Below are positions 1 to 64,000 of a DNA stretch of 64,000 nt, one piece after another; the stretch's first letter is position 1, and each line of letters opens with the position of its first letter. Source of the stretch: Anaerolineae bacterium (GTDB lineage Bacteria; Chloroflexota; Anaerolineae; B4-G1; SLSP01). The notes beneath the pieces are model-generated. The model saw nothing but the letters and a program-made list of their open reading frames with translations. It made no database searches and was not told the DNA's origin. The position numbers and the translations under genes are program-made. Location of the stretch: the NCBI GenBank assembly GCA_034676805.1, contig JAXDDO010000006.1:9305-73304 (forward strand), in the 5' to 3' direction.

Positions 1-339
1 CTCATCGTGGTAACGCTGCCCGGTTCGGCTCTTGTCAATGCCGCCGGCGCGCTGGGCCTGCGCGTCGCTCTCGAGGGATTCGCCGACCGTGCTTATACGA
101 GCGCCGGCACCCTTGTGCCGCGGCCCCAGCCAGGCGCCGTGATCCACGATCCGGAGGAGGCCGCCGCCAGGGCTATCCGTATGGTGACCGAGGGCCGGAT
201 CGACGCAATCACCGGCGAGTCCGTGCCTGTTCAGATCGACACCTTGTGCGTTCACGGCGACACACCCAACGCCCCCGACATCGCCCGGGCCCTGCGCGCG
301 CGCTTGACGGCGGCCAACGTGACCATCAGGAGCCTGTGA
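1..339 (+). CDS. pxpA: 5-oxoprolinase subunit A (LamB/YcsF family), C-terminal fragment; 5' end lies outside the window
   Basis: Frame is open from base 1 to TGA 337-339. The C-terminal sequence ...DTLCVHGDTPNAPDIARALR... is LamB/YcsF-like. It is followed by pxpB and pxpC, with a GTGA start/stop overlap. Confidence 0.8.
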   Translation, partial: LIVVTLPGSALVNAAGALGLRVALEGFADRAYTSAGTLVPRPQPGAVIHDPEEAAARAIRMVTEGRIDAITGESVPVQIDTLCVHGDTPNAPDIARALRARLTAANVTIRSL

Positions 340-1046
340 GCCCGGACGCCAGCTACCCACGCATCCTACCGGTCGGCGAGGCAGCGGTTACCGTTGAGTT
401 CGGCGACCGTGTCGACGTTGCGCTGAACCGCCAGGTGCATGCGCTGGACGCTCGCCTGCGCGCCGACCCTGTTGCGGGGATCGTCGAGACGGTGCCCACC
501 TACCGCTCGCTGCTCGTGATCTACGATCCCCAACAGATTGGGGCTGGGGCGCTGGAGACCGCGCTTGCTCGCGAGGCGCAGCGTGTGCAGGCAGCGAGGC
601 CGGCAGCCGAAGGCTGGAACAGCGCCGAAATCCATACCGCCGTCCAGGATGCCACGTCGCCCATCGTCGAGATACCGGTCCGCTACGGCGGAGAGACCGG
701 GCCTGATCTCGGCGATGTGGCCACGCACTGCGGCCTGACGGAGGCGGAGGTGGTCGAGCAGCATACAGCGCCCCTCTACCAGGTGGCGATGTTGGGGTTC
801 GCGCCGGGTTTCGCCTACCTCCTCGGGCTCCCAACGTCGCTCACGACGCCACGCTTGGCCACGCCGCGGCTACGCATCCCGGCGGGAAGCGTGGGTATCG
901 CGGGATGGCAGACAGGGCTGTATGCCCTGAGCACGCCAGGCGGTTGGCGCATCATCGGCCGAACCGACCTGGTGCTCTTCGACCCAGAGCGCAGCCCACC
1001 GTTCACGCTCGACGCCGGCGTCCGGGTGCGCTTCGTGTCGGTATGA
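336..1046 (+). CDS. pxpB: 5-oxoprolinase subunit B (KipI / allophanate hydrolase subunit 1 family)
   Basis: GTG at 336 overlaps the pxpA stop. N-terminus YPRILPVGEAAVTVEFGD... and the segment FAPGFAYLLGLP...PAGSVGIAG.QTGLY are typical of the family. The track start at 246 is an out-of-context extension overlapping pxpA. Confidence 0.85.
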   Translation: MSPDASYPRILPVGEAAVTVEFGDRVDVALNRQVHALDARLRADPVAGIVETVPTYRSLLVIYDPQQIGAGALETALAREAQRVQAARPAAEGWNSAEIHTAVQDATSPIVEIPVRYGGETGPDLGDVATHCGLTEAEVVEQHTAPLYQVAMLGFAPGFAYLLGLPTSLTTPRLATPRLRIPAGSVGIAGWQTGLYALSTPGGWRIIGRTDLVLFDPERSPPFTLDAGVRVRFVSV

Positions 1047-1095
1047 GCGCGTTCGCGGTCCGGACAACGCTACAAGGTGCCCAGGAGGACCGGGC

Positions 1096-2040
1096 GTGAC
1101 CCTGCAGATCGTTGATCCGGGGTTTCTGACGACGGTTCAGGACATGGGGCGCCATGGCTGGGCTCGCTACGGCATCCCACCCTCCGGGCCGATGGACGCC
1201 GCAGCCGCGTCGGCAGCCAATATCCTCGTGGGTAACCCCGCAGACGCGGCTCTCCTGGAGATCACGCTCCTCGGGCCGGCACTGTGGCCGCAGTGCGACG
1301 TGTTGATCGCCGTATGTGGAGCGACGTTCGAGCTATGGGCCGGGGAGCTGCGGGTACCAGCCTGGCACGCGGTCTTCGTGCGCGCGGGGCACAGCGTGCG
1401 CTTCGCACAGCGACAGGCCGGGGCGAGGGCCTATCTGGCCGTGGCAGGCGGGATCGCTGCCCCACCTTTCCTTGGCTCGCGCGCCACCTATCTGCCGGGC
1501 GGGTTTGGCGGTTGGCACGGACGGGCGCTGCAGCGGGGAGACAGACTACCCATCGGGCCGGATCCTGCAGGGCGACCGGCACACGCCCTCCTGACCGATG
1601 CGGGGATGGCTTGGCCCAGATCGCAACGCCCGGCCTATACCGCTATGCCGACGCTGCGTGTCGTGCTGGGCCCCCAACACGACGCCTTCGAGCCGGAGGC
1701 AATCCACCGGTTCCTCGGTGAACCCTATACAGTGACCCCGAGGGCGGATCGTATGGGCATCCGCCTCCAGGGCCGTCCCCTGGCTCACCGCGGCCCCGCC
1801 GAGATCGTCTCCGACGGCTTGGTGACGGGCAGCGTGCAAGTGCCTCCCGATGGACAGCCCATTGTGATGATGGTGGACCACCAGACAACAGGCGGCTATC
1901 CCAAGATCGCTACTGTGATACGGCCCGACCTGCCGCTGCTGGCGCAGAGCCTCCCCGGCGACGTTGTGCGCTTCGCACCAATAGGGTTGCGGGAAGCTCA
2001 AGCCCTGCTGCGCCAGTCGGTAGCGGCTCCGCCATCTTAG
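1096..2040 (+). CDS. pxpC: 5-oxoprolinase subunit C (KipA / allophanate hydrolase subunit 2 family)
   Basis: AGGAGG lies 8 nt upstream of the GTG. N-terminus LQIVDPGFLTTVQDMGRHGW..YGIPPSGPMD and C-terminal HQTTGGYPKIATV motif match the family. Confidence 0.85.
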   Translation: MTLQIVDPGFLTTVQDMGRHGWARYGIPPSGPMDAAAASAANILVGNPADAALLEITLLGPALWPQCDVLIAVCGATFELWAGELRVPAWHAVFVRAGHSVRFAQRQAGARAYLAVAGGIAAPPFLGSRATYLPGGFGGWHGRALQRGDRLPIGPDPAGRPAHALLTDAGMAWPRSQRPAYTAMPTLRVVLGPQHDAFEPEAIHRFLGEPYTVTPRADRMGIRLQGRPLAHRGPAEIVSDGLVTGSVQVPPDGQPIVMMVDHQTTGGYPKIATVIRPDLPLLAQSLPGDVVRFAPIGLREAQALLRQSVAAPPS

Positions 2041-2092
2041 GGAGCACACGGCCGAACCGCGCCGGCGTTCGCCAACGGAGGAACGTCTACGC

Positions 2093-3424
2093 TCAGTCCT
2101 GAGGTGCCCAGCCCTGGGCTTCCAGGGCCGCGCGGGTAGCATCCCACGGAACCTCGTGAGGCGCCTGCCCCGCCAGCGCACCGAGCGCTGCAACCGTGCC
2201 GGCAGCCTGGCCCATCGCGACGGCGTTGCCCGTCACCCGATAACTGGCGTGGGCGAGGAAGTCCCCGCTGATACAGCGGCCTGCCATGAGCAGACCATCC
2301 ACGTCACGCGCAATCAGGGCGCGCAGCGGAATGTCATAGGGAAGAGTCACAACGCCCATCGCCGAGAGGCCACGGTCTTTGCTCGGGTCCAGCGAGTGGA
2401 CATCGACGCCGAAGGTCACCCGACAGATGGCATCGATGTGGCGCGCCCCGCTGACGAGGTCTTCGCGCGTCACGCGATAGCGCCCGTGGATGCGCCGCGC
2501 CTCGCGGATCCCGATATGCTCCGATGTCGCCACGACGTGGACGCCCTCCCAGGGACCACCCAGCCCACGCAGGGCTTCCACGATCGCGTGGACCTCGGCC
2601 CGGCCTCGCAGCGTCGCCCCGGTGACTGCTGCAGCATCTAGCGCCGAGACACCGTACTCGTGGTTGATCATCAGCGCCAGCAGGTTCTCGTGGACCTGAA
2701 AGAGCGTCGGATGGCCATAGGACGGCTCGCGGCCCGCGCGGCGGATCTCGGCCAGGAAGACCGCGGGGGTATGTCTCTCGTTGCCCTGCCAGAATGAGAT
2801 GAACTCACGCAACGCCGCAGCATCGCGGACGTTGATCAGCGCCATGTAGGTCATGGGCTGAACCTGGCCCGTCTCGGGGTGACCCACATCGAAGCCACAT
2901 CCAGCCAGTGCCGCAAGGTCGCCATCGCCCGTCGTGTCGACAAAAGCCTCCGCAGCCCAGGCCTGCCGCCCCGACTTCGATTCAGTGATGATGAGCGAGA
3001 GACGGTTGTCGGCATCGCGCACCGCCCCGACCACGCGTGTGAACAACTGCACCTGCACGCCCGCCTCCAGGCAGAGCTGATCCAGCAACAGCTTCAACGC
3101 CTCGATGTCGTAGGCGAAGTGATGGCGGTTGGTGCCCACGCGCGCACCGCTGCGCGTGAGGGCATCGGTGATCTCACGCGCAATCCCCGGCTTGTCAAAG
3201 TCCCAGATCCACGCCAGTTGCCCCGCAGTCCAGGTGCCGCCCAGGCAACCGAGAACCTCGATGAGGCGCGTGCGAGCACCCGTCCGGGCAGCCGCCAGGG
3301 CCGCCGCGATACCTGCCGGCCCCGCCCCACAGACGACGACATCCGTTCGTTCAACAACCGGGATTTCGCGCGCCGGCTCAAGGTAGCCGGCGGTAGCGGC
3401 TGGGCGTCCGCTCTCCACGGTCAC
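2093..3424 (-). CDS. FAD-dependent oxidoreductase (FAD_oxidored/GIDA-like family)
   Basis: Dinucleotide-binding motif DVVVCGAGPAGIAAALAAAR. The likely start is GTG 3424, one base after the upstream gene's TGA (TGACGTG). The track start at 3571 would overlap the upstream CDS by 146 nt. Confidence 0.7.
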   Translation of the reverse strand: MTVESGRPAATAGYLEPAREIPVVERTDVVVCGAGPAGIAAALAAARTGARTRLIEVLGCLGGTWTAGQLAWIWDFDKPGIAREITDALTRSGARVGTNRHHFAYDIEALKLLLDQLCLEAGVQVQLFTRVVGAVRDADNRLSLIITESKSGRQAWAAEAFVDTTGDGDLAALAGCGFDVGHPETGQVQPMTYMALINVRDAAALREFISFWQGNERHTPAVFLAEIRRAGREPSYGHPTLFQVHENLLALMINHEYGVSALDAAAVTGATLRGRAEVHAIVEALRGLGGPWEGVHVVATSEHIGIREARRIHGRYRVTREDLVSGARHIDAICRVTFGVDVHSLDPSKDRGLSAMGVVTLPYDIPLRALIARDVDGLLMAGRCISGDFLAHASYRVTGNAVAMGQAAGTVAALGALAGQAPHEVPWDATRAALEAQGWAPQD

Positions 3425-3425
3425 G

Positions 3426-3953
3426 TCATCCCTCCGCCCGGGCCAGGACCTGCACGACCTCGCCCACGTACATCCGGTGGAAGTCGTGCGCGGCGTAGGC
3501 CTCATCGACAATCGCCCTCTGTACAAAGCTAGCTTCGGTAAGGTCCTGCGCATAGAGCTTGTGACAGACAAGGACCAGCCGTGCCTGGGCGAAATAGACC
3601 TCGCCGGTGGGCGCGAAAAGCGGTGTCAACCCGGTCGCGGCGATCTTGTCCACATCACGGCCCGAGTGGGTCCCGCAGTAGTTCAGTGCCTCACGGTGCT
3701 CCGGGCCGAAGAAGCTCAGTGTGAACCCGGCGCCGCGCTCCATCAGGCCAAAAGTATGGCGTTGGGGCCTCACAAAGACGAACGCAACCGGGCGACCCCA
3801 GAGGAATCCCATCCCGCCCCAACTTGCTGTCATCGGGTTGAACACCTGTTGATCCCCCGCCGTGATCAGCATCCACTCCTTGCCGATCAGGCGAAAGACG
3901 TTTTCCGAAAGCGTTTCTGTCGCGATCTCCTGGAAACGTGGCGCAGTTGACAC
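3426..3953 (-). CDS. Flavin reductase-like (FMN-binding split-barrel) protein
   Basis: AGGAGG lies 5 nt upstream of the GTG start. Sequence LITAGD..FNPMTASWGGMGFLWGRPVAFVFVRPQRHT is typical of the flavin reductase-like domain. The gene is tightly coupled to the downstream FAD oxidoreductase. Confidence 0.7.
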   Translation of the reverse strand: MSTAPRFQEIATETLSENVFRLIGKEWMLITAGDQQVFNPMTASWGGMGFLWGRPVAFVFVRPQRHTFGLMERGAGFTLSFFGPEHREALNYCGTHSGRDVDKIAATGLTPLFAPTGEVYFAQARLVLVCHKLYAQDLTEASFVQRAIVDEAYAAHDFHRMYVGEVVQVLARAEG

Positions 3954-4003
3954 AAAGGCCTCCTGTGAATGAAAGAGTCGCTAACAACCAGGGGCACAGC
4001 GTG

Positions 4004-4918
4004 CTACACGCGCCCCTGTCCAAAGAGCCGGCCCGCCGTGTAAAGAAGCGAGCGCGGTATCACCGCCGCTGCAGTTGCCAGCAGCCGGTAGCCCAATCCC
4101 GGAACCGAGATCACCCGGTCGTCGTGCAGATCGCGCAATGAGCCCGCGATCGCTGCCTCCGGCGCCATCCACAGCCAATCGGGGAGTCTGAGACGCTCGA
4201 CGTTGGACACCTCTTGCAGTTCCGTGCGCACAAAGCCGGGGCACAGTGCCTGCACTCGCACGCCGCTGCCTGCCAACTCCTGATAGAGAGCCTCACTGAA
4301 CGCTCGCAAGTAGCATTTGGTGCTGGCATAGGTCGAGCTGGCATAGATGGGATAGAACGACATAAGCGACGAGACGTTGACGATGGCGCCACGGCGTCGC
4401 GCCAGCATGCCGGGTAACGCCGCTCGGGTCAACCGCAGCGTGGCATGGATGTGCAGACGAACCATCGCCAGGTGCTTGTCCATGTCAGCCTCGGCAAAGC
4501 GCTGCACGAGCCCAAACCCCGCGTTGTTGACAAGGAACGCTATGGTATCCGTGGACGCGATGGCCTGTTCAACAAGCGAGATGCCGGCGTCGGTCGACAG
4601 GTCGGCCGGCAAAGCCGTCGCCTCGACCCGGTACTCGCGTGCCAACTGCTCCGCGAGCGCCTCCAGTCGCTCGCGCCGGCGCGCGACCAGGATCACGTTG
4701 AAGCCCCGGCGGGCCAACTGCGTCGCATAGACCATGCCGATCCCGCTCGATGCACCCGTAACCAGTGCCGTGAGCCGCTCCTCGGACGGCCGCAGGGGCG
4801 AAGTCTGCCATGCGCGTCGCAGGCGCCAGATCCGCAGCGCGACGACGGCCCCCAGTGCCGCACCGACGCCGAGCCAGAAAGGTCTGGCGCCATCCTTCGA
4901 GTCTTGGTGATTGTTCAT
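4004..4918 (-). CDS. Short-chain dehydrogenase/reductase (SDR) with an N-terminal membrane anchor
   Basis: TGASSGIG cofactor motif, NNAG, and a YASTK catalytic Tyr/Lys. A hydrophobic helix FWLGVGAALGAVVALRIW sits at the N-terminus. ATG 4918 is preceded by GAGGGGG. Confidence 0.8.
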   Translation of the reverse strand: MNNHQDSKDGARPFWLGVGAALGAVVALRIWRLRRAWQTSPLRPSEERLTALVTGASSGIGMVYATQLARRGFNVILVARRRERLEALAEQLAREYRVEATALPADLSTDAGISLVEQAIASTDTIAFLVNNAGFGLVQRFAEADMDKHLAMVRLHIHATLRLTRAALPGMLARRRGAIVNVSSLMSFYPIYASSTYASTKCYLRAFSEALYQELAGSGVRVQALCPGFVRTELQEVSNVERLRLPDWLWMAPEAAIAGSLRDLHDDRVISVPGLGYRLLATAAAVIPRSLLYTAGRLFGQGRV

Positions 4919-5039
4919 CGTTTCCCCCTCTAGACAGCGTGCACCCACGCCGCCCGGCTAGTGTACCATGCAGGGCACGCGGCGCAATCTACCGGCGGCG
5001 GCTGCCCGGAGCCGTGTGAGGGAGAGCGCCAGCGGCAAC

Positions 5040-5663
5040 TCAGCCAATCCGCAGGGTCACGAGCAACGCCAAGAGCACCGTGCTCAGCCCGGCAATCGCG
5101 CCGTAACCCAGTAGGGCCACGGCGAAGGCCCACCAGGGCCGGCGCTCTGCAATGAAGGACGATTTCGCGGAGACGACAAGGGTACGGGCGACTTTGTCAC
5201 CCAGCCGCTGACGCAGCGGCGACTTCATCTGGAGATAGGCCACGGCGCCGAAGATCAGGCCGTCAGCAAGCCGCAGGACACCGCGAAGCAGCGCCTGTCC
5301 GAGCGAACAGAGCCGCCCCTCGTAGTTCACCACGCGGAGTCCCAGCAAGAGCTTCCCCACCGTGGCTCCGAAGGCCGCCTCCATTGCGGCCGTGTAGAGG
5401 ATCGACAGAACCAGGGCCAGCGACAATCTCGCCAAGAGCGGCAGATCTGAGCCGACGGTGTAGGTACGCCCGCCCGCTTCCAGCAGGGCAGCGAGCGGCA
5501 GGAAGATGACAACGCTGAAGATCGCTTCCGCGAGGTAGTTGATCAGGACCAACACCACGAGGTCGAGCAGATAGGCCAGCATCCGGATCAGGAACCCCTT
5601 GACCTCGATGCCAGCATCGATGAGAGCCTGTACCTCGGGCGTGACCTCGTGTGTAGAGTACAT
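5040..5663 (-). CDS. RDD family membrane protein
   Basis: AGGAGG RBS. Several TM helices, plus the family-typical segment GATVGKLLLGLRVV and an R..D spacing. Confidence 0.6.
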   Translation of the reverse strand: MYSTHEVTPEVQALIDAGIEVKGFLIRMLAYLLDLVVLVLINYLAEAIFSVVIFLPLAALLEAGGRTYTVGSDLPLLARLSLALVLSILYTAAMEAAFGATVGKLLLGLRVVNYEGRLCSLGQALLRGVLRLADGLIFGAVAYLQMKSPLRQRLGDKVARTLVVSAKSSFIAERRPWWAFAVALLGYGAIAGLSTVLLALLVTLRIG

Positions 5664-5830
5664 TTTGTTCCTCCTGTCACCGGCATCTCGTCATCTTGCC
5701 GCGTCGACCTCACAACGCCATTTCATCATATGCAACGTTGGCCATCCTGGCAACTCGTGTAAACTATGGTGTTGGTGGTCACGCGCACAACGGCGGTCGT
5801 GCCCACCGATAACGCCTGGAGGTTGTGTGA

Positions 5831-7423
5831 ATGCACACGGATACCGCGCTGAATCGCTCGCTGCGCGCGCTGGCGGATCCATGGACGTTGGCATGGGTGC
5901 TCATCTTGCTTGTGAACGACCATGTACTGCGCGTGATCGCCCCCAGTTGGATCACGGGGAAACTCGGGGATGTCGCGTGGCTGGCCTTTGCTCCAATCGT
6001 GGTCGCCGTGCCGCTCGCGTTGGTTGCGCCGCGGCGATGGTCGCAGCGTGACAGAAGGGTCGCACTCCTGGCGTGGGGACTCACCGGCGGGCTCTTCGCC
6101 ATCGTCAAGGCTGTCCCCACGGCGACAGCGACGTTCTCGGCCGGCTTCCGCGGCGTGTTTGGCTGGACCCCGTTGCTGGTATGCGATCCCACTGACCTCT
6201 TGACACTGCCGGCGCTGGCCCTGGCCTGGCGGCGCTGGTGGAAACAAGCTTCCGGGCCGCTACACCTGCCCCGGCGGTCCTGGTGGGTCTTAGGGCTCGC
6301 AGCTCTGGCTACGCTGGCCAACAGCGGTCCGCCCGACGAAGGGATCAGGTGCCTTGTGGTAACCGAGGAAGGGATCCTCGCCTTGCCACGCCACAGCTAC
6401 GGGATAACAGGGACCTTCGTGAGCACCGACGGCGGCCTGATGTGGACCGAGGTGCCGGAGGACCCCGAAAGCACCGGGGCCAGTTGTCCCGCCCGCAAAG
6501 GACCGTGGACATTGGCCGTGCCCGAGTCATCGACTGTCTATCGCTTTACGCCGGGCCAGCGCATTGAACGCTCCACTGACGACGGAGAGACGTGGACGGT
6601 GGAGTTTCGCCTGACCGGCGAAGAGGCCCGGATGGCCTACTACGCGAGCACACGCTACAACGTGCAGGGAGGATCCGGGCCCAACGCAGCCGTCATAGAT
6701 CCAGATAGCGGCAACCTTGTCCTCGCGATGGGCCACGAAGGAGTCCTGGTGCGCACGCCTGCCGGTGAATGGACGTGGGCGCCGGTAGGTGAATACCACT
6801 TCGAGTCGATCACAGGCCTAGACCACCTGACCGTGCTGTTGCTGGGCGAGCTTCAGCTCGCCGCCGCGGTGGCCCTGATCGCTACGAGTTGGCGCACGTG
6901 GCGGCTCTTCCGCCGCCCGGGACAGGCCGCCGTGCTGGTCGCGACCCTGATTGTCGGGTTCGTCGCAGTCGTCGCCCGCCCTGCACATACGACGGGGTAT
7001 GAAGCGATGATCATGAACGTGTTGGTCATCGCCGTCATTGTCATGGCGCTGGTGTTCGCGATTGTGGCCATCGTCCGCCTCATCGGGGCAACGGGCGTTA
7101 ACGACGGGGCGACGCGATTGCGCCGTAGGGACCAGCTGTTGATCACCGCAGGCCTGGCGTTGGGCGCAGCCGTTGTCTTTCTGGCGCCGTTTGTGCTATG
7201 GGCGCTCAGCATCCTGCCAACCTATACCTTGGCGACGTCCATCGCGATCACCCTGACAGCCGTGGCGCTGTTGGGCATCGCGGCGACCGGGCCGTACCCG
7301 GCGGTGGGAGCCCCGGAAGCCGACAGGGTGCTGGAAACGCCAACCATCAGCTCCGATGGAGATACACCTGAGTCTCTAGAGCCGGAAGAGCCAGTAGACC
7401 GGAGCACGCCCGACGAGCTCTAG
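5831..7423 (+). CDS. Polytopic membrane protein with a central extracytoplasmic domain carrying two Asp-box (S-x-D-x-G-x-x-W) motifs; function unknown
   Basis: GGAGG RBS. An N-terminal block of about 5 TM helices and a C-terminal block of about 5 TM helices flank a soluble segment of about 170 aa. That segment contains STDGGLMW (6422-6445) and STDDGETW (6572-6595). The protein has an acidic C-terminal tail. A terminator follows the gene. Confidence 0.6.
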   Translation: MHTDTALNRSLRALADPWTLAWVLILLVNDHVLRVIAPSWITGKLGDVAWLAFAPIVVAVPLALVAPRRWSQRDRRVALLAWGLTGGLFAIVKAVPTATATFSAGFRGVFGWTPLLVCDPTDLLTLPALALAWRRWWKQASGPLHLPRRSWWVLGLAALATLANSGPPDEGIRCLVVTEEGILALPRHSYGITGTFVSTDGGLMWTEVPEDPESTGASCPARKGPWTLAVPESSTVYRFTPGQRIERSTDDGETWTVEFRLTGEEARMAYYASTRYNVQGGSGPNAAVIDPDSGNLVLAMGHEGVLVRTPAGEWTWAPVGEYHFESITGLDHLTVLLLGELQLAAAVALIATSWRTWRLFRRPGQAAVLVATLIVGFVAVVARPAHTTGYEAMIMNVLVIAVIVMALVFAIVAIVRLIGATGVNDGATRLRRRDQLLITAGLALGAAVVFLAPFVLWALSILPTYTLATSIAITLTAVALLGIAATGPYPAVGAPEADRVLETPTISSDGDTPESLEPEEPVDRSTPDEL

Positions 7424-7445
7424 TTGTACACTTTGACAACATAAG

Positions 7446-7484
7446 ACGCGCAGCGACTCTCGGGGCGAGTCGCTGCGCGTTTTC
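7446..7484 (+). terminator. Rho-independent terminator after the 530-aa membrane protein gene
   Basis: Perfect 14-bp stem (ACGCGCAGCGACTC 7446-7459 pairing with GAGTCGCTGCGCGT 7467-7480), a 7-nt loop, followed by TTT. Confidence 0.65.
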
Positions 7485-7530
7485 GAGTCCACCACAGCCT
7501 TGGCATCCCCGTCGCCCCATCTTCGTCCGG

Positions 7531-7995
7531 CTAGAGTCTGAAGGTCAGCCCGTCATCGGTCTGCTCGGGATGCCATTGCTGGAGGTACCCCAGAACGTCA
7601 CGGCGGATCGCATCGCGGACCTCGCCAAAGCGCGCCAATCTCTCGTTCTCAGACCCAGTCGCAGCGGCAGGGTCTGCAAAACCGATATGCACGATGCTGC
7701 CCTTCCCCAGCCAGGTCGGGCAGTTCTTGGCCGCGTTATCGCACACCGTGATGACGACCTCGAAATCCTGCCCGCGAAACTCGTCGGTCGACTTGGAGCG
7801 GTGCCCCGCGATATCGATACCGATTTGGGCCATAGCCTTGACCGCGAGATCGTGCACGTACCCGGAGGGCCTGGTCCCTGCTGAGAACGCGATCCATTGA
7901 TCGCCGAGAAAATGGTTGATCAGCCCCTCGGCCATTTGGCTGCGGGCCGAATTGCCCGTACAGAGCACCAGTACTCTGTGCTTGTTCAGAAGCAC
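7531..7995 (-). CDS. arsC: Arsenate reductase, thioredoxin-coupled LMW-PTPase family
   Basis: P-loop CTGNSARS near the N-terminus, plus the downstream Cys pair VCDNAAKNCP (C-x6-C) characteristic of Trx-dependent ArsC. Confidence 0.85.
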   Translation of the reverse strand: MLLNKHRVLVLCTGNSARSQMAEGLINHFLGDQWIAFSAGTRPSGYVHDLAVKAMAQIGIDIAGHRSKSTDEFRGQDFEVVITVCDNAAKNCPTWLGKGSIVHIGFADPAAATGSENERLARFGEVRDAIRRDVLGYLQQWHPEQTDDGLTFRL

Positions 7996-8102
7996 CTCCT
8001 CATGAACCGTATTCCCCTGTGAGTTTTCGCCTGACAGAAGGCGGCAATGCCGCCAGTCGATCCTATGCTACATCCAAGCATGCCGCGCTGCCATTAAAGG
8101 CA

Positions 8103-8154
8103 GTTTACCAGATTGTTAAACTAACGTTAACGCAGCTCTAAAGCCACGTTAAAC
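8103..8154 (+). promoter_or_regulatory. Candidate Pho boxes: four phased direct repeats upstream of pstS
   Basis: GTTTAC (8103), GTTAAAC (8115), GTTAAC (8126) and GTTAAAC (8148) have start spacings of 12, 11 and 22 nt, about one helical turn. They lie in an AT-rich patch, with a possible -10 TATCGT at 8164-8169. The repeats resemble PhoP/PhoB TT(A/T)ACA-type boxes. Confidence 0.5.
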
Positions 8155-8238
8155 ACCCCGAGGTATCGTGAAGCAGATTCAGCGCAACGACGAACTGAGC
8201 GCTGAAAGAAACCAAACGAGTCTTGTGGAGGAGATAAC

Positions 8239-9267
8239 GTGAAACTTAGAAGCATGAACATCCTGGTCGTCTCGCTCGTGGCCGCACTCCTGGTCACCGC
8301 ATGCGGTGGAACCCCAGCGCCGGCTGCGCCCACGGCCGCACCTACGAATACGCCAGCCCCAGCACCCGCTGTGACCGAAGCGCCTGCTACCGGCCCGCAG
8401 CTTCTACCCGAGGTGGACCCGCTGAGCGTGACCGGTGACATCGTCACCGCGGGCAGCTCCACGGTCTTCCCGCTCGCGGAACGGATGGCCGAGCGCTTCG
8501 AGGCCGAGGGCTATAGCGGCAACATCACCATCGACAGCATCGGCAGTGGCGCCGGATATGAGCGCTTCTGCGTCCAGGGCGAGACCGACATCGCCAACGC
8601 CAGTCGCGCCATCAAGGACTCCGAGAGCGAGGCCTGCAAGGCCATCGGTCGCACGGCGGTCGAGTTCCGAGTCGGCACCGACGCCCTCGCCGTGGTTATC
8701 AGCCAGCAGAACGACTTCGTCACCGACGTCACGATGGAAGAGCTCGCCGCCATCTTCTCTGACACCGCCACCAAGTGGTCCGATGTTCGCGCCGACTGGC
8801 CCAACGAGGACATCCTCCGCTTCATCCCCGGCACGGACAGCGGCACCTTCGACTACTTCGTCGAGGAAGTCTTCGATAGCGACGAGACTCCGCACCTCAG
8901 CGCCGCCAACACCCAGCTCAGCGAGGATGACAACGTCCTAGTCCAGGGCGTCCTCGGTAGCCCCTACGCCATCGGCTACTTCGGGTACGCCTACTACGCC
9001 GAGAACGCCGGCGCCCTGAAAATCCTCGCCATCGATGGTGTCGAGCCCATCAAGGAGAACGTCGACAACAACACCTATCCGCTCGCCCGACCACTCTTCA
9101 TCTACTCCGACCCCACCGTGATGCAGGAGAAGCCGCAAGTTGCCGCCTTCATCAACTTCTTCCTTACCTTCGTCAACGAGGAGGTCGTCGACGTCGGCTA
9201 CTTCCCCGCCAGCGATGAAGCGCTCACCGCCGCCCAGCGAGCCTGGCTCGATGCAATGGCCCAGTAG
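8239..9267 (+). CDS. pstS: Phosphate ABC transporter substrate-binding lipoprotein
   Basis: GGAGGAG RBS. Signal peptide with lipobox LLVTAC, a Pro/Thr/Ala-rich linker, and the PstS-family core GSSTVFPL...GSGAGYERF...ASR. Confidence 0.9.
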   Translation: MKLRSMNILVVSLVAALLVTACGGTPAPAAPTAAPTNTPAPAPAVTEAPATGPQLLPEVDPLSVTGDIVTAGSSTVFPLAERMAERFEAEGYSGNITIDSIGSGAGYERFCVQGETDIANASRAIKDSESEACKAIGRTAVEFRVGTDALAVVISQQNDFVTDVTMEELAAIFSDTATKWSDVRADWPNEDILRFIPGTDSGTFDYFVEEVFDSDETPHLSAANTQLSEDDNVLVQGVLGSPYAIGYFGYAYYAENAGALKILAIDGVEPIKENVDNNTYPLARPLFIYSDPTVMQEKPQVAAFINFFLTFVNEEVVDVGYFPASDEALTAAQRAWLDAMAQ

Positions 9268-9341
9268 CCGGTCATCCAGCAGGGAACCTGGTAGGTTGAG
9301 CATCCCAGCATCGGCGTCACAAAGTAGAAGGTCTGTCGATC

Positions 9342-9410
9342 GTTTCCCTCGCGCACAGGGTTTGTGCGCGAGGGAAACCCTTGTGACCAAGCCCCTGCGC
9401 AGACGCAGGG
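9342..9410 (+). other. Two intercistronic stem-loops between pstS and pstC
   Basis: Perfect 16-bp stem (GTTTCCCTCGCGCACA 9342-9357 pairing with TGTGCGCGAGGGAAAC 9363-9378). A second 7-bp hairpin CCCTGCG-CAGA-CGCAGGG lies at about 9392-9410. No U-tract follows either. Confidence 0.55.
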
Positions 9411-9481
9411 ACCTAAACAGCACCGCCCCCTCCGCAAGTGAGGGAAGGACAAGACGGTAGGTTCTGAGGAGACGCAGAACA

Positions 9482-10672
9482 ATGGCTATGGCCGAGAACG
9501 AGCGTGAGTTACGCACACTGGCACGCACCGGAAGCGACAGCATGAGAGGCCTTCGGCGACGCCCGCGAGTCGCCGAGACCCTCATCCAGACGTTCCTGTT
9601 CATCTGTGGCGCGATCTCGATCCTGACAACAGTCGGCATCGTCTATGAACTGGGCAAAGAGTCCCTACTCTTCTTCACGCGCCGACAATGGGAACAGACC
9701 AACAAACCACTCGCGGAGGATATCGAGGCCGACCGGACCGCCTTTGAGGTAAGCACCTCGGGTAAACCGTTGCCAGTGGGGGAACTGATCCGGATTGGCG
9801 AAGAGATCATGCGCGTTCAACTAGTCGAGGGCGGCACGGTCACCGTCGAGCGCGGCGTCAGAGGTACCACCGCCACCGCCCACAGGGCCGGGCTGGAAAT
9901 CCAGGCCGCTCAGGACGTGACCCTCGTCGAGTTCTTCGGCAGAACAGAATGGAATCCACAGATCGGCAAGTTCGGCATCTGGGCGCTCGTCAACGCAACG
10001 TTGATCACATCGGCCGTAGCCCTGAGTGTATCGCTCCCCTTGGGATTGGGTGTGGCGATCTACTTGAGCGAATACGCGACCGAGAAAGCACGGGCCACAC
10101 TGAAGCCGATTATGGAAGTCCTGGCCGGTGTTCCGACGGTCGTATACGGATATTTCGCGCTCACGTTCATGACGCCACTGTTGCGAACGCTTCTGGGCAC
10201 CCGCACGGTGGAAATCTACAACACCGCCTCCGCAGGCATTGTTATGGGCATCCTGATCCTGCCACTGGTGAGCTCGATGAGCGAGGATGCGTTGAGCGCC
10301 GTTCCCAATTCACTGCGCGAGGCAGCCTATGCCTTGGGCGCGACCAAGCTGGAAACAGCGATCAAGGTGGTCGTGCCGGCGGCCTTCTCGGGGCTGACTG
10401 CCGCGGTGATTGTCGCGGCGTCACGCGCCATCGGCGAGACGATGATCGTCGCCATTGCCGCTGGGGCCGGTCCCAACTTCACCTTCAACCCTTTCAAAGC
10501 GGCCGAGACGATGACCGGCCATATTGTGCGTATCAGCGGCGGCGACCTGAGCTACAACTCCCTCGACTATAACAGCATCTTCGCCATCGGACTGATGCTC
10601 TTTGTGATGACGCTGACGCTCAACATCGTCAGCCAGCACATTGTGCGCCGGTTCCGGGAGGAGTATGAATGA
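9482..10672 (+). CDS. pstC: Phosphate ABC transporter permease PstC (long form with an extracytoplasmic insertion of about 100 aa after TM1)
   Basis: Typical PstC permease core including the EAA-like loop [23 protein letters not shown]. An ATGA overlap couples it to pstA. Confidence 0.9.
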   Translation: MAMAENERELRTLARTGSDSMRGLRRRPRVAETLIQTFLFICGAISILTTVGIVYELGKESLLFFTRRQWEQTNKPLAEDIEADRTAFEVSTSGKPLPVGELIRIGEEIMRVQLVEGGTVTVERGVRGTTATAHRAGLEIQAAQDVTLVEFFGRTEWNPQIGKFGIWALVNATLITSAVALSVSLPLGLGVAIYLSEYATEKARATLKPIMEVLAGVPTVVYGYFALTFMTPLLRTLLGTRTVEIYNTASAGIVMGILILPLVSSMSEDALSAVPNSLREAAYALGATKLETAIKVVVPAAFSGLTAAVIVAASRAIGETMIVAIAAGAGPNFTFNPFKAAETMTGHIVRISGGDLSYNSLDYNSIFAIGLMLFVMTLTLNIVSQHIVRRFREEYE

Positions 10673-11925
10673 TATCCGAGAGAAAAACCGTGATCGCCCG
10701 TGAGCCGTTTGACCCGGGAGTGCGGCATCGAAACCGACGGGCGGGCTTGTGGCGCAGGGTCTTCAAGGCTGCAACCGCGGTGGGTATCGTTTTCCTAGCC
10801 GCCCTGCTGGTCAGCATCGTTAACGACGCATTCGGCTACGTCGCCATTGAGAACTCCATCGACCCGGCAGCCCTCAGCCCCGATGGCACGCCCTTGGCGG
10901 CATTGCCGAAGGACGTCCTGACCCAGATCCTGGCAGCCAACGTCTCAAAGGGCCTCTTCCGGCGTTTCGAGCATGACCATCCTTTCGAGGACCGTACCCA
11001 AGAAGACGTCTATGGCCTGATCCTTGAGCACGTCGTTGAGCCAAAGATCGTGGCCCAGTGGACGCTATGGGATTCGCTTACACGGCGGCGCGCGATTGCG
11101 GAGGATGTCGCCACGCGCTTTCCTGACGCGGAGCTCCGCTTTGAGACCTGGCTCGACGTCGCGTTCATCACCTCGCCACAGTCAGCGGATGCTGCCAGAG
11201 CAGGCGTACGCACAGCCATTCTTGGCTCGCTCTGGACGATCGCCATCGCGATCGTCATTGCCTTCCCCCTGGGGGTCGGCGCGGCAATCTACCTGCAGGA
11301 ATATGCGACCGAGAATGCCATCAATCGTGTTATCCAGACCAATATCACCAACCTGGCCGGCGTGCCCTCCATCATCTACGGCATGTTGGGGCTGGCGGTC
11401 TTCGTCCGCGCTCTCCAGCCACTGACAAGCGGGGCGCTCTTCGGCCTGGCGGACCCAACGACGGCCAATGGACGGACGATCCTCTCAGCCGGGATGACCC
11501 TGGCACTGCTCATTCTGCCGCTGATCATCATCAACGCCCAGGAAGCGATCAAGGCCGTGCCAAACTCGCTGCGCGAGGCCTCCTTCGGGCTGGGTGCAAC
11601 GCGTTGGCAGACCATCTGGCATCACGTCCTTCCCAGTGCGATGCCCGGCATCCTGACGGGTACGATCCTTTCCATCTCACGCGCCGTTGGCGAGACGGCG
11701 CCGTTGGTGGTGGTGGGGGCGTCGACCTACATCACGATGGACCCAAGCGGGCCTTTCTCGAAATTCACGACGCTACCGATCCAGATCTACCAATGGACAG
11801 CACGTCCCCAGAGTGTTTTCCGCAACATCGCCGCCGCCGCGATTGTCGTCCTGCTCGGCCTGTTGCTCAGCCTAAACGCAGCCGCCATTCTGCTGCGCAA
11901 CCGTTTCAGCAAACGCGCCCTATGA
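10669..11925 (+). CDS. pstA: Phosphate ABC transporter permease PstA (long form with a large loop after TM1)
   Basis: EAA loop [24 protein letters not shown]. An ATGA overlap with pstC and an ATGA overlap with pstB. Confidence 0.9.
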
Positions 11926-12752
11926 GAGTTGAGGCCATGAACCAGACTGCGACCCTATTTATGACAAAGCCTTCGGAGTATACCAACCGATACGCGATCG
12001 AGGCTCAGAATCTGCACGTCTACTATGGAGACTTCCTGGCTCTGAGAGATGTGAACCTCAGGATCGAGCGGCACAGAGTGACCGCAATCATCGGCCCCTC
12101 GGGATGTGGCAAAAGCACAATGCTGCGCACCTTCAACCGCATGAACGAACTCTTCCGTTCGGCGCGCACCGAGGGGAAGGTGCTCTTTGATGGGGTCGAT
12201 ATCTACCAATCGGAAATCGACCCCGTGGAGGTGCGGCGCCGTATCGGCATGGTCTTCCAGAAACCGAACCCCTTCCCCAAGAGCATCTACGAGAACGTGG
12301 CATGGGGCGCCCGCATCAACGGCTTCAAGGGGAACATGGATGACCTGGTCTTCGAGTCGCTCACGAAAGCCGCGCTCTGGGATGAGGTCAAGGACAAGCT
12401 AGGACAGAGCGGCCTGTCGCTGTCCGGCGGCCAACAGCAACGACTCTGCATTGCACGCACCATCGCGACCCGGCCCGACATCATCCTGATGGACGAACCC
12501 GCGTCGGCGCTGGACCCGATCGCCACGCTCCGCATCGAGGAGTTGATGCGCCAACTGGTCAAGGATTACACCATCATCGTCGTCACCCACAATATGCAGC
12601 AGGCCGGACGCGTCTCTGACTACACGGCCTTCTTCTCGCTGGACGACGACGATCGTGCTGGGGTTCTGGTCGAGTACGGCGCCACCCGCAAGATCTTCTC
12701 CAACCCGGAACAGCAAATCACGGAGGACTACATCACGGGAAGGTTCGGCTAA
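11922..12752 (+). CDS. pstB: Phosphate ABC transporter ATP-binding protein
   Basis: Walker [10 protein letters not shown], signature LSGGQQQR, Walker [15 protein letters not shown] 11922 overlaps the pstA stop; ATG 11937 is an alternative. The track start at 11604 lies inside pstA in another frame. Confidence 0.9.
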
Positions 12753-12770
12753 GGCGCCACCGGTTCACGC

Positions 12771-14630
12771 CTATGCCAGCTCCGGGACATCCGGCGCCGG
12801 CTCTGCCGGGCGGTCAGGTAGGCGGTCATCCGGGCTCAAGACAGCCTCGGGCAGCGAGAAACAGAAGGTACTACCGACGCCTTCCAAACTCTTCACCCAG
12901 ATCCGACCGCCGTGACCCTGCACGATATGCTTAGCGATTGCCAGGCCCAAGCCGGTGCCATCGTGAGCGCGCGCGCGATCCGTCTTGTAGAACCGCTCGA
13001 AGATCCTTGGCAGCTCCACGTCTCGGATGCCGATGCCTGTATCCTCGACGGCAATCACGACCTCCCGGGACGAAGCAGACTCGGCCCCCAGCTCGGGAGC
13101 GTCGCCTCGCCAAGCAGAGACCTGGATTTTGCCACCCGATGGCGTGAACTTGATCGCATTGTGCACCAAGTTGGTGACCACCTGCTGGATGCGCTTGGCG
13201 TCGGCACGCACCCGTGGCAGATCCTCCGGCACTGAGGCGCTCAATTCAACTCCCTTGCGCTCGGCCTGGGGTTGGAGGCGCTTGAGGGGCTTCTGGATCA
13301 GCTTGCGAACGCGCGTGGGCTTGATGTCCAGGGGCACGCGACCCGACTCGATGCGCGAGAGCTCCAGAAGCTCCTCCACCATCTGCGTCAACGAGGCCAG
13401 CTCGGTCTCCATGTGCGTGACGAAGCGACGCGCCGCCGGCGGATCCTCGATCGCGCCATCGCGCAGCGTCTCCACGACCAGCGCCAGCGAGGCGAGGGGG
13501 GTTCGCAGCTCGTGCGAGATGTTGCTGATGAAGTCACGCCGTATCGTCTCCAACCGCCGGATATGCGTCAGATCCTGCAGCATCACCAGATAGCGCGGCG
13601 GATCAGTTGCCCGCAGCGGCGTGAAGACCGCATAGACGAAACTGCCGTCGAGCACCGTCTCCACCGCCTCTGTCTGCTCCTCACCGGTCTCGACGCAACG
13701 ATTCCATAGGTCAATCAACTGCGAGCTGTGAGCCACCTGCGCAAAGCGGCGCCCCACTGCCCGCACCTCATCATAGCGAAGGATGTTGGCGGCCGCGCTG
13801 TTTATCATCACAACCGTTCCGGCTTCATCGGTGATAATCACGCCATCGGCCATGTGCTCCAGGACCGCGGAGAGGCGCGCCCGCTCGAGCGCGAGGGTAG
13901 CGACCTGGTCCTGAAGCTGATCGACCATATGGTTGACTGCGCGGGTCAGAGTCCCGATCTCGTCCTGCCTTACCAGCAGGAGGCGCCGACTCAGGTCGCC
14001 CGCAGCGACGCGCTCAACCGCCTCGGTGAGACGCCGGATCGGCGTGACGATCCGTGCGGCGACATATGTGGACAGAGCCAGGGCCACGAGCGCAGTCAGG
14101 CTCCCCGCCAGAACAATGCTCCGGCTCAACGCGCCGACGGATGCTTCAACCTCTGCAAGGGGCAGGGCAGTCCGTGCAACCCCCACCACGGCGTCGCCGC
14201 GCCTGATTGCTACCGCGACGTACATCACCTCGTGGCGCAGCGTCTGGCTCAAGCGCGTAGCTGATCCTCGTCCCACACTGAGGGCCTGCTGAACCTCGGG
14301 CCTGAAGAGGTGGTTCTCCATCGTCGCTGGATCGGCATGGGATTCGGCCAGCACGACGCCATCGCTGCCAATGACCGTTACGCGCTGGGCTAACAGCACC
14401 GCCCAACGGTCGACCTTGCCCTGAAGAGACCCCCCATCCGAGCCGGTGAGGGTATCTTGCGTCTCCAGGTCCGCGGCGATGAGCGCCGCCTCGGCGTGAA
14501 GCCGGCTCTCCAGATCATCCAGCCGGGCCCGCCGTGCCTGGTTCGATATCCATAGAGACAACCCCAGCGTGGCGAGCACGATGATCAGCGCGTAGGGAAT
14601 CGTGATTCGCCACCAAATGGACTTGAGCAT
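12771..14630 (-). CDS. Sensor histidine kinase, PhoR-like (2 TM, HAMP, PAS, HisKA, HATPase_c)
   Basis: H-box SHELRTPL, N-box LVHNAIKFT, G1 DTGIGI and G2 GTGLGLAI. The ATG lies 1 nt after the response-regulator stop. The gene is convergent with pstB. Confidence 0.85.
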   Translation of the reverse strand: MLKSIWWRITIPYALIIVLATLGLSLWISNQARRARLDDLESRLHAEAALIAADLETQDTLTGSDGGSLQGKVDRWAVLLAQRVTVIGSDGVVLAESHADPATMENHLFRPEVQQALSVGRGSATRLSQTLRHEVMYVAVAIRRGDAVVGVARTALPLAEVEASVGALSRSIVLAGSLTALVALALSTYVAARIVTPIRRLTEAVERVAAGDLSRRLLLVRQDEIGTLTRAVNHMVDQLQDQVATLALERARLSAVLEHMADGVIITDEAGTVVMINSAAANILRYDEVRAVGRRFAQVAHSSQLIDLWNRCVETGEEQTEAVETVLDGSFVYAVFTPLRATDPPRYLVMLQDLTHIRRLETIRRDFISNISHELRTPLASLALVVETLRDGAIEDPPAARRFVTHMETELASLTQMVEELLELSRIESGRVPLDIKPTRVRKLIQKPLKRLQPQAERKGVELSASVPEDLPRVRADAKRIQQVVTNLVHNAIKFTPSGGKIQVSAWRGDAPELGAESASSREVVIAVEDTGIGIRDVELPRIFERFYKTDRARAHDGTGLGLAIAKHIVQGHGGRIWVKSLEGVGSTFCFSLPEAVLSPDDRLPDRPAEPAPDVPELA

Positions 14631-14631
14631 G

Positions 14632-15351
14632 TCACCCCTCAAACCGATACCCTACCCCGCGCACAGTTAGGATCCGTGTGGGTTCACCCGGGTCATCCTC
14701 GATCTTCTCGCGCAACCACCGCACATGGACATCGACGGTACGGCTTCCGCCCGTGTAGTCCCACCCCCAGACAGCCTCGAGCAACTGATCGCGGGACAGA
14801 GCCCGGCCCCTGGCCTGTGCCAGATAGCTCAGCAGTTCATACTCCTTCGGTTTCAGGGGCAGCGGGTTGCCGCGCAACGTCACTTCCCGGCGCTCAGCGT
14901 CGATCACCAGATCGCCAAACTGCATGCGGCGTCTCGATGCGTCCACTGGCGCGTCCGGCGCCTCGCCGGCATAGGCCTGACGCATCAGGCGAACCCGGCG
15001 CAGCTGCGCCTTGATGCGGGCCAGAAGCTCGCGCATGCTGAAGGGCTTGGTGAGATAGTCATCGGCGCCCACCTCCAGCCCCACGATCTTGTCCACCTCG
15101 TCATCGCGAGCGGTCAGCATGATGATCGGCGCGTTGGTCTCCTGACGTAGTACACGACAGACCTCGAACCCATCGATGCCCGGAAGCATAATATCCAGCA
15201 AGATCAGGTCGGGCCCTGTCCGTTGCGCCAGCTCGACCCCGCGCTTGCCATCCGCCGCCGTGGTCACCTCGTAGCCCTGGCGGATCAGGTTGTACGACAG
15301 GGTCTCCCGAAGGACCAGGTCATCTTCGACAATGAGCACTCTCTCAGCCAT
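14632..15351 (-). CDS. OmpR/PhoB-family response regulator (PhoP/PhoB-like)
   Basis: Receiver domain (LIVEDD...[13 protein letters not shown]...KPF) plus a winged-helix C-terminus (...[10 protein letters not shown]). GAGGGA RBS. Confidence 0.9.
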
Positions 15352-15385
15352 ATATCCCTCGACTTACAGTGCGACCTGGGCCAGC

Positions 15386-16456
15386 TCACACCTCCGGCGG
15401 GCCGTCGGAGCTCCCACTGGCCACCTTGTAGTGGACCTCGGGAAGCGACCGCAACCGCATCGCGGCCTGCTCCGCCGTGAGGTCGCGCTGGGGCTCGGCC
15501 AGCATCTCATAGCCGACCATGAACTTCTTGACGGTGGCGGATCGCAACAGGGGCGGATAGTAGTGTGCATGCAACTGCCAATGGACGCCACTGCCGCTGC
15601 CGGTGGGCGCGCCGTGCCAGCCCATCGAATAGGGGAATGACGTCTCGAAGAGATTGTCATACTTGATCAGCAACCGCTGCAGCACCTCCGCCAGCGTCGT
15701 CCGTTCTCGGGCGACGAGCTCGGGCAGGCGCAGGACGTGACGGCGGGGCAGGACCAGGGTCTCGAATGGCCAGACAGCCCAATAGGGGACCACGACCAAC
15801 CAATCGTCGTTCTCCACCAAAACCCGTACCCCCTCGCGCGCCTCCAGCTCCGCATAGTCCAGCAGTAGGGGCCGGCCGTAGGCGTCGAGGTAGGCACGCT
15901 GGGCCACATCCTCCTTGCTTGGCTCATTGGGCAGCGCGTCGCCCGCCCACACCTGCCCGTGTGGATGCGGGTTCGAGCATCCCATCACCGTCCCCTTGTT
16001 CTCGAAGACCTGTACCCAACGGTATTGCTCTCCCAGTTCCTCGGTCTGTTCGGCCCAGACGTCGACCACACGCCGGATATCCGTGACGTCCATTTCAGCA
16101 AGGGTGAGATCGTGACGCGGCGAGAAACAGATGACCCGACACGTCCCCTGCTCGGTCTGCGCGCGCAACAAGGGATGCGGCTGCACGTCGACCGAGGGCG
16201 TGTCCGGCAGGAGTGCCGCAAAGTCATTCGTGAAGACGTATGTGGCCGTGTACTGTGGATTCTGAGCACCCCCGGCCCGTTCGTTGCCGGGGCATAGATA
16301 ACAGGCCGGGTCGTACGCTGGCCGGTCATCTTGGGGCGGACGCTCTACCTGGCCCTTCCAGGGCCGCTTCGTACGGTGGGGTGACACCGTGATCCATTCC
16401 CCCGTGAGAGCATTGAGGCGGCGATGCGGATGGTCCGCCGGCCTGAACTCGGACAT
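15386..16456 (-). CDS. galT: Galactose-1-phosphate uridylyltransferase (UDP-glucose--hexose-1-phosphate uridylyltransferase)
   Basis: Zinc motif CYLCPGNER and active-site HPHGQVWA (the H-x-H-x-Q motif). N-terminal [30 protein letters not shown]. Confidence 0.9.
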
Positions 16457-16742
16457 GATGACCTCCCCGTGATCAATGTACGCAGCGCGTGTCTGTAGCC
16501 GAACCCCAGTAGGCGGGCGATCAGCCGGTCAAGCGCAGCAAGCCCGGGAACACGCCGGCACACAGGCAGACCGCTACCGATCGCCACAGCTGCTACGACA
16601 CTCTATTATAGCTGGCTCTCGCCCGAATGCGTTGTCTGTGGACGATCCGCGTTCCGGGGCGGCTGCATCCTGCAGGGTTGGCGGCCCCGGCTGCCCGTTG
16701 GGCGATTGCCACGCCGCGAAAGCGGGCTAGACTAACCGCAAG

Positions 16743-18026
16743 ATGGCCAGACAGACCTACACACTCCCATACGGGCGGCGAACGCTGACCTTGGTGCTGG
16801 AGACGGATGCACAGGTAACAGAACTCCTGCCCAAGGAAACCGCTGCGGCGCCCGACCCCATAGGCGCCATTACCGCGGCCCTGGCCGAACCGGTCGGCGG
16901 GACGTGCCTGGCAGACTTCAAATCCGCCCGATCCGTCGCCATCGCCATCAACGACAAGACGCGCCCGGTACCCCACCATCTGCTGCTGCCCCCGCTCCTT
17001 GAGGCACTGGAACGGGAGCTGGCGCTGCCCCCCGAGGCCATCACACTGGTAATCGCCACCGGCACACACATCCCGATGCCGCCGGAGAGCTTCGCCAGCG
17101 TCGTGCCGCCCGCCGTGCTGGCGCGCTATCCGGTCGTCTCGCACGACTGCGATGCCGGCGACCAAGTGGCCCTGGGGACCACATCGCGGGGCACACCGGT
17201 CAGCATCAACCGCCGCTATATGGAGGCAGACCTGCGCATGGTTGTGGGCAATGTCGAACCGCACCACTTCGCGGGGTACTCAGGCGGCGTGAAGAGCGCA
17301 GCGATTGGGTTGGCCGGACGGGAGACGATCACGGCCAACCATAGTCTTCTGCTGGATGCGCGCTCGGTGCTGGCATGCTACGAGACCAATCCCCTGCGAC
17401 AGGATGTCGAGGAGATCGGGTGCATGTTGGGGGTACATTTTGCCCTGAACGTCGTGATGAACGACCACAAGGAGATCGTCGCCGCGTTCGCCGGAAGCCC
17501 GCAGGCGGTGATGCACACAGCAATACCACGCCTCCGGCACATCTACGAGATCGAGGTGCCCGAGCCTTTCGATGTGATGATCACCAGCCCGGGCGGCTAC
17601 CCCAAGGACATCAACCTCTACCAGGCGCACAAGGCAGTCTCGTGCGCCAACCGGGTAACGCGCGAGGGGGGCGCGATCGTTCTCGTGGCTGCCTGCGAGG
17701 ACGGCTCTGGCAGCCAGGGATGGGAAACGTACATGGCACGCGGGTTCACCTCTCACGCAGAAGCCATGGCACAGTTTACCCGCGAGCCCTTTCGCATTGG
17801 CCCCCACAAGGCCTATATCTTCGGCAGGGACGCGGTCCGGCTAAGCGGGCTGTGGATTGTGTCGGATATGGATCCCAAACGCGTGCGGCAGCTCCTGCTC
17901 ACGCCTGCGACACTGGAAGAGGCCGTCGCCGCTGCAGTCGCGCCGCTGCCCGGCACTGCGCGCGTCGGCATCATGCCCTACGCCAACGCGACGATACCGG
18001 GGCTGCGCGGAGCGCGCCCGGGCTAA
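16743..18026 (+). CDS. LarA-family nickel-pincer (NPN)-dependent 2-hydroxyacid racemase/epimerase homologue
   Basis: Motifs match LarA catalytic and cofactor positions as I recall them: INDKTRP, ATGTH (first catalytic His), EPHHFAGYSGGVKS (second His plus the NPN-tethering Lys), ANH (Ni ligand), and YQAHK. Confidence 0.8.
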   Translation: MARQTYTLPYGRRTLTLVLETDAQVTELLPKETAAAPDPIGAITAALAEPVGGTCLADFKSARSVAIAINDKTRPVPHHLLLPPLLEALERELALPPEAITLVIATGTHIPMPPESFASVVPPAVLARYPVVSHDCDAGDQVALGTTSRGTPVSINRRYMEADLRMVVGNVEPHHFAGYSGGVKSAAIGLAGRETITANHSLLLDARSVLACYETNPLRQDVEEIGCMLGVHFALNVVMNDHKEIVAAFAGSPQAVMHTAIPRLRHIYEIEVPEPFDVMITSPGGYPKDINLYQAHKAVSCANRVTREGGAIVLVAACEDGSGSQGWETYMARGFTSHAEAMAQFTREPFRIGPHKAYIFGRDAVRLSGLWIVSDMDPKRVRQLLLTPATLEEAVAAAVAPLPGTARVGIMPYANATIPGLRGARPG

Positions 18027-18105
18027 CCGGCACGTGCCCAGCTGGCCGCTTCTGGGGATAGCAACCCGGGACACACAGCCGAGCCTTCTCGAAGGAGCCA
18101 ACCCT

Positions 18106-19182
18106 ATGCCAACAAACCTGCTCGACATCAAGACCCTTACCGAGCTCCAGCCCGCTACGGCGCTGTGGCAGCGCTACGCCCCAGAGCGCGCACCGTATCG
18201 CTTCCAGGCAGCGAACGCGGATGCAGGGCGCGCGTGGCAGGAGAAGACCCGCCCGGCCTTACGCGACGTCCTTGGCTTCACCGATCTTCCCGGCGCGCCA
18301 CTCGCGCCGAAATGCATCGAGCGCGTGGACAAGGGCACCTACACGCGCGAGAAGTGGGTGCTGCGCACGTCGGCCCATACCCTGATGCCGGTCTACATAC
18401 TGATTCCCAACACAGGACCTGTCCCGCACCCGGTCGCGCTCGCGTTTCACGGGCACGGCTACGGCGTCAAGGACATCGTAGGCCTGTGGGAAGACGGCGA
18501 GGAGCGCGATACGCCTGAGGGCTACCACCAGCACTTCGGCGTGGCCCTGTGCCAGCGTGGGTTCCTCGTTGCTGCGCCGGAGATCTCGTGCTTCGGCGAA
18601 CGCCAGACCGACTTCTCCTACCTCAACACGACGATTGGGCAGGGCACGCCCACCACGTGCACCCATACCGCGATGCTCGCCTTCCACCTGGGCGGCTCGG
18701 TCGCGGGGTTGCGCGTCCACGACGCCCTGCGCCTGGTCGACTACCTCGAGACCCGGCCCGACGCCGACACCCAGCGGATGGGCGCGATGGGGATCTCCGG
18801 CGGCGGCATGCACACCTTCTTCTCGACGTGCATCGACGCCCGCATCAAAGCCTGCGTGATCAGCGGTTACTACAGCACCTTCCGCGACAGCATCCTGGCG
18901 ATGTCGCACTGCGCCTGCAACTTCGTCCCGGGGCTGTGGCAGTTTGGGGAGATGTACGACCTGGTCGGGCTTATCGCGCCGCGCCCGCTCCTCGTCGAAG
19001 CTGGCTCCTACGACCCCATCTTCCCGCTCGAATCCGTGCAGCGCAGCGTGGCCCGAGCCCGCGAGATCTACGGGCTCTTCGGCGCTGCGGACCAGGTCGA
19101 GACCGATTACTTCGAGGGCCGTCACCGCATCAGCGGCGCACGCGCTTATGACTTCCTGTGGGAGAAGTGTGCACAGCGCTGA
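18106..19182 (+). CDS. Alpha/beta hydrolase (acetyl-xylan-esterase / dienelactone-hydrolase-like)
   Basis: GAAGGAG RBS before ATG 18106. Nucleophile elbow GISGGG, and the overall alpha/beta-hydrolase spacing of Ser...Asp...His. The track start at 17857 overlaps the LarA 3' end. Confidence 0.6.
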   Translation: MPTNLLDIKTLTELQPATALWQRYAPERAPYRFQAANADAGRAWQEKTRPALRDVLGFTDLPGAPLAPKCIERVDKGTYTREKWVLRTSAHTLMPVYILIPNTGPVPHPVALAFHGHGYGVKDIVGLWEDGEERDTPEGYHQHFGVALCQRGFLVAAPEISCFGERQTDFSYLNTTIGQGTPTTCTHTAMLAFHLGGSVAGLRVHDALRLVDYLETRPDADTQRMGAMGISGGGMHTFFSTCIDARIKACVISGYYSTFRDSILAMSHCACNFVPGLWQFGEMYDLVGLIAPRPLLVEAGSYDPIFPLESVQRSVARAREIYGLFGAADQVETDYFEGRHRISGARAYDFLWEKCAQR

Positions 19183-19282
19183 AGCAAGAGCGCCTAAGCG
19201 TGAACACGATCATGCCACCCGGCGACCACGAGCCCATGACCCATCTGGCTTACCCTATCTCATCGGAGGAAACAGAACGACT

Positions 19283-20551
19283 ATGACCCAGATCAGCGAG
19301 CAGTATGTCAACCAGCACTCCCGTCCGTCGGATCTCAGAATCACCGATATGCGCGTCGTTCACCTGAAGGGCATCCCCATGCGGGTGCCGCTCATCCGCA
19401 TCGACACGAACCAGGGTCTCTCCGGCTACGGCGAGGTCCGCGATGGCGCCAGCAGCACCTTCGCGTTGATGCTCAAGAGCCGTATCCTGGGGGAGAATCC
19501 CTGTAACGTCGACAAGGTTTTCCGCAAGATCAAGCAGTTTGGCCATCACGCGCGCCAGGCCGGCGGCGTGTGCGCCATTGAGATGGCGCTGATGGACCTG
19601 GCAGGACGAGCCTACGGCGTCCCGGCCTACATGCTGGCAGGTGGGAAGTTCCGCGACAAGGTGCTCATCTACAGCGACACGCACTCCGAGCCAGACGGCA
19701 AGACCATGGGCAAGCGCCTCAAGGCCCGGATGGAGCAGGGCTTCAAGTTCCTCAAGATGGACGTCGGGATCGGCTTGCTGCGCAACGTGCCCGACGCGCT
19801 GATCGGCTTCCCCGACACCCTGCGCAGCTACACGATCATGCACCCCTTCACGGGCATCCAGATCACCGAGAAGGGTATCGACCATCTGTGCCGCTACGTG
19901 GATGATGTCCGCAGCGTGGTTGGCTACGAGGTGCCCCTCGCCGTGGATCATTTCGGTCACATCGGGCTGGAATCGTGCATCCGCCTGGGACTGGCGCTCG
20001 ACCAGTTCACGTTGGCCTGGTACGAGGATATGCTCCCGTGGCAGTTCGCCGACCAATACGTGACGCTGTCGCGCGCGGTGAAGACCCCGATCTGCACCGG
20101 CGAGGATATCTACCTCAAAGAGAACTTCATGCCGTTGTTCGAAAAGCGCGCTGTCTCTATCATCCACCCCGACCTGGCAAGCTCCGGCGGCATCCTGGAG
20201 ACCAAGCGCATCGGTGATGCGGCCCAGGAGTACGGCATCGCGATGGCCATGCACATGGCAGGCTCTCCCATCGCTGCCCTGGCAAGCGTCCACTGCGCCG
20301 CCGCCACCGAGAACTTCCTGGTCCTGGAGAATCACTCGGTAGACGAGGCCAAGTGGAACGACCTGGTGACAGGTCTGCCGAACCCCCTGATTCAGGACGG
20401 CTACATCCAGGTGCCGGAGACCCCGGGCCTGGGCTTCGCCGAACTGAACGAGGAGATGATCCGCGAACACATCGACCCGGACCATCCCGGCTACTTCGAG
20501 CCCACAGACGAGTGGGATCAAGAGCGCTCGCACGACCGGCTGTGGAGCTGA
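19283..20551 (+). CDS. Enolase-superfamily sugar-acid dehydratase, ManD/RspA-like (mandelate racemase/muconate lactonizing enzyme family)
   Basis: Metal and acid-base motifs AVDHFGH, WYEDMLP and CTGEDIY, plus HPDLASSGGI. Length and the central insertion resemble the D-mannonate dehydratase subgroup. The track start at 18944 is an upstream extension. Confidence 0.8.
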   Translation: MTQISEQYVNQHSRPSDLRITDMRVVHLKGIPMRVPLIRIDTNQGLSGYGEVRDGASSTFALMLKSRILGENPCNVDKVFRKIKQFGHHARQAGGVCAIEMALMDLAGRAYGVPAYMLAGGKFRDKVLIYSDTHSEPDGKTMGKRLKARMEQGFKFLKMDVGIGLLRNVPDALIGFPDTLRSYTIMHPFTGIQITEKGIDHLCRYVDDVRSVVGYEVPLAVDHFGHIGLESCIRLGLALDQFTLAWYEDMLPWQFADQYVTLSRAVKTPICTGEDIYLKENFMPLFEKRAVSIIHPDLASSGGILETKRIGDAAQEYGIAMAMHMAGSPIAALASVHCAAATENFLVLENHSVDEAKWNDLVTGLPNPLIQDGYIQVPETPGLGFAELNEEMIREHIDPDHPGYFEPTDEWDQERSHDRLWS

Positions 20552-20692
20552 GCGACCCGGGTGATCGGCATCCGAGAGCCAGACTCAGAATCGGCAGCGA
20601 GACCGGTGAAGGTGGCCTTGCATCTCCCCTCGGCTCGCTGTCGGACACCATCCATATCGAATCGCCTATCGCGATAGCAGGAGGTATGCACA

Positions 20693-21808
20693 ATGAGAAA
20701 TCCCGAAACCATCATCAACTTGACGCCTGAGATGTTCAATGCCCGAGAAGCAGTGCTCGTCGAGCGTGCCACGGACTCGGGCGCGCTCGTCGCCCGGACG
20801 TTCCGCTTCGACAGCGGCGTCTGCGGCCTGCGCCTGACAAGCGACAACGGCGAGTTGGTCCTGCTTCCCTTCCAGGGGCAGCAGGTCTGGTCGGTCGCGT
20901 TCAACGGGCGGAACCTAACGATGAAGTCGATGTTCGATCAACCCTATCCCACCCGTGTCTTCCTCGACACCTTCGGGGGATTCATGCAGCACTGCGGGAT
21001 CACGGGCGTCGGCTCGCCGGGTCCGGGGGACACCCACCCGCTTCACGGTGAGTTGCCCAATGCGCCCTACGGCAAGGCCTATGTCGTGTTGGGAGAGGAT
21101 GCGCAAGGCAGCTACATTGGCCTCGGCGGCAAGTACCGCCACACCGTAGCCTTCGCCCACAACTACCTGGCACACCCCATGGCAAAGCTCTACGCCGGCG
21201 CGACGACCTTTGCCGTCTCGATGAACATCACCAACCTCAAGCAATCGCCCCAGGACCTGCTCTATCTGGCCCACGTCAACTTCAGGCCCGCCGACAATGG
21301 GCGCCTGGTCTACAGCGCCATCCCCACACCCGAGCACGTGCGCGTGCGCGCGAGCATCCCCTCGCACATCACACCAGGGCCGGGGTACGTCGAGTTCATC
21401 CAGGCACTGGGCCGCACGCCCGAGATGCACCACGTGCTCAAGCCCGATCTCGCTTTCGATCCGGAGGGGGTCTTCTTCATCGACTACCTACCGGACGCCG
21501 ACGGGTGGGCGCACTCGCTGCAGCTCCATCCTGACGGTGCCGCCGACTACATCGGCCACCGCCCGGAGCAGCTCCCCAAGGGCACGCGCTGGATCTCGCG
21601 CACGGCGGATCAGGACGCCATCGCCCTCGTCGAGGCCGGAACGTGCGAGCCGGAAGGATACCTCGCCGAGAAGGCAAAGGGCAACGTCAAGGCTATCGCG
21701 CCGGGTGACACCTTCCGCGCAGACTTTCGCATTGGGGCGCTGGCCCCGGCCGAAGCGGAAGCGGTGGCGCAGAAGATCGAGCAGGTCATCGCATCTGCGA
21801 AGGGCTGA
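20693..21808 (+). CDS. Aldose-1-epimerase-like (galactose-mutarotase fold, DUF4432-type) protein
   Basis: AGGAGG RBS. All-beta composition with the motif HPLHGELPNAPY, reminiscent of the mutarotase superfamily. The assignment is tentative. Confidence 0.4.
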   Translation: MRNPETIINLTPEMFNAREAVLVERATDSGALVARTFRFDSGVCGLRLTSDNGELVLLPFQGQQVWSVAFNGRNLTMKSMFDQPYPTRVFLDTFGGFMQHCGITGVGSPGPGDTHPLHGELPNAPYGKAYVVLGEDAQGSYIGLGGKYRHTVAFAHNYLAHPMAKLYAGATTFAVSMNITNLKQSPQDLLYLAHVNFRPADNGRLVYSAIPTPEHVRVRASIPSHITPGPGYVEFIQALGRTPEMHHVLKPDLAFDPEGVFFIDYLPDADGWAHSLQLHPDGAADYIGHRPEQLPKGTRWISRTADQDAIALVEAGTCEPEGYLAEKAKGNVKAIAPGDTFRADFRIGALAPAEAEAVAQKIEQVIASAKG

Positions 21809-21816
21809 GAGCGATC

Positions 21817-22911
21817 ATGCGCATCGACTTCCACGGCCGGCCGGTCGATGAGCCCCGCATTCGCGCGGGGTTCATCGGGTGCGGCTCACACTCGTTCCGC
21901 AACATCTACCCCACGTTTCAGTTCGCGCCGGTGGACCTCGTCGCTGTCTGCGACCTCGTCCCGGCGAAAGCGCGGACGTTCGCCGCCCAATTCGGCGCCC
22001 AGCGCGCCTATACCGACTACCATGAGATGCTCACCCGCGAGAACCTGGATGCGGTCTTCATCGTGACCGGCTACGACCCGCAGGGCCGTCCACTCTACCC
22101 TGCGCTCGCGGCCGATTGCCTGGCTGCCGGCTGCCACGTCTGGACCGAGAAGCCGCCTGCCGCAACCACGGCGGAGATCGAGCGCCTGCAGGCCGCGTCA
22201 CGCGCCGCCGGAAAGCACATGATGGTCGGCCTCAAGAAGATGTTCTTCCCGGCGAACGAGAAGGCCAAGGCCCTGATCTCGGATGACGACTTCGGGGCCC
22301 TCTCTCTCGCGACACTGGACTACCCGCAATACGTGCCCGCGGTGGACGAGTTCCAGGCCTACCTGGACCAAGGGCAGCGCACGTCCGCCGTCGGGTTCCT
22401 GGACCACCTCTGCCACCCTGCCTCACTGCTCCTCTACCTGCTGGGCATGCCCGCGTCGCTCAGCTACGAGCGCAGCGCCTATGGCGCGGGGCTGGCGACC
22501 TTCCGTTACGCATCCGGCGCCGTCGCGGCGATGACGTTCAGCCACGGCGCGCCCGGCAACCGTGGGATGGAGCGCACTGTGTTGATCTCGGACCGCGGAC
22601 GGCGCGTTGTCGTCGAGAACAACATCCGCGTGTTCTACGACCGGATGGTGGGGCTGGGCTACGGCAACGAGCCCAACTACTACCAGGGTGCGCCGGAGCA
22701 GGTCTCTGCCGTCTGGGAGCCGGAGTTCTCGCTCGGGCAGCTCTACAACAAGGGCCTCTTCCTGCTGGGCTACTATGGGGAAGTCAACGAGTTCGCCCGC
22801 GCCCTGCTGGAAGATCGCCCGCCGGTCAAGGGCACCCTGGAGCACGCCTGGCAGGTGACCCGCCTCTTCGAGGCGTTCGCCGAGGGTCCAGGCAAGACCC
22901 TCGAGTTCTGA
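21817..22911 (+). CDS. Gfo/Idh/MocA family NAD(P)-dependent oxidoreductase
   Basis: N-terminal Rossmann motif RAGFIGCGSHSF and the family EKP motif (VWTEKPPA). Confidence 0.85.
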   Translation: MRIDFHGRPVDEPRIRAGFIGCGSHSFRNIYPTFQFAPVDLVAVCDLVPAKARTFAAQFGAQRAYTDYHEMLTRENLDAVFIVTGYDPQGRPLYPALAADCLAAGCHVWTEKPPAATTAEIERLQAASRAAGKHMMVGLKKMFFPANEKAKALISDDDFGALSLATLDYPQYVPAVDEFQAYLDQGQRTSAVGFLDHLCHPASLLLYLLGMPASLSYERSAYGAGLATFRYASGAVAAMTFSHGAPGNRGMERTVLISDRGRRVVVENNIRVFYDRMVGLGYGNEPNYYQGAPEQVSAVWEPEFSLGQLYNKGLFLLGYYGEVNEFARALLEDRPPVKGTLEHAWQVTRLFEAFAEGPGKTLEF

Positions 22912-22943
22912 CCGGGCCTTTAGCCGGTATCAAGACAGACCGT

Positions 22944-22975
22944 GAGACGCCGGGCTCTGCGAGTCCCGGCGTCTC
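22944..22975 (+). terminator. Possible terminator hairpin after the Gfo/Idh/MocA gene
   Basis: 11-bp stem (GAGACGCCGGG pairing with CCCGGCGTCTC) with a 10-nt loop. Only a weak T-containing tail follows (GCTGTGTGGTG). Confidence 0.4.
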
Positions 22976-23126
22976 GCTGTGTGGTGTCGTGGTCTCAACA
23001 GGTTGTCCCGTGCTGGGGTCACAGTACAATCGGGGGGATGGCAGAGGCGACTGATGGGGGCGCGGCGGCAGGGGCCGAGGCAGGGCCCGCTGCCCGGCGC
23101 CCCATACGGTGTCAAGGAGCTCTACA

Positions 23127-25466
23127 GTGAAACAGGGCAACGATTTTCTAGTCGACCTGCTCGACTTCGATCGACCGGAGGCGCGAGAGGACGTCCTCTG
23201 GCGCGCCTACCGGCCGACGGCGGCAGAGGTGGTCGACGGAGACGTGATCATCACTGTCCCATTCCAGGCACAGACGGGTGGTCTGCGTCCGGTGGCCGAT
23301 GACAGCCGCGCTCAGAAGAAACACTTCCTCCGGGTGCGCGCCTATGATGATGTTGATGGCCCGGTGGCTCTACGGCTGTCCATCACGTTCGCCGGCGAGG
23401 CTGAGAGCCGTCTGATCGGAGAGGACGGCCCTATGCTGGCGCTCGATCCCAGTCTGATCGTTCAGCCGCTGTCGCTCAGGTCAACGGGATCAAGATGGGA
23501 GGTTCTCGACCCATCGGGCGTCCTGCGCCTCAGCGTGACGATGGCCGATCCACCGGTGCGTCCCTGGGGCGGCACCTCGCTCCCCGAGCCACAAGAAACA
23601 CTCGAGATCACGCTCTTTCCCGACGGCAAGACGCCCGTGCGGCTGGCAGCCCACGACCACTTCTTCCCGCCCAAGGTGGAAGCGCTGCCCATGGCTTACG
23701 TTACGCGCGCAGACCAACCGCACCGCGCCCTGTTCGGGTTCCACGCCGAGTCCACCGAGCGATTCGCCGGCACCGGGGAGCGCTTCGCCAAGCTCGACCT
23801 GTCCGGACGCACGCTGGTCCTCGAGAACACCGATGCGCTCGGCGTCAACAACCGGCGCGCCTACAAGAACGTGCCGTTCTACCTCTCCAGCCGGCCCTAT
23901 GGGCTCTTTATGCATACGCCGTCGCACATCCGGCTCTCGCTTGCCGACATCTCCACGCGCGCCGCGCAGGGCCTCGTCGAGGAGCCGGCCCTCGATCTCT
24001 TCATGATCGGCGGCGGCTCGGTGGAGCGCGTGCTCTACAACTACCGCCGCCTTACGGGGTTCCCGCCGGAGATGCCGCTGTGGAGCTATGGTACTTGGAT
24101 GAGCCGGATGACTTATTTCAGTGCCGACGAGGTGCGCTCCGTCGCACGCCAGCTGCGCGACGGAGATTTCCCGTGCGACGTCCTGCACCTTGACACAGGC
24201 TGGTTTGCCAAGGACTGGGTTTGCGAGTGGGAGTTCAGCCAGGAGCGCTTCCCTGACCCCGCGGGCTTCATGGCCGCGATGCGCAAACAGGGCTTTCGCA
24301 TCACGCTCTGGCAGACGCCCAACATTGGGCCAGGAAACAAGCTACTGGCGGAGGCCAAGGCCAACCGCTATCTGGCGCCGCTCAAGGCTGCGTCGTCCGC
24401 CGGCGGATCCCTCCCGGAGGGGGTTCCTACTGATGGTGCGGCGTCAGAGTCCGATTTCTCCGCGCAGGGGGTCGCCGGACAGATCGACTTCTCGAACCCG
24501 GAAGCTGTGACATGGTACCAGGGTCTGGTGGCACGCCTGCTGAAGCTGGGCGCTTCGGCCATCAAGACTGACTTCGGTGAGGATGTCGACCCCAATGGCG
24601 ATTTCGCCGGGCTGCCCGCCGAGAAGCTGCACAACCTCTACGGCCTGCTCTACCAGCGCGCGGCGTTCGAGATCACGCAGCAGGTCACCGGCGAGGGCAT
24701 CATCTGGGCGCGGACGAGTTGGGCCGGCTGCCAGCGCTACCCGGTCCACTGGGGAGGCGATGCCGCCTGCTCCTGGGATGGTATGGCCGGTTCGCTGCGC
24801 GGCGGGCTGCATCTGGGGCTGTCGGGCTTCGCATTCTGGAGCCACGACGTGCCCGGCTTCCATGGGCTGCCGAACTTCATGGCCAGTTGGCCGTCCGACG
24901 AGCTATACGTGCGTTGGACGCAGTTCGGCGTCTTTACATCTCACCTGCGCTATCACGGCTCGACGCCTCGCGAGCCCTACGCGTACCCGGCGGTGGCCGA
25001 CACAGTGCGCAAGTGGCTCAAGCTGCGCTATGCGCTGATCCCGTACATCGTCGACCAAGCGCGCCGCTCCGTACGAACCGGTCTGCCCCTCCTTCGCGCG
25101 CTCGTCTTGCACCACGAGGACGATCCTACCTGCTGGCATATCGACGACGCCTACTACTTCGGCGACGACTTCCTGGTTGCACCGGTGATGAACGCCAGGA
25201 GCGTGCGGGATGTCTATCTGCCCGCCGGCACGTGGGTGGATGTATGGACCGGGGGGCATCACCAGGGGCCGCAGTGGCTCACCCGCGTCGCCGTGCCCCT
25301 CGAACACATGCCTCTGTACGTGAGGCTTGGCGCGCGGGTGCCCGTCTACCCCCATCCCGTCGCCTCCACGCAGGAGATGGATTTGGGCAAGGCCGTGACA
25401 CTGGCATTCGACGACGCCTACGACGGCCTTTCGACATCGATTCTAGGCAAAGTGACCGGGCTCTGA
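23127..25466 (+). CDS. Glycoside hydrolase family 31 (YicI-like alpha-xylosidase/alpha-glucosidase)
   Basis: AAGGAG RBS 7 nt before GTG 23127. Nucleophile region IKTDFGE and acid/base region VHWGGDAAC as in YicI-type GH31. No signal peptide. Confidence 0.85.
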   Translation: MKQGNDFLVDLLDFDRPEAREDVLWRAYRPTAAEVVDGDVIITVPFQAQTGGLRPVADDSRAQKKHFLRVRAYDDVDGPVALRLSITFAGEAESRLIGEDGPMLALDPSLIVQPLSLRSTGSRWEVLDPSGVLRLSVTMADPPVRPWGGTSLPEPQETLEITLFPDGKTPVRLAAHDHFFPPKVEALPMAYVTRADQPHRALFGFHAESTERFAGTGERFAKLDLSGRTLVLENTDALGVNNRRAYKNVPFYLSSRPYGLFMHTPSHIRLSLADISTRAAQGLVEEPALDLFMIGGGSVERVLYNYRRLTGFPPEMPLWSYGTWMSRMTYFSADEVRSVARQLRDGDFPCDVLHLDTGWFAKDWVCEWEFSQERFPDPAGFMAAMRKQGFRITLWQTPNIGPGNKLLAEAKANRYLAPLKAASSAGGSLPEGVPTDGAASESDFSAQGVAGQIDFSNPEAVTWYQGLVARLLKLGASAIKTDFGEDVDPNGDFAGLPAEKLHNLYGLLYQRAAFEITQQVTGEGIIWARTSWAGCQRYPVHWGGDAACSWDGMAGSLRGGLHLGLSGFAFWSHDVPGFHGLPNFMASWPSDELYVRWTQFGVFTSHLRYHGSTPREPYAYPAVADTVRKWLKLRYALIPYIVDQARRSVRTGLPLLRALVLHHEDDPTCWHIDDAYYFGDDFLVAPVMNARSVRDVYLPAGTWVDVWTGGHHQGPQWLTRVAVPLEHMPLYVRLGARVPVYPHPVASTQEMDLGKAVTLAFDDAYDGLSTSILGKVTGL

Positions 25467-25581
25467 GCCCAGGCTCTAGGCAAGGCCTCCAGAACCTCAG
25501 CCATAGCAGAGCTTGCTGCCTGCTGACACCTGAAGGCGGCGACTGATCGCCATTCTAGTAGAAGGGATTGCCATATCGGAC

Positions 25582-27693
25582 ATGGACATCGCACTCGGCA
25601 TCGACACAGGCGGCACGTATACCGACGCCGTCCTCGTAGACCAAGACACAGGGAGCGTGCTGGCGCGCACCAAGGCACTGACGACCCACCGGAACCTGGC
25701 CACCGGCATCGCCGAAGCCATCGCGAACGTCTTCGGGCCCGAAGCCCGGCTCGACGGGCACAGCGCGAAGGAGATTGCGCCCGAGGCGGTGGGGCTCGTG
25801 GGCCTGTCGACGACACTGGCGACCAATGCCATCGTCGAGGGTCAAGGCGGCTCCGTCTGCCTGCTGCTCATCGGATACGACCCGGACTTCATCCGTCAGC
25901 GCGAGTTCGAGGAAGAGCTCGTGACCGACGACGTGGTCTACATTCAGGGTGGGCACACCATCGACGGCGAGGAGCGCATACCCCTGGACGAAACCGCCGC
26001 ACGCGATGCAATCCTCGCGCGACGGGACCGGGTCGCAGCGTTCGCCGTCTCGGGTTATTTCGGCGTGCGCAACCCCGATCACGAGTTGCGCGTCAAGGCC
26101 CTCATCGAGGAGCTCACCGCCGGCGAACGTGGGATGCCACTCCCGGTCACCTGCGGCCACGAGCTCACGACCAAGCTGAACGCCATACGTCGCGCCACGA
26201 CCGTGGCGTTGAACGCACGCCTCATCCCCACCCTGCGCGACCTGATCCTCACGGTGCGCGCAAGCCTGGATTCGAAGGGGGTCTCCGCCCCACTGATGAT
26301 CGTCAAAGGCGATGGCTCGCTCGTGCGGTCGGAATGGGCCATCCAGCGGCCCATCGAGACGATCCTGTCGGGGCCGGCTGCCAGCGTCGTGGGCGCCTGG
26401 CACGTCGCCGGGCGCAAAGACGTCTGGGTCGTCGACGTCGGCGGCACTACCACGGACATCGCCGCATTGCGCGATGGCCATCCCCGCCTGAACCCACAGG
26501 GAGCGCAGGTGGGACGCTGGCGCACGATGGTCGAGGCCGCGGACGTGCACACGGTGGGGCTGGGCGGAGACAGCCACGTCACCTTCAGCACCAACGGCGC
26601 GCGACATCCTGGGCACACGGCTCCCCGCCCTATCGCCCTGGGGCCTCAGCGCGTTCTGCCTCTCTGCCGACTGGCGTCCGAACATCCCGAGATCCTCGAT
26701 GAACTGCGGCGCCAGCAGACCATCAAGAAGCGGGCGCTGCTGCCGAGCGTCGCGCAGTTCCTGGTCGCGCGGCGCTCACCAGGCCCCGGATTGGCTGAGG
26801 CGGACCGTGCGCTCGTCGCACACGTTCAGACGGGCGCGGTCTCGCTCATCTCGTTGGCACAGGAGCACGCTCACTTCACGTTCCTGATGGAGCGCATCGA
26901 CCGGTTGGTGGCACAGCAGCTTGTCCTGCGGGCCGGGTTCACGCCCACCGATGCGCTTCACGTCCTCGGGCGCTTCGTCGCGTGGGACGTCGAGGCCGCA
27001 CGGCTGGCGGCGGAGCTCCTGGCACGCCAGCTTGATCTCTCCGTCGAGGCTTTCTGTACGCTGGTGGCTGGCGAAGTCTCAAATCGTGTGGCCACCGAGC
27101 TCGTTACCAAAGTCCTCAGCGACGAGGTGGCGCCTGCGAATTGGTCGACCGAGCCGCTGGCTGCAGGCCTGTTAGCGCGCGCGCTGGACCTGGTCGCGGA
27201 TACCGACCTGGCGTGCCACATGACGCTACGGCAGCCTATCGTGGCTGTTGGTGCGCCGGTGGGCGCATATATGCCGGGCGCCGCCGAGCAGCTCCACACC
27301 GAACTGCTGCTGCCCGAACACGCCAGCGTCGCCAACGCCGTGGGCGCGGTGGTGGGCAGCGTGGTTCAGCGGGCTACCGTGCTGATCCGGCCTATCGAGT
27401 TCGGCGAAGTCTACCGCGTCCACCTCCCCGGGAACCTGGGGCTGACCGAAACAATCCACGACGCCGACACGCTCGACGCCTGCGTGGCCTATACAGAGTC
27501 TGTCGTTCCGGAACAGCTACAGCGCCTGGCCGAGGAGGCCGGTGCCCGCCAGGTCGAGATTCAGGTCGCGCGGGTCGACCACACAGGCCCAATCCGTGAG
27601 AAGCGGGACGAATCGGTCTTCCTGGAATCCGTCTTGACCTTCACCGCAGTGGGTCGGCCCGCGAGCGTGAGGTTGGCTTCGGAACTGCTATGA
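25582..27693 (+). CDS. Hydantoinase/oxoprolinase (HyuA-type, ASKHA ATPase) family protein; no HyuB partner
   Basis: N-terminal IALGIDTGGTYTDAVLVD phosphate-1 motif and a second ASKHA motif VVDVGGTTTDIA. About 300 aa of additional C-terminal sequence. Confidence 0.8.
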   Translation: MDIALGIDTGGTYTDAVLVDQDTGSVLARTKALTTHRNLATGIAEAIANVFGPEARLDGHSAKEIAPEAVGLVGLSTTLATNAIVEGQGGSVCLLLIGYDPDFIRQREFEEELVTDDVVYIQGGHTIDGEERIPLDETAARDAILARRDRVAAFAVSGYFGVRNPDHELRVKALIEELTAGERGMPLPVTCGHELTTKLNAIRRATTVALNARLIPTLRDLILTVRASLDSKGVSAPLMIVKGDGSLVRSEWAIQRPIETILSGPAASVVGAWHVAGRKDVWVVDVGGTTTDIAALRDGHPRLNPQGAQVGRWRTMVEAADVHTVGLGGDSHVTFSTNGARHPGHTAPRPIALGPQRVLPLCRLASEHPEILDELRRQQTIKKRALLPSVAQFLVARRSPGPGLAEADRALVAHVQTGAVSLISLAQEHAHFTFLMERIDRLVAQQLVLRAGFTPTDALHVLGRFVAWDVEAARLAAELLARQLDLSVEAFCTLVAGEVSNRVATELVTKVLSDEVAPANWSTEPLAAGLLARALDLVADTDLACHMTLRQPIVAVGAPVGAYMPGAAEQLHTELLLPEHASVANAVGAVVGSVVQRATVLIRPIEFGEVYRVHLPGNLGLTETIHDADTLDACVAYTESVVPEQLQRLAEEAGARQVEIQVARVDHTGPIREKRDESVFLESVLTFTAVGRPASVRLASELL

Positions 27694-28244
27694 CCATGGA
27701 CGATTCGATCATTCTGCGCCGTTTGCAGCCTGACGATGCCGAGGCGCTCTGCGCGTTCTACAACGGCCTGAGTCCCACGTCCAAACGCACGTTCCGCCCA
27801 ATCGATGAGACGACGACGACGGCCGTCTGCGCAGCGATCGCCGCCGAGAACGGACCGCCCACCCCGACCAAGTTAGACCTCGTGGCGATCCTGGGCGGTG
27901 GCGAGGATGCTGAGGGAGCCGCTGGCGACACAATCGTCGGCTGGAGTTTCCTCTGGGCGCTCGACGCGACCGATCCCGAGCAGGGACCGGTCTTCGGCCT
28001 GGCAGTCAGCGACGCCTATCACGGTCGGGGCCTTGGCACACGCCTTATGTCGCAGGTGATGGCGTGGGCTCGTGCCCAGGGCCTGCCGCAGGTCGTCCTC
28101 ACCGTGGTGACCGACAACGCGGTCGCTCAACACCTCTACGAGAAGCAGGGCTTCGTACGTTACGGCACCTTCACCGGTGAGGACGGCCTGCCCTACTACC
28201 GGATGCGCGCACACCTTGAGGGAGCCACAGCCCCGTCGCGCTAG
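27690..28244 (+). CDS. GNAT family N-acetyltransferase
   Basis: ATGA overlap with the hydantoinase-like gene. Acetyl-CoA motif YHGRGLGTRLM. C-terminal NAVAQHLYEKQGF. Confidence 0.8.
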   Translation: MTMDDSIILRRLQPDDAEALCAFYNGLSPTSKRTFRPIDETTTTAVCAAIAAENGPPTPTKLDLVAILGGGEDAEGAAGDTIVGWSFLWALDATDPEQGPVFGLAVSDAYHGRGLGTRLMSQVMAWARAQGLPQVVLTVVTDNAVAQHLYEKQGFVRYGTFTGEDGLPYYRMRAHLEGATAPSR

Positions 28245-28262
28245 CTGCATGAAAGGAATGCC

Positions 28263-29063
28263 ATGTCTACGCTGCTCATTGTTCTGATCGTATTCGAGGC
28301 CCTTGTGATGATTGCGCTGCCCATCGCGGCACTGCTGATCGTGGGACGCCGGTGGTCGCTGCCCCTGCGATTGGCCCTCGCCGGCGCCGCGACGTTTGTG
28401 GCGTCCCAGATCCTGCACATTCCGGCCAATAGCATCTTGGGGCAGGTGCTGAATATGTCGGAGCGTCCGGTGATCGCCCAGGCTATTGTGCTCGGGCTTT
28501 CCGCCGGTATCTTCGAGGAGGCAGCGCGCTACCTGGCCTACCGCTTCTGGCAGAAGGATGCCCGCACTTGGCGCGAAGCGGTCTACTTCGGCCTGGGTCA
28601 CGGCGGGATCGAGTCGATTCTGACGGCGTTCTTCGTGGTGACCACGCTCGTGAACGTCATCGTGATCACCCGCACGCCTGATCTGACAACGCTGGGGGTT
28701 CCCGAGGAACTGCTGGAGCAGACCGCAGCGGACGTGGCCGCCTTCTGGCAGACGCCCTGGTATATGCCGCTCCTGGCAGCGGCAGAGCGGGTGATGGCTA
28801 TGATCCTCCACGTGAGCCTCTCAACGCTCGTCGTGATGACCTTCCGCAAGAGCGCACTCTGGGCGCTTCCTGCCGCGATCCTCTGGCACGCCACGGCAAA
28901 CGCGGTCGCCGTGGTGGTCAACCAGACTTGGGGCCCGGTAGCCGCAGAGGCGGCCCTGCTCGTCATCGCAGCCTTGAGCATCGCCCTGTTATGGCTCACT
29001 CACAGGGCGCTCAGCGCCGGCAATACGCCGCCCGAGACCCAACCAGCCACGCGCAGGAAATGA
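28263..29063 (+). CDS. YhfC-family intramembrane metalloprotease (CPBP/Abi-like)
   Basis: About 7 TM helices carrying FEEAARY, GHGGIES and ILH...L motifs in the helices. Confidence 0.6.
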   Translation: MSTLLIVLIVFEALVMIALPIAALLIVGRRWSLPLRLALAGAATFVASQILHIPANSILGQVLNMSERPVIAQAIVLGLSAGIFEEAARYLAYRFWQKDARTWREAVYFGLGHGGIESILTAFFVVTTLVNVIVITRTPDLTTLGVPEELLEQTAADVAAFWQTPWYMPLLAAAERVMAMILHVSLSTLVVMTFRKSALWALPAAILWHATANAVAVVVNQTWGPVAAEAALLVIAALSIALLWLTHRALSAGNTPPETQPATRRK

Positions 29064-31702
29064 CGTCGATGGCAACACCGCCGACCCACCCCCGGCTGCT
29101 CATCTTCGTCAACAACCACTTCGACCCAACCTGGCGACGTTGCTGGGATCGCAGCTTCGCGTTCGAGGGGCAGACCTTCGTCTCGTACGCCGATCTCGAA
29201 GCAACCTATATGCTCGACAACCTGGCGCTGGCGGAGGCCCACCCCGAGTACGCCTTCGAAGCCGAAAGCGCGATCGTCGTGCGCAAGTTCCTGGCGCGCC
29301 ACCCAGAGCAGCGTGAGGCGCTCCTAGCCCTTGCGCGCGAAGGCCGGTTCGCGGTGACAGGGGCAGGCGAGGCCATCGTCGACAGCAACATGGTTCTGGG
29401 CGAGAGCCTGATCCGCAACTATCTCATTGGCTTGTTGTGGGTCGAGGAGACGTTCGGTCAGCGTACCCGGCTGGCTGTACGCTACGACGCCTTCGGCAAC
29501 TCGGCCCAACTGCCACAGATCCTGCGCGGCTGCGAGATGGCCTGGGTGACTGGCTTGAGCTACACACCTGCTACAGGTATCTACTGGCGCGGGCTCGACG
29601 GCAGTACGGTCGTCCACCGGACACTGCCCATCGCGGCAGTGGGTGGGGGCAACACGAAGTATCCGCCCTGTCCGGCCTGCCACGGCACCCGCGAGATCGG
29701 CGGCATTGCGTGTGATGCGTGTGACGGGCGCGGCATCCAGCTCGTCGAGCGGGCCTGGCTTCCCGGCCCGATCAACGACGAAGCGCTGGCACAGTTCGGC
29801 GCCGCTTTGGTACCCGTCACGCCCGAGGAGCTGCTGCCCAACCCGGAGTTACTGGCCTGGGCCAGCGCCCGCGGCGACCGCTACGACGTAGCCTTCGCGC
29901 TCGAGGAAGAGGCTTACCCTTATATCGCCCCGTGGATCGAGGGCAGCGACGCGGCTGAACCACAGGATGTCCATCCCTCTGTCGAACTCAACCCGAACAA
30001 CGCCGGCTGCTGGGTAACGCGTATCAAGACCAAACAGGTCTGCCGCCGCCAGGAGTACGCACTGTTGGTCGCCGAAACGCTTGCCGTCATGACGTCACGG
30101 TTGGGACAGACATATCCCGCGGCAGCGCTGCAAGAGATCTGGCGGCAGCTATGCTTCACGATGTTCCACGATGCCATCACAGCCACGCATGTCGACCCGG
30201 CCTACACCGAGCTGCAGGATACATGGGATGAAATCGACGCGGCGACGGCCAGCGTGCGCGGGCAAGCATTGGCGCACCTGGTCGCGGAGGCGCCGGGCGT
30301 CGTCACCGCGATCAACCCGACCGCGCAGTCGCAGACGGGCGTGTGCACCGTGACGCTCGAAGCAGCGCCGCTTGAGCCGGCATTGCAGGACGCATCGGGC
30401 ACCGCTATCCCCCTGCTCGACGCACGGCGCGCCGACGACGGCGCGACCACGCTGCAGTTTGTCGCGACAGACGTGCCAGGCTTCGGCACCCGAGCCTACC
30501 GCGTTGTGTCGGATGGGGCCGCGACGCTCACCGAGGTCAAGCCCCTGGACGCGCTCACCCGCGATGGCACTCCCCGTGTCGTCATCGAGAACGAGCGCTT
30601 CCGCATCGAGGCCGATGCGGAGGGGCTTCGTACGATCCACGACCGCACGCTCGGAGAGGACGTCGCCCGGGCAGCGGGCTACCGCCCTGCCGAGTTGATC
30701 CTGGAGCACGACGAGGGCTCGCCCTGGGCCACGCTGCATCCCGACCAGAGCCGTGTTGGCCTGGCTCCCTACACCCGGCTGCTGCGGATCGAACAGGGGC
30801 CGGCTTTCCAGCGACTGCGCTACAGCATCGTCGCGCCGCGCGAGGCTGGCCTTTCAGGCGCCGCCCTCAAAGGCGAGTTGACGGTCACGCTGGTTCGGGG
30901 CCTGGCGAGGGTGGCGTTCCACCTCGACGCACACTGGGACGCATTCAACACGCGCCTGCGACTGGCGATGCCGGTGCCGTTCACGGGCCGGCACGTGTAC
31001 GAGATCCCTTACGGCATATTGGCGCGCGATGCTTATGAACCCACTTTCGGGTGGGCGGGGGCAAACGGTGATTGGCCCGCCGTGAACTGGGCCGGTGTCG
31101 AGGGAGATACAGCCAGTGTGGCCCTGATCAACCGGGGCACCCCCTCCTACCGAATCGAGGCGGCGGGCACGGACCCGTCTCCAAGCGACGTCATCCTGCT
31201 GGCGCTCTTGCGCAGCCCCGTGATTCCAACCTATCTTCACGAGCCGGAGTTCTACACTATGACGGCGTGGGACGGTATGCGAGATGCAGGCGACCACGCC
31301 TTCGATGTGGCGCTTGTAGCCTACGCCGGCACCTTTGCCGAAAGCAGCATCGTCTTTGACGCCGAAGCCTACAATGCCGGCCTCCTGGCGGTATCCGGTA
31401 CGGCACACCTGCCCGCGATGCCCTGGATCGAAGCGGACGCCGTCCGTATCGCGTCAGTGAAGCGGGCCGAGGCAGACGACGCCGTCATCCTGCGCCTGCA
31501 CGAGTTCCGGGGGCGCGGTGGCGAGGCCACAGTCCACCTGCCCTACCAGGTCGCGGCGGTGACTCGGGTGAACCTGCTGGAGCGCGGGCCGGCTTCGCGG
31601 CCTGGCGGAGAACCGCTGCTCGTAGAGGGAGGCGTGGTCCGGCTCCGGCTGCGTCCCTGGGAGATCGCCACCCTACGTATCGAACCGCACTTGACAGCCT
31701 GA
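29060..31702 (+). CDS. Glycoside hydrolase family 38 (alpha-mannosidase) with an inserted CxxC...CxxC zinc-knuckle
   Basis: ATG 29060 overlaps the YhfC stop (ATGA). GH38 N-terminal metal-site motif VNNHFDPTW. Large multi-domain size (880 aa). No signal peptide. The track start at 28928 lies inside yhfC. Confidence 0.85.
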   Translation: MTSMATPPTHPRLLIFVNNHFDPTWRRCWDRSFAFEGQTFVSYADLEATYMLDNLALAEAHPEYAFEAESAIVVRKFLARHPEQREALLALAREGRFAVTGAGEAIVDSNMVLGESLIRNYLIGLLWVEETFGQRTRLAVRYDAFGNSAQLPQILRGCEMAWVTGLSYTPATGIYWRGLDGSTVVHRTLPIAAVGGGNTKYPPCPACHGTREIGGIACDACDGRGIQLVERAWLPGPINDEALAQFGAALVPVTPEELLPNPELLAWASARGDRYDVAFALEEEAYPYIAPWIEGSDAAEPQDVHPSVELNPNNAGCWVTRIKTKQVCRRQEYALLVAETLAVMTSRLGQTYPAAALQEIWRQLCFTMFHDAITATHVDPAYTELQDTWDEIDAATASVRGQALAHLVAEAPGVVTAINPTAQSQTGVCTVTLEAAPLEPALQDASGTAIPLLDARRADDGATTLQFVATDVPGFGTRAYRVVSDGAATLTEVKPLDALTRDGTPRVVIENERFRIEADAEGLRTIHDRTLGEDVARAAGYRPAELILEHDEGSPWATLHPDQSRVGLAPYTRLLRIEQGPAFQRLRYSIVAPREAGLSGAALKGELTVTLVRGLARVAFHLDAHWDAFNTRLRLAMPVPFTGRHVYEIPYGILARDAYEPTFGWAGANGDWPAVNWAGVEGDTASVALINRGTPSYRIEAAGTDPSPSDVILLALLRSPVIPTYLHEPEFYTMTAWDGMRDAGDHAFDVALVAYAGTFAESSIVFDAEAYNAGLLAVSGTAHLPAMPWIEADAVRIASVKRAEADDAVILRLHEFRGRGGEATVHLPYQVAAVTRVNLLERGPASRPGGEPLLVEGGVVRLRLRPWEIATLRIEPHLTA

Positions 31703-31715
31703 TCAGGAGAATTCC

Positions 31716-32855
31716 GTGAGCACCGAGATCCGACATGTACGGCCCGAAGAGTTCGAGCGTTTCATGCGTTACCTGGAGCGGGCCTTTGGCCACTCGAAGG
31801 CCTTTTTCGAACGGGCCTTGCCCCACCTCTACCAGCCGACGGAAGAGGCGCTTTCGTGGTCCTACGCCATCGAGGAGGAAGGCGAGATCGTTTCCCACGT
31901 CGGCCTCTATCCCATCGAGACCGCCACCGCAGGCGTCCGCCTCACCGTAGGTGGCATCGGCGCGGTGTCCACCTCGCCCGCGGCGCGCGGTAAGGGTTAC
32001 ATGAGCCGGCTCCTGTATCACGTCATTGACGAGATGCGACGGCTGCACTACCCGATCTCATGGCTCGGCGGCGATCGCCAACGCTACAACACGTTTGGCT
32101 GGGAGCTGGCTTCCCCGGTCTACGACCTCTCCTTCTCTCGGCGCTCGCTGGAATGGCACCATGTCGAGCCCGCCGAGATCGAGGAGGTCCTGCCACAGGA
32201 AGCGCTGGATACGATCCGGCGCTACCAGCCATTGCCCGCATGCCACGCAGTGCGACCCCATCTCGATCAACAGATCCACAAGATGGACCTGCGGTTCTGG
32301 ATCGCGGACGATGGATACGCCATTCTCGCAGGGCAGGACCGGCACGAGATTCGGATCATGGAGCTCGTCTCGGCCTCGGGCAACGAGACTGGGATCATCC
32401 GGGCCATGCTGGCGTGGAACTTCGGCGACCGCGCTACGTGGCGCCTGTCGATGTGGGACCGCGAGCGACTGGCGCGCCTGATGCCCTATGCCAACTACTG
32501 GAGCAGCGGTAACAGCCACATGTACCGGATCAACGACCTGACTGCGCTGCTGACCGCCGCGCAGGACTACCTGGCCTCCCGTGCCGCGGCGATCCGTGAC
32601 TTCGTCGTGGCCCTGGGCATCCGCGAGCACGACCGTATTGCCGTAACGACGCTCGCCGTTGAGGGCGGGCAGGTCGACATCAAACCCGGACGACACGCCA
32701 ACGTCTACCTCGAATACTCGCCCGCGGCGGCAGCGCGCCTGCTTCTGGGTGGCCCCCCCGCCCGCCCGGATTCGGGAGAGGGGGCGGATCTGCCGGCCGG
32801 GCTCAGCGCCCTGCTTCCCGTTCCGTGTTACGTGTTCCCGTTCGATCACGTATAG
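31716..32855 (+). CDS. Eis-like GNAT N-acetyltransferase with a C-terminal SCP2-like domain
   Basis: AGGAGA RBS before the GTG. N-terminal IRHVRPEEFERFMRYLERAFG, the GNAT core GIGAVSTSPAARGKGYMSRLL, and a three-domain length of about 380 aa typical of Eis-type enzymes. Confidence 0.65.
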   Translation: MSTEIRHVRPEEFERFMRYLERAFGHSKAFFERALPHLYQPTEEALSWSYAIEEEGEIVSHVGLYPIETATAGVRLTVGGIGAVSTSPAARGKGYMSRLLYHVIDEMRRLHYPISWLGGDRQRYNTFGWELASPVYDLSFSRRSLEWHHVEPAEIEEVLPQEALDTIRRYQPLPACHAVRPHLDQQIHKMDLRFWIADDGYAILAGQDRHEIRIMELVSASGNETGIIRAMLAWNFGDRATWRLSMWDRERLARLMPYANYWSSGNSHMYRINDLTALLTAAQDYLASRAAAIRDFVVALGIREHDRIAVTTLAVEGGQVDIKPGRHANVYLEYSPAAAARLLLGGPPARPDSGEGADLPAGLSALLPVPCYVFPFDHV

Positions 32856-32909
32856 AACGGTGACCGGGACACGCCGAATCCTATCCCACCGGACCTATAG
32901 GAGTTCGCT

Positions 32910-34895
32910 ATGAAAACGATCTACGACCTTAGTCAGCTTGACTGGCGCGTGGCAGGGTTTCTGCCCCATGCCTGGCGGTTTGAGTCGAACATGGCCGTTG
33001 ACACGACCAGGCAGGCCGAGACGTTGGCCGTGCCCGTACCGGTGCCTGGATCGGTGCAGCAGGCGTTGGTGGACGCCGGCTTAGTGCCGCACTGGGAAGT
33101 GGGGCTGAACGCGCGGCAAGCCGAGTGGGTCGAGAACCGGCACTGGGTCTACGAAGTGACACTGCCCGGTGCCTGGCTCGAGCAGGGCACACAGGTGCGC
33201 TTGCACTGTATGGGCCTGGACGGCAACGGCCTGATCCGTATCAACGCCCACGAGGTCGCGACCTTCGACAACAGCTTCCTGCCCTATACGGTGGACCTGA
33301 CACCCCACCTGCACTCCGGCGAGAACCGGCTCCAGATCATCTTCGAGTGCCCGCCCCGGTGGCTGGGGCAGTTCGGCTACACCTCAAGGATGACCGAGTG
33401 GAAGCCACGCTTCAACTACTCCTGGGACTGGACCGCACGCCTGGTCCAGATCGGAATCTGGGACGGGATCCAGCTCGAAGTGGTCGCGGGGGCGGAGATC
33501 GAAACGCTGCACCTGACAACCGATGCAGACCCCACCGCTGGAACGGGCATGCTGCAGATCCGCGGGCAGATTGCGGGCGTAGGCGCCGCCGCCGTGCGTT
33601 GCGCCCTCGAATCTGCCGACGGCATCCGGCGCCAGGAGAGTGTGTCGCTCGCGCCGGGCACGGGGGATGGCGATGCACCCACGACGTTCGAGCTTCGTTG
33701 GGAGGACCTTGATGTCGCGCTATGGTGGCCCAACGGCTATGGCGAGCAGCCGCTCTACACACTAACCGTGACGCTGCTCGACGACGCCGGCGAAGCGATC
33801 GACACCGCGACGCGAACCGTTGGATTCCGGCATGTCGAGTGGCAGCCATGTGCAGGCGCGCCCGAGGACGCCGATCCCTGGCTGTGCGTCGTCAACGGCC
33901 AACCGATCTTTCTGCAGGGCGTCAACTGGGTCCCCATACGGCCAGACTTCGCCGATGTATCACCCGAGGCATATGCGCAACGGCTGAGGCTCTACCGCGA
34001 CCTGCATATGAATGTCCTGCGCGTTTGGGGCGGCGCCGTGCTGGAGCGCGAGACCTTCTATGACCTGTGCGACCGGCTGGGCCTGCTGGTCTGGCAGGAG
34101 TTTCCGCTCTCGTCGTCGGGGTTCGACAACTACGCACCCGAGGACGCCCAGAGCATCGCCGACCAGACCACGATCGCGCGATCGTACATTCGCCGCCGCC
34201 AACACCACGCCTCACTTCTGCTATGGTGCGGCGGCAATGAGTTGACGAACAACAAGGACGGTCGCCAGGGACCTGACACGGGCCCACTGGGCCTGGAGCA
34301 CCCGATGCTCAGGGCGTTCGCGGACGTGGTCGCGGAGCTCGATCCCGCGCGACGCTTCCTGCCCACCTCGGCCCAGGGCCCGAGCTTCTCCGGCAACCCT
34401 GAGGACTGGGGCAAGGGACTGCACTGGGACGTCCACGGTCCGTGGAAGCTGGACCAGGATATGGCGGCCTGGCGGGCCTATTGGGCCGGCGACGACGCGT
34501 TGTTCCGCTCCGAGGTCGGCTGTCCAGGCCCCAGCTCAGCCGACCTGATCCGCCGGTACGCCGGGGACTGCGACCCCTATCCCGGCGACTACGCCAACCC
34601 GTTGTGGCGCCGGACGGGGTGGTGGATCGAATGGCCGCAGTACACGGAGGAGATCGGGCGCGAGCCCGAGACGCTGGAGGCTTACGTAGCCTGGGGGCAG
34701 CAACGCCAAGCAGAGGCGCTGCGGGTCGCTGCGCAGGCGTGCAAAGACCGCTTCCCGGCTTGCGGCGGGTTCATCGTCTGGATGGGGCACGATTGCTTCC
34801 CTTGCACCGCCAACACATCCGTTATAGACTTTGAGGGCCACCCAAAACCGGCGGCCTTCGCGCTGGCTGAGGTGTTCGGGCGTAGGAGCGAATAG
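32910..34895 (+). CDS. Glycoside hydrolase family 2 (beta-mannosidase-like)
   Basis: TAGGAG RBS. The N-terminal sugar-binding domain pattern (W.V..LP..W, PGSVQQALVDAG) resembles beta-mannosidase. Acid/base CGGNELTN and nucleophile region FRSEVGCPG. Confidence 0.8.
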   Translation: MKTIYDLSQLDWRVAGFLPHAWRFESNMAVDTTRQAETLAVPVPVPGSVQQALVDAGLVPHWEVGLNARQAEWVENRHWVYEVTLPGAWLEQGTQVRLHCMGLDGNGLIRINAHEVATFDNSFLPYTVDLTPHLHSGENRLQIIFECPPRWLGQFGYTSRMTEWKPRFNYSWDWTARLVQIGIWDGIQLEVVAGAEIETLHLTTDADPTAGTGMLQIRGQIAGVGAAAVRCALESADGIRRQESVSLAPGTGDGDAPTTFELRWEDLDVALWWPNGYGEQPLYTLTVTLLDDAGEAIDTATRTVGFRHVEWQPCAGAPEDADPWLCVVNGQPIFLQGVNWVPIRPDFADVSPEAYAQRLRLYRDLHMNVLRVWGGAVLERETFYDLCDRLGLLVWQEFPLSSSGFDNYAPEDAQSIADQTTIARSYIRRRQHHASLLLWCGGNELTNNKDGRQGPDTGPLGLEHPMLRAFADVVAELDPARRFLPTSAQGPSFSGNPEDWGKGLHWDVHGPWKLDQDMAAWRAYWAGDDALFRSEVGCPGPSSADLIRRYAGDCDPYPGDYANPLWRRTGWWIEWPQYTEEIGREPETLEAYVAWGQQRQAEALRVAAQACKDRFPACGGFIVWMGHDCFPCTANTSVIDFEGHPKPAAFALAEVFGRRSE

Positions 34896-35002
34896 CCGGT
34901 CGGGGCAGTCCGCGACTTGAGTCGCCGCCCCGCAACCGCGTCGCATCCTGCAGGCGTGCACGTGTGGGCGCGTGCTGTCGCCTGTAACGAGTGGAGGAAC
35001 CG

Positions 35003-35269
35003 ATGTCGGACTCATTGCCGCAGTTGACCATGTACGGAGCGATGTGGTGCCCCAGCGTCGTGATGGCGCGCGCACGCCTCAACCGCGAGGGCATTCCCTT
35101 TGTCTACAAAGACATCGACCGCGACCCCGGCGCCATGGACGAGCTGTTTGCCCTGCGCGGGAAAGCATGGGTCGTGCCGACGTTCGTCATGCCCAACGGG
35201 AGCGTGCTAGATAACCCGCCCATCCAGAGGGTCATCGAACAGTTGGACTTGACCGAGCCCACGGCCTGA
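35003..35269 (+). CDS. Glutaredoxin-like thioredoxin-fold protein (monothiol CPS active site)
   Basis: GGAGGA RBS 4 nt before ATG 35003. Sequence MYGAMWCPSV...VVPTF has the glutaredoxin arrangement, with the second active-site Cys replaced by Val/Ser. Confidence 0.6.
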   Translation: MSDSLPQLTMYGAMWCPSVVMARARLNREGIPFVYKDIDRDPGAMDELFALRGKAWVVPTFVMPNGSVLDNPPIQRVIEQLDLTEPTA

Positions 35270-35300
35270 TGCTCCCGAACAGCGAATAGGCCCAAGCGGC

Positions 35301-36362
35301 ATGAACGCCAAGCAGACCGCTCTGCAGATCATCCACTTCGACCACCCGGAGCGCGTTCTGACCGGCCCGCCCGAGCACGGGCTGGCGTTCTACGGCGCTA
35401 ACCACGAAGGCTATGGCGCACGTCCGGGTGACGATGGAGGCGGCCACCACCTTCCGGTGGGCAGCCACTGGACCGACATCTGGGGCGTGCGGTGGCACCG
35501 CGAGCACGAAGGCGTAATGGGCTTTCCAAGAGGCCATCCCCTGGCCGACCTGCCCGAGGCCCTGAAGACCTACACGTGGCCCGACCCCGACGATCCGCGC
35601 ATCTGTGGACGGATCTACGACCAGGCCCGAGACTGGGATCGCGAAGCGACCTTCCTGGTTGGTTCTCACCGCGATACGCTGTGGGAGAAGAGCTACATGC
35701 TCGTGGGCATGGAAGCGATGATGATCGACTTCCACACAGAGCCGGAGGCCGTCCGCGAGCTATTGCATCGCATCATGGACTTCCACCTCGGCATCGCCCG
35801 CCACTACCTGGCGACCGGCGCCGAGATGGTGCGGCTGAGCGACGACCTGGGCACCCAGCGCGGGTTGCTGTTGTCGCCGCGCATTGTCCGTGAGTTCCTG
35901 GTCCCGGAGTACCGGCGGCTCCTCGCGCTCTACAAAGAGCACGGCGTTCTGGTCAACTTCCATAGCTGCGGGCACGTCATGCCGCTGCTGGAGACCTTCA
36001 TCGACCTAGGCGTGGACATCCTCAATCCGATCCAGGCGACCGCAAACGACCTTCCCAAGCTGAGGGAGATGACTCAAGGGCGTATGGCGCTGCAGGGCGG
36101 TGTCAGCTCCGCCACGATCGTCCGCGGGCCGATCGACGCAATTCGCGACGAAGTGGCGCTGCGCCTGTGGCAGCTCGGTCCGGCGGGGGGCTACTTCTGT
36201 GCAGCGGACCAGGGGATGCCGTGGCCCGAGCCCCACATCCAAGCACTGTACGAATCTGTCGAGCTGCTAGGCGTCTATCCGCTGGCGCCACCCAAAGCGC
36301 ACGCGGCCGGGAAGCCAGGCACCGTCGCCACCGCTGGCAACGCAGTACATAGACAGAACTGA
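35301..36362 (+). CDS. Uroporphyrinogen-decarboxylase (URO-D) superfamily protein, MtaA/CmuA-like
   Basis: URO-D fold length, and an FHSCGH motif resembling the H-x-C zinc site of corrinoid methyltransferases, plus a later Cys (YFCAADQG). Confidence 0.65.
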   Translation: MNAKQTALQIIHFDHPERVLTGPPEHGLAFYGANHEGYGARPGDDGGGHHLPVGSHWTDIWGVRWHREHEGVMGFPRGHPLADLPEALKTYTWPDPDDPRICGRIYDQARDWDREATFLVGSHRDTLWEKSYMLVGMEAMMIDFHTEPEAVRELLHRIMDFHLGIARHYLATGAEMVRLSDDLGTQRGLLLSPRIVREFLVPEYRRLLALYKEHGVLVNFHSCGHVMPLLETFIDLGVDILNPIQATANDLPKLREMTQGRMALQGGVSSATIVRGPIDAIRDEVALRLWQLGPAGGYFCAADQGMPWPEPHIQALYESVELLGVYPLAPPKAHAAGKPGTVATAGNAVHRQN

Positions 36363-36400
36363 CCGCACCCAACGACAAGAACAGGCAAAAGGAGCCGAAA

Positions 36401-37270
36401 ATGAAACCGAAAGCGATCGCAGATGTAGACTGCTCTACCGGCGAAGGCCCGCTGTGGCACCCAGATGAGAAAGCGCTCTACTGGCTCGACATTCCCCGTG
36501 GCTACCTCTACCGCTACGATCCCGCCACCGGCGAACACGAGCGCTGCTTCGAGGGGCCGCCCATTGGCGGGTTCACGCTCCAGTCCGACGGGGCCCTGCT
36601 GCTCTTTATGGCCAAGGGCGCAATCGCGATCTGGCGGGACGGCCGTGAGCTGGAGACCATCGTCGAAGAGATCCCGGCCGAGCGCAACACACGTTTCAAC
36701 GACGTCATCGCCGATCCCGCGGGCCGCGTCTTCTGCGGAACCATGCCTCTGCCGGATCGTCCGGCCCATCTCTACCGCCTGGAGACCGACGGCACGCTGT
36801 CGCTCGTGCTATCGGACGTGGGCCTCTCCAACGGCCTGGGCTTCACGCCGGACCGCCGCGGCATGTACTACACTGATACGCGCAAGCAGCGCATCTACCT
36901 GTTCGACTACGACGAGACCACGGGCATCATCGACAACCAGCGTGTCTTCGTCGAGGTACCGGCGACGCCCGGTGAAGGCCACCCCGACGGCATGACCGTC
37001 GATGCGGAGGGCTTTGTCTGGTCCGCGCGCTGGGACGGGCACTGTCTCGTACGCTATGATCCCGAGGGCCGGGAAGTTCAGCGTGTTATGTTCCCTGTCC
37101 CCAAGGTTTCATGTGTGACCTTCGGCGGTGAGGACTACACCGATATGTATGTCACCACCGCGAGCGCGGGCAACCGGGACAAGGAAGGACCGCTAGCCGG
37201 CGCCCTCTTCCACCTGAACCTCGGCATCAAAGGTGTCCCCGAGTTCCGATCGCGCGTGGCATTGAAGTGA
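36401..37270 (+). CDS. SMP-30/gluconolactonase/LRE family protein
   Basis: AAGGAG RBS. Sequences CSTGEGPLWHP, NDVIADPAGRVF.GTM, SNGLGF.PD and PDGM.VD are typical of the six-bladed propeller lactonases. Confidence 0.85.
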   Translation: MKPKAIADVDCSTGEGPLWHPDEKALYWLDIPRGYLYRYDPATGEHERCFEGPPIGGFTLQSDGALLLFMAKGAIAIWRDGRELETIVEEIPAERNTRFNDVIADPAGRVFCGTMPLPDRPAHLYRLETDGTLSLVLSDVGLSNGLGFTPDRRGMYYTDTRKQRIYLFDYDETTGIIDNQRVFVEVPATPGEGHPDGMTVDAEGFVWSARWDGHCLVRYDPEGREVQRVMFPVPKVSCVTFGGEDYTDMYVTTASAGNRDKEGPLAGALFHLNLGIKGVPEFRSRVALK

Positions 37271-37361
37271 CCATGCACGAACCCATGTGGGCGCCGGCGC
37301 CTGTCCCGCATTCGACCGGAGCCCGCCGAGCTAAGTCTGAGTTGACAACCAGGAGCGCTAC

Positions 37362-38507
37362 ATGCACATCATAACCAACGACGAAGGCCGCAGCCACAGG
37401 CGAGAGATGTTGATCGACGAGGAGACGGAGATTGCGCACCTGTGGGTCATCGACTTCCAGATGCGCATCGGCACGGCCCAGGTGCGCATGGCTGGTATCG
37501 GCGACGTCTACACGAACCGCCAATACCGCATGAAGGGCTACATGCGCCATCTGTACAAGGACACGCTGAACTATATGACGGCGGAGGGGTATGACGTCTC
37601 GATGCTCTTCGGCATCCCAAACTTCTACACCAAGTTCGGATATGCCACCTCGCTGCCCGACCCCTACTTCACGATCAAGACGCGCGATGCCGAAGCTGCC
37701 GGGCCAGGGGATGAGGCGCTGATCTCACGCCCCATCGAAGCCGGTGACATGCCGGCGGTGATCGAACTCTACAACGAGCTCAACGCGGCGTGGACCTGCA
37801 CCATCGTCCGTGCTCCGCAGACATTCACCGAGTTTCGCAAAGGCACCGATTGGGACAGACGGACCGAGTCGTGCCTTTGGGAGGACGGCGGCGGCAGGCT
37901 GATGGGGTATGCCGTCTGGGACAGGGACTCGACGGCGGTCAAGGTCGCCGAAGTCGGGGCCAGAGACGATCGTCTTTTCGCGACCATCCTCTACGCTCTG
38001 GCCCAGCAGGCCATCGAGAAGCGGTGCGAGTCCATCGAGGTACACGCGCCGCTTGGCCACGCCTTCGCCGAGTACGCACAACGCTGGGGCGCCACATGGA
38101 CCATCGCCTACCCGCGCTACGGCGACGGCATGATGCGCATCATGAACCAGCAGGCCCTCTTCGAGAAGCTCGCGCCGGAGCTGACGCGCCGGTTGGCGGC
38201 CTCACCGCTCGCGAGCTACTCGGGCCGTCTGGTGCTTGAGACAGACCTGGGGATCATAATCCTGGCCTGTAAACACGCCCAGGTCACTGCACAGCCGGAC
38301 ACGGCGCACGAAGCCAGCGCCCCACTGCCGGGCGATGTACGGCTTGAGCTTTCGCAGGACAAGCTGGCGCAACTGATCGCAGGCTATCGCAGTGCCAGAG
38401 ATGTCCTCAACAGCGCGGGCGTAAGTCTGAGCGGTGAGGGATTCCCATTGCTCGACACCCTCTTCCCCAAAGGCATGCCCTACATCTGGCAGCCGGATCG
38501 CTTCTAG
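37362..38507 (+). CDS. Eis-like/GNAT acetyltransferase with a sterol-carrier-like C-terminal domain (second paralogue)
   Basis: GNAT core GIGDVYTNRQYRMKGYMRHL and a three-domain length similar to the gene at 31716. An in-frame TGA 21 nt upstream fixes the start. Confidence 0.55.
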   Translation: MHIITNDEGRSHRREMLIDEETEIAHLWVIDFQMRIGTAQVRMAGIGDVYTNRQYRMKGYMRHLYKDTLNYMTAEGYDVSMLFGIPNFYTKFGYATSLPDPYFTIKTRDAEAAGPGDEALISRPIEAGDMPAVIELYNELNAAWTCTIVRAPQTFTEFRKGTDWDRRTESCLWEDGGGRLMGYAVWDRDSTAVKVAEVGARDDRLFATILYALAQQAIEKRCESIEVHAPLGHAFAEYAQRWGATWTIAYPRYGDGMMRIMNQQALFEKLAPELTRRLAASPLASYSGRLVLETDLGIIILACKHAQVTAQPDTAHEASAPLPGDVRLELSQDKLAQLIAGYRSARDVLNSAGVSLSGEGFPLLDTLFPKGMPYIWQPDRF

Positions 38508-38531
38508 CTCACTCAAACGGAGGCACACACT

Positions 38532-39557
38532 ATGCGAGTCCTGGTTACAGGAGGCACCGGCGCCGTCGGTCGCGAGGCCGTCAAGCGACTTGTGGCCCAC
38601 GGACATATCGTCACCGTCATCGGCAGGACCCCCGATCTGACAATCGAGGGGGCAACGTACCGGCAGTGCGACATCGTCGACTTCGAGTGCCTGACCGATT
38701 GCGTCCAGGGGATGGACGGGATTGTCCATCTGGCCGCCATCCCCAACCCGTCGATGGGCACCAGCGAAGCGATCTTTTATGTCAACGACACCGGCACCTT
38801 CAACGTCTACTGCGCCGCAGCCGCAGCCGGCATCCGGCGCATTGTGAGTGCCAGCTCGATCAACGCACTGGGCTACAACTTCGGGATCAAGCGCTTCCCG
38901 CTCCAGTATTTCCCGATGGATGAGGCACATCCCCGCTACACCACCGATCCGTACTCCTTCTCGAAGCAGATCATGGAGGAGATCGGCGCCTACTTCTGGC
39001 GGCGCGAGGGCGTCTCCAGCGTCTTCCTACGGCTCCCCGGGGTCTACGAGGTTACCGAAGAGAACGAGGAGCGCATGCAGGAGTGGCGAACGCGAACGAT
39101 GGCGAGCTATCAGGAGCTGCTGTCGAAGCCCGAAGAGGAGCAGCGCCGCGCTGCACAGGAGATCATCGCCCAGCACGATAGGCTCAGGGAGGAGCGTGCC
39201 TTCGAGATGCACGGCGACACGGCCCGGGCCGACCATTGGCGGAAGATGCGCGAGCTGCCGTATGCCCGGATGATGTTCGGCTACAGCAACTTCTGGGCCA
39301 GCATCGACGCGCGAGACTCGGCCCAGGCCATCGAGCAGGGGTTGCTAGCCGACTACGAGGGCAGCCACCCGCTGTGGGTCAACGACAGTCACAACTCAGC
39401 AGGCGTCCCGACCGAGGCGTTGGCCGCCCTGTTCTACCCCGACGTCCCGCTCACGCGGCCCATCCCCGGCACGGAGAGCCTGGTGAGCATTGACAAAGCG
39501 CGGTCGCTGCTCGGGTTCGAGCCGGAGTATTCGGTCAGCCGCTGGTATCCGGGTTAG
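38532..39557 (+). CDS. NAD-dependent epimerase/dehydratase family protein
   Basis: MRVLVTGGTGAVG Rossmann motif and a YSFSK catalytic Tyr/Lys. Confidence 0.85.
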   Translation: MRVLVTGGTGAVGREAVKRLVAHGHIVTVIGRTPDLTIEGATYRQCDIVDFECLTDCVQGMDGIVHLAAIPNPSMGTSEAIFYVNDTGTFNVYCAAAAAGIRRIVSASSINALGYNFGIKRFPLQYFPMDEAHPRYTTDPYSFSKQIMEEIGAYFWRREGVSSVFLRLPGVYEVTEENEERMQEWRTRTMASYQELLSKPEEEQRRAAQEIIAQHDRLREERAFEMHGDTARADHWRKMRELPYARMMFGYSNFWASIDARDSAQAIEQGLLADYEGSHPLWVNDSHNSAGVPTEALAALFYPDVPLTRPIPGTESLVSIDKARSLLGFEPEYSVSRWYPG

Positions 39558-39588
39558 CGGAGGGCTCCTGGTTAGCACGCAAAGCACG

Positions 39589-39626
39589 GCGGTCGGGGGC
39601 GCCGCAGGTATGGCGCCCCCGACCGC
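39589..39626. terminator. Bidirectional terminator hairpin between convergent operons
   Basis: Perfect 15-bp GC-rich stem (GCGGTCGGGGGCGCC pairing with GGCGCCCCCGACCGC) with an 8-nt loop, followed by GTCAGTTTCG. Confidence 0.55.
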
Positions 39627-39701
39627 GTCAGTTTCGTCCAGGCACTCGGCGGCGCCGCGCACTCAAGCGCCTGTCATCCGCAGGCACCGGCGCGACACGG
39701 C

Positions 39702-41048
39702 TCAGACAAGCCGGCGCATCAGTGCGGAGAACCCCGCCCCCACCGTCGCGTCGATGCCCGACGCGAAAGGCCCCGGGCCACCCTCATCGTACCAGTTGGC
39801 GTCGAGGACCTCGTAGCCACCTTCTTGCAGTAACGCATCGGTCGGCAGATAGGTACTGACCTGCTGGCTGTACCCCCAGACGGTCAATCGCGGATCGGAG
39901 AGCCGTGTACGCAACAGCCCCAGCCACTCCGCCACCGCCTCCGCGGCGATCCAGGCGACGCGGTGTCCGGGGGTGATCTGCAGCACGCCGATCTCCAGCG
40001 GCAAAGTTCGGGCCAGCGGAAGCCCCGATGTGAGCCGCCGTGCCCAATAACCGCCCACGTTCCGGCTCAACTCGTCATCTCGTTCGGCTAGCGCCTGCCA
40101 GTGGGCCACCGGCGGCACACGGTCGAGATCACGCGCCGCGTGCGCCCACCCGGCAGCCGCCGCCAGCGCAAGATCCAGTGTCTCGCCGGCATCGCCCAGC
40201 GCGGTGAGCACGTCGCTCGCCAGCTCACCGGCGGCTTGATCGAGGTCTGCCGGCGTCGCCTTACGAAACGTGCCGGCCTCCAGGTCAGCCAGCACCCGCG
40301 GGCGAACGTTCCCCGCCAGCCCCTGCATGAACTGGCAGTGGACGTCTCGCCCCAACTGCGCGCCGAGCGCCTTACGCGTCGCACCAGGGTAGTCGGCCGA
40401 GATGCCATCCCAGGCAAAACCGTAGACAATCACCGGGTGACAGCCATAGCTGAACACGACCGCTCGCTCGCCGCCCGGCTGGGCCGCGCCCGTCCCCGTC
40501 CCCTGAAGCTCCAGCACCCAGAGGTCTGGATTGTAGGGCCCCTCGGGGTTGGGGGCCATCACCATGTCTCCCTGGGCGTTGCGACGGCGCCGGTTTATCC
40601 CGAGGTGAGAGACACCACGGTGACAATGCACCTCCACCGGCTGCATGCGCCTCAGGGCTGTCGCTACGACCCGCCGAACCGTGAGGCGCAGCACGTCGAG
40701 ATACCCCCGCAGGAGCGGCGGTTCGGGAACCAGCGTGGGATACTTATCGAAGCCGCTCATTGGGCCACTGTGGACGTGGGCGAAGTTGAGCACTACGGCC
40801 TCGTAGTCGGCGCCGCTGAGCGCGGCCACGTCGTGCCGTACTGCCGCGGAGCGGGCATAATCCAGCCCGATCAAGTCCAGAGAGACCCAGACCTGACGGT
40901 GCCCGGCACCATCCTCCAGCACCAGTGCCTGCGCCATCAGCGGATCGAGCACCCGTGCACCCGGCGTGAACCGCGGCCCGCGACCGCCCATAGGCAGCCC
41001 CAGCGGCGGCGTGATTTCTGCTTCGGCCCAACCTGCGCGTGCTCCCAT
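39702..41048 (-). CDS. Neutral/alkaline-ceramidase-N-terminal-domain-like amidohydrolase (function unknown)
   Basis: AGGAGG RBS 6 nt before ATG 41048. The N-terminus AEAEITPPLGLPMGG......DPLMAQALVLED....VWVSLDLIG matches the ceramidase-like pattern. No signal peptide. Confidence 0.5.
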   Translation of the reverse strand: MGARAGWAEAEITPPLGLPMGGRGPRFTPGARVLDPLMAQALVLEDGAGHRQVWVSLDLIGLDYARSAAVRHDVAALSGADYEAVVLNFAHVHSGPMSGFDKYPTLVPEPPLLRGYLDVLRLTVRRVVATALRRMQPVEVHCHRGVSHLGINRRRRNAQGDMVMAPNPEGPYNPDLWVLELQGTGTGAAQPGGERAVVFSYGCHPVIVYGFAWDGISADYPGATRKALGAQLGRDVHCQFMQGLAGNVRPRVLADLEAGTFRKATPADLDQAAGELASDVLTALGDAGETLDLALAAAAGWAHAARDLDRVPPVAHWQALAERDDELSRNVGGYWARRLTSGLPLARTLPLEIGVLQITPGHRVAWIAAEAVAEWLGLLRTRLSDPRLTVWGYSQQVSTYLPTDALLQEGGYEVLDANWYDEGGPGPFASGIDATVGAGFSALMRRLV

Positions 41049-41074
41049 AATCACCTCCTGACGATGGCTACCCC

Positions 41075-41872
41075 TTAGCGGTAGATGAGGTCCAGGATGT
41101 TGTCGCTACGCAGGCGCACGGTCTGGCTGTCCACGCGCTCGACACCAGGCTGTGACGCTGCGCCGTCGGCGACATCGGTGTGGAAGAACCGCTTCTCGAG
41201 CACGTAGGGCGGGTCCCACACCAGGGGCGCAATGGGGCGCGTCCTGTGGGACTGCACCGCCAACTGTATGCGTTCGCGTATCAGGTCCCGGGCCGCCTCT
41301 TTGGACATCGAGATGGCCGAACTACGGCTCATGCCCTGCTTCACCGCCGCAGTCACGATACCGGGGATCAGGTCCACGACCTCGGCACAGGCGGCGTGGT
41401 CGCCGCTGAGGAAGATAAGCGGAATGCCCAGGCCTCCGCAATAGAGCGCCCATTGCCCGATCTCGCCGATCACTTTGCCGTTTAACGTATAGGCGTCGAT
41501 GTGCCGGCTGCTCTGCGTATGAGCCAGGTTGCCATCCACGATCCCCGCCAGGGCGTGCTGGCCGATCATGACCGACACATCGTAGTCCCGATAGGCTGTC
41601 TCACGCGCCTCTGGCGTGGCCAGTGGCCGGCCGTGGAGCAGCTTCGCCGCCGGATGGATCTCTTCGAAGGCGATCCCACCCGGGCCGTGCCCGTCTACGA
41701 CCAGCACATCCTCCACACCCGCGGCGAGCAGGCCATCCACCGCGGCGTTCACCTCTGCGGTCAGGAGCCGCTTGGCCTGTTCGTGATACTTGCCGTCGGC
41801 GTAGCCCTGTTGCTCGAAGCTCACCACACCGGCAACACCCTCGATATCGGTCATCATAAGCACTTTCATCAT
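41075..41872 (-). CDS. dppA: M55 family D-aminopeptidase (DppA-like)
   Basis: GGGAGG RBS. The N-terminus MKVLMMTDIEGVAGV...VVDGHG is diagnostic of peptidase M55. The track start at 42121 is an extension overlapping the upstream gene. Confidence 0.8.
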   Translation of the reverse strand: MMKVLMMTDIEGVAGVVSFEQQGYADGKYHEQAKRLLTAEVNAAVDGLLAAGVEDVLVVDGHGPGGIAFEEIHPAAKLLHGRPLATPEARETAYRDYDVSVMIGQHALAGIVDGNLAHTQSSRHIDAYTLNGKVIGEIGQWALYCGGLGIPLIFLSGDHAACAEVVDLIPGIVTAAVKQGMSRSSAISMSKEAARDLIRERIQLAVQSHRTRPIAPLVWDPPYVLEKRFFHTDVADGAASQPGVERVDSQTVRLRSDNILDLIYR

Positions 41873-41907
41873 ATCCTCCCTCACGAATGGACAGATGGGG
41901 GCCGTTC

Positions 41908-43155
41908 TCAACGCCGGTACGCCGCGTCCACCTTGCGGAAAGCCACCAGCGCATCCTCGATCTCGCGATCGCCCCACGCTTCGTGCAGCATCAGGTTGAA
42001 GTGCGTCGCCATCGTTGCGCGGGCATTGGGACAAGGGAACTCGCGGTTCGGGTCGCCGTGATAGTCCGGGCTGGTCCACGGATAGTCGCTGTGCCCGAAG
42101 ACACGCCGGTTCACGTACCAATCCATAGTGTGCGGTATCGCCGCGCTGTAGTCAGCCATAATCGGCAGCCCCTCGGCGGAGAGCGCATGGCAGAAGGTAT
42201 CTTTGTCGACCCGTGCAGCGTCGGCGCGGAAGCGCATCCGCAGGAACCAGTAACTGGGTACGGACCCCGCCAGTGGCTCGGGGATCGCGGCGCACCTCAC
42301 CTCTGCCAGCCCCTCCTGTAGCCGGGCTACCACTGCTCGTCGTCGCTGCACCGCCCCCGGCAGCTTGCTCAGCTGAACGCGACCGATCGCCGCGGCCAGA
42401 TCGTTCAGGTTCAGATTAAGCGATGCAATGACGTTCGTCGAGCCATCGGGAAGGAAAAACGGCTTCCCACGGTCAGAAGCCCGGCGTATCGCCTGGTAGC
42501 GAGCCTCGTCCTGGGTAAAGACCAGGCCTCCCTGGCCCCCGGAGCTGTGGTGCTTGCCGAACATCGTAGAAAAGACCGCGATATCGCCGAAGGTGCCGAC
42601 CGGCTGCCCGTTGAGCGTCGCGCCGTGGGTCTGGGAGCAGTCCTCGATGACAGGGATGCCGTGCGACCGGGCCAGCGCCACGATCCCCGCGATATCTGCG
42701 GGCTCACCCGCGATGTGGGGCACCACGATTGCGCTGGTCCGCGGCGAGAGAAGCGCACCCACCTCCTCGGGGCCAGTGTTGTAGCTATCCGGCGCCGTGT
42801 CGGCCACCATCGGAATCAGGTTGAGTAGGGGGATCGGCATCATGCCGCCGGGGTCGGTCACCGCGCCAACGACCACCTCCGTGAACGGCTCCAGGTCGAG
42901 CGCCCGCAACGCCACGTAGACCCCTGCCGTGCCCGAGCTGACGGCATCGGTGAAGCCACCCCCCAGATATGCCGAAAACGCATCACAGTACGCCTGTTCC
43001 TCCTGCCCGTTGTAGCCGGGCGCCGCACCCGTGGCAATCGCCAGATCAAACAGCGCATCCACGGCAGCGCGCTCCTCCGCGCCGACGTGACCGCGCTGTG
43101 GAAAAGGCTCGGTGCGTACAGGGATGCCACCGTCAATAGCCAGGTCGATCATCAT
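41908..43155 (-). CDS. DegT/DnrJ/EryC1/StrS family PLP-dependent aminotransferase
   Basis: An internal GGAGGTG serves as RBS for the ATG at 43155/43152. Family pattern (DAVSSGTAG..., IEDCSQTHGA, FSTMFGKHHSSGGQGG with the Schiff-base Lys). Confidence 0.85.
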   Translation of the reverse strand: MMIDLAIDGGIPVRTEPFPQRGHVGAEERAAVDALFDLAIATGAAPGYNGQEEQAYCDAFSAYLGGGFTDAVSSGTAGVYVALRALDLEPFTEVVVGAVTDPGGMMPIPLLNLIPMVADTAPDSYNTGPEEVGALLSPRTSAIVVPHIAGEPADIAGIVALARSHGIPVIEDCSQTHGATLNGQPVGTFGDIAVFSTMFGKHHSSGGQGGLVFTQDEARYQAIRRASDRGKPFFLPDGSTNVIASLNLNLNDLAAAIGRVQLSKLPGAVQRRRAVVARLQEGLAEVRCAAIPEPLAGSVPSYWFLRMRFRADAARVDKDTFCHALSAEGLPIMADYSAAIPHTMDWYVNRRVFGHSDYPWTSPDYHGDPNREFPCPNARATMATHFNLMLHEAWGDREIEDALVAFRKVDAAYRR

Positions 43156-43190
43156 CACCTCCATTCATAGCGAAAAGGGACCGTGCCCGG

Positions 43191-44399
43191 TCAACGCCCT
43201 GCCTGGTACACGATCTGTCCACCCACCACTGTCAGTGCCACCCGCAGGTCCGGGTCGAGCACAACGAGATCCGCGACACGTCCTTCCGCCAGGCTGCCGA
43301 AGCGATCCTCCAGTGCCAACGCCCGGGCGGGGTTGTGGCTTGCCATCGCCAGGGCCTCGGGCAACGTCACGCCGACTACACGGACCATGTTGCGGACACA
43401 GAGATCAAGCGTCGCGGTACTGCTGGCAATCGTCCCATCGGCATGGCGCGCCTGACCGTCTTTCACGAAGACTGTTTCACCCAGAAGATCGTAGCGCCCG
43501 TCACCAAGGCCGGCAGCAGCCATCGCATCGGTCACGAGGACCACACGACCGGTGCCGAGGCACCGCAGCAACACCTTCATTGCACCAGGATGCACGTGAA
43601 CGGTGTCGGCGATCAGCTCGGCAGTGACACCGTCCGATGTCAGAACTGCGCCCAGCACCCCAGGTCTGCGGTGGTGAAAGCCCAGCTGCGCGTTGAACGC
43701 GTGCGTCACATGGTTGAAGTGATCGCGGAGCGCCGCGGCGGCGCTCTCGTAGTCCGTCTCGGAGTGCCCCAGCGCCGGCACCACACCACGGCGCCGCAGC
43801 AGCGCTGCCACCTCCAGCGCCCCCGGAAGCTCGGGCGCCAGCGTCATCTGGCGGACCCATCCCTGTCCTGCGTCGATCAGGGCCTCCACTTCCTGCACAC
43901 GCGGCGCCCGGAGCCACGTGGGGTTGAAAGCCCCCTTTCGCACAGGGTTGAGATACGGTCCCTCCAGGTGCAGTCCCAGGGGCCGCGCGCCCACGGCCTC
44001 CGATGACACGTCTGGCCACGCACTGAAAATCGCGGCGTAGATCTCCACCAACGTGTGCAGTGCGGCTCGATCGGGCGCAGCGATGCTCAAGAGGAACCCT
44101 GTGACACCCGTGGTCGCCACCCAAGCGGCGTAGGCGCGCAGATCGGCTTCCAGAGCAGCGCAGACAACCTGGCCCGCGCCAGCGCCGAACGTAATGCCGT
44201 GGCCACCATGGGTATGGATATCGATCAGGCCTGCGGCCACGGTGTGTCCGGGCAGCGCAAGAGCCGCTCCCTCTACCTCAGGTGCAGCGGCAGAGGGGCC
44301 GGCATAGCGGATCCTCCCATCAGGCCCAACCACAACCGTACCCCGGTCCACATCCGCCGCCACTCCCAGCACTCGTAGGTCCTTAAGCACGATCGTCAT
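43191..44399 (-). CDS. nagA: N-acetylglucosamine-6-phosphate deacetylase
   Basis: GLIDIHTHGGHG metal motif, ...LEGPYLNP..KGA, HSETDY and TH.FNA motifs. Confidence 0.85.
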   Translation of the reverse strand: MTIVLKDLRVLGVAADVDRGTVVVGPDGRIRYAGPSAAAPEVEGAALALPGHTVAAGLIDIHTHGGHGITFGAGAGQVVCAALEADLRAYAAWVATTGVTGFLLSIAAPDRAALHTLVEIYAAIFSAWPDVSSEAVGARPLGLHLEGPYLNPVRKGAFNPTWLRAPRVQEVEALIDAGQGWVRQMTLAPELPGALEVAALLRRRGVVPALGHSETDYESAAAALRDHFNHVTHAFNAQLGFHHRRPGVLGAVLTSDGVTAELIADTVHVHPGAMKVLLRCLGTGRVVLVTDAMAAAGLGDGRYDLLGETVFVKDGQARHADGTIASSTATLDLCVRNMVRVVGVTLPEALAMASHNPARALALEDRFGSLAEGRVADLVVLDPDLRVALTVVGGQIVYQAGR

Positions 44400-44495
44400 A
44401 GGTCATCCAGGCGCTCTCGCCGCCACTCCTCTCAGGGGTTGACAGGAATCCTACACCGGTTTCCGTTTGCCCGCCGCCCCACGCATCGGGGCGGC

Positions 44496-45794
44496 CTAAC
44501 CCGTCGGCCGGCCCTGCTCTAGGTTTACCACTGCTGGCACAGCTCGCAACCCCACGCCCATCAACAGGCTGACGCCACCGCCAAGGACGAACCAGAACTG
44601 AACGCCGAACGCATCGGCGACAGGGCCGGCAATCGCCATTCCCAGCGGCTCCGCAAGGCTTGCGAGGCTCATGATGGTCGTGAAGACCCGCCCCTGCACT
44701 CCCGGCTCTACGGTTTCCTGGATGATGGCCAGGAAGGGTCCGTTGACGAGCGTGTTCATAAGCCCGGCAACGAACACGGATCCAAGCGCGAGGCTGTAGA
44801 TAGACGCGGGGACCAACCCCACAAGGACCAGGGCCGCGCCCATACCAACAAGCCCCATCAACGACGTGTAGACCCTGCGCTTGAAACCGCCCCACACACT
44901 CAGCGTTAGCCCCCCCAGAATCAGCCCGATACCCCACGCGGAATCGAACCACCCCAACTCCAGTGCCCCACCACCGAAGTGCTGCGTCACCAAAATCGGC
45001 GACAGGGCGAAAGCAGGATTGATCAGACCGTTGAGCAACGCGGCGAGCGCCATCAGGATGACCAGGCCCGGCCAACTCAAGACATAGGCAAACCCCTCCC
45101 GAATATCCCGGACCAGTGTGGCTATGGGCCGGCTTTGGGCCATCTCATTCCGAGACGAGGGCTCCCGGATACTGGTGAACAGCAACGGCGCGACCGCAAA
45201 GGCCGCTGTGATCAGATCGATCCCCATGATGGCCTGCAACGACAGGAAGCTGACCGCCAGCGCCCCCAGCGGCGGGGCAGCGATCATCAGTGCCCCCTGG
45301 AGCGTCTGATTCATGCCCGAGATTCGGGCAAGCTGCGCTTTCGGCACCATCAGCGAGGTCGCTGCCTGCATGGCCGAACGGTGGAAGACGCCGCCCACTG
45401 ACCGCACGAAGACGAAGAGGAAGACGTGCCAGGACTGCAGCGAGCCCACCCAGGCCATCGCGCCAACCCACGCCGCAAGCGCCGCCACCAAGCTGTCGGC
45501 CACAATCATCACACGCCGGCGAGACCAGCGGTCGACCAGTGCGCCGGCCACCGGCCCGATGAGAACGTAGGGCAGGACCGCGACCAGCGACAGCGTCGCA
45601 AGCATCGTCGCCGAACCCCCCGACATCTGCGTCAACCACCACACGAGGGCGAAGTCGGCTACCCGGCTGCCCAGCAGTGAAAATGCCTGACCGGTCCATA
45701 TCGTGAAGAAGGGCAGTGCCCACCGGCGCGCGTCCACTTCCTCTACCGGCGTCTCAACGTTGCCTTCAAGAGCCACTTTGTCAGCCACGAACAC
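44496..45794 (-). CDS. MFS transporter (EntS/macrolide-efflux-like, 12 TM)
   Basis: 12 predicted TM helices and the MFS loop motif GALVDRWSRRR between TM2 and TM3. Confidence 0.85.
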   Translation of the reverse strand: MFVADKVALEGNVETPVEEVDARRWALPFFTIWTGQAFSLLGSRVADFALVWWLTQMSGGSATMLATLSLVAVLPYVLIGPVAGALVDRWSRRRVMIVADSLVAALAAWVGAMAWVGSLQSWHVFLFVFVRSVGGVFHRSAMQAATSLMVPKAQLARISGMNQTLQGALMIAAPPLGALAVSFLSLQAIMGIDLITAAFAVAPLLFTSIREPSSRNEMAQSRPIATLVRDIREGFAYVLSWPGLVILMALAALLNGLINPAFALSPILVTQHFGGGALELGWFDSAWGIGLILGGLTLSVWGGFKRRVYTSLMGLVGMGAALVLVGLVPASIYSLALGSVFVAGLMNTLVNGPFLAIIQETVEPGVQGRVFTTIMSLASLAEPLGMAIAGPVADAFGVQFWFVLGGGVSLLMGVGLRAVPAVVNLEQGRPTG

Positions 45795-45812
45795 CCCCTG
45801 TCAGCCGTAAGA

Positions 45813-45836
45813 TCGTTACGTACTTTATTGTAACGA
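45813..45836. promoter_or_regulatory. Candidate operator: inverted repeat in an AT-rich patch upstream of the MFS operon
   Basis: TCGTTAC (45813-45819) - 10 nt - GTAACGA (45830-45836), 19 nt upstream of the MFS start, in a locally AT-rich stretch. Confidence 0.35.
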
Positions 45837-45989
45837 AATTACACAGGGGCGCAAGCTGGGAGATGAGCGGATGCCCGATACGAGCCGGGGCCCGGAACAC
45901 GCTCGACTCACGAGCAAGTAGGCCGCGCCCACCGGTGGGCCCGGGGGCGTGGAGACCTGAACCCTGGCCTGCTCTACGACGCGACCGGC

Positions 45990-46877
45990 CTACCAGGTAC
46001 GCTCCTGCAGCAACTCCTGGATGGCGTCACGTGGTACGGGCAAGGCGTCGATGTGATCTTCGAGCCAGCCGGAGAAATCGGCCTCAATCTCGTCATTCCA
46101 CCGCGCGTCGATCTGACCTGGCGTATACTTACCTTCGTGCAGGCGCTGCTTGCCGAACATATCACGCAGCTGGACCAGCTCCGAAGTCCTGACCACGTTC
46201 TCGACGAGGTGTGGTGGGATGAAAATAACGCCGTTATGCTGGCCCAGCACGACGTCGCCTGGCATCACGGTCGCCTGGCCAATGCGGATGGGACAATTGA
46301 CGCCCACCAGCATGATAGTTGGTGAGGCGTAGGTCGGATGGAAGCCACGAACGAAGCTGGCAAAGCCCGGGATCTCCTGAATGCCGTCGATATCTCGGAC
46401 CGAGGCGTCGTGGACAACACCCTTGCCCGACTTGGCATAGATCGCCGTCGAGAGATTGTCGCCGATGATCGGGCCCTCCTCGTGTTTGCCATACACGTCG
46501 GCCACATAGACGTCTCCCGGCACGAGCATATCGATAGGCCACGAGATCTGGTCGCCGATGCAACCGAGCCGCGCGCCTTTCTCCTCCATCAAGGCCCGCA
46601 TATCGGGCCGCCGCGGCACGTACATCGCCGTGAGCGCCCGACCCACCAGCGTTTGGCCCGGGTGGGTACACACAAAGCCATCCTCATATTGCCAATGATA
46701 GCCGGCGTTCCGCAGCACGCCCCAGGCCTGTGTAAGCGTCACATGGCCGACCCGCTCCAGAAGACTGTCCGGCACCTTGGGCCGCCCGTCGGCAAACCGC
46801 TCTCCCTTCCATTCGTAGGTATACTCGATGATCTCCCCGGGATTCAGGTTCAGTGGTGCAAACTTCTCAGTGTCCAT
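45990..46877 (-). CDS. RraA-like / class II (HMG/CHA-type) aldolase family protein with N- and C-terminal extensions
   Basis: Core LVGRALT......D...PGDVYVADV......IGDNLSTAIYAKSGKGVVHDASVRD is typical of the RraA/DlpA fold. ATG 46877 lies 10 nt after the upstream stop. Confidence 0.7.
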   Translation of the reverse strand: MDTEKFAPLNLNPGEIIEYTYEWKGERFADGRPKVPDSLLERVGHVTLTQAWGVLRNAGYHWQYEDGFVCTHPGQTLVGRALTAMYVPRRPDMRALMEEKGARLGCIGDQISWPIDMLVPGDVYVADVYGKHEEGPIIGDNLSTAIYAKSGKGVVHDASVRDIDGIQEIPGFASFVRGFHPTYASPTIMLVGVNCPIRIGQATVMPGDVVLGQHNGVIFIPPHLVENVVRTSELVQLRDMFGKQRLHEGKYTPGQIDARWNDEIEADFSGWLEDHIDALPVPRDAIQELLQERTW

Positions 46878-46887
46878 GGCCTGCCAG

Positions 46888-48039
46888 CTACCTCTGCACC
46901 TGGACTGCGTAGTGCCCTTCGATATAGGGGAACCGGGCCTCGAGATCATCTGCCAGCTCGACACCGAAGCCGGGTTTGTCGGGCAACACCAACCACCCGT
47001 TCTCGATCTGCGGCTTGTCTGCCAGGATGGCCCATTGGAGGGGACCCTGGATCATGCACAACTCGAGCATGTGGGGCACGGGCAGCGCCGCCACAAAGTG
47101 CGCGTGTTCCATCGCCATCAGACCATTGTGCCAGCTATGTGGGCAGGTAATCACACCGTAACGGTGCGCCATTCTGGCGATGCGCATCGCCTCGGTAATG
47201 CCACACAGCGCAGCATCCTGCTGAACGATGTCGTAGGCTCGAGTATCAAGGTACGGCCGAAACTGCTCCAGGGTGGTGAGGCTCTCGCCGCCTGTGATGG
47301 GCATCTCTACCGCCGCTGCCAGACGCGCATAGCCCTCGATCTGATCCTTGGGCAAGGGCTCCTCGAACCAGGCGAATCCCAGGCGGTCGATCTCTTCAGC
47401 GACCACCAGGGCCTGCTCCTCGGTGAGGCGGCAGTTGCCGTCGAGCATCAGCTCCATACGCCCATCGACCTCCTGAACCAGCTCGCGCACCAGGCCCAGG
47501 AAACGATCGACGGTGACGTGGTCCCAGCTCCATTCAGTGCCCAGGCGGAACTTCACCGCGGCAAAGCCGTCGTCGATATAGCCGAGTGTCTCCTCGATGA
47601 GCTGCTCCGGGCGGTCACGCCAGTCGTACCGGCAGCCGCTGGAGGCGTAGAGCCGCACACGGTCCACCGGCGCGTCGGTCATGAGCTCGCTGGCCCGTTT
47701 GCCGGCGATCTTGCCCCGTAAGTCCCACAACGCACAATCAATCCCGGCTACCGCCGCATCGTGGGCGCGCGCGCCACCATTGGGCGAGGGAGTGATGCTC
47801 GGGTCAGTGGGGTCTTTGCCGACCAGTTCGACTGACAGCCAGTCGACCCACTCACGAATCGACAACGGCCAGCCATAGGCGCTCGCCTCGCCGATACCGG
47901 TCAGGCCCTCATCGGTGTGAATTACGACAATCGCACAATCCGCCTTTACCGTCCGGTAGCGCGACGTGATCCACTGTCGCTCCGGCTCGTGCATTCGCGA
48001 GAGGCACAATGTCTCCAACTTGGTGATCTTCATCGTCAT
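46888..48039 (-). CDS. Enolase-superfamily (mandelate racemase/muconate lactonizing enzyme) sugar-acid dehydratase
   Basis: N-terminal capping domain MKITKLETL...TDEGLTGIGEA and a barrel with MLDGNCR, WFEEPL and GGES metal-ligand motifs. The start is ATG 48039 or 48033. Confidence 0.8.
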   Translation of the reverse strand: MTMKITKLETLCLSRMHEPERQWITSRYRTVKADCAIVVIHTDEGLTGIGEASAYGWPLSIREWVDWLSVELVGKDPTDPSITPSPNGGARAHDAAVAGIDCALWDLRGKIAGKRASELMTDAPVDRVRLYASSGCRYDWRDRPEQLIEETLGYIDDGFAAVKFRLGTEWSWDHVTVDRFLGLVRELVQEVDGRMELMLDGNCRLTEEQALVVAEEIDRLGFAWFEEPLPKDQIEGYARLAAAVEMPITGGESLTTLEQFRPYLDTRAYDIVQQDAALCGITEAMRIARMAHRYGVITCPHSWHNGLMAMEHAHFVAALPVPHMLELCMIQGPLQWAILADKPQIENGWLVLPDKPGFGVELADDLEARFPYIEGHYAVQVQR

Positions 48040-48047
48040 CTGTCCTT

Positions 48048-48998
48048 TCAGTGCCGCAGCGGGTACTGACCGCCCGCCGCTGCCAGAATCTCGCCCCAAT
48101 CCTCGTCGCTCAGGGTCACGTCCAGCGCCGCGACCCACTCACCGACACGCTTGGGTTTACCTGAGGCGGGGATCGTCACATCGACGTCGGGGTTGCGCAA
48201 AGAGAAGGCCAGAGCCGCCGTCGCCAGGTCGATCCCCTTGGCCGCGCACGCCACCTCCAATCGTCGCGTGGCCTCGATCACATCCTCTTCCGCCGGGACA
48301 TAGTTGTAGCGGGCGTCAGGCCGCGCCCCCGTTGCCAGGATGTAGCCCGCGTAGGGAGCCGAGTTGAGGATCGACACGCCTTTCGCCCGCGCAGACGGGA
48401 TGACCCGCTCCGCAGCCGACTGGTTGAGCAGCGTATAGGTGTGGAAGATCTGAATGACATCGATCCCACCGCTGTCCACCGCGGCCTGCAGGCAATCCAG
48501 GCCCAGCGTGCCCATGCCCACGGCACCGATGACACCCTGGCGCTTCAGATCGAGCAGCGCCTCCAGCGCGCCGCCCTTCGCGAACACCTGTTCCAGGGCT
48601 TGAGTGCGCACGTCGTGGATGTGGACAATGTGCAGGAAGTCGGTGCCCAACCGTTTGAGGCTTCGCTCCACAGACCGGTAGATCTGCTGGGCCCGGTAAC
48701 CCGTGTAGTAGATCCCCAGCTCCGAGTCCACGTAGGACCCCGCTTTGGTTGCCAAAACGATGTCCGGCGGGAGATCGAGCGCCTGCAGAGCCCGGCCGAT
48801 CACCGGTTCTGTGCCATAGAGCGGCGCCGTGTCGATGTGGCGAATGCCCGCGTCCAACACCGCCTGCAGCATCGCGACGGTGTCCTCGAATGAGACCTGG
48901 TTGGGCCATCCCGCCGTGCCGAGGCCCAGCTTGGTGCTGACGATCCCGGTGCGGCCAAGGGTAACCTTGGGCACCCCATTCAACGTTGAATGTGCCAT
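48048..48998 (-). CDS. Aldo/keto reductase (aldose 1-dehydrogenase-like)
   Basis: GAGGAG RBS. LGLGTAG..., IDTAPLYG and the typical AKR barrel length. Confidence 0.85.
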   Translation of the reverse strand: MAHSTLNGVPKVTLGRTGIVSTKLGLGTAGWPNQVSFEDTVAMLQAVLDAGIRHIDTAPLYGTEPVIGRALQALDLPPDIVLATKAGSYVDSELGIYYTGYRAQQIYRSVERSLKRLGTDFLHIVHIHDVRTQALEQVFAKGGALEALLDLKRQGVIGAVGMGTLGLDCLQAAVDSGGIDVIQIFHTYTLLNQSAAERVIPSARAKGVSILNSAPYAGYILATGARPDARYNYVPAEEDVIEATRRLEVACAAKGIDLATAALAFSLRNPDVDVTIPASGKPKRVGEWVAALDVTLSDEDWGEILAAAGGQYPLRH

Positions 48999-49008
48999 AG
49001 CTTCTCCT

Positions 49009-49854
49009 CTAGATGCCGCCCACCCCATACCAGCGCGCGGCGGTGCCTCCCAGAACTGCCTCCTGCATCTCTGAAGGCAGGGGCTTCATATAATCGATAA
49101 CTATGCCAATCGTCTCCGCGTAAGGAGCCGCCTGGAGACACACGGGCCAGTCAGACCCAACCATCAGCCGCTCAGGCCCAAAGGCTTCGAAGATGGTATC
49201 CAGAAAGGGTATGAAGTCTGAAGGTTGCCAGGCGGCGTGGTCGGCGCGGGTTACCATTCCCGAAACCTTACAGGCCACATTCGGATGCGCGGCCAGCCGG
49301 CGGATCTCGCCGGCCCATGAGGCAGCATCGCGGTCGGCCGTGGCCGCATTGGCGATGTCGGGGTTCCCAATGTGGTCCAAGATGAACCGTTGCTGGGGCG
49401 CCGCTTCGACCAAGGCGCGCGCGAGCGGCAGCCTGGAAGGGGTAACGAGCAGATCAAACGTCAACCCCGCCGCGGTCAGCTCTGCGATGCCGCGGACAAA
49501 GTCAGCCCGCGGGATGCCCGGGTCCTCCGGCTCGGTTTGAATGGGACACCGCACGCCCCGGTATTCCGGGTGGATGGTCAGATGTGCCAGGCGCTCCGGC
49601 AGGTCGGGCACGCACAAGTCGGCCCAGCCCACCACACCTGTGATCCAGGGATGCGCGTGGGCCAGCTCCAGCAGCCAGTGCGTCTCCTCCCAGGTCGAGC
49701 GTGCCTGGACCAGAATCGTGCCATCGAACCCGGCTGCTGCCAGCAGCGGGCGGAGATCAGCGGGCAGATAGTCGCGTTTGAGGACGTCGGCTCTGATCCA
49801 GCGGTAGGATGCCGCTGAATAGCGCCAAAAGTGCTGATGGGCATCGATTTTCAT
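49009..49854 (-). CDS. Amidohydrolase-2 family (COG3618-type sugar lactonase-like)
   Basis: MKIDAHQHFW N-terminal metal motif and a C-terminal GSDWPV motif, as in L-fucono-/L-rhamnono-lactonase relatives. The track start at 50013 is an extension. Confidence 0.8.
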   Translation of the reverse strand: MKIDAHQHFWRYSAASYRWIRADVLKRDYLPADLRPLLAAAGFDGTILVQARSTWEETHWLLELAHAHPWITGVVGWADLCVPDLPERLAHLTIHPEYRGVRCPIQTEPEDPGIPRADFVRGIAELTAAGLTFDLLVTPSRLPLARALVEAAPQQRFILDHIGNPDIANAATADRDAASWAGEIRRLAAHPNVACKVSGMVTRADHAAWQPSDFIPFLDTIFEAFGPERLMVGSDWPVCLQAAPYAETIGIVIDYMKPLPSEMQEAVLGGTAARWYGVGGI

Positions 49855-50003
49855 GTCTCGGGGTTCTCCAGGCTCAGAAGTGGAACCGCAACAACCTTCA
49901 TAGACTTGCCCTCCGGGACGATGCAGTATACAAGATGATGAAATCCGGCGCCACGGGGTACGTTGTACACCCACGTGGCCAAATGACAACATCAGGAGGA
50001 TCC

Positions 50004-51008
50004 ATGCCGGCAACTGGAGGAAGGCTCTACGAACGGGTATTGGGCTGCCTATACGGTGGTGAGATCGGGGACGCGATGGGCGCGCCCGCCGAAGGCAAGA
50101 CCTATCAGCAGATCGCCGACATGTTCGGTGAGATCATTGACTTCGCGGGCTACGGCACCGATGACTCGGCCCTCAAACACATCCTCTGCGACGCGATCGA
50201 GCGGGGCGATGGGTATCCAACCGCCGACACGTGGGCGGAGGAATGGCTGGCTCAGGAAGATATGTTCATCAAGCGGCACCTCTTCTGGATTCCGGTGATG
50301 AACGGCTTCTGGAAGGTGCGGGCTGAGGGTGTTCCGCCGAGAGAAGCGGGCCACGGTAACATGGCGAGCAGCAGCTCTGCTATGTGCATCTCGCCGATGG
50401 GCATCATCAACGCCGGAGACCCCAGACAGGCCGCACTGGAGACCTTCGACGTCGCGTCGATCATCCATCACAACTTCTCCCGCGACGCAGCGTGCAGCAT
50501 GGCGGCTGCAGTCGCGGCGGCGCTCCATCCCGATGCGACGCTCGACTCGATCCTCGACGCGGCAGTGGCCTATCTACCGCCCCGGAGTGCGCACACGATG
50601 CGTCACTACATCGAGAAGACGGTGGCATTGGCGCGCGAGACCGGGGCCTACGTGGCCTTCCGCGAGATCTACTATTCGGAGCATATGCTGCCCGAGGTGG
50701 CCATACCGGATGCGCGAGAGACCGTGCCCGTGGCGCTATCGCTCTTCTATCTTGCCGGCGGCGATCCCCGTCAGACGATCATCAGCGGCGCCAACTTCGG
50801 ACGGGATGCCGACACCATCGCCTCCATGGCCGGCGCGATTGCGGGCGCCTATCGCGGCGTCAGGGCGATTCCTGAGGCCTGGGTCGACAAGGTGAAGGCC
50901 GAGAGTCCGCGCGCCCACGAGGACGTAGCACGGTCGCTGGTCAACGTGGTCGCGCGCCGGGTGGAGGCTGCGACGCAACATATAGCCGCCTTAGGTGCCA
51001 TGCTCTAG
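50004..51008 (+). CDS. ADP-ribosylglycohydrolase (DraG/ARH) family protein
   Basis: AGGAGGA RBS. N-terminal GCLYGGEIGDAMGAPAEG and C-terminal GRDADTIASMAGAIAGAY motifs (the di-metal site). Confidence 0.8.
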   Translation: MPATGGRLYERVLGCLYGGEIGDAMGAPAEGKTYQQIADMFGEIIDFAGYGTDDSALKHILCDAIERGDGYPTADTWAEEWLAQEDMFIKRHLFWIPVMNGFWKVRAEGVPPREAGHGNMASSSSAMCISPMGIINAGDPRQAALETFDVASIIHHNFSRDAACSMAAAVAAALHPDATLDSILDAAVAYLPPRSAHTMRHYIEKTVALARETGAYVAFREIYYSEHMLPEVAIPDARETVPVALSLFYLAGGDPRQTIISGANFGRDADTIASMAGAIAGAYRGVRAIPEAWVDKVKAESPRAHEDVARSLVNVVARRVEAATQHIAALGAML

Positions 51009-51037
51009 CACCAGTTCCCAGGGCATGACGCTCAAGA

Positions 51038-51068
51038 CCGTTGAGCTTGGGGCCCCCCAGCTCAACGG
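51038..51068. terminator. Bidirectional terminator hairpin between convergent genes
   Basis: CCGTTGAGCT (51038-51047) pairs with AGCTCAACGG (51059-51068), with an internally pairing GGGG/CCCC loop region. Confidence 0.5.
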
Positions 51069-51128
51069 CCCTGTTGACAGCGGTTGGCGCCGGGCACCTG
51101 ACCCACAACGGCGCCGCACAACAGGCTC

Positions 51129-52886
51129 CTATCCTCGTGGCCTTCCCTTCCGGAAAGCCGCCGCTACGCGCGTCAGATCATACTTCTGGGAGCGGTCGTA
51201 GTTGTAGATGCCGTTCTGCTCCTGCTCGATGTCGGTGAGCTGGGTATAGCAGAAGCCGCAGATATGGTCGTAGCTGAGCACGGCATCGACCAGGCCTTCC
51301 AGCCGCGAGTAGAACTCCTCCAGGGTCTTGGGCGCCTCGCCATATCCCCACGAGTCCTCGGCGAAGACCAGGTCTGCGGTGGGAATCCACTTGATACCTC
51401 CGAACTCGTCGACGATGTAGGGCTGTCCGGTGTAGGCGACTTCGAACTCGGGAACGTTGCGCCACACGCCCGCTTCCGGGCTGGGCCGGAGCAGTTCTCT
51501 GAGCCTATCCGGGTCCTGCTCATAGGTATGGACGGTCCATAGGTCAGTCTTGACGTGCGCGTAGCCGCTGGCGTCGTTGACCGGGCGAGTCGGGTCCAGA
51601 TCGTGGCACATGTCGTAGGCATCTGCATGAAGCCGCGCGTGCTGGGGATGGCCGGCACCCCCCCGTGTCTCGTTGAATGGCGTCCACGCAATGATCGATG
51701 GATGGTTTCGGTCGCGGGTCACGATCTCGCGCCACTCCGCCAGGAAGTTCCGCGCGCTGACCTCATCCGTAACGTCAATGCCCCAGCTCGATGACTCACC
51801 CCACGTGAGGTATCCAAGACGGTCGGCCCAATAGTGGAAGCGCGGCTCGAAGACCTTCTGGTGCAGACGCGCGCCGTTGAAGCCGGCCGCCATCGATAGT
51901 TCGATATCGTGCTTGAGCACCGCATCCGAGGGCGCAGTCCAGATGCCATCCGGGTAGAAGCCTTGATCGAGCACGAGCCGCAGGTAGATCGGCTCGTTGT
52001 TGAGGAGCACGCGGTTCCCTTCGACATGCACCTTGCGCAGGCCCGCGTAGCTCAGGACCGTGTCGATCACCACATCGCCATCCACGACCTCGAAGACCAG
52101 ATCGTAAAGGAACGGATCGGCAGGCGACCAGGGTTTCGGACTGGGGATCGAGAGCTGGCACCCGCCGCCGTCGACCGCAACCCGCTCGACCTCCGCGACG
52201 ACGGCCCCGCCGTCCTTGAGCATTGCCCGGAACGTGAGCCCGGGTGTCAGGGCATAGAACCTGGGCGTGATCAGAAACCGCTGACCGTCCAGATCGGGGA
52301 CGATATGCACGTCACGCAGTCCGCACTCGGCAACCGCCTCCACCCACACGGTCTGCCAGATGCCGGTGGTGCGGGTGTACATACACCCGAAGGAATGGTA
52401 CCGGGGCGACTGCTTGCCGCCCGGCTGCACACCCGAGCGAACTTCATCGCGCACGGCGACGACCAAGTCGTGCGTTGCACCGGGCGTGACGTGAGCCGTA
52501 ACGTCAAAGGCGAGGGCCACGGTGCCGCCCCAGTGGCGGCCCACCGAGACACCATCGATGAAGACCTCGGCCTCGTAGTCCACGGCTCCGAAGTGCAAGA
52601 TCACACGCTTGCTCGCCCAGCCTGCGGGCAGGCTGAGCTTGCGGTGATACCACATGGCTTCGATGAAATCGGTGTAGGCCACCCCGGACAGCTCGCTCTC
52701 CGGACAGAAGGGGACCGTGATCTCGCCTCCCCCGGGCGCGTCGCCGAAGCCCTGGCTTTCCGGAAAGCCCTGCTCGCGGCCTGATTTGCCGAAGTCGAAA
52801 ACGTACGTCCAAGTGCCATTGAGATTGAGCCAATCGTCGCGCCGAAACTGCGGGCGCGGGTATTCGGAGCGCGGCAGGTCTGGCAT
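51129..52886 (-). CDS. Glycoside hydrolase family 2 (beta-galactosidase/beta-glucuronidase-like)
   Basis: GGAGGA RBS before ATG 52886. N-terminal EYPRPQFRR..WLNLNG.W, acid/base WTPFNE, nucleophile region VDEFGG. No signal peptide. Confidence 0.8.
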   Translation of the reverse strand: MPDLPRSEYPRPQFRRDDWLNLNGTWTYVFDFGKSGREQGFPESQGFGDAPGGGEITVPFCPESELSGVAYTDFIEAMWYHRKLSLPAGWASKRVILHFGAVDYEAEVFIDGVSVGRHWGGTVALAFDVTAHVTPGATHDLVVAVRDEVRSGVQPGGKQSPRYHSFGCMYTRTTGIWQTVWVEAVAECGLRDVHIVPDLDGQRFLITPRFYALTPGLTFRAMLKDGGAVVAEVERVAVDGGGCQLSIPSPKPWSPADPFLYDLVFEVVDGDVVIDTVLSYAGLRKVHVEGNRVLLNNEPIYLRLVLDQGFYPDGIWTAPSDAVLKHDIELSMAAGFNGARLHQKVFEPRFHYWADRLGYLTWGESSSWGIDVTDEVSARNFLAEWREIVTRDRNHPSIIAWTPFNETRGGAGHPQHARLHADAYDMCHDLDPTRPVNDASGYAHVKTDLWTVHTYEQDPDRLRELLRPSPEAGVWRNVPEFEVAYTGQPYIVDEFGGIKWIPTADLVFAEDSWGYGEAPKTLEEFYSRLEGLVDAVLSYDHICGFCYTQLTDIEQEQNGIYNYDRSQKYDLTRVAAAFRKGRPRG

Positions 52887-53307
52887 AGCGTGTCCTCCTG
52901 GATTCCCCTTACCGACAGCGTGCGTCTGCGTCAAGGATACTCGACCAATGGTCCAGGTCAAATGAGCTGCCACGGGCCGACGGGCAGGCGTGCACCGGTG
53001 CACAGACCGGCCTGGCGAAGGTCAGGAACGAGCCTATACTGTCACCTATAAGAGGCCGGTTGTACCGCGCTCTGTGCTCGCCGCTCCCAGGAGATGACGT
53101 TGACTGCCAATGCGTTGTCGGCATCCTGCCCAGTGTGCTCCAGCCTCGGAGAGTTCCGGGAAATCGAGAACGCCCAAGATCCGGGGGAACTGGACGAATC
53201 ACAGGCCTTTCCACTGCGGCAGCGCCTACGTAGCGGCAAGGCAGGGCGCCGGCTCGGAATTGGCGCTCATCGAATCCCGATATCGGGACACGACCAAGGA
53301 GGCGTTT

Positions 53308-54657
53308 ATGCCCACCGACCCACTGTCGTTGCATCCGGACAATCCACACTACATGGTCTTCCGCGGAAAGCCAGCGGTTCTCATCACATCGGGCGAGCAC
53401 TACGGCGCCGTCATGAACCTGGACTTCGATTACCACCGCTATCTCGACGCCCTGGCGGAAGGCGGCTTCAACCTCACCCGGCTCTTTAGCGGCACCTACA
53501 GGGAGCGTCCCGGGAGCCACCGGATCCAGAACAACACGATGGCCCCGCAAGACGCGCGTTTTGTCTGCCCGTGGCGGTGCGTGGAGCGCGGACCGGGCAA
53601 CGCGCCGCTGAAATGGGATCTGACCCAGTGGGATGAAGCCTACTGGCAGCGTCTACGTGACTTCGTGGCCCAGGCCGGCTCCCGCGGCATCGTGGTCGAG
53701 TACGTCCTCTTCTGCTACATGTACAGCGACGAGCTATGGCGCGCCAGCCCCCTGCATCCCGACAACAACGTCAACGGGCTGAGGGTCGAGAACCCTAACA
53801 ACATCTTCAGGCTCGACAACCCACCGGTGCTTGCCGCTCAGGAAGCCTTTGTCCGAAAGGCAGCCCAAGAGCTGAACCGCTTTGACAACGTCTACTATGA
53901 GATCGCCAACGAGCTCTACGTGTGCCAGGACGGCACGCTCTACCTCGACTGGCAACACCATCTCGTGGACGTCTTGCGCGAAGAGGAACGCGCCTTGCCG
54001 GCGCGGCACCTGGTCGCCATCAACTACTGGAACAACGTTGGGCGCGCCGTGCCGCTTCACCCGGACGTGGACATTCTCAACTTTCACTACGCCTTCCCCG
54101 AAGCTGTGGCGTGGAACTACGGCCTGGACCGCGTGATCGCGGACGACGAGACGGGGTTCAAAGGATGGACGAGCACGCCCTACCGCACAGAGGCGTGGGC
54201 CTTTATGCTGAGCGGCGGCGCCGTCTTTAGTCACCTGGACTACAGCTTCACCGTAGCGCATCCCGATGGCACAGCAGCCCTCGTCGACGAGACGCCGGGT
54301 CACGGTGGGCCCGCGTGGCGCGCGCAGTTGAGCGTCCTGAAGCGCTTCTTGGACGCCTTTGATCTGCCGCCGATGGCGCCCCATCCCGAGGCCGCGATGC
54401 CCGGCACAGCGCTCAACACGCGGGTTGCGGTGCTCGCCGAACCAGGCCGGCAGTATGCCGTCTACCTCTGGGGCGGAGGCCCTAACACCGACCTCCGGGT
54501 GCAGTTGCCTGCCGGAAGTTACGAGTTCACCTGGACCAACCCATCAGACGGCAGAACCATCCGGACCACAGAGGTCGATGGGCACAGTGGCGGCACCTAT
54601 ACTGTCAGGACGCCCACCTTCCTGGAGGACCTGGCGCTCTCCATCATCCGCCGGTGA
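53308..54657 (+). CDS. Putative glycoside hydrolase, GH5-like TIM barrel
   Basis: AAGGAGG RBS before ATG 53308. The YYEIANE motif (the acid/base Asn-Glu of clan GH-A). The family assignment is tentative. The track start at 53110 is an intergenic extension. Confidence 0.5.
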   Translation: MPTDPLSLHPDNPHYMVFRGKPAVLITSGEHYGAVMNLDFDYHRYLDALAEGGFNLTRLFSGTYRERPGSHRIQNNTMAPQDARFVCPWRCVERGPGNAPLKWDLTQWDEAYWQRLRDFVAQAGSRGIVVEYVLFCYMYSDELWRASPLHPDNNVNGLRVENPNNIFRLDNPPVLAAQEAFVRKAAQELNRFDNVYYEIANELYVCQDGTLYLDWQHHLVDVLREEERALPARHLVAINYWNNVGRAVPLHPDVDILNFHYAFPEAVAWNYGLDRVIADDETGFKGWTSTPYRTEAWAFMLSGGAVFSHLDYSFTVAHPDGTAALVDETPGHGGPAWRAQLSVLKRFLDAFDLPPMAPHPEAAMPGTALNTRVAVLAEPGRQYAVYLWGGGPNTDLRVQLPAGSYEFTWTNPSDGRTIRTTEVDGHSGGTYTVRTPTFLEDLALSIIRR

Positions 54658-54720
54658 TGCGAGGGGCACAGTGGCGCGCCGTGAGGCCCAACGCGGAATT
54701 TCCATTCTCAGGAGGACCCT

Positions 54721-55839
54721 ATGTTTGATCCGACCAGCTCGAGACTCGTGACACCGTGGACCGACCCGGACTCCGGCGTGACCAGCTACATCCTCACACA
54801 GAAGGTCGCGCCTGTGCAGGAGGCCTTCTACTTCGTCAACCCCAACGTCACCCACGATGGGCGCTACTGGTGGTTCTACTGCGCCTTTCCCCCGTCTGGC
54901 ACGGGGGCTCAGGGCCGAACGCTGGGCGTCGCGGATTTTGCCGCCGGCGAAGTGCGTCACTTTCCCGACACGCAGTTCAATCACGCCTCTCCGTGGGTCA
55001 ATCTCGATACTGGCGCCGTCACGTGGGGCATGGGCGACGCGCTTTGGCGGCGTGGACCCGAGCCCGACGCCGGTGCCGAGCTGGTGAACCGTCTTCCCGA
55101 GGACCTGGTGGGCCACCGCACTGTGTCGCGCATAGCGACCCACCTGACGCTCTCCGCAGACGGGCGGGCGTTCTTTATCGACGCCAACGTGGGGCTGCAA
55201 TGGGTGTTCGGGTCGCTGCCGGTCGATGGAAGCGATTTCGTGGAATGGCACCGGTTCCAGCGCAACTACAACCACGCGCAGTTCAGCCCGACCGATCCCG
55301 ATCTCGCGCTCTTCGCACAGGAGAACCACTCTGATCCCATCACCGGGCTCCGCTTCCGCATCGAGGATCGCCTGTGGTTGATCCGGCGGGGCCAGGCGCC
55401 GCATCCCATCATGCCGGAGCCTACGCGGCTGACGCACGAATGGTGGGACCCCGACGGCCGGCACGTATGGTGCATCAAGAGCGACACCGGGGTGTGGCGT
55501 GTGGATATTGAGACGCAGGAAGTCGAGGAGATCGCGTGGCCAGGCGGGCGCTGGCACTCACACAGCGATGCCACGGGCCGCTACCTGATCGGAGATCGGA
55601 ACCCCACCTTCTACCGGGGATGTCCCTCGACGGTCAACTTCCTGAATCGCGAGACAGGGAAAAGCGTGCGCCTGGTGGACAACCCCGAAATGGCCAACTA
55701 TACCGGCGCGAACTACCACATCGACCCGCATCCCCGCTTCTGCTGTGGCGACCGCTTCGTCGTCTTCACCACCACCGTGCGCGGTGTGGTGGATGTTGCC
55801 CTGGCGCTCACTGCCGACCTGATCGAAAGAACTTCGTAG
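54721..55839 (+). CDS. Oligogalacturonate-lyase (PL22)-like beta-propeller protein
   Basis: From memory, several segments resemble Ogl-family proteins: the N-terminal segment (DPDSGVTSYILT...FYF..P.VT.DGRY), THEWWDPDG, and the C-terminal HIDPHPRF...VVFTT. Confidence 0.55.
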   Translation: MFDPTSSRLVTPWTDPDSGVTSYILTQKVAPVQEAFYFVNPNVTHDGRYWWFYCAFPPSGTGAQGRTLGVADFAAGEVRHFPDTQFNHASPWVNLDTGAVTWGMGDALWRRGPEPDAGAELVNRLPEDLVGHRTVSRIATHLTLSADGRAFFIDANVGLQWVFGSLPVDGSDFVEWHRFQRNYNHAQFSPTDPDLALFAQENHSDPITGLRFRIEDRLWLIRRGQAPHPIMPEPTRLTHEWWDPDGRHVWCIKSDTGVWRVDIETQEVEEIAWPGGRWHSHSDATGRYLIGDRNPTFYRGCPSTVNFLNRETGKSVRLVDNPEMANYTGANYHIDPHPRFCCGDRFVVFTTTVRGVVDVALALTADLIERTS

Positions 55840-55847
55840 GAGCTACT

Positions 55848-56750
55848 ATGCCCAAGGACTTTGTCAGTTTTCTGGACTACACACCCGCCGAGATCACCGC
55901 TCTGCTGGACCTCGCCGCGGAGCTGCGCGTTGCGTGGCAGGCCCGTACAATGCCACAGCCACTGGCGGGGAAATCCTACGCCCTGATCTGGGACGCCGAA
56001 GGGTTTCGTAACCGTGTCTCGTTCGAACTGGGGATCGCAGCGCTCGGTGGAACCGGCGTCCAGATTCCGGGACGGCTCGATGCGCGGGAGTCCATCGAGG
56101 ACGTCGCCAAGTACCTGGGCAACTGGTTCGACGGCATCGTAGCGCGCACACGTACCCACAGCCACATGGAGCGCCTGGCCGCCGCGTCGCCCGTTCCCGT
56201 CATCAACGCACGGACCGACTTCAACCACCCGTGCGAGATCCTGGGCGATCTGGCCTATATCCGCGACCGCCGCGGCAGACTGAATGGGATCAAGGTCGTC
56301 TTCGTGGGCGAGGCCACCAACCTCTGCCATCCGTGGTTCGAGGCAGCGGCCCGGCTCCCGCTGGAGGTCGTGCAGGTCTGCCCAATGGGCTATGAGGTCA
56401 GTCAGTGGTTTCTCTCACGAGCGAGGCGCAACGCAGCCGGCAAGCTGCGCGTCAGCCACGACCTGGAGGCGGAGCTGCGCACTGCCGACGTGATCTACAC
56501 CGACTGCTGGCCCGCACGACCGGACGATGAGACACGGGCCCGCGTCGAGCGCAGATTCCTGCCCTACCAGATCACTGCCGCGCACCTTCAATCAGCGCCG
56601 TCCGATGTGCTCTTCCTGCCGTGCCCGCCGGTGACACGCGGTGAGGAAGTCTCGGAAGACGCGATGGCTCTGCTGGGTCACCAAGTCTTTGAGGCGAAGG
56701 CCTACCTCCTGCACGCACAAAACGCCATCTTGGTGACGCTGGCATCCTGA
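55848..56750 (+). CDS. Aspartate/ornithine carbamoyltransferase-fold protein with non-canonical substrate motifs
   Basis: Collinear with OTCase over the full length (300 aa): ...ESIEDVAKYLG..FDGIVAR, HPCE, RGEEV, C-terminal helix. STRTR is replaced by GFRNR, DxxxSMG is absent, and HCLP is replaced by LPCPP. The RBS TAGGAG overlaps the stop of the PL22-like gene. Confidence 0.75.
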   Translation: MPKDFVSFLDYTPAEITALLDLAAELRVAWQARTMPQPLAGKSYALIWDAEGFRNRVSFELGIAALGGTGVQIPGRLDARESIEDVAKYLGNWFDGIVARTRTHSHMERLAAASPVPVINARTDFNHPCEILGDLAYIRDRRGRLNGIKVVFVGEATNLCHPWFEAAARLPLEVVQVCPMGYEVSQWFLSRARRNAAGKLRVSHDLEAELRTADVIYTDCWPARPDDETRARVERRFLPYQITAAHLQSAPSDVLFLPCPPVTRGEEVSEDAMALLGHQVFEAKAYLLHAQNAILVTLAS

Positions 56751-56846
56751 GCATCAGCGGCGACACGAAGCTCTACACAGCCCTGGCGACCGGAAGACCG
56801 CTCACGGTGGGATGCGCTCTGGGCCGGCAAGGTGCGATGGCCGCGA

Positions 56847-59213
56847 TCAGAAGGCCTCGTGCTCGGTCCGGGCGATGATCTCGTCCTGGAGCGCCCGGCT
56901 CAGGTCACAGAAGTAGTCGCTGTAGCCCGCCACGCGCACAATCAGCGTGCGATACCGTTCGGGGTCTGCCTGCGCCGCGCGGAGTGTGGCGGCATCGACG
57001 ACGTTGAACTGGATGTGATGGCCGTCCAGCGTGAAGTACGTCCGCACCAACTGTACCAACCCATCAAGCCCCGCATCGTCGGCCAACAGCCGCGGCGTGA
57101 ACTTCTGATTGAGCAACGTGCCTCCCGTGCGCACGTGATCCATCTTGGCCACGGACTTAATGACCGCCGTGGGCCCGGAGCGATCGGCTCCCTGGACCGG
57201 AGAGATGCCCTCCGAGACCGGCGTGCCAGCTCGGCGACCGTCCGGCGTGGCGCCGGTTACCGACCCGAAGTAGACATGGCACGTGGTCGGCAACAGATCG
57301 ATGTGATAGGCGCCGCCTTTGGTATTGCGCCGCCCGTCAATCGCAGCATAGTAGGTCTCGAAGACACGCACCATCACGGCATCGGCAACCTGGTCGTCGT
57401 TGCCATACTTGGGGGTGCGGTTGAGCAGGAGCTGGCGCACGCGCTCGTGGCCCACGAAGTCAGCGTCGAGGGCGGCGAGAAGGTCGGGCAGCGTCAGGCT
57501 CTGCCGGTCGAAGACGTGAACCTGGAGCGCCGTCAAGGCATCGGTGATCGTGCCCAACCCCACGCCCTGGATGTAGGAAGTGTTGTACCGCGCCCCACCA
57601 TCGTGGTAGTCGCGCCCGGTGGCAATGCAGTCATCGATGAGCAGCGACAGAAACGGCACTGGCATATAGCGGGCATAGAGCCGCTCAATGACGTTGTTGC
57701 CGCGGATCTTGATGTCAACGAAGTGCTGCACCTGCCGCCGGAACGCATCGAAAAGCTGCTCGAACGTTGTCCACGTGGTGGGGTCGCCGGTCTGGGGGCC
57801 GATCTGCTTGCCCGTGCGCGGGTCGATGCCGTTGTGGAGCGCGATCTCGAGCACTTTGGGCAGGTTGAAGTAGCCCGTCAGGTTGTAGTTCTCCTTCCCA
57901 AACGCTCCCGTCTCGACGCACCCGCTGGTGCCGCCCGCCCGCGCATCGACCAGCGACTTACCTTGGCGCAGCAATTCCTCCACCACCAGATCGGCGTTGA
58001 AGACCGAGGGCTGCCCAAACCCGGTGCGGATGATCTCCGCTGCGCGCCGGATGAACCGGTCGGGGTTCTTCTTGCTCACCTGGATCGACGAACTGGGCTG
58101 TAGCAGCCGCATCGCCTCGATCACGTCCAACAGTAGAAAGGTGACCTCGTTGACGCCGTCAGAGCCGTCAGCCCGCACGCCGCCGGTGTTGATCTGGGCA
58201 AAGTCGGTGTACGTACCGCTCTCCGCCGCCGTGACGCCCACCTTGGGCGGGGCAGGCTGGTTGTTGAACTTGATCCAGAAGCACTGCAGCAGCTCCTCGG
58301 CTTGCGCTCGGGTCAGAGTACCGTCGGCCAGCCCGCACCGGTAGAAGGGCTCCAGGTGTTGATCCAACCTGCCTGGGTTGAACGCGTCCCACGGATTGAG
58401 CTCCAGGGTGACACCCAGGTGGACAAACCAATAGGCTTGCAGGGCCTCCCAGAAGGTGCGGGGCGCGTGGGCCGGAACCCTCTCACAAACTTCGGCGATC
58501 TGCAGCAGCTCCGCCTTGCGAGCCGGGTTGGGCTCTCCTTCTGCCAACGTGCGCGCCCTCTCGGCGTGGCGCAGCGCGAAGCGGACGATCGCGTGAGCCG
58601 CGATGTGCATCGCCTTCAGTTGCTCCTGCCGGTCATAGGCGGTGGGATCGTTCAGATAGTCAAGGCGCGCCAGTTGCGCCTCGATGTCGGCCGCGAAGTC
58701 GAGCATGCCCCGGCGGTAGATCTTGTCGTCCAGCGTCGTATGCCCGGGGCCGCGCTGCTCCATGAACTCGGTGAAGATACCGGCCTCGTACGCATCTTTC
58801 CATGCGGCGGTCATCTCGCGGAAGATCGCCTCGCGCATCGTCTTGCCGCGCCAGAAGGGCAGGATGGTCTCGGCGTAGGCCTGACGGGCCTCCTGGCTCA
58901 CCTTGAACGGGATCTTCTCGCGCCCATCGAGGAGCTCCAGATCGTCCAGCGTATGACAGCACAGCTCGGGATACGTAGGCGCGGCCTTCGGCGCAGGCCC
59001 TTTCTCGCCTACGATGAGTTCGCCCGGGTTGATGCAGATGGCCTTGTGCTCCATCAGATAACGGAACGCCAGCGCCCGGCGCACCGGTGCGGAGACCGGC
59101 CCCAGATCTCGCCCGTAGAACGCCGTCAGCAGCTCCGCCCGCTCGATGGAGAGGGTAGGCACTGCATCCAGGCTTTGCTGCCGCAACCGTGCAACACGCT
59201 CGGTTATCGCCAT
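56847..59213 (-). CDS. Glycyl radical enzyme, PFL2/dehydratase clade; active site resembles trans-4-hydroxy-L-proline dehydratase (HypD)
   Basis: C-terminal glycyl radical motif IVRVAGYSDYF (G763) and thiyl loop SGCVE (C432/E434). 788 aa. The start is coupled to the upstream gene (TGAGGACCTATG). Confidence 0.9.
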   Translation of the reverse strand: MAITERVARLRQQSLDAVPTLSIERAELLTAFYGRDLGPVSAPVRRALAFRYLMEHKAICINPGELIVGEKGPAPKAAPTYPELCCHTLDDLELLDGREKIPFKVSQEARQAYAETILPFWRGKTMREAIFREMTAAWKDAYEAGIFTEFMEQRGPGHTTLDDKIYRRGMLDFAADIEAQLARLDYLNDPTAYDRQEQLKAMHIAAHAIVRFALRHAERARTLAEGEPNPARKAELLQIAEVCERVPAHAPRTFWEALQAYWFVHLGVTLELNPWDAFNPGRLDQHLEPFYRCGLADGTLTRAQAEELLQCFWIKFNNQPAPPKVGVTAAESGTYTDFAQINTGGVRADGSDGVNEVTFLLLDVIEAMRLLQPSSSIQVSKKNPDRFIRRAAEIIRTGFGQPSVFNADLVVEELLRQGKSLVDARAGGTSGCVETGAFGKENYNLTGYFNLPKVLEIALHNGIDPRTGKQIGPQTGDPTTWTTFEQLFDAFRRQVQHFVDIKIRGNNVIERLYARYMPVPFLSLLIDDCIATGRDYHDGGARYNTSYIQGVGLGTITDALTALQVHVFDRQSLTLPDLLAALDADFVGHERVRQLLLNRTPKYGNDDQVADAVMVRVFETYYAAIDGRRNTKGGAYHIDLLPTTCHVYFGSVTGATPDGRRAGTPVSEGISPVQGADRSGPTAVIKSVAKMDHVRTGGTLLNQKFTPRLLADDAGLDGLVQLVRTYFTLDGHHIQFNVVDAATLRAAQADPERYRTLIVRVAGYSDYFCDLSRALQDEIIARTEHEAF

Positions 59214-59219
59214 AGGTCC

Positions 59220-60920
59220 TCAGTATTCGTCGATCTCGCCGTCCAGAAGAGGCCAGCGATCGAAGGCGGTGTCCAGGTGCTCATCGTCCACAGCGACGAT
59301 AACCCACCGGTTCCGCGGAGCATTCACGTTGAACGTAATCCTCGGCCCATCCGGCCATTGAAAGACGCGGTTGATCGTGACGGGGTCGCTGTTTGCGGCC
59401 GTGACGGCGGCAAGCACGGCTTTGGGGTCGTCATCGTGAAACAGCGCCACCAGACCTTGCTCGACCTGACTATGCACAACCACGACCAGGCCATCGACCG
59501 GCGCATAGACCTCCCATAGATCATTGCTGACGATGAGCTCCCACGAGGCAGGCACGTGCACCGGACCTGCGGCACAGGCCAGATCGCGGTAGACCCCGGT
59601 GTTGTTCCATGTCGTGAAGGTGTCGTCGGGCCCCGCGAGGTACAGCACGTCCGAGAGATCCCGGGCCTCATCATCGAGCATCAGCGTAATCGGTCGCGCC
59701 ACAATCATCGACCGCTTCCCGCGATGAACCCCGCCGGCGCTCAGCAGGTATCCGGGCCCGCCGGCATAGATCTCGGGCGAGGCCCACGGACCGTGGCCGA
59801 TACGAACGAAGTAGGTTGTCGGCTTCTCCAGAATCCAGCGCACCACCTCGTCGGGCGGACGGTAGGGCAATAGGGCTGCCAAAAGCGCGTGGTGACGGCC
59901 CTCAGTCAACGGAGCACCGTCCTCGATGTCGCCGGTGGGGTGGAAACTCATCCAGGTCCGGATCAGCGCGGTGTGATAGTCAGCATCGAGTGCCGTGAGG
60001 CCCGCACGCGCAAGCTGCCGGCGGAAGGGGGCGAAGCGCCGGTAAGCCAGGCTGCCCAAGGCATACTCCCAGTTGGCGCGGTCAAGAACACGTTGGGCAG
60101 CACCGCGCACCGCATCAGACCCATAGGCTTCCAGGTTCAGGAGCGCCGTGAGCGTGTAGCCCATGTAGGGAATGGAGTTGAACTCATAGAGCCCGGCGCT
60201 GTTGAGTTCGCGCAGCAGATCCAGCATCCACCGCTCCATCCCGTTGCGCTCGTTATCGTGGCGCGCATCGGTGCTCCCGTGCAGCATCAGCCAGCGGTTC
60301 TTGAGATACCGGGAGCCCTCGGTCATCAGGAGATGGTTTTCCGTATCACGGATCAGGCCCAGCGTGCGCGGCACGCTGACCCGTGGATTGCCGCCCTCTT
60401 CGACGAGCAGCACATCGAGCAGGTGGGTCCGGGTCTCCGGATAGAGCACGCCCGGTTCATCGCCATACAGGTAGAGCATCGTCGTGAGGGCAGCCAACGT
60501 GAAGTCATAATCGCCCTGGGTGTGTAGCTCCCACGTGGAGCCACTGCGCCCCCAGGGCACCTGGGCTTGGAGATAGGCGTTGGCGGCTTCCAGATCCTGT
60601 CCTGAGGCAAATCGGGCCAGCAGCGCCCGCGGGGCAGTCACCTTGCCCTCCTCATGCCAGTCGGGCAGGGGTTCAGCCGCCCAGTCGGCAATCAGGGCTT
60701 GTGCCAGCTCTGACTGCTCATTCCACCGGATGGCGCGCGCGTGGGGCACCAGGATGGCGCCAGCAGCCCGAGGTACGTTGCTCCAGCGCGCGGCGCCGGC
60801 AAAGTGCCCGCCAATACGCAAGAGCCCCCAAAGAGCGGCGCCACCGACAAGAAGGAGCACGAGGCGCCTGACCCGACGTCGCTTCACGACACTTGCCGGC
60901 GTTTCGGCTGTGTGAGTCAC
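59220..60920 (-). CDS. Hypothetical membrane-anchored protein (N-terminal Arg-rich segment plus one TM helix, about 520-aa extracytoplasmic body)
   Basis: 566-aa ORF with gene-like codon usage. N-terminus KRRRVRRLVLLLVGGAALWGLL. I recognise no family. The helix-rich N-terminal half and beta-rich C-terminal half are compatible with a lyase/hydrolase toroid plus sandwich architecture (speculative). The start codon (GTG 60920) is uncertain. Confidence 0.6.
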   Translation of the reverse strand: MTHTAETPASVVKRRRVRRLVLLLVGGAALWGLLRIGGHFAGAARWSNVPRAAGAILVPHARAIRWNEQSELAQALIADWAAEPLPDWHEEGKVTAPRALLARFASGQDLEAANAYLQAQVPWGRSGSTWELHTQGDYDFTLAALTTMLYLYGDEPGVLYPETRTHLLDVLLVEEGGNPRVSVPRTLGLIRDTENHLLMTEGSRYLKNRWLMLHGSTDARHDNERNGMERWMLDLLRELNSAGLYEFNSIPYMGYTLTALLNLEAYGSDAVRGAAQRVLDRANWEYALGSLAYRRFAPFRRQLARAGLTALDADYHTALIRTWMSFHPTGDIEDGAPLTEGRHHALLAALLPYRPPDEVVRWILEKPTTYFVRIGHGPWASPEIYAGGPGYLLSAGGVHRGKRSMIVARPITLMLDDEARDLSDVLYLAGPDDTFTTWNNTGVYRDLACAAGPVHVPASWELIVSNDLWEVYAPVDGLVVVVHSQVEQGLVALFHDDDPKAVLAAVTAANSDPVTINRVFQWPDGPRITFNVNAPRNRWVIVAVDDEHLDTAFDRWPLLDGEIDEY

Positions 60921-60978
60921 CTGAAGCCTGACCTGAGACCAGATCCGAGCGCCGCGTTATCGAGGCCTTGCGACCGCA

Positions 60979-61908
60979 TCATCCCAGCAGTCCCTGTATC
61001 TCTGCTAGCTCCCCGGCTGAGAAGAGCCACTGGCCGGCAGCGGCATTCATCGCCGCTTGCTGTGGCGACTTGGCACCGGGGATTGCCACCGGGTCCGCCG
61101 GATGCGAGATCACATAGCGCAGCGCCGCGGTAACCATCTCGTCACCGGGCTCGAACCTACGCTTGAGGCGCTCTACCTGGTCAACCTCCGCCTCGAGTTG
61201 GGCACGGCGCGCACCTCCAACGTTCCACGAAGCGCGCACCGAGTCGGTGAAGACCGACTCACGGGCGTATTTGCCGGCGAGCAGCCCCTGGCGCAGTGGA
61301 CCACGCACCATTACGGCAATGCCGTGTTCCTGGCAGTAGGACAGGAACTCGCCTTCCGGCTTGCGGTTGAGCATCGAGTAGTTAACCTGCACCACTGCAC
61401 AGGTCCCGTTGACGTTGAACCGCTTGAGCACGTCGAGGCTATCGGTTGAGATGCCATAGGCCCGGATGCGCCCCCGCTGCTTGAGCATCTCAAAGGCTTC
61501 GAGGTAGACCGAAGGGTCCTCGATATTGCCCTCATGACAGAGCTCCACATCGAGCCAATCGGTGTGCAGACGGTGCAGCGAGGCGTGGGCGCACAGGCGT
61601 ATCATATCGACCGTGGTCTTGGGTACACCCTGCCCGGTGCGCTCGCCCCAGTGCCCGATCTTGCTGACAAGGATTACCCGGTGGCGGATGCCCGCCAGCG
61701 CAGTGCCGAGCCGCTCCTCCGAAAGCCCGTTGGGGTCGCCATAGGACTCAGCGACGTCAAAGAGGTTGACGCCGCAGTCAAAGGCCGTGCGAATCGTCGC
61801 CCAGGCCGTAGCATCGTCCACCTCGCCCCATTGATTCCCGATGTTCCAGGTGCCCAGGCCAATCGCCGAGGCCTGCCAGCCGGTCTTGCCGAAGTCACGA
61901 TAGATCAT
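60979..61908 (-). CDS. Aldo/keto reductase
   Basis: GGAGG RBS before ATG 61908. N-terminus YRDFGKTGW.ASAIGLGTWNIG, then FDVAESYG. Typical AKR. Confidence 0.85.
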   Translation of the reverse strand: MIYRDFGKTGWQASAIGLGTWNIGNQWGEVDDATAWATIRTAFDCGVNLFDVAESYGDPNGLSEERLGTALAGIRHRVILVSKIGHWGERTGQGVPKTTVDMIRLCAHASLHRLHTDWLDVELCHEGNIEDPSVYLEAFEMLKQRGRIRAYGISTDSLDVLKRFNVNGTCAVVQVNYSMLNRKPEGEFLSYCQEHGIAVMVRGPLRQGLLAGKYARESVFTDSVRASWNVGGARRAQLEAEVDQVERLKRRFEPGDEMVTAALRYVISHPADPVAIPGAKSPQQAAMNAAAGQWLFSAGELAEIQGLLG

Positions 61909-62005
61909 AGGTTTGGCCTCCACAGGGATGTCTAGAAGGACGCAAGGGAGCACATCGCGGGAAGGTCACGCCTGCTTGCCCCTCCCCGCACGTCTACCCG
62001 CACTC

Positions 62006-63016
62006 TTATCCATTTCCGATGCGCAACTCGCTCGAGCGGCGCACGATAAGGTCGGTCGGCAGGACGATCGCCTGGGGTTCAGGCGGTGCCTCGCCCGCCA
62101 GCCGCCTGAGCAGCAGTCCCGTAGCCTCTTGTGCAAGCTCGTAGACGCGTTGTGCGGCAACGGTCAGGAACGGATCCGTCATGAAGGTAGGGGGCAAATC
62201 GTCAAACCCCACAAGCGCTACATCCTCCGGCACGCGCTTGCCGGCCTCGCGCAGCGCGCCGAAGGCGCCAATGGCGATGAAGTTGTTGGCGGCGAAGAGT
62301 GCCGTAGGCGGCGGCATAAGCGCCATGACCTGCGTGGTCATCGCATAACCACCCTCGCGGGTGAAGGCGTGGTAGATGATGAGACGTTCGTTCACCGGAA
62401 CCCCTGCCTCGGCAAGCGCTCGCCGGTATCCGGCAACACGATCGACCGAGGTTGAGACATCTCGCGGACCGCTGAGCATAGCAATCCGGCGATGCCCCAG
62501 TGCCAGAAGGTGGCGCGTCAGCTCGTAAGCCCCCCCTTCAGAATCGGAGCAGACTGTGTCGACAGCGGCGTTCACAGAGCGATCGAGGATGACCAGAGGC
62601 ACGCGCTGTTTCAAAATCAGGTCGACCGAGCGGGAAGCGCCGTGCGCGGGAACAAGCAGGAAACCATCGACCTGCTTTTGGAGCAACACCTGGACGTAGC
62701 TGTACTCCTTGGATTCCGATTCATCGGTATTGCAGAGGATGACGCTGAACCCGGCTCCATTGGCGATATCCTCGACGCCACGTGCAACGGTTGTCCAGAA
62801 AGGATTGGTGATATCGGTCAGGACGAGGGCCAGCGTGTGAGTCTGCTTGGATCGCAAACTGCGCGCCACACGGTTGGGCACGTATCCCAGCGCCTCGATC
62901 GCCGCTCGAACACGCTGTCGAGTGCTCTCACTCACGTAGCCCGTGTCATTGATGACGCGTGAAGCCGTAATAGGCGCAACGCCTGCTTTTCTGGCGACGT
63001 CCTTAATGGTCGGCAT
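62006..63016 (-). CDS. LacI family transcriptional regulator
   Basis: N-terminal HTH MPTIKDVARKAGVAPITASRVIND plus a periplasmic-binding-protein-like sugar-sensing core. Confidence 0.9.
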   Translation of the reverse strand: MPTIKDVARKAGVAPITASRVINDTGYVSESTRQRVRAAIEALGYVPNRVARSLRSKQTHTLALVLTDITNPFWTTVARGVEDIANGAGFSVILCNTDESESKEYSYVQVLLQKQVDGFLLVPAHGASRSVDLILKQRVPLVILDRSVNAAVDTVCSDSEGGAYELTRHLLALGHRRIAMLSGPRDVSTSVDRVAGYRRALAEAGVPVNERLIIYHAFTREGGYAMTTQVMALMPPPTALFAANNFIAIGAFGALREAGKRVPEDVALVGFDDLPPTFMTDPFLTVAAQRVYELAQEATGLLLRRLAGEAPPEPQAIVLPTDLIVRRSSELRIGNG

Positions 63017-63155
63017 GGGGCGATCTCCGTTCGGGCGATGACAACGCTACCATTGTACTTGAATCGAGACAAGGATCAAAGAAAGCGTAAGTGTATTGGC
63101 GTTCCAACGATCGGTTAGCCCCTTGATTGTGTCGTTGCGGGTCGTTACCATGAAA

Positions 63156-63173
63156 ATAGAACTTTAGTTCTAT
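63156..63173. promoter_or_regulatory. Candidate LexA (SOS/Cheo-type) box
   Basis: Perfect palindrome ATAGAACTTTAGTTCTAT containing GAAC-N4-GTTC, 18 nt upstream of the imuB-like start, in an AT-rich promoter patch. Confidence 0.55.
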
Positions 63174-63190
63174 TAGGGTGGGAACTTTCG

Positions 63191-64000
63191 ATGAGAATCG
63201 TCTATCTTCGTGCCCCCCATCTGCCGGTGCAGGTGGAGCGCCGGCGGCTGGGCAAGGAGACCGGCCCCTTGATCGTCGGGGGGCGTCCGTGGGATTCGAC
63301 AGTCGTTTTGGATTGCTGCGCGCAGGCAGAGGCTGCCGGCGTAACGCCCGGCATGCCCCTGGCACGGGCGGCGCTGCGCTGCCCGGAGGCGCGCTTTCTG
63401 CCTGCCGATCACGCGGCCTATCAGGAGGCCCACGAACAACTGGAGGCCGCCCTGCGGCAGTTTACGGACCGTGTCGAGACGGAGGGGCTGGGGATCTTGC
63501 TCGTCGAGACAACCCAGCTCTCCCGGCGCTTTCCCGAGGGCGAAGCGTTGGCAAAAGCCATGATTGCTGCGATTCACGACGCGAGCCCTATTGAGGTCAA
63601 GCTGGGCCTGGCGGAGCGGCGCTACACGGCAGAGCAAGCGGCGTTGGCAGCCCGCCCCAATGACGCCGTGATCGTGCCGCCACAGCGGGATCGGGCCTTT
63701 CTGGCGGGGCTGCCCCTGACGGCGCTGCCGGCCGAGACGGAGATCCTGCGACGGCTGGATCTCCTGGGCATTCACACCCTGAGCGGCCTTGCCGCGCTCC
63801 CGCGCCTGGCACTGATCAGGCAGTTTGGGACGCAAGCCGGCTTTCTCCACGACCTGGCCTCGGGGCGCGACCCCCGCCCGGTTATGCCCGATGCCCCGCC
63901 GCTGGAGCTGCGTCATAGCCACGCTTTGGAGCCGCCAGCGACCGACAGTGCCCTCCTGTTGGCCATAGGCCGCCGGCTGGCGACCGCCCTGGCACGGACC
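63191..64000 (+). CDS. imuB: ImuB-like Y-family DNA polymerase homologue (catalytic acidic residues absent), 3' end outside the window
   Basis: Frame is open from ATG 63191 to the window end (270 codons) and is not in the supplied track because no stop is reached. The translation MRIVYLRAPHLPVQVE...GVTPGMPLARA... is Y-family-like, but the DinB D-x-D at the N-terminus is replaced by L-R-A. It is preceded by an SOS box. Confidence 0.7.
   Translation, partial: MRIVYLRAPHLPVQVERRRLGKETGPLIVGGRPWDSTVVLDCCAQAEAAGVTPGMPLARAALRCPEARFLPADHAAYQEAHEQLEAALRQFTDRVETEGLGILLVETTQLSRRFPEGEALAKAMIAAIHDASPIEVKLGLAERRYTAEQAALAARPNDAVIVPPQRDRAFLAGLPLTALPAETEILRRLDLLGIHTLSGLAALPRLALIRQFGTQAGFLHDLASGRDPRPVMPDAPPLELRHSHALEPPATDSALLLAIGRRLATALART

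Follow-up and report, generated by a model that had tools for sequence, protein, structure and literature searches.

LarA-type enzymes depend on nickel in a rare organometallic cofactor, and substrates have been assigned to only a handful of them. The family LarAH5 (NCBIfam NF052595) is labelled "malate racemase", a label derived from very weak activity. Its sole characterised member, Mar1 of Desulfitobacterium hafniense (Dhaf_4417), has a Km of 55 mM for malate, and malate was doubted as its native substrate (Desguin 2020, PMC7583248). In a 2024 JBC report, the kcat/Km of an enzyme taken to be Mar1 was 3.9e2 M-1 s-1 versus 6.3e5 for a true malate racemase, i.e., Mar1 is approximately 1000-fold less efficient. 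Since 2020, the gene context of LarAH5 has pointed instead to sugar-acid dehydratases. In Table S1 of Desguin 2020 (PMC7583248), a COG2721 altronate/galactarate-type dehydratase gene accompanies LarAH group 5 in every tallied context (19 COG2721 genes for 15 LarAH genes). Similarly, approximately 30 LarAH5 loci fetched in the present analysis carry a split SAF and GD_AH dehydratase directly upstream, often together with GH31 or GH4, MFS and aldehyde:ferredoxin oxidoreductase genes.

The locus described here belongs to a 64,000-nucleotide stretch of DNA from an uncultured Anaerolineae bacterium of the Chloroflexota, hereafter the window. An ORF check revealed five intact co-directional ORFs on the + strand (16743-22911), encoding a LarA homologue, an alpha/beta hydrolase, an enolase-superfamily enzyme (ENO), a DUF4432 protein and a Gfo/Idh/MocA dehydrogenase. 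A Pfam search upheld the family assignment of all five proteins, in agreement with the gene families and coordinates proposed in an initial annotation of this DNA. The five genes are separated by 79, 100, 141 and 8 bp and are followed, after approximately 197 bp, by a GH31 alpha-glycosidase gene recognised by its GH31 domains (23109-25466, + strand, start codon uncertain), which is probably a member of the same unit. Shine-Dalgarno-like sequences are found 5' of the hydrolase, enolase and DUF4432 genes, and a terminator search inside the cluster gave nothing convincing. Gaps of 79 to 197 bp nevertheless allow separate transcription of these genes. Many glycosidase genes surround the locus in the window.

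The LarA homologue (16743-18026, + strand, 427 aa) contains the Pfam domains Lar_N (PF09861, 177.5 bits) and LarA_C (PF21113, 59 bits). It scores 501.1 bits against the LarAH5 model NF052595, above the cut-off of 462, while the second-best NCBIfam model, LarAH6 (NF052593), gives 397.7 bits, below its cut-off of 500. The motifs DKTRP, ATGTH, PHHFAGYSGGVK, ANH and YQAHK are all found and line up with D72/R75, H108, H174...K184, H200 and Y294/Q295/K298 of characterised LarA enzymes. The closest PDB match is Mar2, the LarAH6 malate racemase of Thermoanaerobacterium thermosaccharolyticum (6D6Z, E 7e-72), to which the protein aligns over its full length through D71/R74, H109, H174, K184, H200, Y293/Q294/K297 and G353-H355-K356. 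The catalytic histidine pair H109 and H174 is thus present and aligned, as are D71 and K297. K184, H200 and R74 correspond to K181, H197 and R74 of Mar2 and are invariant in 30 relatives. All the cofactor-binding and catalytic residues, including the tethering lysine and the histidines, are retained on alignment. Judged by these residues, the protein has everything expected of an NPN-type enzyme and is a predicted 2-hydroxyacid racemase or epimerase.

The published LarAH5 signature consists of Gln or His at position 175, Phe176, Gln297 and Gly-His-Lys in alpha14. The window enzyme matches it at H175, F176 and G353/H355/K356, with the exception of position 297, where His296 replaces Gln. It shares with Mar1 the NF052595 family, the full NPN-binding and catalytic set, the GHK motif and one of the two residues accepted after His174, but differs from the Mar1 group in alpha11, where that group has Gln. 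Mar2 also has Gln in alpha11 and, although it shares the lysine of the GHK motif, its pocket loop is Tyr-Lys instead of His-Phe. H175 and H296 are invariant within the subclade of the window enzyme, which forms a separate, fully supported lineage (SH-aLRT 100). The resulting pocket is MAR-like and cationic (His175, His296, Lys356). Because it combines the retained GHK lysine with two further histidines, a substrate with a second anionic group appears likelier than a neutral aldonate, a preference suggested on the basis of published docking and modelling of Mar2.

Curated models detected no larB, larC or larE within the window, as had been stated in the initial annotation, which also proposed a genome-wide search for these genes. 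This search found a larE-larB-larC cluster on another contig (G000:C39:68139-71244), the only place in the genome with matches above cut-off, where LarE scores 330.7 bits, LarB 283.1 bits and LarC 283.1 + 174.5 bits in a single 529-aa frame. The main objection anticipated against the proposal, a genome devoid of larBCE, therefore does not apply.

ENO (19283-20551, + strand, 422 aa) belongs to the mandelate-racemase subgroup, with MR_MLE_C (PF13378, 153.4 bits) and MR_MLE_N (PF02746, 30.8 bits) domains. It was first described as a ManD/RspA-like dehydratase. However, it reaches only 120.7 bits against the ManD model NF043051 (cut-off 550) and 178.8 bits against the GalD model PRK14017 (cut-off 311), and both identities were rejected in favour of a separate, uncharacterised family. 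Its closest PDB match, 2QQ6, is a structure without assigned function. The invariant metal ligands D222, E248 and E274 align with D183, E209 and E235 of E. coli DgoD. The dyad H324 and D297, the general base expected on strands 7 and 6, is also invariant and aligns with the DgoD dyad, and E349 aligns with DgoD as well. With the DgoD/ManD subgroup, ENO thus has in common the Asp/Glu/Glu ligands, the His-Asp dyad and the Glu after it; the two-domain fold is also the same. In contrast, ENO is only 26% identical to DgoD, carries an insertion of approximately 40 residues and has F224 in register with DgoD His185, the general-acid position within the Asp-x-His motif of GalD and ManD. In the ENO family, D222-H223-F224-G225 is invariant and followed by H226 in most members. 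ENO is predicted to be an acid-sugar dehydratase, GalD/ManD-like yet from a distinct family, with the caveat that Phe at the general-acid position and His at 223/226 may reflect a chemistry that differs from simple dehydration.

The DUF4432 gene (20693-21808, + strand, 371 aa) was initially annotated as mutarotase-like. Pfam assigns the protein to DUF4432 (PF14486, 69.6 bits) and not to Aldose_epim, while an AF2 model (pLDDT 78, pTM 0.83) is consistent with the galactose-mutarotase beta-sandwich fold: Foldseek places 3TY1, a putative aldose 1-epimerase, at the top (TM 0.77), followed by GalM-type mutarotases (TM 0.5-0.65). The invariant H118, H194 and E321 are candidates for a mutarotase catalytic set by motif resemblance only, residues 87-124 being modelled with pLDDT below 50. 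The hydrolase (18106-19182, + strand, 358 aa) is an Abhydrolase_7 protein (PF12715, 54.1 bits) with a sub-threshold glucuronyl-esterase match, and its best PDB matches are 3NUZ, a putative acetyl xylan esterase, and 3G8Y. Its sole lactonase match is to an AHL lactonase (19.4 bits, cut-off 400); the lactone hydrolysis step first assigned to it thus gives way to a resemblance to carbohydrate esterases. The putative NAD(P)-dependent sugar dehydrogenase of the Gfo/Idh/MocA family (21817-22911, + strand, 364 aa) contains PF01408 (64 bits) and a C-terminal PF22725 (38.2 bits). Its best PDB match is a scyllo-inositol/L-glucose dehydrogenase (62 bits), and every NCBIfam equivalog score is far under the cut-off. 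The GH31 protein is closest to the alpha-glucosidase 5F7C (E 2e-280, 936 bits), with 319 bits to YicI and approximately 130 bits to YihQ, hence its identity as a sulfoquinovosidase was rejected.

In the closest related genome, LarA, ENO and DUF4432 follow each other with gaps of 16 bp (LarA-ENO) and 30 bp (ENO-DUF4432). ENO is 87% identical and lies directly after LarA, while DUF4432, which adjoins ENO, is 80% identical. This cluster has no gene for the hydrolase, the Gfo dehydrogenase or GH31, and DUF4432 and HydA have no GH31 gene between them. In metagenomes, the longest contigs of 14 LarA sequence clusters (67-74% identity) are equal in size to those of ENO clusters, which is indirect evidence of co-location on approximately 14 contigs, and three of the 14 matched contigs also match DUF4432 clusters. 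The conserved core is LarA-ENO-DUF4432 only, the hydrolase, dehydrogenase and GH31 genes being local additions. The five genes read as one operon in the initial annotation are all present, but only three of them form a conserved set. It is noteworthy that the window's own LarA clade has an enolase-superfamily neighbour, together with DUF4432, in place of the split UxaA/GarD-type (COG2721) dehydratase of the Mar1 group. The pairing of SAF and GD_AH with LarAH5 follows the same logic as LarA-ENO with non-orthologous parts. Across relatives, this LarA lineage remains coupled to an enzyme that abstracts an alpha proton and eliminates at the beta position. Pairings of an epimerase with a dehydratase have been recorded before, and the locus presents one in a new gene arrangement. 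Because a different dehydratase superfamily occupies the same slot in an independent context, the case that the true role of LarAH5 is feeding a beta-eliminating enzyme becomes stronger.

The explanation favoured here, which we hold at roughly even odds, is a LarA-ENO-DUF4432 core in which LarA epimerises C2 of an anionic sugar acid for dehydration by ENO, with feeder genes added. The LarA homologue would bind NPN made by the larE-larB-larC products and invert C2 of a 2-hydroxy acid via a transient 2-keto intermediate, before the correct C2 epimer is passed to the adjoining ENO. ENO would then abstract the same C2 proton and eliminate the C3 hydroxyl, yielding a 2-keto-3-deoxy acid. As the C2 stereocentre is lost in this product, LarA and ENO together would make both C2 epimers usable. 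Candidate substrates are an aldarate or another uronate-derived dicarboxylate. Upstream in this putative order of steps, three feeder genes would have been gained in the window genome: GH31 may act on an alpha-glycoside and free a sugar, which the Gfo/Idh/MocA dehydrogenase may oxidise with the assistance of the mutarotase-fold DUF4432 protein, and the esterase-like hydrolase may cleave an ester or a lactone ring.

Taken literally, the full route proposed in the initial annotation would start from a neutral aldose: anomerisation, C1 oxidation, delactonisation, 2-epimerisation by LarA as in the GntE reaction and a ManD-type dehydration. All five enzyme classes are indeed present and the window is rich in glycosidases. 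GntE-type LarA homologues acting on mannonate or gluconate are known, and the broad-spectrum LarAH10 also epimerises mannonate weakly. The GntE enzymes (LarAH19/20, Thermotoga maritima), D-gluconate/D-mannonate 2-epimerases, resemble the window enzyme in the C2 inversion of a sugar acid proposed within a catabolic cluster. However, their pocket is small and acidic, with Glu/Ser, Gly and Asn in GntE2 where the window enzyme has His/Phe, His and Lys; GntE-type enzymes (LarAH18-20) are marked by a Glu-Ser/Val loop and small residues at alpha11 and alpha14, and the LarA homologue scores only 24.6 bits against the hexonate 2-epimerase model NF052594 (cut-off 500), so that a GntE-type identity was rejected in favour of LarAH5. 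Together with the ManD and GalD scores of ENO, the esterase-like rather than lactonase-like hydrolase and the absence of the hydrolase and dehydrogenase from the related cluster, this makes the neutral aldose route unlikely; the enzyme classes of the original five-step scheme stand, while a GntE-type epimerase, a ManD and a lactonase find no support. A similarly low probability is given to LarA being a plain malate (C4-dicarboxylate) racemase, for which the sugar-gene setting would be incidental and coupling to ENO absent. The NF052595 equivalog is matched above cut-off, the GHK motif is common to Mar1 and Mar2, and gaps of 79-141 bp separate the genes in the window. Of 300 genomes sampled from the class, 22 carry ENO orthologues (61-81% identity), which adjoin neither LarA nor DUF4432 on contigs long enough to judge. 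ENO thus has no general need for LarA, a point that also counts against the favoured explanation. In addition, a sister LarA subgroup (HHF...YQQK) lies near PEPCK, glycerol kinase and FAD-oxidase genes, suggesting C3/C4 metabolism. Against this stand the poor kinetics of Mar1 on malate, the maintained LarA-ENO adjacency and the invariant H175 and H296, pocket changes specific to the subclade.

A reading given a still lower probability is that LarAH5 enzymes racemise 3-sulfolactate, or a similarly anionic C3 acid, for SuyAB-type sulfo-lyases, with ENO serving here as a non-orthologous beta-eliminating lyase. Sulfolactate is an analogue of malate carrying a sulfonate. S-sulfolactate has to be racemised before SuyAB can use it, and two dehydrogenases working together are the only way known to achieve this. 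In the sister clades, LarA adjoins genes for a small SAF and a large GD_AH subunit (approximately 390 aa for the latter), the subunit architecture of SuyAB, often with genes for YeiH-family "putative sulfate export" proteins and aldehyde:ferredoxin oxidoreductases. However, annotation of the GD_AH proteins goes no further than UxaA-family hydrolase, with galactarate dehydratase as best named model, the GH31 genes resemble YicI or 5F7C and not YihQ, no sulfoglycolysis genes were recognised, and the window's clade has ENO and sugar-type neighbours. Equally improbable is the broader proposal that LarAH5 enzymes are not malate racemases but act on an anionic-tailed 2-hydroxy acid (3-sulfolactate, tartrate or aldarate), the UxaA/SuyAB-type partner being replaced here by a new enolase-superfamily beta-eliminase. 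If true, LarA-ENO-DUF4432 would be an undescribed route using both stereoisomers of such an acid, and its most surprising version would be a one-enzyme sulfolactate racemase with an enolase-type sulfo-lyase.

LarA and ENO are a compact pair for a coupled assay, which could identify the native substrate and also assign a function to a highly conserved, uncharacterised Chloroflexota family of the enolase superfamily and to a branch of DUF4432. A comparable arrangement is found on plasmid pSPTER of Sporomusa termitida (NZ_CP036260.1, 6311-13489). Its LarA homologue is of group 22 (532 bits), not group 5; unlike the window cluster, the operon also encodes a UxaA enzyme in split form and a carboxylate transporter, TctABC, and is devoid of DUF4432, Gfo and GH31 genes. 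However, here too a gene with LarA domains shares its operon with genes for a GalD-like member of the enolase superfamily and for a sugar-acid dehydratase.

Five intact genes lie on the + strand between positions 16743 and 22911, encoding a LarA homologue (the nickel-pincer enzyme, 16743-18026), an Abhydrolase_7 alpha/beta hydrolase (18106-19182), an enolase-superfamily protein (ENO, 19283-20551), a DUF4432 protein (20693-21808) and a Gfo/Idh/MocA dehydrogenase (Gfo, 21817-22911). Pfam confirmed each of the five family names proposed in the initial annotation. The genes are separated by 79, 100, 141 and 8 bp and followed, after about 197 bp, by a GH31 glycosidase gene (23109-25466); a Shine-Dalgarno-like sequence stands in front of each of the genes for the hydrolase, ENO and DUF4432. 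An Rfam scan of positions 12000-28000 returned no RNA element, while a promoter and terminator scan of the cluster gave nothing remarkable and no internal terminator of convincing form. G+C content is about 65% across the whole window. Upstream of the cluster, the opposite strand carries galT and a Pho-type two-component pair, and downstream of the GH31 gene a HyuA-like ASKHA gene (25582-27693) heads the next glycosidase operon, a mannosidase operon.

The nearest relatives are Anaerolineae MAGs. In the closest of these (locus L011), LarA, ENO and DUF4432 share 70%, 87% and 80% identity with the window proteins and are encoded in the order LarA, ENO, DUF4432, HyuA-like gene, with gaps of 16, 30 and 16 bp; the hydrolase, Gfo and GH31 genes are absent from this cluster. 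In addition, 14 LarA clusters (67-74% identity) and ENO clusters have longest contigs of identical size, which is indirect evidence of co-location, and 3 of the 14 shared contig sizes recur in the DUF4432 cluster list. Together with the gene order in L011, these shared sizes indicate that LarA-ENO-DUF4432 is the core module, the hydrolase, Gfo and GH31 being local additions. Of the five genes, conservation as a unit thus extends to LarA, ENO and DUF4432 and not to the hydrolase and Gfo. The HyuA-like gene (13717-15801 in L011) is found without a HyuB partner and 3′ of the module in both genomes. Its conserved position and the 16-bp gap in L011 suggest that it may be a functional member of the module, beyond the downstream mannosidase operon alone.

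All LarA motifs quoted initially were found and align with functional residues of solved LarA enzymes, namely D71/R74, H109, H174, the tether K184, the nickel ligand H200, Y293/Q294/K297 and G353/H355/K356, each invariant among 30 close relatives. The cofactor genes, whose absence from the window had been pointed out, were located on another contig of the same genome, where larE, larB and larC adjoin one another (C39, 68139-71244) and each exceeds its curated cut-off; the main ground for refutation given in the initial annotation, a genome devoid of larBCE, thereby falls away. The genome also encodes a second, very divergent LarA homologue (C4, 139354-140685; L010, 1393-2724), so that two or more LarA-type enzymes share its NPN cofactor. 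This second protein scores highest with the model for putative hexonate epimerase group 18 (176 bits against a cut-off of 500); proA precedes its gene and a Gfo/Idh/MocA dehydrogenase gene directly follows (L010, 2733-3491).

ENO scores below the ManD and GalD cut-offs, so that its designation as a ManD-type dehydratase could not be maintained, and its best structure match, 2QQ6, is itself without assigned function; a literature search on the PDB entries closest to ENO was unproductive. Compared with the E. coli galactonate dehydratase DgoD, ENO retains all three metal ligands, the His-Asp dyad and the Glu after it, whereas Phe occupies the register of the DgoD general-acid His, next to invariant His residues. 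Conservation in the family is unusually high (more than 120 clusters, Litorilinea aerophila included, at 76-90% identity), with an invariant Asp-His-Phe-Gly motif where GalD and ManD have Asp-x-His. ENO orthologues (61-81% identity) occur in 22 of 300 sampled genomes of the class, almost all without LarA or DUF4432 nearby, and ENO function is therefore not always LarA-dependent. Their neighbours vary: RraA-like aldolase and MFS transporter, BNR/PA14 proteins, TPP enzyme and aminotransferase, serine carboxypeptidase, PAS histidine kinase or glycyl-tRNA synthetase. No single shared pathway emerged from these neighbours in the other genomes examined.

The predicted structure of the DUF4432 protein is a galactose-mutarotase-like sandwich (TM 0.77 to 3TY1) with an invariant candidate catalytic His/His/Glu, in a site that is partly poorly modelled. 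A literature search on DUF4432 gave nothing useful and a protein atlas search returned DUF4432 clusters only. The hydrolase had been assigned a role in lactone/ester hydrolysis; a lactonase signal was sought and not found, and its nearest relatives are putative acetyl xylan esterases. For Gfo, neither NCBIfam models nor the PDB match gave a specific assignment. The GH31 enzyme is close to PDB 5F7C (E 2e-280), and a sulfoquinovose (sulfo-ED-like) role for the cluster as a whole was considered and set aside because this enzyme is 5F7C/YicI-like, not YihQ-like.

Within LarAH group 5, a COG2721 (altronate/galactarate-type) dehydratase gene is present in every tallied context (Desguin et al. 2020, PMC7583248). 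LarAH5 homologues at 44-58% identity were found in 24 of 300 sampled genomes of the class. A metagenome search with an alignment recovered relatives at 39-58% identity, the clade at or above 60% lying outside its result, and a genome-contig search with a single LarA protein as query returned one locus. Of the loci in those 24 genomes plus 80 from metagenomes, about 30 encode, just upstream of LarA, a small SAF subunit together with a GD_AH subunit of about 390 aa, often with YeiH-family exporter, GH31 or GH4, MFS and aldehyde:ferredoxin oxidoreductase genes. A recurrent cluster of this kind in other Anaerolineae (L038, L039, L043, L045, L047, L123 and others) combines GH31 or GH4, a YeiH-family "putative sulfate exporter", both subunits and LarA with an MFS transporter and/or an aldehyde:ferredoxin oxidoreductase.

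Three subgroups differ in both pocket signature and neighbour: HQF...YQQK adjoins a split UxaA-type enzyme, the LarAH5-like HHF...YQQK a Hydrolase_4 alpha/beta hydrolase with housekeeping or C3-metabolism genes close by, and HHF...YQHK, the clade of the window, ENO and DUF4432. In the second of these, the His175/Gln297 subgroup (L124, L129, L145, L148, L153, L156 and about 20 further metagenome loci), the Hydrolase_4 gene almost always follows after 17-165 bp, and Asp23/NusB/PEPCK or glycerol kinase/glycerol-3-phosphate dehydrogenase/FAD-oxidase genes adjoin. To our knowledge, this pairing has not been described. The window and L011 proteins pair with full support (SH-aLRT 100) in a quick maximum-likelihood tree whose backbone is otherwise unresolved; by path length they are closest to UxaA- or GH4-linked sequences.

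The best-supported overall reading, which we hold with moderate confidence, is that LarA and its neighbouring enzyme act as a stereochemical funnel: the NPN enzyme would invert a 2-hydroxy acid at C2, and the neighbour would take off the same C2 proton and eliminate the C3 substituent. This coupling is supported by the two independent dehydratase superfamilies that fill one slot beside LarAH5 genes, and by a Sporomusa plasmid operon that joins another LarAH group to both superfamilies and a carboxylate transporter. The anaerobic sister loci, with glycosidase, aldehyde oxidoreductase, LarAH5 and UxaA-type dehydratase, share a common logic with the window locus in non-orthologous parts, the counterparts here being GH31, DUF4432, Gfo, the hydrolase, LarAH5 and ENO. 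A LarA-dehydratase pairing was already on record for group 5 (Desguin et al. 2020, PMC7583248); the novelty here lies in a partner of the enolase type, in DUF4432 as a companion, in a pocket whose His175/His296 are particular to the subclade, and in the oxidative feeder genes that have been added.

It is improbable that LarA is simply a malate racemase whose neighbours are there by chance. LarA does belong to the LarAH5 family ("malate racemase"; 501.1 bits against an NCBIfam cut-off of 462) and its best solved-structure match is the malate racemase Mar2 (LarAH6, 6D6Z), but the family label is itself weak. For Mar1, the LarAH5 enzyme of Desulfitobacterium hafniense, the Km for malate is 55 mM, and a native substrate other than malate was suggested by its authors (Desguin et al. 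2020, PMC7583248); the enzyme that we take as Mar1 (column headed "LarAH27 [9]") has a kcat/Km of 3.9e2 M-1 s-1, whereas a true malate racemase reaches 6.3e5. The literal neutral-aldonate route of the initial annotation, for which the named gene families are present, is also unlikely; on the NCBIfam hexonate-epimerase model LarA scores only 24.6 bits against a cut-off of 500. Published work assigns substrate selection in LarA enzymes to three spots: the residue pair following His174, the position preceding Lys298, and the alpha14 residue. These read Tyr-Lys, Gln, Lys in Mar2, Gln-Phe, Gln, Lys in Mar1, Glu-Ser, Gly, Asn in the gluconate/mannonate 2-epimerase GntE2, and His-Phe, His, Lys in the window protein, whose pocket is thus MAR-like and cationic, unlike GntE. 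Such a pocket, judged from published docking and modelling, makes an acid that carries another anionic group a better candidate than a neutral aldonate. The SAF and GD_AH subunits beside LarAH5 genes match the sulfolactate sulfo-lyase SuyAB in subunit architecture; plasmid annotations, consulted for the SuyB or UxaA/GarD identity of the sister-clade partners, state only "UxaA family hydrolase", and a sulfolactate-type substrate appears very unlikely. For the coupled inversion and elimination, an aldarate or another anionic sugar acid is favoured.

The Sporomusa termitida plasmid (NZ_CP036260.1, 6311-13489) carries, beside a GntR regulator, a single operon for a GalD-like enolase-superfamily protein, TctC, TctB, TctA, a group-22 LarA homologue (532 bits) and a split UxaA-family enzyme, and offers a cultivable test case for LarA-dehydratase coupling.

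Follow-up and report, generated by a model that had tools for sequence, protein, structure and literature searches.

A transcarbamylase-fold protein with all three family motifs replaced: locus, lineage and possible function

The locus and its transcription context

We analysed a window of 64,000 nucleotides from an Anaerolineae bacterium (contig JAXDDO010000006.1, positions 9,305 to 73,304 of the forward strand). The gene under study, P0001, stands at the end of three co-oriented genes, P0003-P0002-P0001, which are separated by gaps of 63 and 8 nt. The genes and signals of the locus were as follows.

53308..54657, + strand: P0003, co-oriented and further upstream; weak Apiosidase-like and DUF6298 matches; start uncertain, as an ATG at 53110 is also open
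54721..55839, + strand: P0002, upstream co-oriented gene; putative distant relative of PL22 oligogalacturonate lyases
55838..55842, + strand: AGGAG ribosome-binding site of P0001, by direct sequence reading; overlaps the upstream TAG stop (55837-55839)
55848..56750, + strand: transcarbamylase-fold gene P0001, from the ORF and its translation; ATG start, 300 aa
56847..59213, - strand: glycyl radical enzyme gene, convergent and downstream; PFL-like and Gly_radical domains

Direct reading of the sequence gave 8 nt between the upstream TAG and the ATG of P0001, confirming a sequence-only reading that had put the start 8 nt past the stop of the PL22-like gene with the ribosome-binding site over that stop. 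The annotated start is right, because the homologues of P0001 begin with the same N-terminus, MPKDF. The glycyl radical enzyme gene lies outside the P0001 transcription unit. A promoter and terminator scan of 52900-57000 yielded signal at chance level, and a search for cis-regulatory RNA in 24 whole family loci (Rfam, gathering threshold) returned only tRNAs and pieces of group II introns.

The surroundings of P0001 in the window are rich in sugar-acid and glycoside genes, including GH2, MR_MLE, aldo-keto reductases and a LacI-type regulator. P0002 matched no Pfam family even at E<=10 and no PDB sequence; PF14583 was found in two relatives at 59-63% identity, and NCBI gives the name 'oligogalacturonate lyase family' to one at 67%. 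Both Pfam matches of P0003 were sub-threshold. The labels 'PL22-like' for P0002 and 'GH5-like' for P0003 should therefore be read as weak ones.

Fold, replaced motifs and descent

P0001 is an intact protein with both transcarbamylase domains and a two-domain alpha/beta fold. Pfam placed OTCace_N (PF02729) at 3.6e-32 and OTCace (PF00185) at 1.1e-28, both above cut-off, and the closest solved relative, the ornithine transcarbamylase (OTC) of P. furiosus (1a1s, E 5e-53), was collinear over residues 3-297. The AlphaFold2 model reached a pLDDT of 95.3 and a pTM of 0.93; in Foldseek it matched OTC and PTC structures with TM 0.87-0.92 at <=36% identity, and all top structural matches were OTCs or PTCs. 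Pfam, the 1a1s alignment and the model thus agree with the sequence-only reading that the 300-aa ORF is collinear with transcarbamylases.

The same reading had stated that the protein matches none of OTC, ATC, PTC, AOTC, SOTC or YgeW, and P0001 indeed scored below every NCBIfam cut-off. The OTC models gave 243.6 bits against a cut-off of 306 (NF001986) and 215.7 against 280.85 (TIGR00658), followed among the named classes by the PTC model TIGR04384, with 197 against 500 bits. Scores were 75.4 against 236.95 for the ATC model TIGR00670, 88.4 against 288 for the knotted-class model NF003384, and 25 and 20 against 453 and 500 for the YgeW models. RxQxER and HPLP were the ATC features tested against P0001, and RxQxER was absent from its sequence. 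The PTC motifs were also absent, and the 300-aa protein has no C-terminal extension. Diaminopropionate and diaminobutyrate transcarbamylases carry HDLP plus a (T/S)RWQTTG or TRWQSMG loop (PMC4581275); P0001 has PCPP and TDCWPARP instead.

The phosphate-binding SxRT, the carbamoyl-binding HPxQ and HxLP with its cis Leu-Pro turn are motifs common to all known transcarbamylases (PMC4581275, the 2015 family review), and alignment showed that all three are altered in P0001. Conservation was assessed in 120 homologues at >=59% identity and in 55 sequences reaching down to 43% identity and spanning 11 phylum labels. The diagnostic positions were as follows.

56001..56015, + strand: G52-F53-R54-N55-R56, replacing the S-T/L-R-T-R phosphate loop; from alignment to 1a1s
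56145..56147, + strand: Arg100, the retained beta4 arginine (Arg141 of human OTC); invariant; role from PMC4581275
56211..56213, + strand: Arg122, subclade-specific; R in 55/55 of the subclade, M in 9/9 of the sister group, L in 60/60 canonical OTCs
56226..56237, + strand: H127-P-C-E130, replacing HPxQ; E in 120/120 homologues, Q in 60/60 canonical OTCs
56319..56321, + strand: Asn158, retained, equivalent in the alignments to the ornithine-binding Asn167 of E. coli OTC; role from PMC4581275
56502..56513, + strand: D219-C-W-P222, replacing the D-x-W-x of DxxxSMG; Asp kept, SMG lost, following loop variable
56619..56630, + strand: P258-C-P-P261, replacing HCLP; 120/120 at each position
56697..56714, + strand: K284-A-Y-L287-L-H289, replacing A-E-N-R-L-H; Arg lost, new invariant Lys three residues earlier

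In the phosphate loop, G, R and N were found in 119/120 homologues and F in 118/120, and all four were invariant in the 55 sequences. The stretch 55998-56015 encodes EGFRNR. Canonical OTCs have T (30/60) or L (23/60) as the second residue of STRTR; therefore, what is truly lost is the Ser, now Gly, and the second Thr, now Asn, and Phe53 is a mild change because Leu occupies its position in those 23 sequences. The sequence-only reading had reported Ser and Thr as lost from this motif, which holds for the Ser and the second Thr but not for the first, naturally T or L. It had also read HCLP as LPCPP; the motif is altered, but the aligned stretch is the P258-C-P-P261 listed above, in which His and Leu are lost and Cys and Pro are kept. 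Its other readings, namely GFRNR at aa 52-56, HPCE, DCWPARP and a retained RGEEV, all reappeared in the alignment, where D219-C-W-P-A-R-P faces D-T-W-T-S-M-G.

Further changes lie around these motifs. Lys53 of FxKxSxRT aligned with Ala50 of P0001, the canonical Leu of NGLSD with the invariant Arg122, and a canonical Val/Thr with Cys220, which is nearly invariant in the subclade; the 80's loop is 3 residues shorter than in canonical OTC. Position 284 was K in 55/55 subclade sequences and A in 58/60 canonical OTCs, and position 287 was L in 55/55 and R in 54/60. The Arg of ENRLH that gave way to Leu287 is presumably Arg319 of E. coli OTC. The canonical residues kept are Arg54, Arg100, His127, Asn158, Asp219, Cys259 and RGEE, among which we take Arg57, Arg106, His133 and Cys273 of E. 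coli OTC to be represented. The roles of the kept residues have been described (PMC4581275). A column comparison of three groups identified 29 subclade-fixed columns in which the sister group or canonical OTC has something else, and each altered or newly gained residue of P0001 was invariant or nearly so in both the 120 and the 55 sequences. The motif changes are the signature of a family and do not reflect decay. The literature search returned no paper with 'GFRNR' as a protein motif and none mentioning DUF6508; on transcarbamylase-like orphans, it returned only the 2015 review and unrelated work.

In the tree, an HPCE clade of 22 cluster representatives (100% support) was nested among canonical OTCs, and within it a subclade of 11 (99% support) contained P0001, indicating an origin of the P0001 lineage within the OTC branch. 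The whole clade is marked by HPCE, D-x-W-P, P-C-P-P and A-K-x-x-L-L; G-[FW]-R-N, Arg122 and usually Cys220 mark the P0001 subclade. Five sister forms of the same 100%-supported clade (P0246, P0256, P0268, P0270 and P0370) keep S-x-R-T-R. A further HPCE-type gene, L112, has SLRTR and lies inside an argH-lysX-argC-lysZ-lysJ-...-lysK cluster of the LysW-type arginine pathway; it stands outside the tree and was placed by its motifs. The sister forms and L112 share HPCE, D-x-W-P, P-C-P-P, Lys284, Leu287 and the short 80's loop with P0001, whereas the sister forms differ in keeping the phosphate-loop Ser and Thr and in having Met at the position of Arg122. The sister forms show intermediate stages of the motif replacement, and the L112-type gene points to a possibly new step in LysW-type arginine synthesis. 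From their occurrence in such sequences, HPCE, PCPP and AK-LL look compatible with real transcarbamylation. A metagenome search for the wider clade recovered only distant HPCE-type proteins at 28-46% identity, and these shared no gene context except for one LysW-type arginine cluster.

Distribution, paralogues and gene neighbourhood

Relatives of P0001 are encoded in at least 177 species genomes, and in the family tree of 81 rows 11 phylum labels occur, and the label changes at least 17 times. Within its own class, the family was present in 1 of 301 genomes; the other 300 contained no member, and three matches at 38-42% identity were canonical OTCs. Cultured Rhizobium, Pantoea and Variovorax carry copies on plasmids, and IS66 genes adjoin two of these copies. 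Phage records contained no family member, all matches there being canonical OTCs at <=34% identity, and neither P0001 nor its plasmid orthologues matched known anti-phage defence (PADLOC models). The P0001 family is a rare, patchily distributed, partly plasmid-borne and mobile gene.

Besides P0001, the source genome (G000) encodes elsewhere a canonical OTC (SLRTR, HPCQ, DTWTSMG, HCLP), an ATC and a third, unclassified paralogue. Five other carrier genomes contained three transcarbamylase genes each, with a canonical OTC in 5/5 and a confirmed ATC in 3/5; the third gene of the remaining two has no class assignment. P0001 is thus an extra paralogue, because a canonical argF is also present in each of the six carrier genomes checked, and its presence beside canonical argF and pyrB indicates that it is not an arginine or pyrimidine enzyme. 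JGI, NCBI and RefSeq label many members, plasmid copies included, 'ornithine carbamoyltransferase'; on the plasmid copies this label is almost certainly wrong.

For the gene neighbourhood, all ORFs of 81 loci were clustered all-vs-all, nearest neighbours were listed with strand and distance, and Pfam was run on 134 adjacent, 122 next-but-one and 100 control genes. The family had no conserved neighbour across the 81 loci, and the 134 immediate neighbours fell into 146 Pfam families. GNAT genes occurred in 6/134 adjacent and 2/122 next-but-one positions compared with <=1/100 controls; GNAT, isochorismatase, glyoxalase and NUDIX genes were in excess around the family gene, an excess that is weak and was noted post hoc. 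Some neighbours were of the resistance type: a FosA-like gene lies 36 nt upstream in Pantoea pPAT9B01, and the R. leguminosarum copy is accompanied by APH-family and nucleotidyltransferase genes and an extra aspS. GNAT and glyoxalase genes are also found among the resistance-type neighbours. A catabolic transcarbamylase usually stands beside a carbamate kinase and a transporter. Neither was among the most frequent neighbour families of the adjacent and next-but-one genes, which counts against the enzymatic reading proposed below.

Proposed function and comparison with known transcarbamylases

Our best guess, a tentative one, is that P0001 is a stand-alone enzyme with an amino-acid-like substrate and a remodelled carbamoyl-phosphate site. 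The protein would be a putative trimer acting on small molecules in its interdomain cleft. An anionic acyl donor would be gripped by Arg54, Arg100 and His127 together with the backbone amides of the Gly52-Phe53 turn; this donor would be carbamoyl phosphate or something closely analogous, bound less tightly than in OTC or in another way. Glu130 together with the main-chain carbonyls of the Cys259-Pro260 turn would hold the amino group of this donor. Asn158 and Asp219 would anchor an amino-acid-like acceptor, and the new Arg122, Cys220, Glu155 and Lys284 may set a specificity other than ornithine, the placing of Lys284, Arg122 and Cys220 with respect to the cleft having been deduced from the alignment. 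A ureido compound would be either formed or split by phosphorolysis, and the role of the reaction could be a one-gene accessory function, e.g., salvage or detoxification.

The phosphate-loop Thr hydroxyl contacts carbamoyl phosphate. Carbamoyl-phosphate binding may be gone in P0001 because this Thr, the phosphate-binding Ser and the ENRLH Arg are lost, and a phosphate-binding function other than carbamoyl transfer is possible. We also considered a transcarbamylase-fold enzyme that no longer uses carbamoyl phosphate, e.g., a ureido- or carbamoyl-hydrolase ('decarbamoylase'), which we regard as unlikely. One possibility is that Cys259 (or Cys220) attacks the ureido carbon, with Glu130 as the general acid/base and Lys284 stabilizing the oxyanion, in a Glu-Lys-Cys arrangement that might resemble that of nitrilase-superfamily carbamoylases. 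The subclade has lost the phosphate-loop hydroxyls (Ser to Gly52, Thr to Asn55) and the ENRLH Arg (to Leu287), Glu130, Lys284 and Cys259 are invariant and Cys220 nearly so, and the solitary position of the gene would suit a hydrolase working in one step. That Gly52 and Phe/Trp53 are themselves fixed has the look of selection for a new site and not of decay. However, Glu130, Lys284 and Cys259 also occur in the sister forms that keep SxRTR, one of these genes lying in an arginine cluster; therefore, the three residues are not specific to phosphate-free chemistry. Ordinary OTCs likewise conserve the Cys of HCLP, which is not known to act as a nucleophile in them, and an anionic ligand is still suggested by Arg54, Arg100 and the newly gained Arg122. 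It is similarly improbable that the G-[FW]-R-N subclade as a whole gave up carbamoyl phosphate, whether for new chemistry (e.g., a Cys/Glu/Lys ureidohydrolase) or for a plasmid-spread capture of anionic antimetabolites that would serve as one-gene detoxification or resistance. If true, either would be the first case of a protein from this classic family known to function without carbamoyl phosphate.

P0001 could also be a non-catalytic pseudoenzyme, i.e., a ligand-binding or regulatory trimer (for an amino acid, ureido compound or antimetabolite) or a subunit that mixes with a canonical transcarbamylase; we give this as little weight as the hydrolase. All three hallmark motifs are altered, pathway partners are not conserved, the phyletic pattern is rare, patchy and mobile, and some neighbours (FosA-like, APH-family, nucleotidyltransferase, extra aspS, GNAT, glyoxalase) are typical of resistance-type loci. 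However, the conserved residues line the catalytic cleft of OTC (His127, Arg100 and the Cys-Pro-Pro turn), which suits a catalytic role no less than a binding one. The enrichment of neighbours is weak and was noted post hoc, and neither PADLOC models nor phage records gave support. By inspection of both sequences, and not as a computed value, the identity between P0001 and the OTC of its own genome is well under 50%, making mixed trimers doubtful.

From the operon, the sequence-only reading had proposed a substrate linked to carbohydrate, such as a uronate, an amino sugar or a sugar phosphate. Three co-oriented genes at short spacing, a ribosome-binding site overlapping the upstream stop and the sugar-acid and glycoside genes around them speak for it; the distribution of the family largely refutes it, and we consider it very improbable. 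A homologue of the PL22-like P0002 was nearby in 0/80 other genome loci and 0/3 metagenome contigs, and a homologue of the GH5-like P0003 in 1/83 loci (L006 only), where it is split over two frames and apparently broken. The 25 commonest families among the 134 adjacent genes, and likewise among the 122 next-but-one genes, included no carbohydrate-active one, and the closest homologues of P0001, at 72-76% identity, have other neighbours. In addition, Asn158 and Asp219, both retained, correspond to the residues with which OTC binds the amino-acid end of ornithine (PMC4581275). The neighbour survey thus found the family distributed at random with respect to carbohydrate genes, the outcome that the sequence-only reading had itself named as speaking against its proposal. 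The position of P0001 behind the PL22-like gene is peculiar to the source genome and a local accident, and a misleading functional inference is thereby removed.

The least credible reading is that P0001 is an atypical but working ornithine carbamoyltransferase serving arginine biosynthesis or catabolism: the best profile and structure matches are OTCs and databases name many members accordingly, but P0001 falls below all OTC model cut-offs (e.g., 243.6 vs 306 bits), has lost Lys53, the SMG residues, Gln136, the phosphate-loop Ser and Thr and the ENRLH Arg, lies outside arginine clusters and coexists with a canonical OTC in every carrier genome examined.

The aspartate and ornithine transcarbamylases are a textbook enzyme family, and the P0001 lineage is a well-delimited, strongly conserved branch with all three motifs replaced. 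It offers a way to ask how far the fold can move from carbamoyl-phosphate chemistry, and it is a tractable target for enzymology, with orthologues in culturable bacteria, a confident model and a short list of diagnostic residues. Such orthologues include WP_013511294.1 and WP_255360086.1 of Pantoea sp. At-9b, WP_233943161.1 of R. leguminosarum and the Acetanaerobacterium elongatum protein encoded at L063:5598-6482.

Finally, we compared P0001 with characterized systems. ArgF (P. furiosus 1A1S, M. tuberculosis ArgF and Arabidopsis OTC) resembles it in the two-domain fold, length and collinearity (E 5e-53, TM 0.88-0.92). OTC binds ornithine by the DxxxSMG loop, Asn167 and Asp231 (PMC4581275), and P0001 keeps Asn167 and Asp231 (E. 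coli numbering) as well as the RGEE and LHAQ stretches. However, P0001 has GFRN, HPCE and PCPP in place of SxRT, HPxQ and HCLP, has lost SMG and Lys53, has Leu for the ENRLH Arg, has gained Lys284, Arg122 and Cys220, has a shorter 80's loop and coexists with a true argF in 6/6 genomes checked.

PTC (E. faecalis, 4A8H/3TXX) is likewise of the OTC branch and a structural match (TM ~0.91), and in it the second substrate was changed by rewriting the 230's/240's loop. PTC membership is marked by a (Y/W)(G/W)(V/L/I)x loop, and the enzyme retains STRTR, HPTQ and HCLP and carries a helix of ~20 residues at its C-terminus (PMC4581275); P0001, in contrast, has none of STRTR, HPTQ, HCLP or the helix and reaches 197 of 500 bits. 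YgeW, like P0001, is an orphan member of the family: it has the transcarbamylase fold, and its second substrate was unknown as of the 2015 review (PMC4581275). YgeW has a knot, a proline-rich loop and an extended 120's loop, and carbamoyl phosphate is a substrate according to its structures (PMC4581275). P0001 scores 25 bits against the YgeW cut-off of 453, its model superposes on unknotted OTC and PTC, and, in contrast to the knotted AOTC, SOTC and YgeW, it is collinear with the unknotted OTCs.

Fold and active-site motifs

The sequence-only reading had placed the gene of P0001, the transcarbamylase-fold protein of the window, 8 nt after an upstream stop codon that overlaps its ribosome-binding site. 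The coordinates bear this out:
54721..55839, + strand: upstream ORF (product P0002), TAG stop at 55837-55839
55838-55842, + strand: AGGAG, overlapping the TAG stop of the upstream ORF
55848..56750, + strand: transcarbamylase-fold gene (P0001), ATG start, 300 residues

The MPKDF start of P0001 is the same N-terminus as in homologues. P0001 contains the Pfam domains OTCace_N (3.6e-32) and OTCace (1.1e-28) and was aligned collinearly with Pyrococcus furiosus ornithine carbamoyltransferase (OTC; E 5e-53). An AlphaFold2 model with a 55-sequence alignment as input (pLDDT 95.3, pTM 0.93) was superposed on M. tuberculosis ArgF, P. furiosus OTC, Arabidopsis OTC and E. faecalis putrescine carbamoyltransferase (PTC) with TM 0.87-0.92 at identities of at most 36%; no member of the subfamily was found among solved structures.

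Alignment to a solved OTC and to homologues indicated that the motif substitutions claimed earlier are real. The S-T/L-R-T-R position reads G52-F-R-N-R56, HPCQ reads H127-P-C-E130, D-x-W-x-S-M-G reads D219-C-W-P-A-R-P and HCLP reads P258-C-P-P261, with RGEEV retained. The claimed loss of Ser and Thr from STRTR stood in part: Ser (now Gly) and the second Thr (now Asn) are truly lost, whereas Phe at position 2 is a mild change, because Thr (30) and Leu (23) vary there in 60 canonical OTCs and the genome's own canonical OTC carries SLRTR. Further changes, absent from that reading, were Lys53 of FxKxSxRT to Ala50, Leu of NGLSD to an invariant Arg122, Val/Thr to Cys220, Asp to Glu155 and an 80's loop shorter by three residues. 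In addition, the Arg of canonical ENRLH, which we take to be Arg319 of E. coli OTC, is replaced by Leu287, and a new invariant Lys284 lies three residues before it. Retained canonical residues include Arg54, Arg100 (the beta4 arginine), His127, Asn158, Asp219 and Cys259. The beta4 arginine binds carbamoyl phosphate, and Asn167 and Asp231 bind ornithine (PMC4581275).

A word-indexed search with P0001 gave 120 homologues among the matches listed (identity 59-76%), mostly labelled 'ornithine carbamoyltransferase' or without a name. G-F-R-N-R, HPCE, N158, YTDCWP, FLPCPPV and RGEEV were invariant or nearly so across these 120, and the signature residues were still invariant across 55 sequences with identity down to 43%. 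Judged by these alignments, the motif changes are a family signature and not decay. The group lacks an NCBIfam model of its own; P0001 scored at most 243.6 bits, against an OTC cut-off of 306.

Because the invariant residues line the OTC catalytic cleft and the lineage is intact across deep divergence, we took P0001 to be functional and to work through its cleft. Our best estimate, a tentative one, is an enzyme whose donor would still be anionic and of carbamoyl type and whose acceptor would resemble an amino acid. Since Arg54, Arg100 and His127 remain, such a donor would still be handled; Gly52 would leave the loop backbone amides available, and Glu in HPCE would accept the same carbamoyl NH2 hydrogen bonds as Gln. 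Since Asn158 and Asp219 remain and Arg122, Cys220 and Glu155 are new, an amino-acid-like acceptor would fit. Two alternatives, about equally probable and each less so than this estimate, are chemistry free of carbamoyl phosphate, e.g., that of a Cys/Glu/Lys ureidohydrolase, and a role as non-catalytic binder or regulator.

Distribution and genomic surroundings

A pattern scan of one genome per species (185,579 species) yielded 177 stretches encoding relatives, and 80 loci were kept for analysis. They span 11 phylum labels, among them Chloroflexota, Bacillota, Pseudomonadota, Spirochaetota, Actinomycetota, Verrucomicrobiota and Planctomycetota, and one came from cultured Acetanaerobacterium elongatum. 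None of 300 further genomes from the class of the window's genome carried the family; the three best matches there were canonical OTCs. The family tree intermixes phyla and needs at least 17 label changes vs. a minimum of 10, a count that MAG binning errors may inflate; many carrier genomes are metagenome-assembled (MAGs). MAG OH_CDB_60 (Bacillota) has two copies on different contigs (L067 and L068), which are tree neighbours with end branches of 0.015 and 0.026.

The assembly of the window's genome (84% complete, 85 contigs) has four transcarbamylase-fold genes: a canonical OTC, an aspartate carbamoyltransferase (ATC) adjoining dihydroorotase, the P0001 gene and an unclassified paralogue:
L003:976-1965 (contig C77), - strand: FSSTRTR, HPFQ and HPLP; directly adjoins an M20 peptidase gene

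This paralogue scored under every NCBIfam cut-off (OTC 258 vs. 306, AOTC 251 vs. 288, YgeW 200 vs. 453). Five other carrier genomes had exactly three transcarbamylase genes each, with a canonical OTC in 5/5 and a confirmed ATC in 3/5. In all six carrier genomes checked, the family gene is an extra paralogue beside a canonical OTC.

Plasmids of cultured bacteria hold G-W-R-N-type members:
L152:7983-8855: R. leguminosarum pRLgr12_2, surrounded by IS66 genes, an additional aspS, and APH-family, nucleotidyltransferase and AAA-ATPase genes
L153:8028-8900: Pantoea sp. At-9b pPAT9B05, immediately preceded by IS66 transposase genes
L155:6477-7774: Pantoea sp. At-9b pPAT9B01, 36 nt after a FosA-like fosfomycin-resistance gene
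L154:8001-8834: Variovorax paradoxus plasmid, record without annotation there

The three annotated copies (pRLgr12_2, pPAT9B05 and pPAT9B01) are labelled 'ornithine carbamoyltransferase'. Phage records held no copies of the family, and neither P0001 nor its plasmid orthologues matched a PADLOC defence-system model.

In the window, a GH5-like gene, the PL22-like gene (product P0002) and the P0001 gene run co-oriented in this order, separated by 63 and 8 nt, and a convergent gene follows:
56847-59213, - strand: glycyl radical enzyme gene, PFL-like and Gly_radical domains

The neighbour labels in the window are soft: P0002 itself matched nothing in Pfam or among PDB sequences, and PF14583 occurs in some relatives only. 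This arrangement was not seen at the other family loci examined. On three metagenome contigs, a close homologue was isolated, lay between a preceding ferredoxin-domain gene and a following metallo-beta-lactamase-fold gene, or followed a GDSL lipase gene. When the ORFs of 81 loci, called outside the window by a simple ORF heuristic, were clustered all against all, no shared neighbour emerged; the biggest non-self cluster was a generic ABC ATPase scattered over 17 loci. Using tblastn, the PL22-like protein matched no other family locus, and the GH5-like protein matched only L006, split over two frames (L006:5355-6687; pieces 5355-5855 and 5863-6687), which may represent a pseudogene broken by a frameshift, or a misassembly. 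The L006 contig also has MR_MLE, ADP-ribosylglycohydrolase and GH2 genes, families likewise present upstream of the P0001 gene in the window. The carbohydrate-linked substrate proposed from the window's operon was therefore not borne out and is very unlikely.

Neighbours were co-oriented within 60 bp at 22/79 upstream and 12/76 downstream positions. The 134 adjacent genes gave 146 Pfam families, most commonly GNAT (6), isochorismatase (4), glyoxalase (4) and NUDIX (3); GNAT, isochorismatase and APH each reached 2 among the next-but-one genes (n=122), and none of these five families reached 2 in a control set of 100 genes lying 5 kb or more away. The excess of GNAT, isochorismatase, glyoxalase and NUDIX is post hoc, a weak hint and not a result. 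No riboswitch or T-box was found anywhere in 24 family loci.

Position among OTCs and sister forms

Searched exhaustively at E<=1e-30, the cluster representatives yielded 362 clusters. In the maximum-likelihood tree, 22 representatives formed a 100%-supported clade nested among canonical OTCs. HPCE marks this clade (hereafter the HPCE clade), and nearly all members also have D-x-W-P, P-C-P-P and A-K-x-x-L-L. P0001 lies within a 99%-supported subclade of 11 representatives, whose phosphate loop reads G-F-R-N or G-W-R-N, compared with S-[LM]-R-T-R or G-F-R-T-R in the sister group. Accordingly, remodelling of the loop was stepwise and took place in a lineage with the other two motifs already changed. 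One GFRNR-type representative (P0247, 446 aa) is fused C-terminally to DUF6508 (E 1.8e-16), of which no mention was found in the literature searched.

More distant HPCE-type proteins were also found, some in human-gut metagenomes. A group of ~294 aa (SIRTR, HPCEVLAD, TDSLP, NPCPPFYRGEE) occurs on L107, L109 and L117-L119, of which three (L109, L117 and L118) bear the label human gut metagenome; the L107 gene adjoins glyoxalase, PCC-domain, DUF1287 and MerR/TipAS genes.

Metagenome contig Ga0233437_1000275 (L112) has a LysW-type arginine cluster (L112:3396-11882) in the order argH, lysX, argC/lysY, lysZ, lysJ, a GNAT-like gene, an HPCE-type transcarbamylase and lysK:
L112:10001-10819: HPCE-clade transcarbamylase, 273 aa; SLRTR, HPCE, TDAWP and PCPP

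This placement suggests that an enzyme with HPCE, PCPP and Lys284 can still carry out true transcarbamylation for arginine synthesis. Because the gene precedes that of the LysK hydrolase, the enzyme may act on carrier-bound (LysW-gamma-) ornithine; if true, such a reaction would be a new step.

Comparison with known transcarbamylases

Many transcarbamylase-like sequences without the essential motifs have been noted (PMC4581275); therefore, the existence of orphans is not new. No description of the HPCE clade, its signature, graded sister forms or distribution was found in the literature searched. SxRT, HPxQ and HxLP are motifs of all known transcarbamylases (PMC4581275), and 0/3 are present in P0001. 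Although P0001 is built on the OTC/PTC scaffold, it fails the membership tests of OTC and PTC, and a true OTC is the least probable reading. It also fails those of ATC, the knotted transcarbamylases and the diaminopropionate/diaminobutyrate enzymes, indicating that P0001, as the sequence-only reading had proposed, fits no known transcarbamylase class.

Follow-up and report, generated by a model that had tools for sequence, protein, structure and literature searches.

In Clostridioides difficile, hydroxyproline (Hyp; trans-4-hydroxy-L-proline) is dehydrated by HypD, a glycyl radical enzyme (GRE) for which the roles of the active-site residues have been assigned (PMC7077986). HypD is among the most abundant GREs in anoxic habitats. 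Hyp-rich glycoproteins have already been proposed in the literature as a source of Hyp, GH127 enzymes cleave Araf-beta-Hyp (PMC6085000), and the enzymes that release Hyp from collagen and plant glycoproteins were named an open challenge by the discoverers of HypD (PMC6219649). Here we describe a hypD gene in a 64-kb stretch of DNA from an uncultured Anaerolineae bacterium (hereafter the window, meaning the whole stretch analysed). Judging from sequence comparisons, we regard it as likely that this gene encodes a functional HypD, the activase of which is unlinked, and that it came to be placed behind an older unit of three genes encoding a LacI-family regulator, an aldo/keto reductase (AKR) and a membrane-anchored lyase-like protein, with which it is predicted to be co-transcribed in the window.

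The HypD orthologue and its active site

56847..59213, minus strand: hypD, trans-4-hydroxy-L-proline dehydratase (glycyl radical enzyme), 788 aa (NF043068, PDB 6VXC and Pfam matches)
56925..56927, minus strand: G763 codon (GGC), glycyl radical site in the RVAGYS loop (read from the sequence)
57912..57920, minus strand: C432-V433-E434 codons of the thiyl (CXE) loop, C432 codon at 57918-57920 (sequence and alignment)

By its sequence, the 788-aa protein is a HypD orthologue, an ordinary and intact copy of a known enzyme, because it passes the cut-off of the HypD equivalog NF043068 (1312.3 bits over residues 4-786; cut-off 1100 bits), aligns with C. difficile HypD (6VXC/6VXE) without a single gap over 782 residues at 57% identity, and has 14 of the 14 published HypD active-site residues. 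In this alignment residues 4-785 fall on residues 26-807 of the 6VXC chain, the numbering of which is shifted by 20 residues from that of native C. difficile HypD; the length class, the glycyl loop and the CXE loop are likewise the same. The next-best specific NCBIfam families reach at most 545 bits, the TIGR01774 match is at the generic subfamily level only, and Pfam finds the PFL-like and Gly_radical domains (124.8 bits for the latter). Among characterised GREs, 6VXC scores 1077 bits, followed by glycerol dehydratase (555), CutC (510) and three GREs for other Hyp isomers included for comparison, HpzG (476), HpyG (451) and HplG (431), such that the HypD score is twice that of any other. Two members of the same clade (P0006 and P0085) have already been named HypD by NCBI.

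A preliminary description of this DNA had located RVAGYS (G763) and GCVE (C432/E434) in this frame and proposed a HypD-like active site, with H158, D276, S332, F338, C432, E434, Y448, T643 and G763 matching HypD at a constant offset of -2. The motifs lie where it had placed them, all nine residues are present in the translation, and the 6VXC alignment puts them on H160, D278, S334, F340, C434, E436, Y450, T645 and G765; with HypD also the closest of the characterised GREs, the assignment is fully upheld. Five further HypD residues (F152, R156, W277, K326 and D339) are matched by F150, R154, W275, K324 and D337. Thus the acid/base residues H160, D278 and D339 are kept as H158, D276 and D337, and so is the set binding the Hyp carboxylate and ring (S332, Y448, T643, F338, F150, W275, R154 and K324). 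The 14 residues are kept in 84 relatives, with a single deviating sequence at each of R154, V433 and G763, and are common to relatives with and without a linked activase; in the glycyl loop R760, V761, A762, Y764 and S765 are invariant and G763 is found in 83 of the 84. The claim that three glycerol dehydratase residues are not conserved is correct for S282 and D447 (A277 and L445 here), but H164 aligns with the conserved H158. These two replacements do not fit B12-independent glycerol dehydratase.

If the enzyme works in the way established for HypD, an activase of the radical-SAM type would place the radical on G763, from where it would move to C432; C432 would then abstract the C5 hydrogen of Hyp, and D276, together with H158, D337 and E434, would promote loss of the 4-hydroxyl group to yield P5C.

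The unit upstream of hypD

62006..63016, minus strand: LacI-family transcriptional regulator (Pfam LacI and Peripla_BP)
60979..61953, minus strand: aldo/keto reductase (Pfam PF00248, 173 bits)
59220..60920, minus strand: uncharacterised protein of 546-566 aa with an N-terminal membrane anchor and a predicted alpha/alpha domain plus beta-sandwich, probably a fold like that of polysaccharide lyases and epimerases (AF2 and Foldseek)
59214..59222, minus strand: junction of the lyase-like gene and hypD, comprising the TGA stop codon, a spacer of 6 nt and a Shine-Dalgarno sequence (GAGGA) that overlaps the stop codon (direct reading)
63052..63079, minus strand: weak match to a sigma-70-like promoter, upstream of the LacI gene (1 site versus 1.2 expected in shuffles, not significant)
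51129..53003, minus strand: GH2 glycosidase, a recurring hypD neighbour in related Anaerolineae, outside the operon (Pfam GH2 domains)

The unit accompanies hypD in five Anaerolineae species, the window's included, which form one clade. The AKR gene is an optional part of it, being present in the units of L007, L092, L098 and L099 and missing in L009 and L047; the lyase-like gene precedes hypD in L007, L009, L047 and L098. The arrangement reported earlier, LacI-AKR-unknown-GRE, is thus real and kept in four further species, but its first three genes also occur together without hypD. The glycosidase island said to surround it is not conserved: the 40 kb in question are variable and the island is absent in L007. 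L009 and L047 have close GH2 homologues at 1.6-3.4 kb from hypD, and L020 has a more distantly related one upstream. An AKR acting as a surrogate P5C reductase was considered and rejected, given that L009 and L047 lack the gene and that units without hypD contain it.

The 6-nt spacer and the Shine-Dalgarno sequence overlapping the stop imply that in the window the lyase-like gene and hypD are co-transcribed and closely spaced for translation. Co-transcription would not be clade-wide, because in L007 and L098 other genes, among them a divergent MFS transporter, intervene between the two; in each of L007, L009, L047 and L098, hypD has an orthologous MFS transporter gene beside it. The LacI protein, by which hypD may be controlled, scores under every NCBIfam equivalog cut-off. 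No operator conserved across the window, L007, L009, L047 and L092 was found, the search in these five orthologous units producing solely a species-specific palindrome at 63156-63173.

The product of the lyase-like gene had been described as an unknown membrane protein; it is indeed membrane-anchored, but single-pass with a probably lyase-like fold and not polytopic. Its AF2 model (pLDDT 91.7) matches 6HZN, PL17 4OJZ and PL33 8R73 in Foldseek at probability 0.94-0.98, with E values of 2.3e-3 to 1e-2 and TM scores of 0.24-0.38. The protein has 612 homologues, and its family occupies glycan-utilisation loci in other phyla; a metagenome scan recovered the window's own population only. We could not place it in any defined PL or GH family, since there was no Pfam match even at E<=1 (39 members), no NCBIfam match and no PDB sequence match, family-profile search included. 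Going by the fold model, it is probably an extracytoplasmic glycan-active enzyme.

Possible sources of hydroxyproline

The placement of hypD could be functional, in that LacI-(AKR)-lyase-like-(GH146/GH127)-(MFS)-hypD would constitute a locus for using Hyp-rich glycoproteins (extensins and arabinogalactan proteins, for example), a reading that we put forward only tentatively and judge rather unlikely. On this reading the glycan would be trimmed by an enzyme facing outwards, Hyp-glycosides or glycopeptides would enter the cell through a transporter, and a beta-L-arabinofuranosidase would free Hyp, which HypD would then dehydrate. Several observations are consistent with this. In L098, which belongs to the same clade as the window, a GH146-like beta-L-arabinofuranosidase gene directly follows the lyase-like gene; in L020 (Anaerolineales) a HypBA1-like GH127 and a GH2 lie about 7 kb upstream of activase and hypD; and in L084 (Terriglobia) activase and hypD are immediately followed by GH36 and two GH127/146-type genes. 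The known action of GH127 enzymes on Araf-beta-Hyp, the glycan-utilisation loci of the lyase-like family and the MFS orthologues beside hypD point the same way. However, the 64-kb window has no GH127, GH146 or GH121 gene; just 4 of the 80 species have a PF07944-type gene within 10 kb of hypD, a frequency not clearly beyond what chance would give in saccharolytic genomes; GH127/146 covers other specificities as well, two of the proteins leaning towards aceric acid hydrolase; the three upstream genes occur without hypD, and the island is lacking in L007; and a lyase-like fold would suggest substrates containing uronates, not arabinosides. The link to Hyp-O-glycosylated substrates suggested earlier thus finds anecdotal comparative support in L098, L020 and L084 and none in the window, and support for Hyp from glycosylated plant proteins is anecdotal altogether. 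Doubtful, too, is the scenario in which hypD was recruited in one Anaerolineae clade into a LacI-controlled locus of this kind, where a new membrane-anchored lyase-like family would attack the glycan outside, the MFS transporter and GH146/GH127 (in L098 and L020) would deliver Hyp, and HypD would feed it into P5C metabolism.

Genes for peptide uptake and a prolidase are found near hypD in L010 and L085; as these are the only two such cases, we discarded this context as a general Anaerolineae pattern.

A shift of the HypD-like enzyme to another substrate linked to a sugar pathway, for example another hydroxylated cyclic amine, could be invoked in view of its unusual operon partners and of the related HplG, HpyG and HpzG, which act on other Hyp isomers. 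We consider this highly improbable: the residues that mutagenesis has implicated in binding or converting Hyp are all kept, the HypD score is double that of any other characterised GRE, and the active site does not differ between activase-linked and activase-less relatives.

Activase linkage, selection and known systems

As the preliminary description had stated, there is no activase gene in the 64 kb: an HMM of 64 activases encoded next to HypD gave no match at E<=10, the CX3CX2C motif is confined to two small ORFs (85 and 105 aa) that are probably spurious, and Pfam scans of the larger ORFs gave no match to Radical_SAM, P5C reductase or aldehyde dehydrogenase, which also bears out the reported lack of an adjoining proC or P5C dehydrogenase gene. 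Nor is there an activase in the 5 kb past the right end of the window, or within 10 kb on either side of hypD in L007, L009, L047, L098 and 10 other Chloroflexota loci. When linkage was counted in 80 loci (L012-L091; 76 informative), the activase lay directly upstream of hypD on the same strand in 64 of 80 species (64 of the 76 informative). These two-gene modules encode orthologous HypD proteins (65-79% identity) amid variable flanking genes, the activase being the sole widely shared neighbour in neighbour clustering, whereas the window, 11 other Chloroflexota species and one unclassified bin have none within 10 kb. All 12 informative loci without an adjacent activase belong to Chloroflexota, the unclassified bin nesting there. 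An adjacent activase is a usual but not a defining feature of HypD, and its absence, earlier called atypical, is unusual with respect to other phyla but recurrent in Chloroflexota, where the linkage has been broken repeatedly, the unlinked state having arisen several times. Lack of proC, called atypical as well, proved to be normal, with no proC or P5C-dehydrogenase cluster emerging beside hypD among the 80 loci.

That hypD is a non-functional orphan relic having lost its activase, as the lack of an activase in the 64 kb and the further 5 kb might suggest, is highly improbable and is refuted by purifying selection (dN/dS = 0.09-0.13 among activase-less clade members, with dS >1), the frame, catalytic residues and glycyl loop all being intact and the activase-less state persisting in at least five species. 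The glycyl loop, the identity of which is known to affect recognition by the activase (PMC13450708), is the same as in activase-linked relatives, and in this lineage the activase gene may have been split from hypD, its product presumably acting in trans from another place in the genome.

Taken together, the window teaches nothing new about HypD chemistry, and what is unusual about its hypD gene is confined to the unlinked activase and the probable operon partner. The enzyme is widespread in Anaerolineae, on which the literature we searched is silent; in Chloroflexota the enzyme stays under selection despite its repeated separation from the activase gene; and in one clade hypD is predicted to be transcribed with an uncharacterised, probably glycan-active protein. 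Loci combining hypD with GH127, GH146 or GH36 genes and the lyase-like partner are concrete candidates for the Hyp-releasing steps. If the glycoprotein reading were true, they would for the first time connect, at the level of genes, the removal of glycans from Hyp-glycoproteins of plants or algae with the anaerobic breakdown of Hyp.

In C. difficile, hypD clusters with its activase gene and proC, whereas the window gene, in a high-GC Chloroflexota host, has neither activase (NF043069/TIGR02494) nor proC adjacent and is predicted to be transcribed behind the LacI/AKR/lyase-like unit. A precedent for a GRE using an activase shared with another GRE is E. coli TdcE, activated by PflA; this is a PFL-family case, and HypD is not known to share an activase in this way. 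In its putative alpha/alpha-toroid and beta-sandwich the model of the lyase-like protein resembles PL17 Alg17c, PL33, PL8 and dermatan-sulfate epimerase, but at a TM score of about 0.35 and with no sequence match in Pfam, NCBIfam or PDB. The Bifidobacterium longum hypBA1/hypBA2/hypAA cluster for Hyp-linked beta-L-arabinooligosaccharides, in contrast to the present locus, uses the sugars only and has no HypD, and its GH121 is unrelated in sequence to the window's membrane-anchored protein. The likeness lies in combining an extracellular enzyme anchored in the membrane with a transporter and with a beta-L-arabinofuranosidase inside the cell, homologues of which (GH146/GH127) stand beside hypD in L098 and L020.

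Identity and active site of the dehydratase

The glycyl radical enzyme (GRE) considered here is encoded by a single ORF:

56847..59213, minus strand: hypD, 788 aa

Its product scores 1312 bits against the NCBIfam equivalog model for trans-4-hydroxy-L-proline dehydratase (HypD; NF043068, cut-off 1100), compared with 686 bits for the generic PFL2/glycerol-dehydratase subfamily model TIGR01774 and at most 545 bits, far under their own cut-offs, for the remaining next-best families. Among solved structures, the score of C. difficile HypD (PDB 6VXC, 1077 bits) is roughly double that of glycerol dehydratase (555 bits) or CutC (510), and the GREs for other hydroxyproline isomers reach 476 (HpzG), 451 (HpyG) and 431 bits (HplG). 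Judged by its sequence, what had been described as a protein with a HypD-like active site is in fact a bona fide HypD orthologue and so adds one more member to a known enzyme family. It has thousands of close relatives in a large protein database, the nearest of which (77-84% identity) come from Anaerolineae MAGs, and two of the nearest Anaerolineae relatives already bear the name trans-4-hydroxy-L-proline dehydratase at NCBI. Six metagenome assemblies, JGI samples 3300009773 and 3300009770 among them, have contigs that encode the identical protein.

The alignment with 6VXC (57% identity) runs without gaps over 782 residues (query 4-785, chain 26-807) and, once chain numbering is converted to native numbering (a shift of 20 residues), bears out the constant -2 offset to C. 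difficile HypD proposed earlier. Every residue assigned by Backman et al. as catalytic on the basis of structure and mutagenesis (H160, D278, D339 and E436) or as substrate-binding (S334, F340, Y450 and T645, with F152, W277, R156 and K326 also in contact; PMC7077986) has its match in the window protein. Direct reading of the ORF likewise places the glycyl radical motif RVAGYS (G763, codon 56925-56927), the thiyl loop GCVE (C432, codon 57918-57920, and E434) and H158, D276, S332, F338, Y448 and T643 exactly where the preliminary description had them. Across an alignment of 84 relatives, conservation extends to the 14 active-site positions and to the Gly loop, the exceptions being a single deviating sequence each at R154, V433 and G763. 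The statement that H164, S282 and D447 of glycerol dehydratase are not conserved stands for the latter two, which are replaced by A277 and L445, but not for H164, which aligns with the conserved H158.

The activase and the usual neighbors of hypD

As had been claimed for the whole 64 kb, the window yielded no credible match to an activase, the radical-SAM enzyme that installs the glycyl radical. The CX3CX2C motif is confined to two short, probably spurious ORFs; a search with E. coli PflA, used only as seed, retrieved no homologue from the window and one from 64 of 80 related genome loci; and an HMM of those 64 activases gave no match in the window at a threshold as loose as E<=10. In L001, the activase-free stretch runs about 5 kb past the right end of the window. 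One of the retrieved activases, from the Anaerolineales locus L020, was checked against Pfam and NCBIfam: it contains Radical_SAM and Fer4 domains, exceeds the cut-off of TIGR02494 and best matches the HypD activase model NF043069.

In the 64 species-level loci that have it, the activase nearly always lies immediately upstream of hypD on the same strand; four of the 80 are without upstream sequence, and 12 have no activase despite enough flank. Of these 12, 11 carry a Chloroflexota label; the remaining one (L027) is an unclassified bin with a HypD nested among those of Anaerolineae. An unlinked activase is thus real, and unusual outside Chloroflexota, being seen in about 30% of the species of this phylum and in none of the other phyla sampled. 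The activase-less cases are scattered in a neighbor-joining tree, and the linkage was therefore lost several times; the window and loci L007, L009 and L047 form one clade, which L098 joins by pairwise identity. That hypD is a relic is ruled out by dN/dS values of 0.09-0.13 with dS >1 within this activase-less clade: the gene is under purifying selection. Since, in addition, the Gly loop, which is known to help determine recognition by the activase (PMC13450708), is the same as in activase-linked relatives, the activase is likely encoded elsewhere in the genome, outside the window.

The missing proC and P5C dehydrogenase genes were earlier regarded as atypical; the lack of proC is normal for HypD, and the activase was the only widely shared neighbor when the genes around hypD were clustered in the 80 loci. 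The order GntR regulator, oligopeptide ABC transporter, M24 peptidase, hypD in L010, another Anaerolineae locus, points to hydroxyproline (Hyp)-containing peptides. This locus (4042-13834; HypD 77% identical) is itself without activase and has a DAO-type oxidase after hypD.

The LacI unit and its lyase-like protein

Three genes precede hypD on its strand:

62006..63016, minus strand: LacI-family regulator
60979..61953, minus strand: aldo/keto reductase (AKR)
59220..60920, minus strand: lyase-like protein

The TGA stop of the last of these is separated by six bases from the hypD ATG and overlapped by a GAGGA; with this arrangement, the two genes are very likely co-transcribed in the window's organism. 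The unit ending in the GRE, as first described, is real, and the operon in which hypD joins a LacI regulator and an uncharacterised lyase-like protein is conserved within a small clade, its order being shared, with variations, by four more species. L009 and L047 (82% and 79% HypD identity) have LacI, the lyase-like gene and hypD; L007 (80%) has all three upstream genes, then a divergent MFS gene and hypD. In L098 (191-11042, Anaerolineae MAG GCA_025454475.1; 78% identity across the 469 HypD residues available) the order is LacI (split), AKR, lyase-like protein, GH146-like beta-L-arabinofuranosidase, MazE/PIN pair, MBL-fold genes, MFS transporter and hypD, cut by the contig end. The three upstream genes also occur without hypD, in L092 and L099; this older unit therefore seems to have acquired hypD later.

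In four members of the clade, hypD has as its neighbor an orthologous MFS_1/MFS_3 transporter encoded on the opposite strand:

L007, 8470-9777
L009, 12462-13688
L047, 12398-13786
L098, 6992-8305

It has no counterpart beside the window hypD, the nearest window homologue (44499-45800) scoring just 158-165 bits. No LacI operator was conserved among the orthologous units of the window, L007, L009, L047 and L092, and the sole promoter match was not above chance. The LacI start is preceded, at a distance of about 140 bp (63156-63173), by a perfect AT-rich 18-bp palindrome, ATAGAACTAAAGTTCTAT, which stands out in a genome of 64.5% GC; it is not conserved in the units of L007, L009, L047 and L092.

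The lyase-like protein had no sequence match in Pfam, NCBIfam or PDB, and searching with 39 family members or with their profile did not change this. The family to which it belongs (about 550 aa) counts 612 detectable homologues, from Anaerolineae, Planctomycetes and Kiritimatiellota. An AlphaFold (AF2) model from the 39-sequence alignment is confident (pLDDT 91.7) and starts with a helix (residues 8-42), to which an alpha-helical domain and then a beta-sandwich are joined; the N-terminal helix follows a basic stretch, which points to a membrane-anchored protein with its bulk outside the cell. The similarities returned by Foldseek were weak but consistent (E 2e-3 to 1e-2, probability 0.94-0.98) and concerned dermatan-sulfate epimerase, PL17 alginate lyase, PL33 hyaluronan lyase and PL8. 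Family members in other phyla neighbor sulfatases, lie in a PUL-like cluster with a TonB-dependent receptor and sulfatase, or adjoin a GH106 rhamnosidase with rhamnose catabolic genes. We read the protein as a putative glycan-active ectoenzyme of an undescribed family, with a predicted polysaccharide-lyase-like two-domain fold.

The glycosidase island and hydroxyproline-rich glycoproteins

A block with pstSCAB, a phoR-like kinase, a response regulator and galT (window 8239-16456; L007 12364-22367) adjoins hypD directly in L007, whereas 40 kb separate the two in the window, where the block occupies 8.2-16.5 kb. The intervening island (16.5-56.8 kb) of glycosidase and sugar-acid genes, with GH38, GH31, two GH2, a CE15-like esterase, two MR/MLE genes, an RraA-like aldolase, AKRs, amidohydrolases and MFS transporters, was therefore inserted or deleted between relatives. 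The glycosidase island in which hypD had been placed is thus present, but it is variable and not a conserved partner. The contextual claims of the preliminary description were accordingly partly right, holding for the unlinked activase and the operon and failing for proC and the island.

Several other window genes deserve mention. Consecutive RraA-like aldolase, MR/MLE dehydratase, aldo/keto reductase and Amidohydro_2 genes (45990-50013, minus strand) resemble, by their Pfam families, a non-phosphorylative deoxy-sugar (fucose/rhamnose-type) acid pathway. Next to the CE15-like esterase and an MR/MLE enzyme lies a gene of the lactate racemase family (LarA-like; 16743-18026, plus). An ornithine-type carbamoyltransferase (55848-56750, plus), convergent with hypD, is under every NCBIfam cut-off (best 244 bits vs 306) and restricted to the population of the window itself. 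Genes with carboxyltransferase CT_C_D and CT_A_B domains (246-2040, plus) resemble the 5-oxoprolinase subunits PxpB/PxpC, and a separate hydantoinase/oxoprolinase-family gene lies at 25582-27693 (plus). Four sizeable ORFs with coding-like GC3 (5831-7423, plus; 39702-41054, minus; 53110-54657, plus; 54721-55839, plus) matched no Pfam or NCBIfam family, the third giving only sub-threshold apiosidase-like and DUF6298 matches.

A link to Hyp-O-glycosylated substrates had also been suggested. In L098, from the window's clade, a PF07944 glycosidase closest to the GH146 beta-L-arabinofuranosidases BT0349 and Bll3HypBA1 directly follows the lyase-like gene; in L020, a HypBA1-like GH127 and a GH2 lie upstream of activase and hypD; and in L084 (9030-19878, Terriglobia), a GH36 alpha-galactosidase gene and two genes of GH127/146 type come immediately after activase and hypD. 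Such evidence is suggestive yet anecdotal, because the window itself has no GH127/GH146-type gene, just 4 of 80 species have PF07944-type genes no more than 10 kb from hypD, two of their products lean to the aceric acid hydrolase subfamily, and Anaerolineae genomes are glycosidase-rich anyway. Functional coupling of hypD to the use of Hyp-rich glycoproteins strikes us as rather improbable. The literature searched contained no co-mention of GH127/HypBA1 and a hydroxyproline dehydratase.

The main value of these loci lies in testable candidates for Hyp release from glycoproteins and in an undescribed partner family. That Hyp-rich plant glycoproteins may supply sugars as well as Hyp has already been proposed by Huang et al., who regard finding the Hyp-releasing enzymes as an important challenge. 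Extensin repeats carry Ser-O-alpha-Gal and Hyp-O-beta-L-Araf, and Araf-beta-Hyp is cleaved by GH127 enzymes (PMC6085000); the glycosidases of L084 match both glycosidic linkages of the extensin Ser-Hyp4 repeats.
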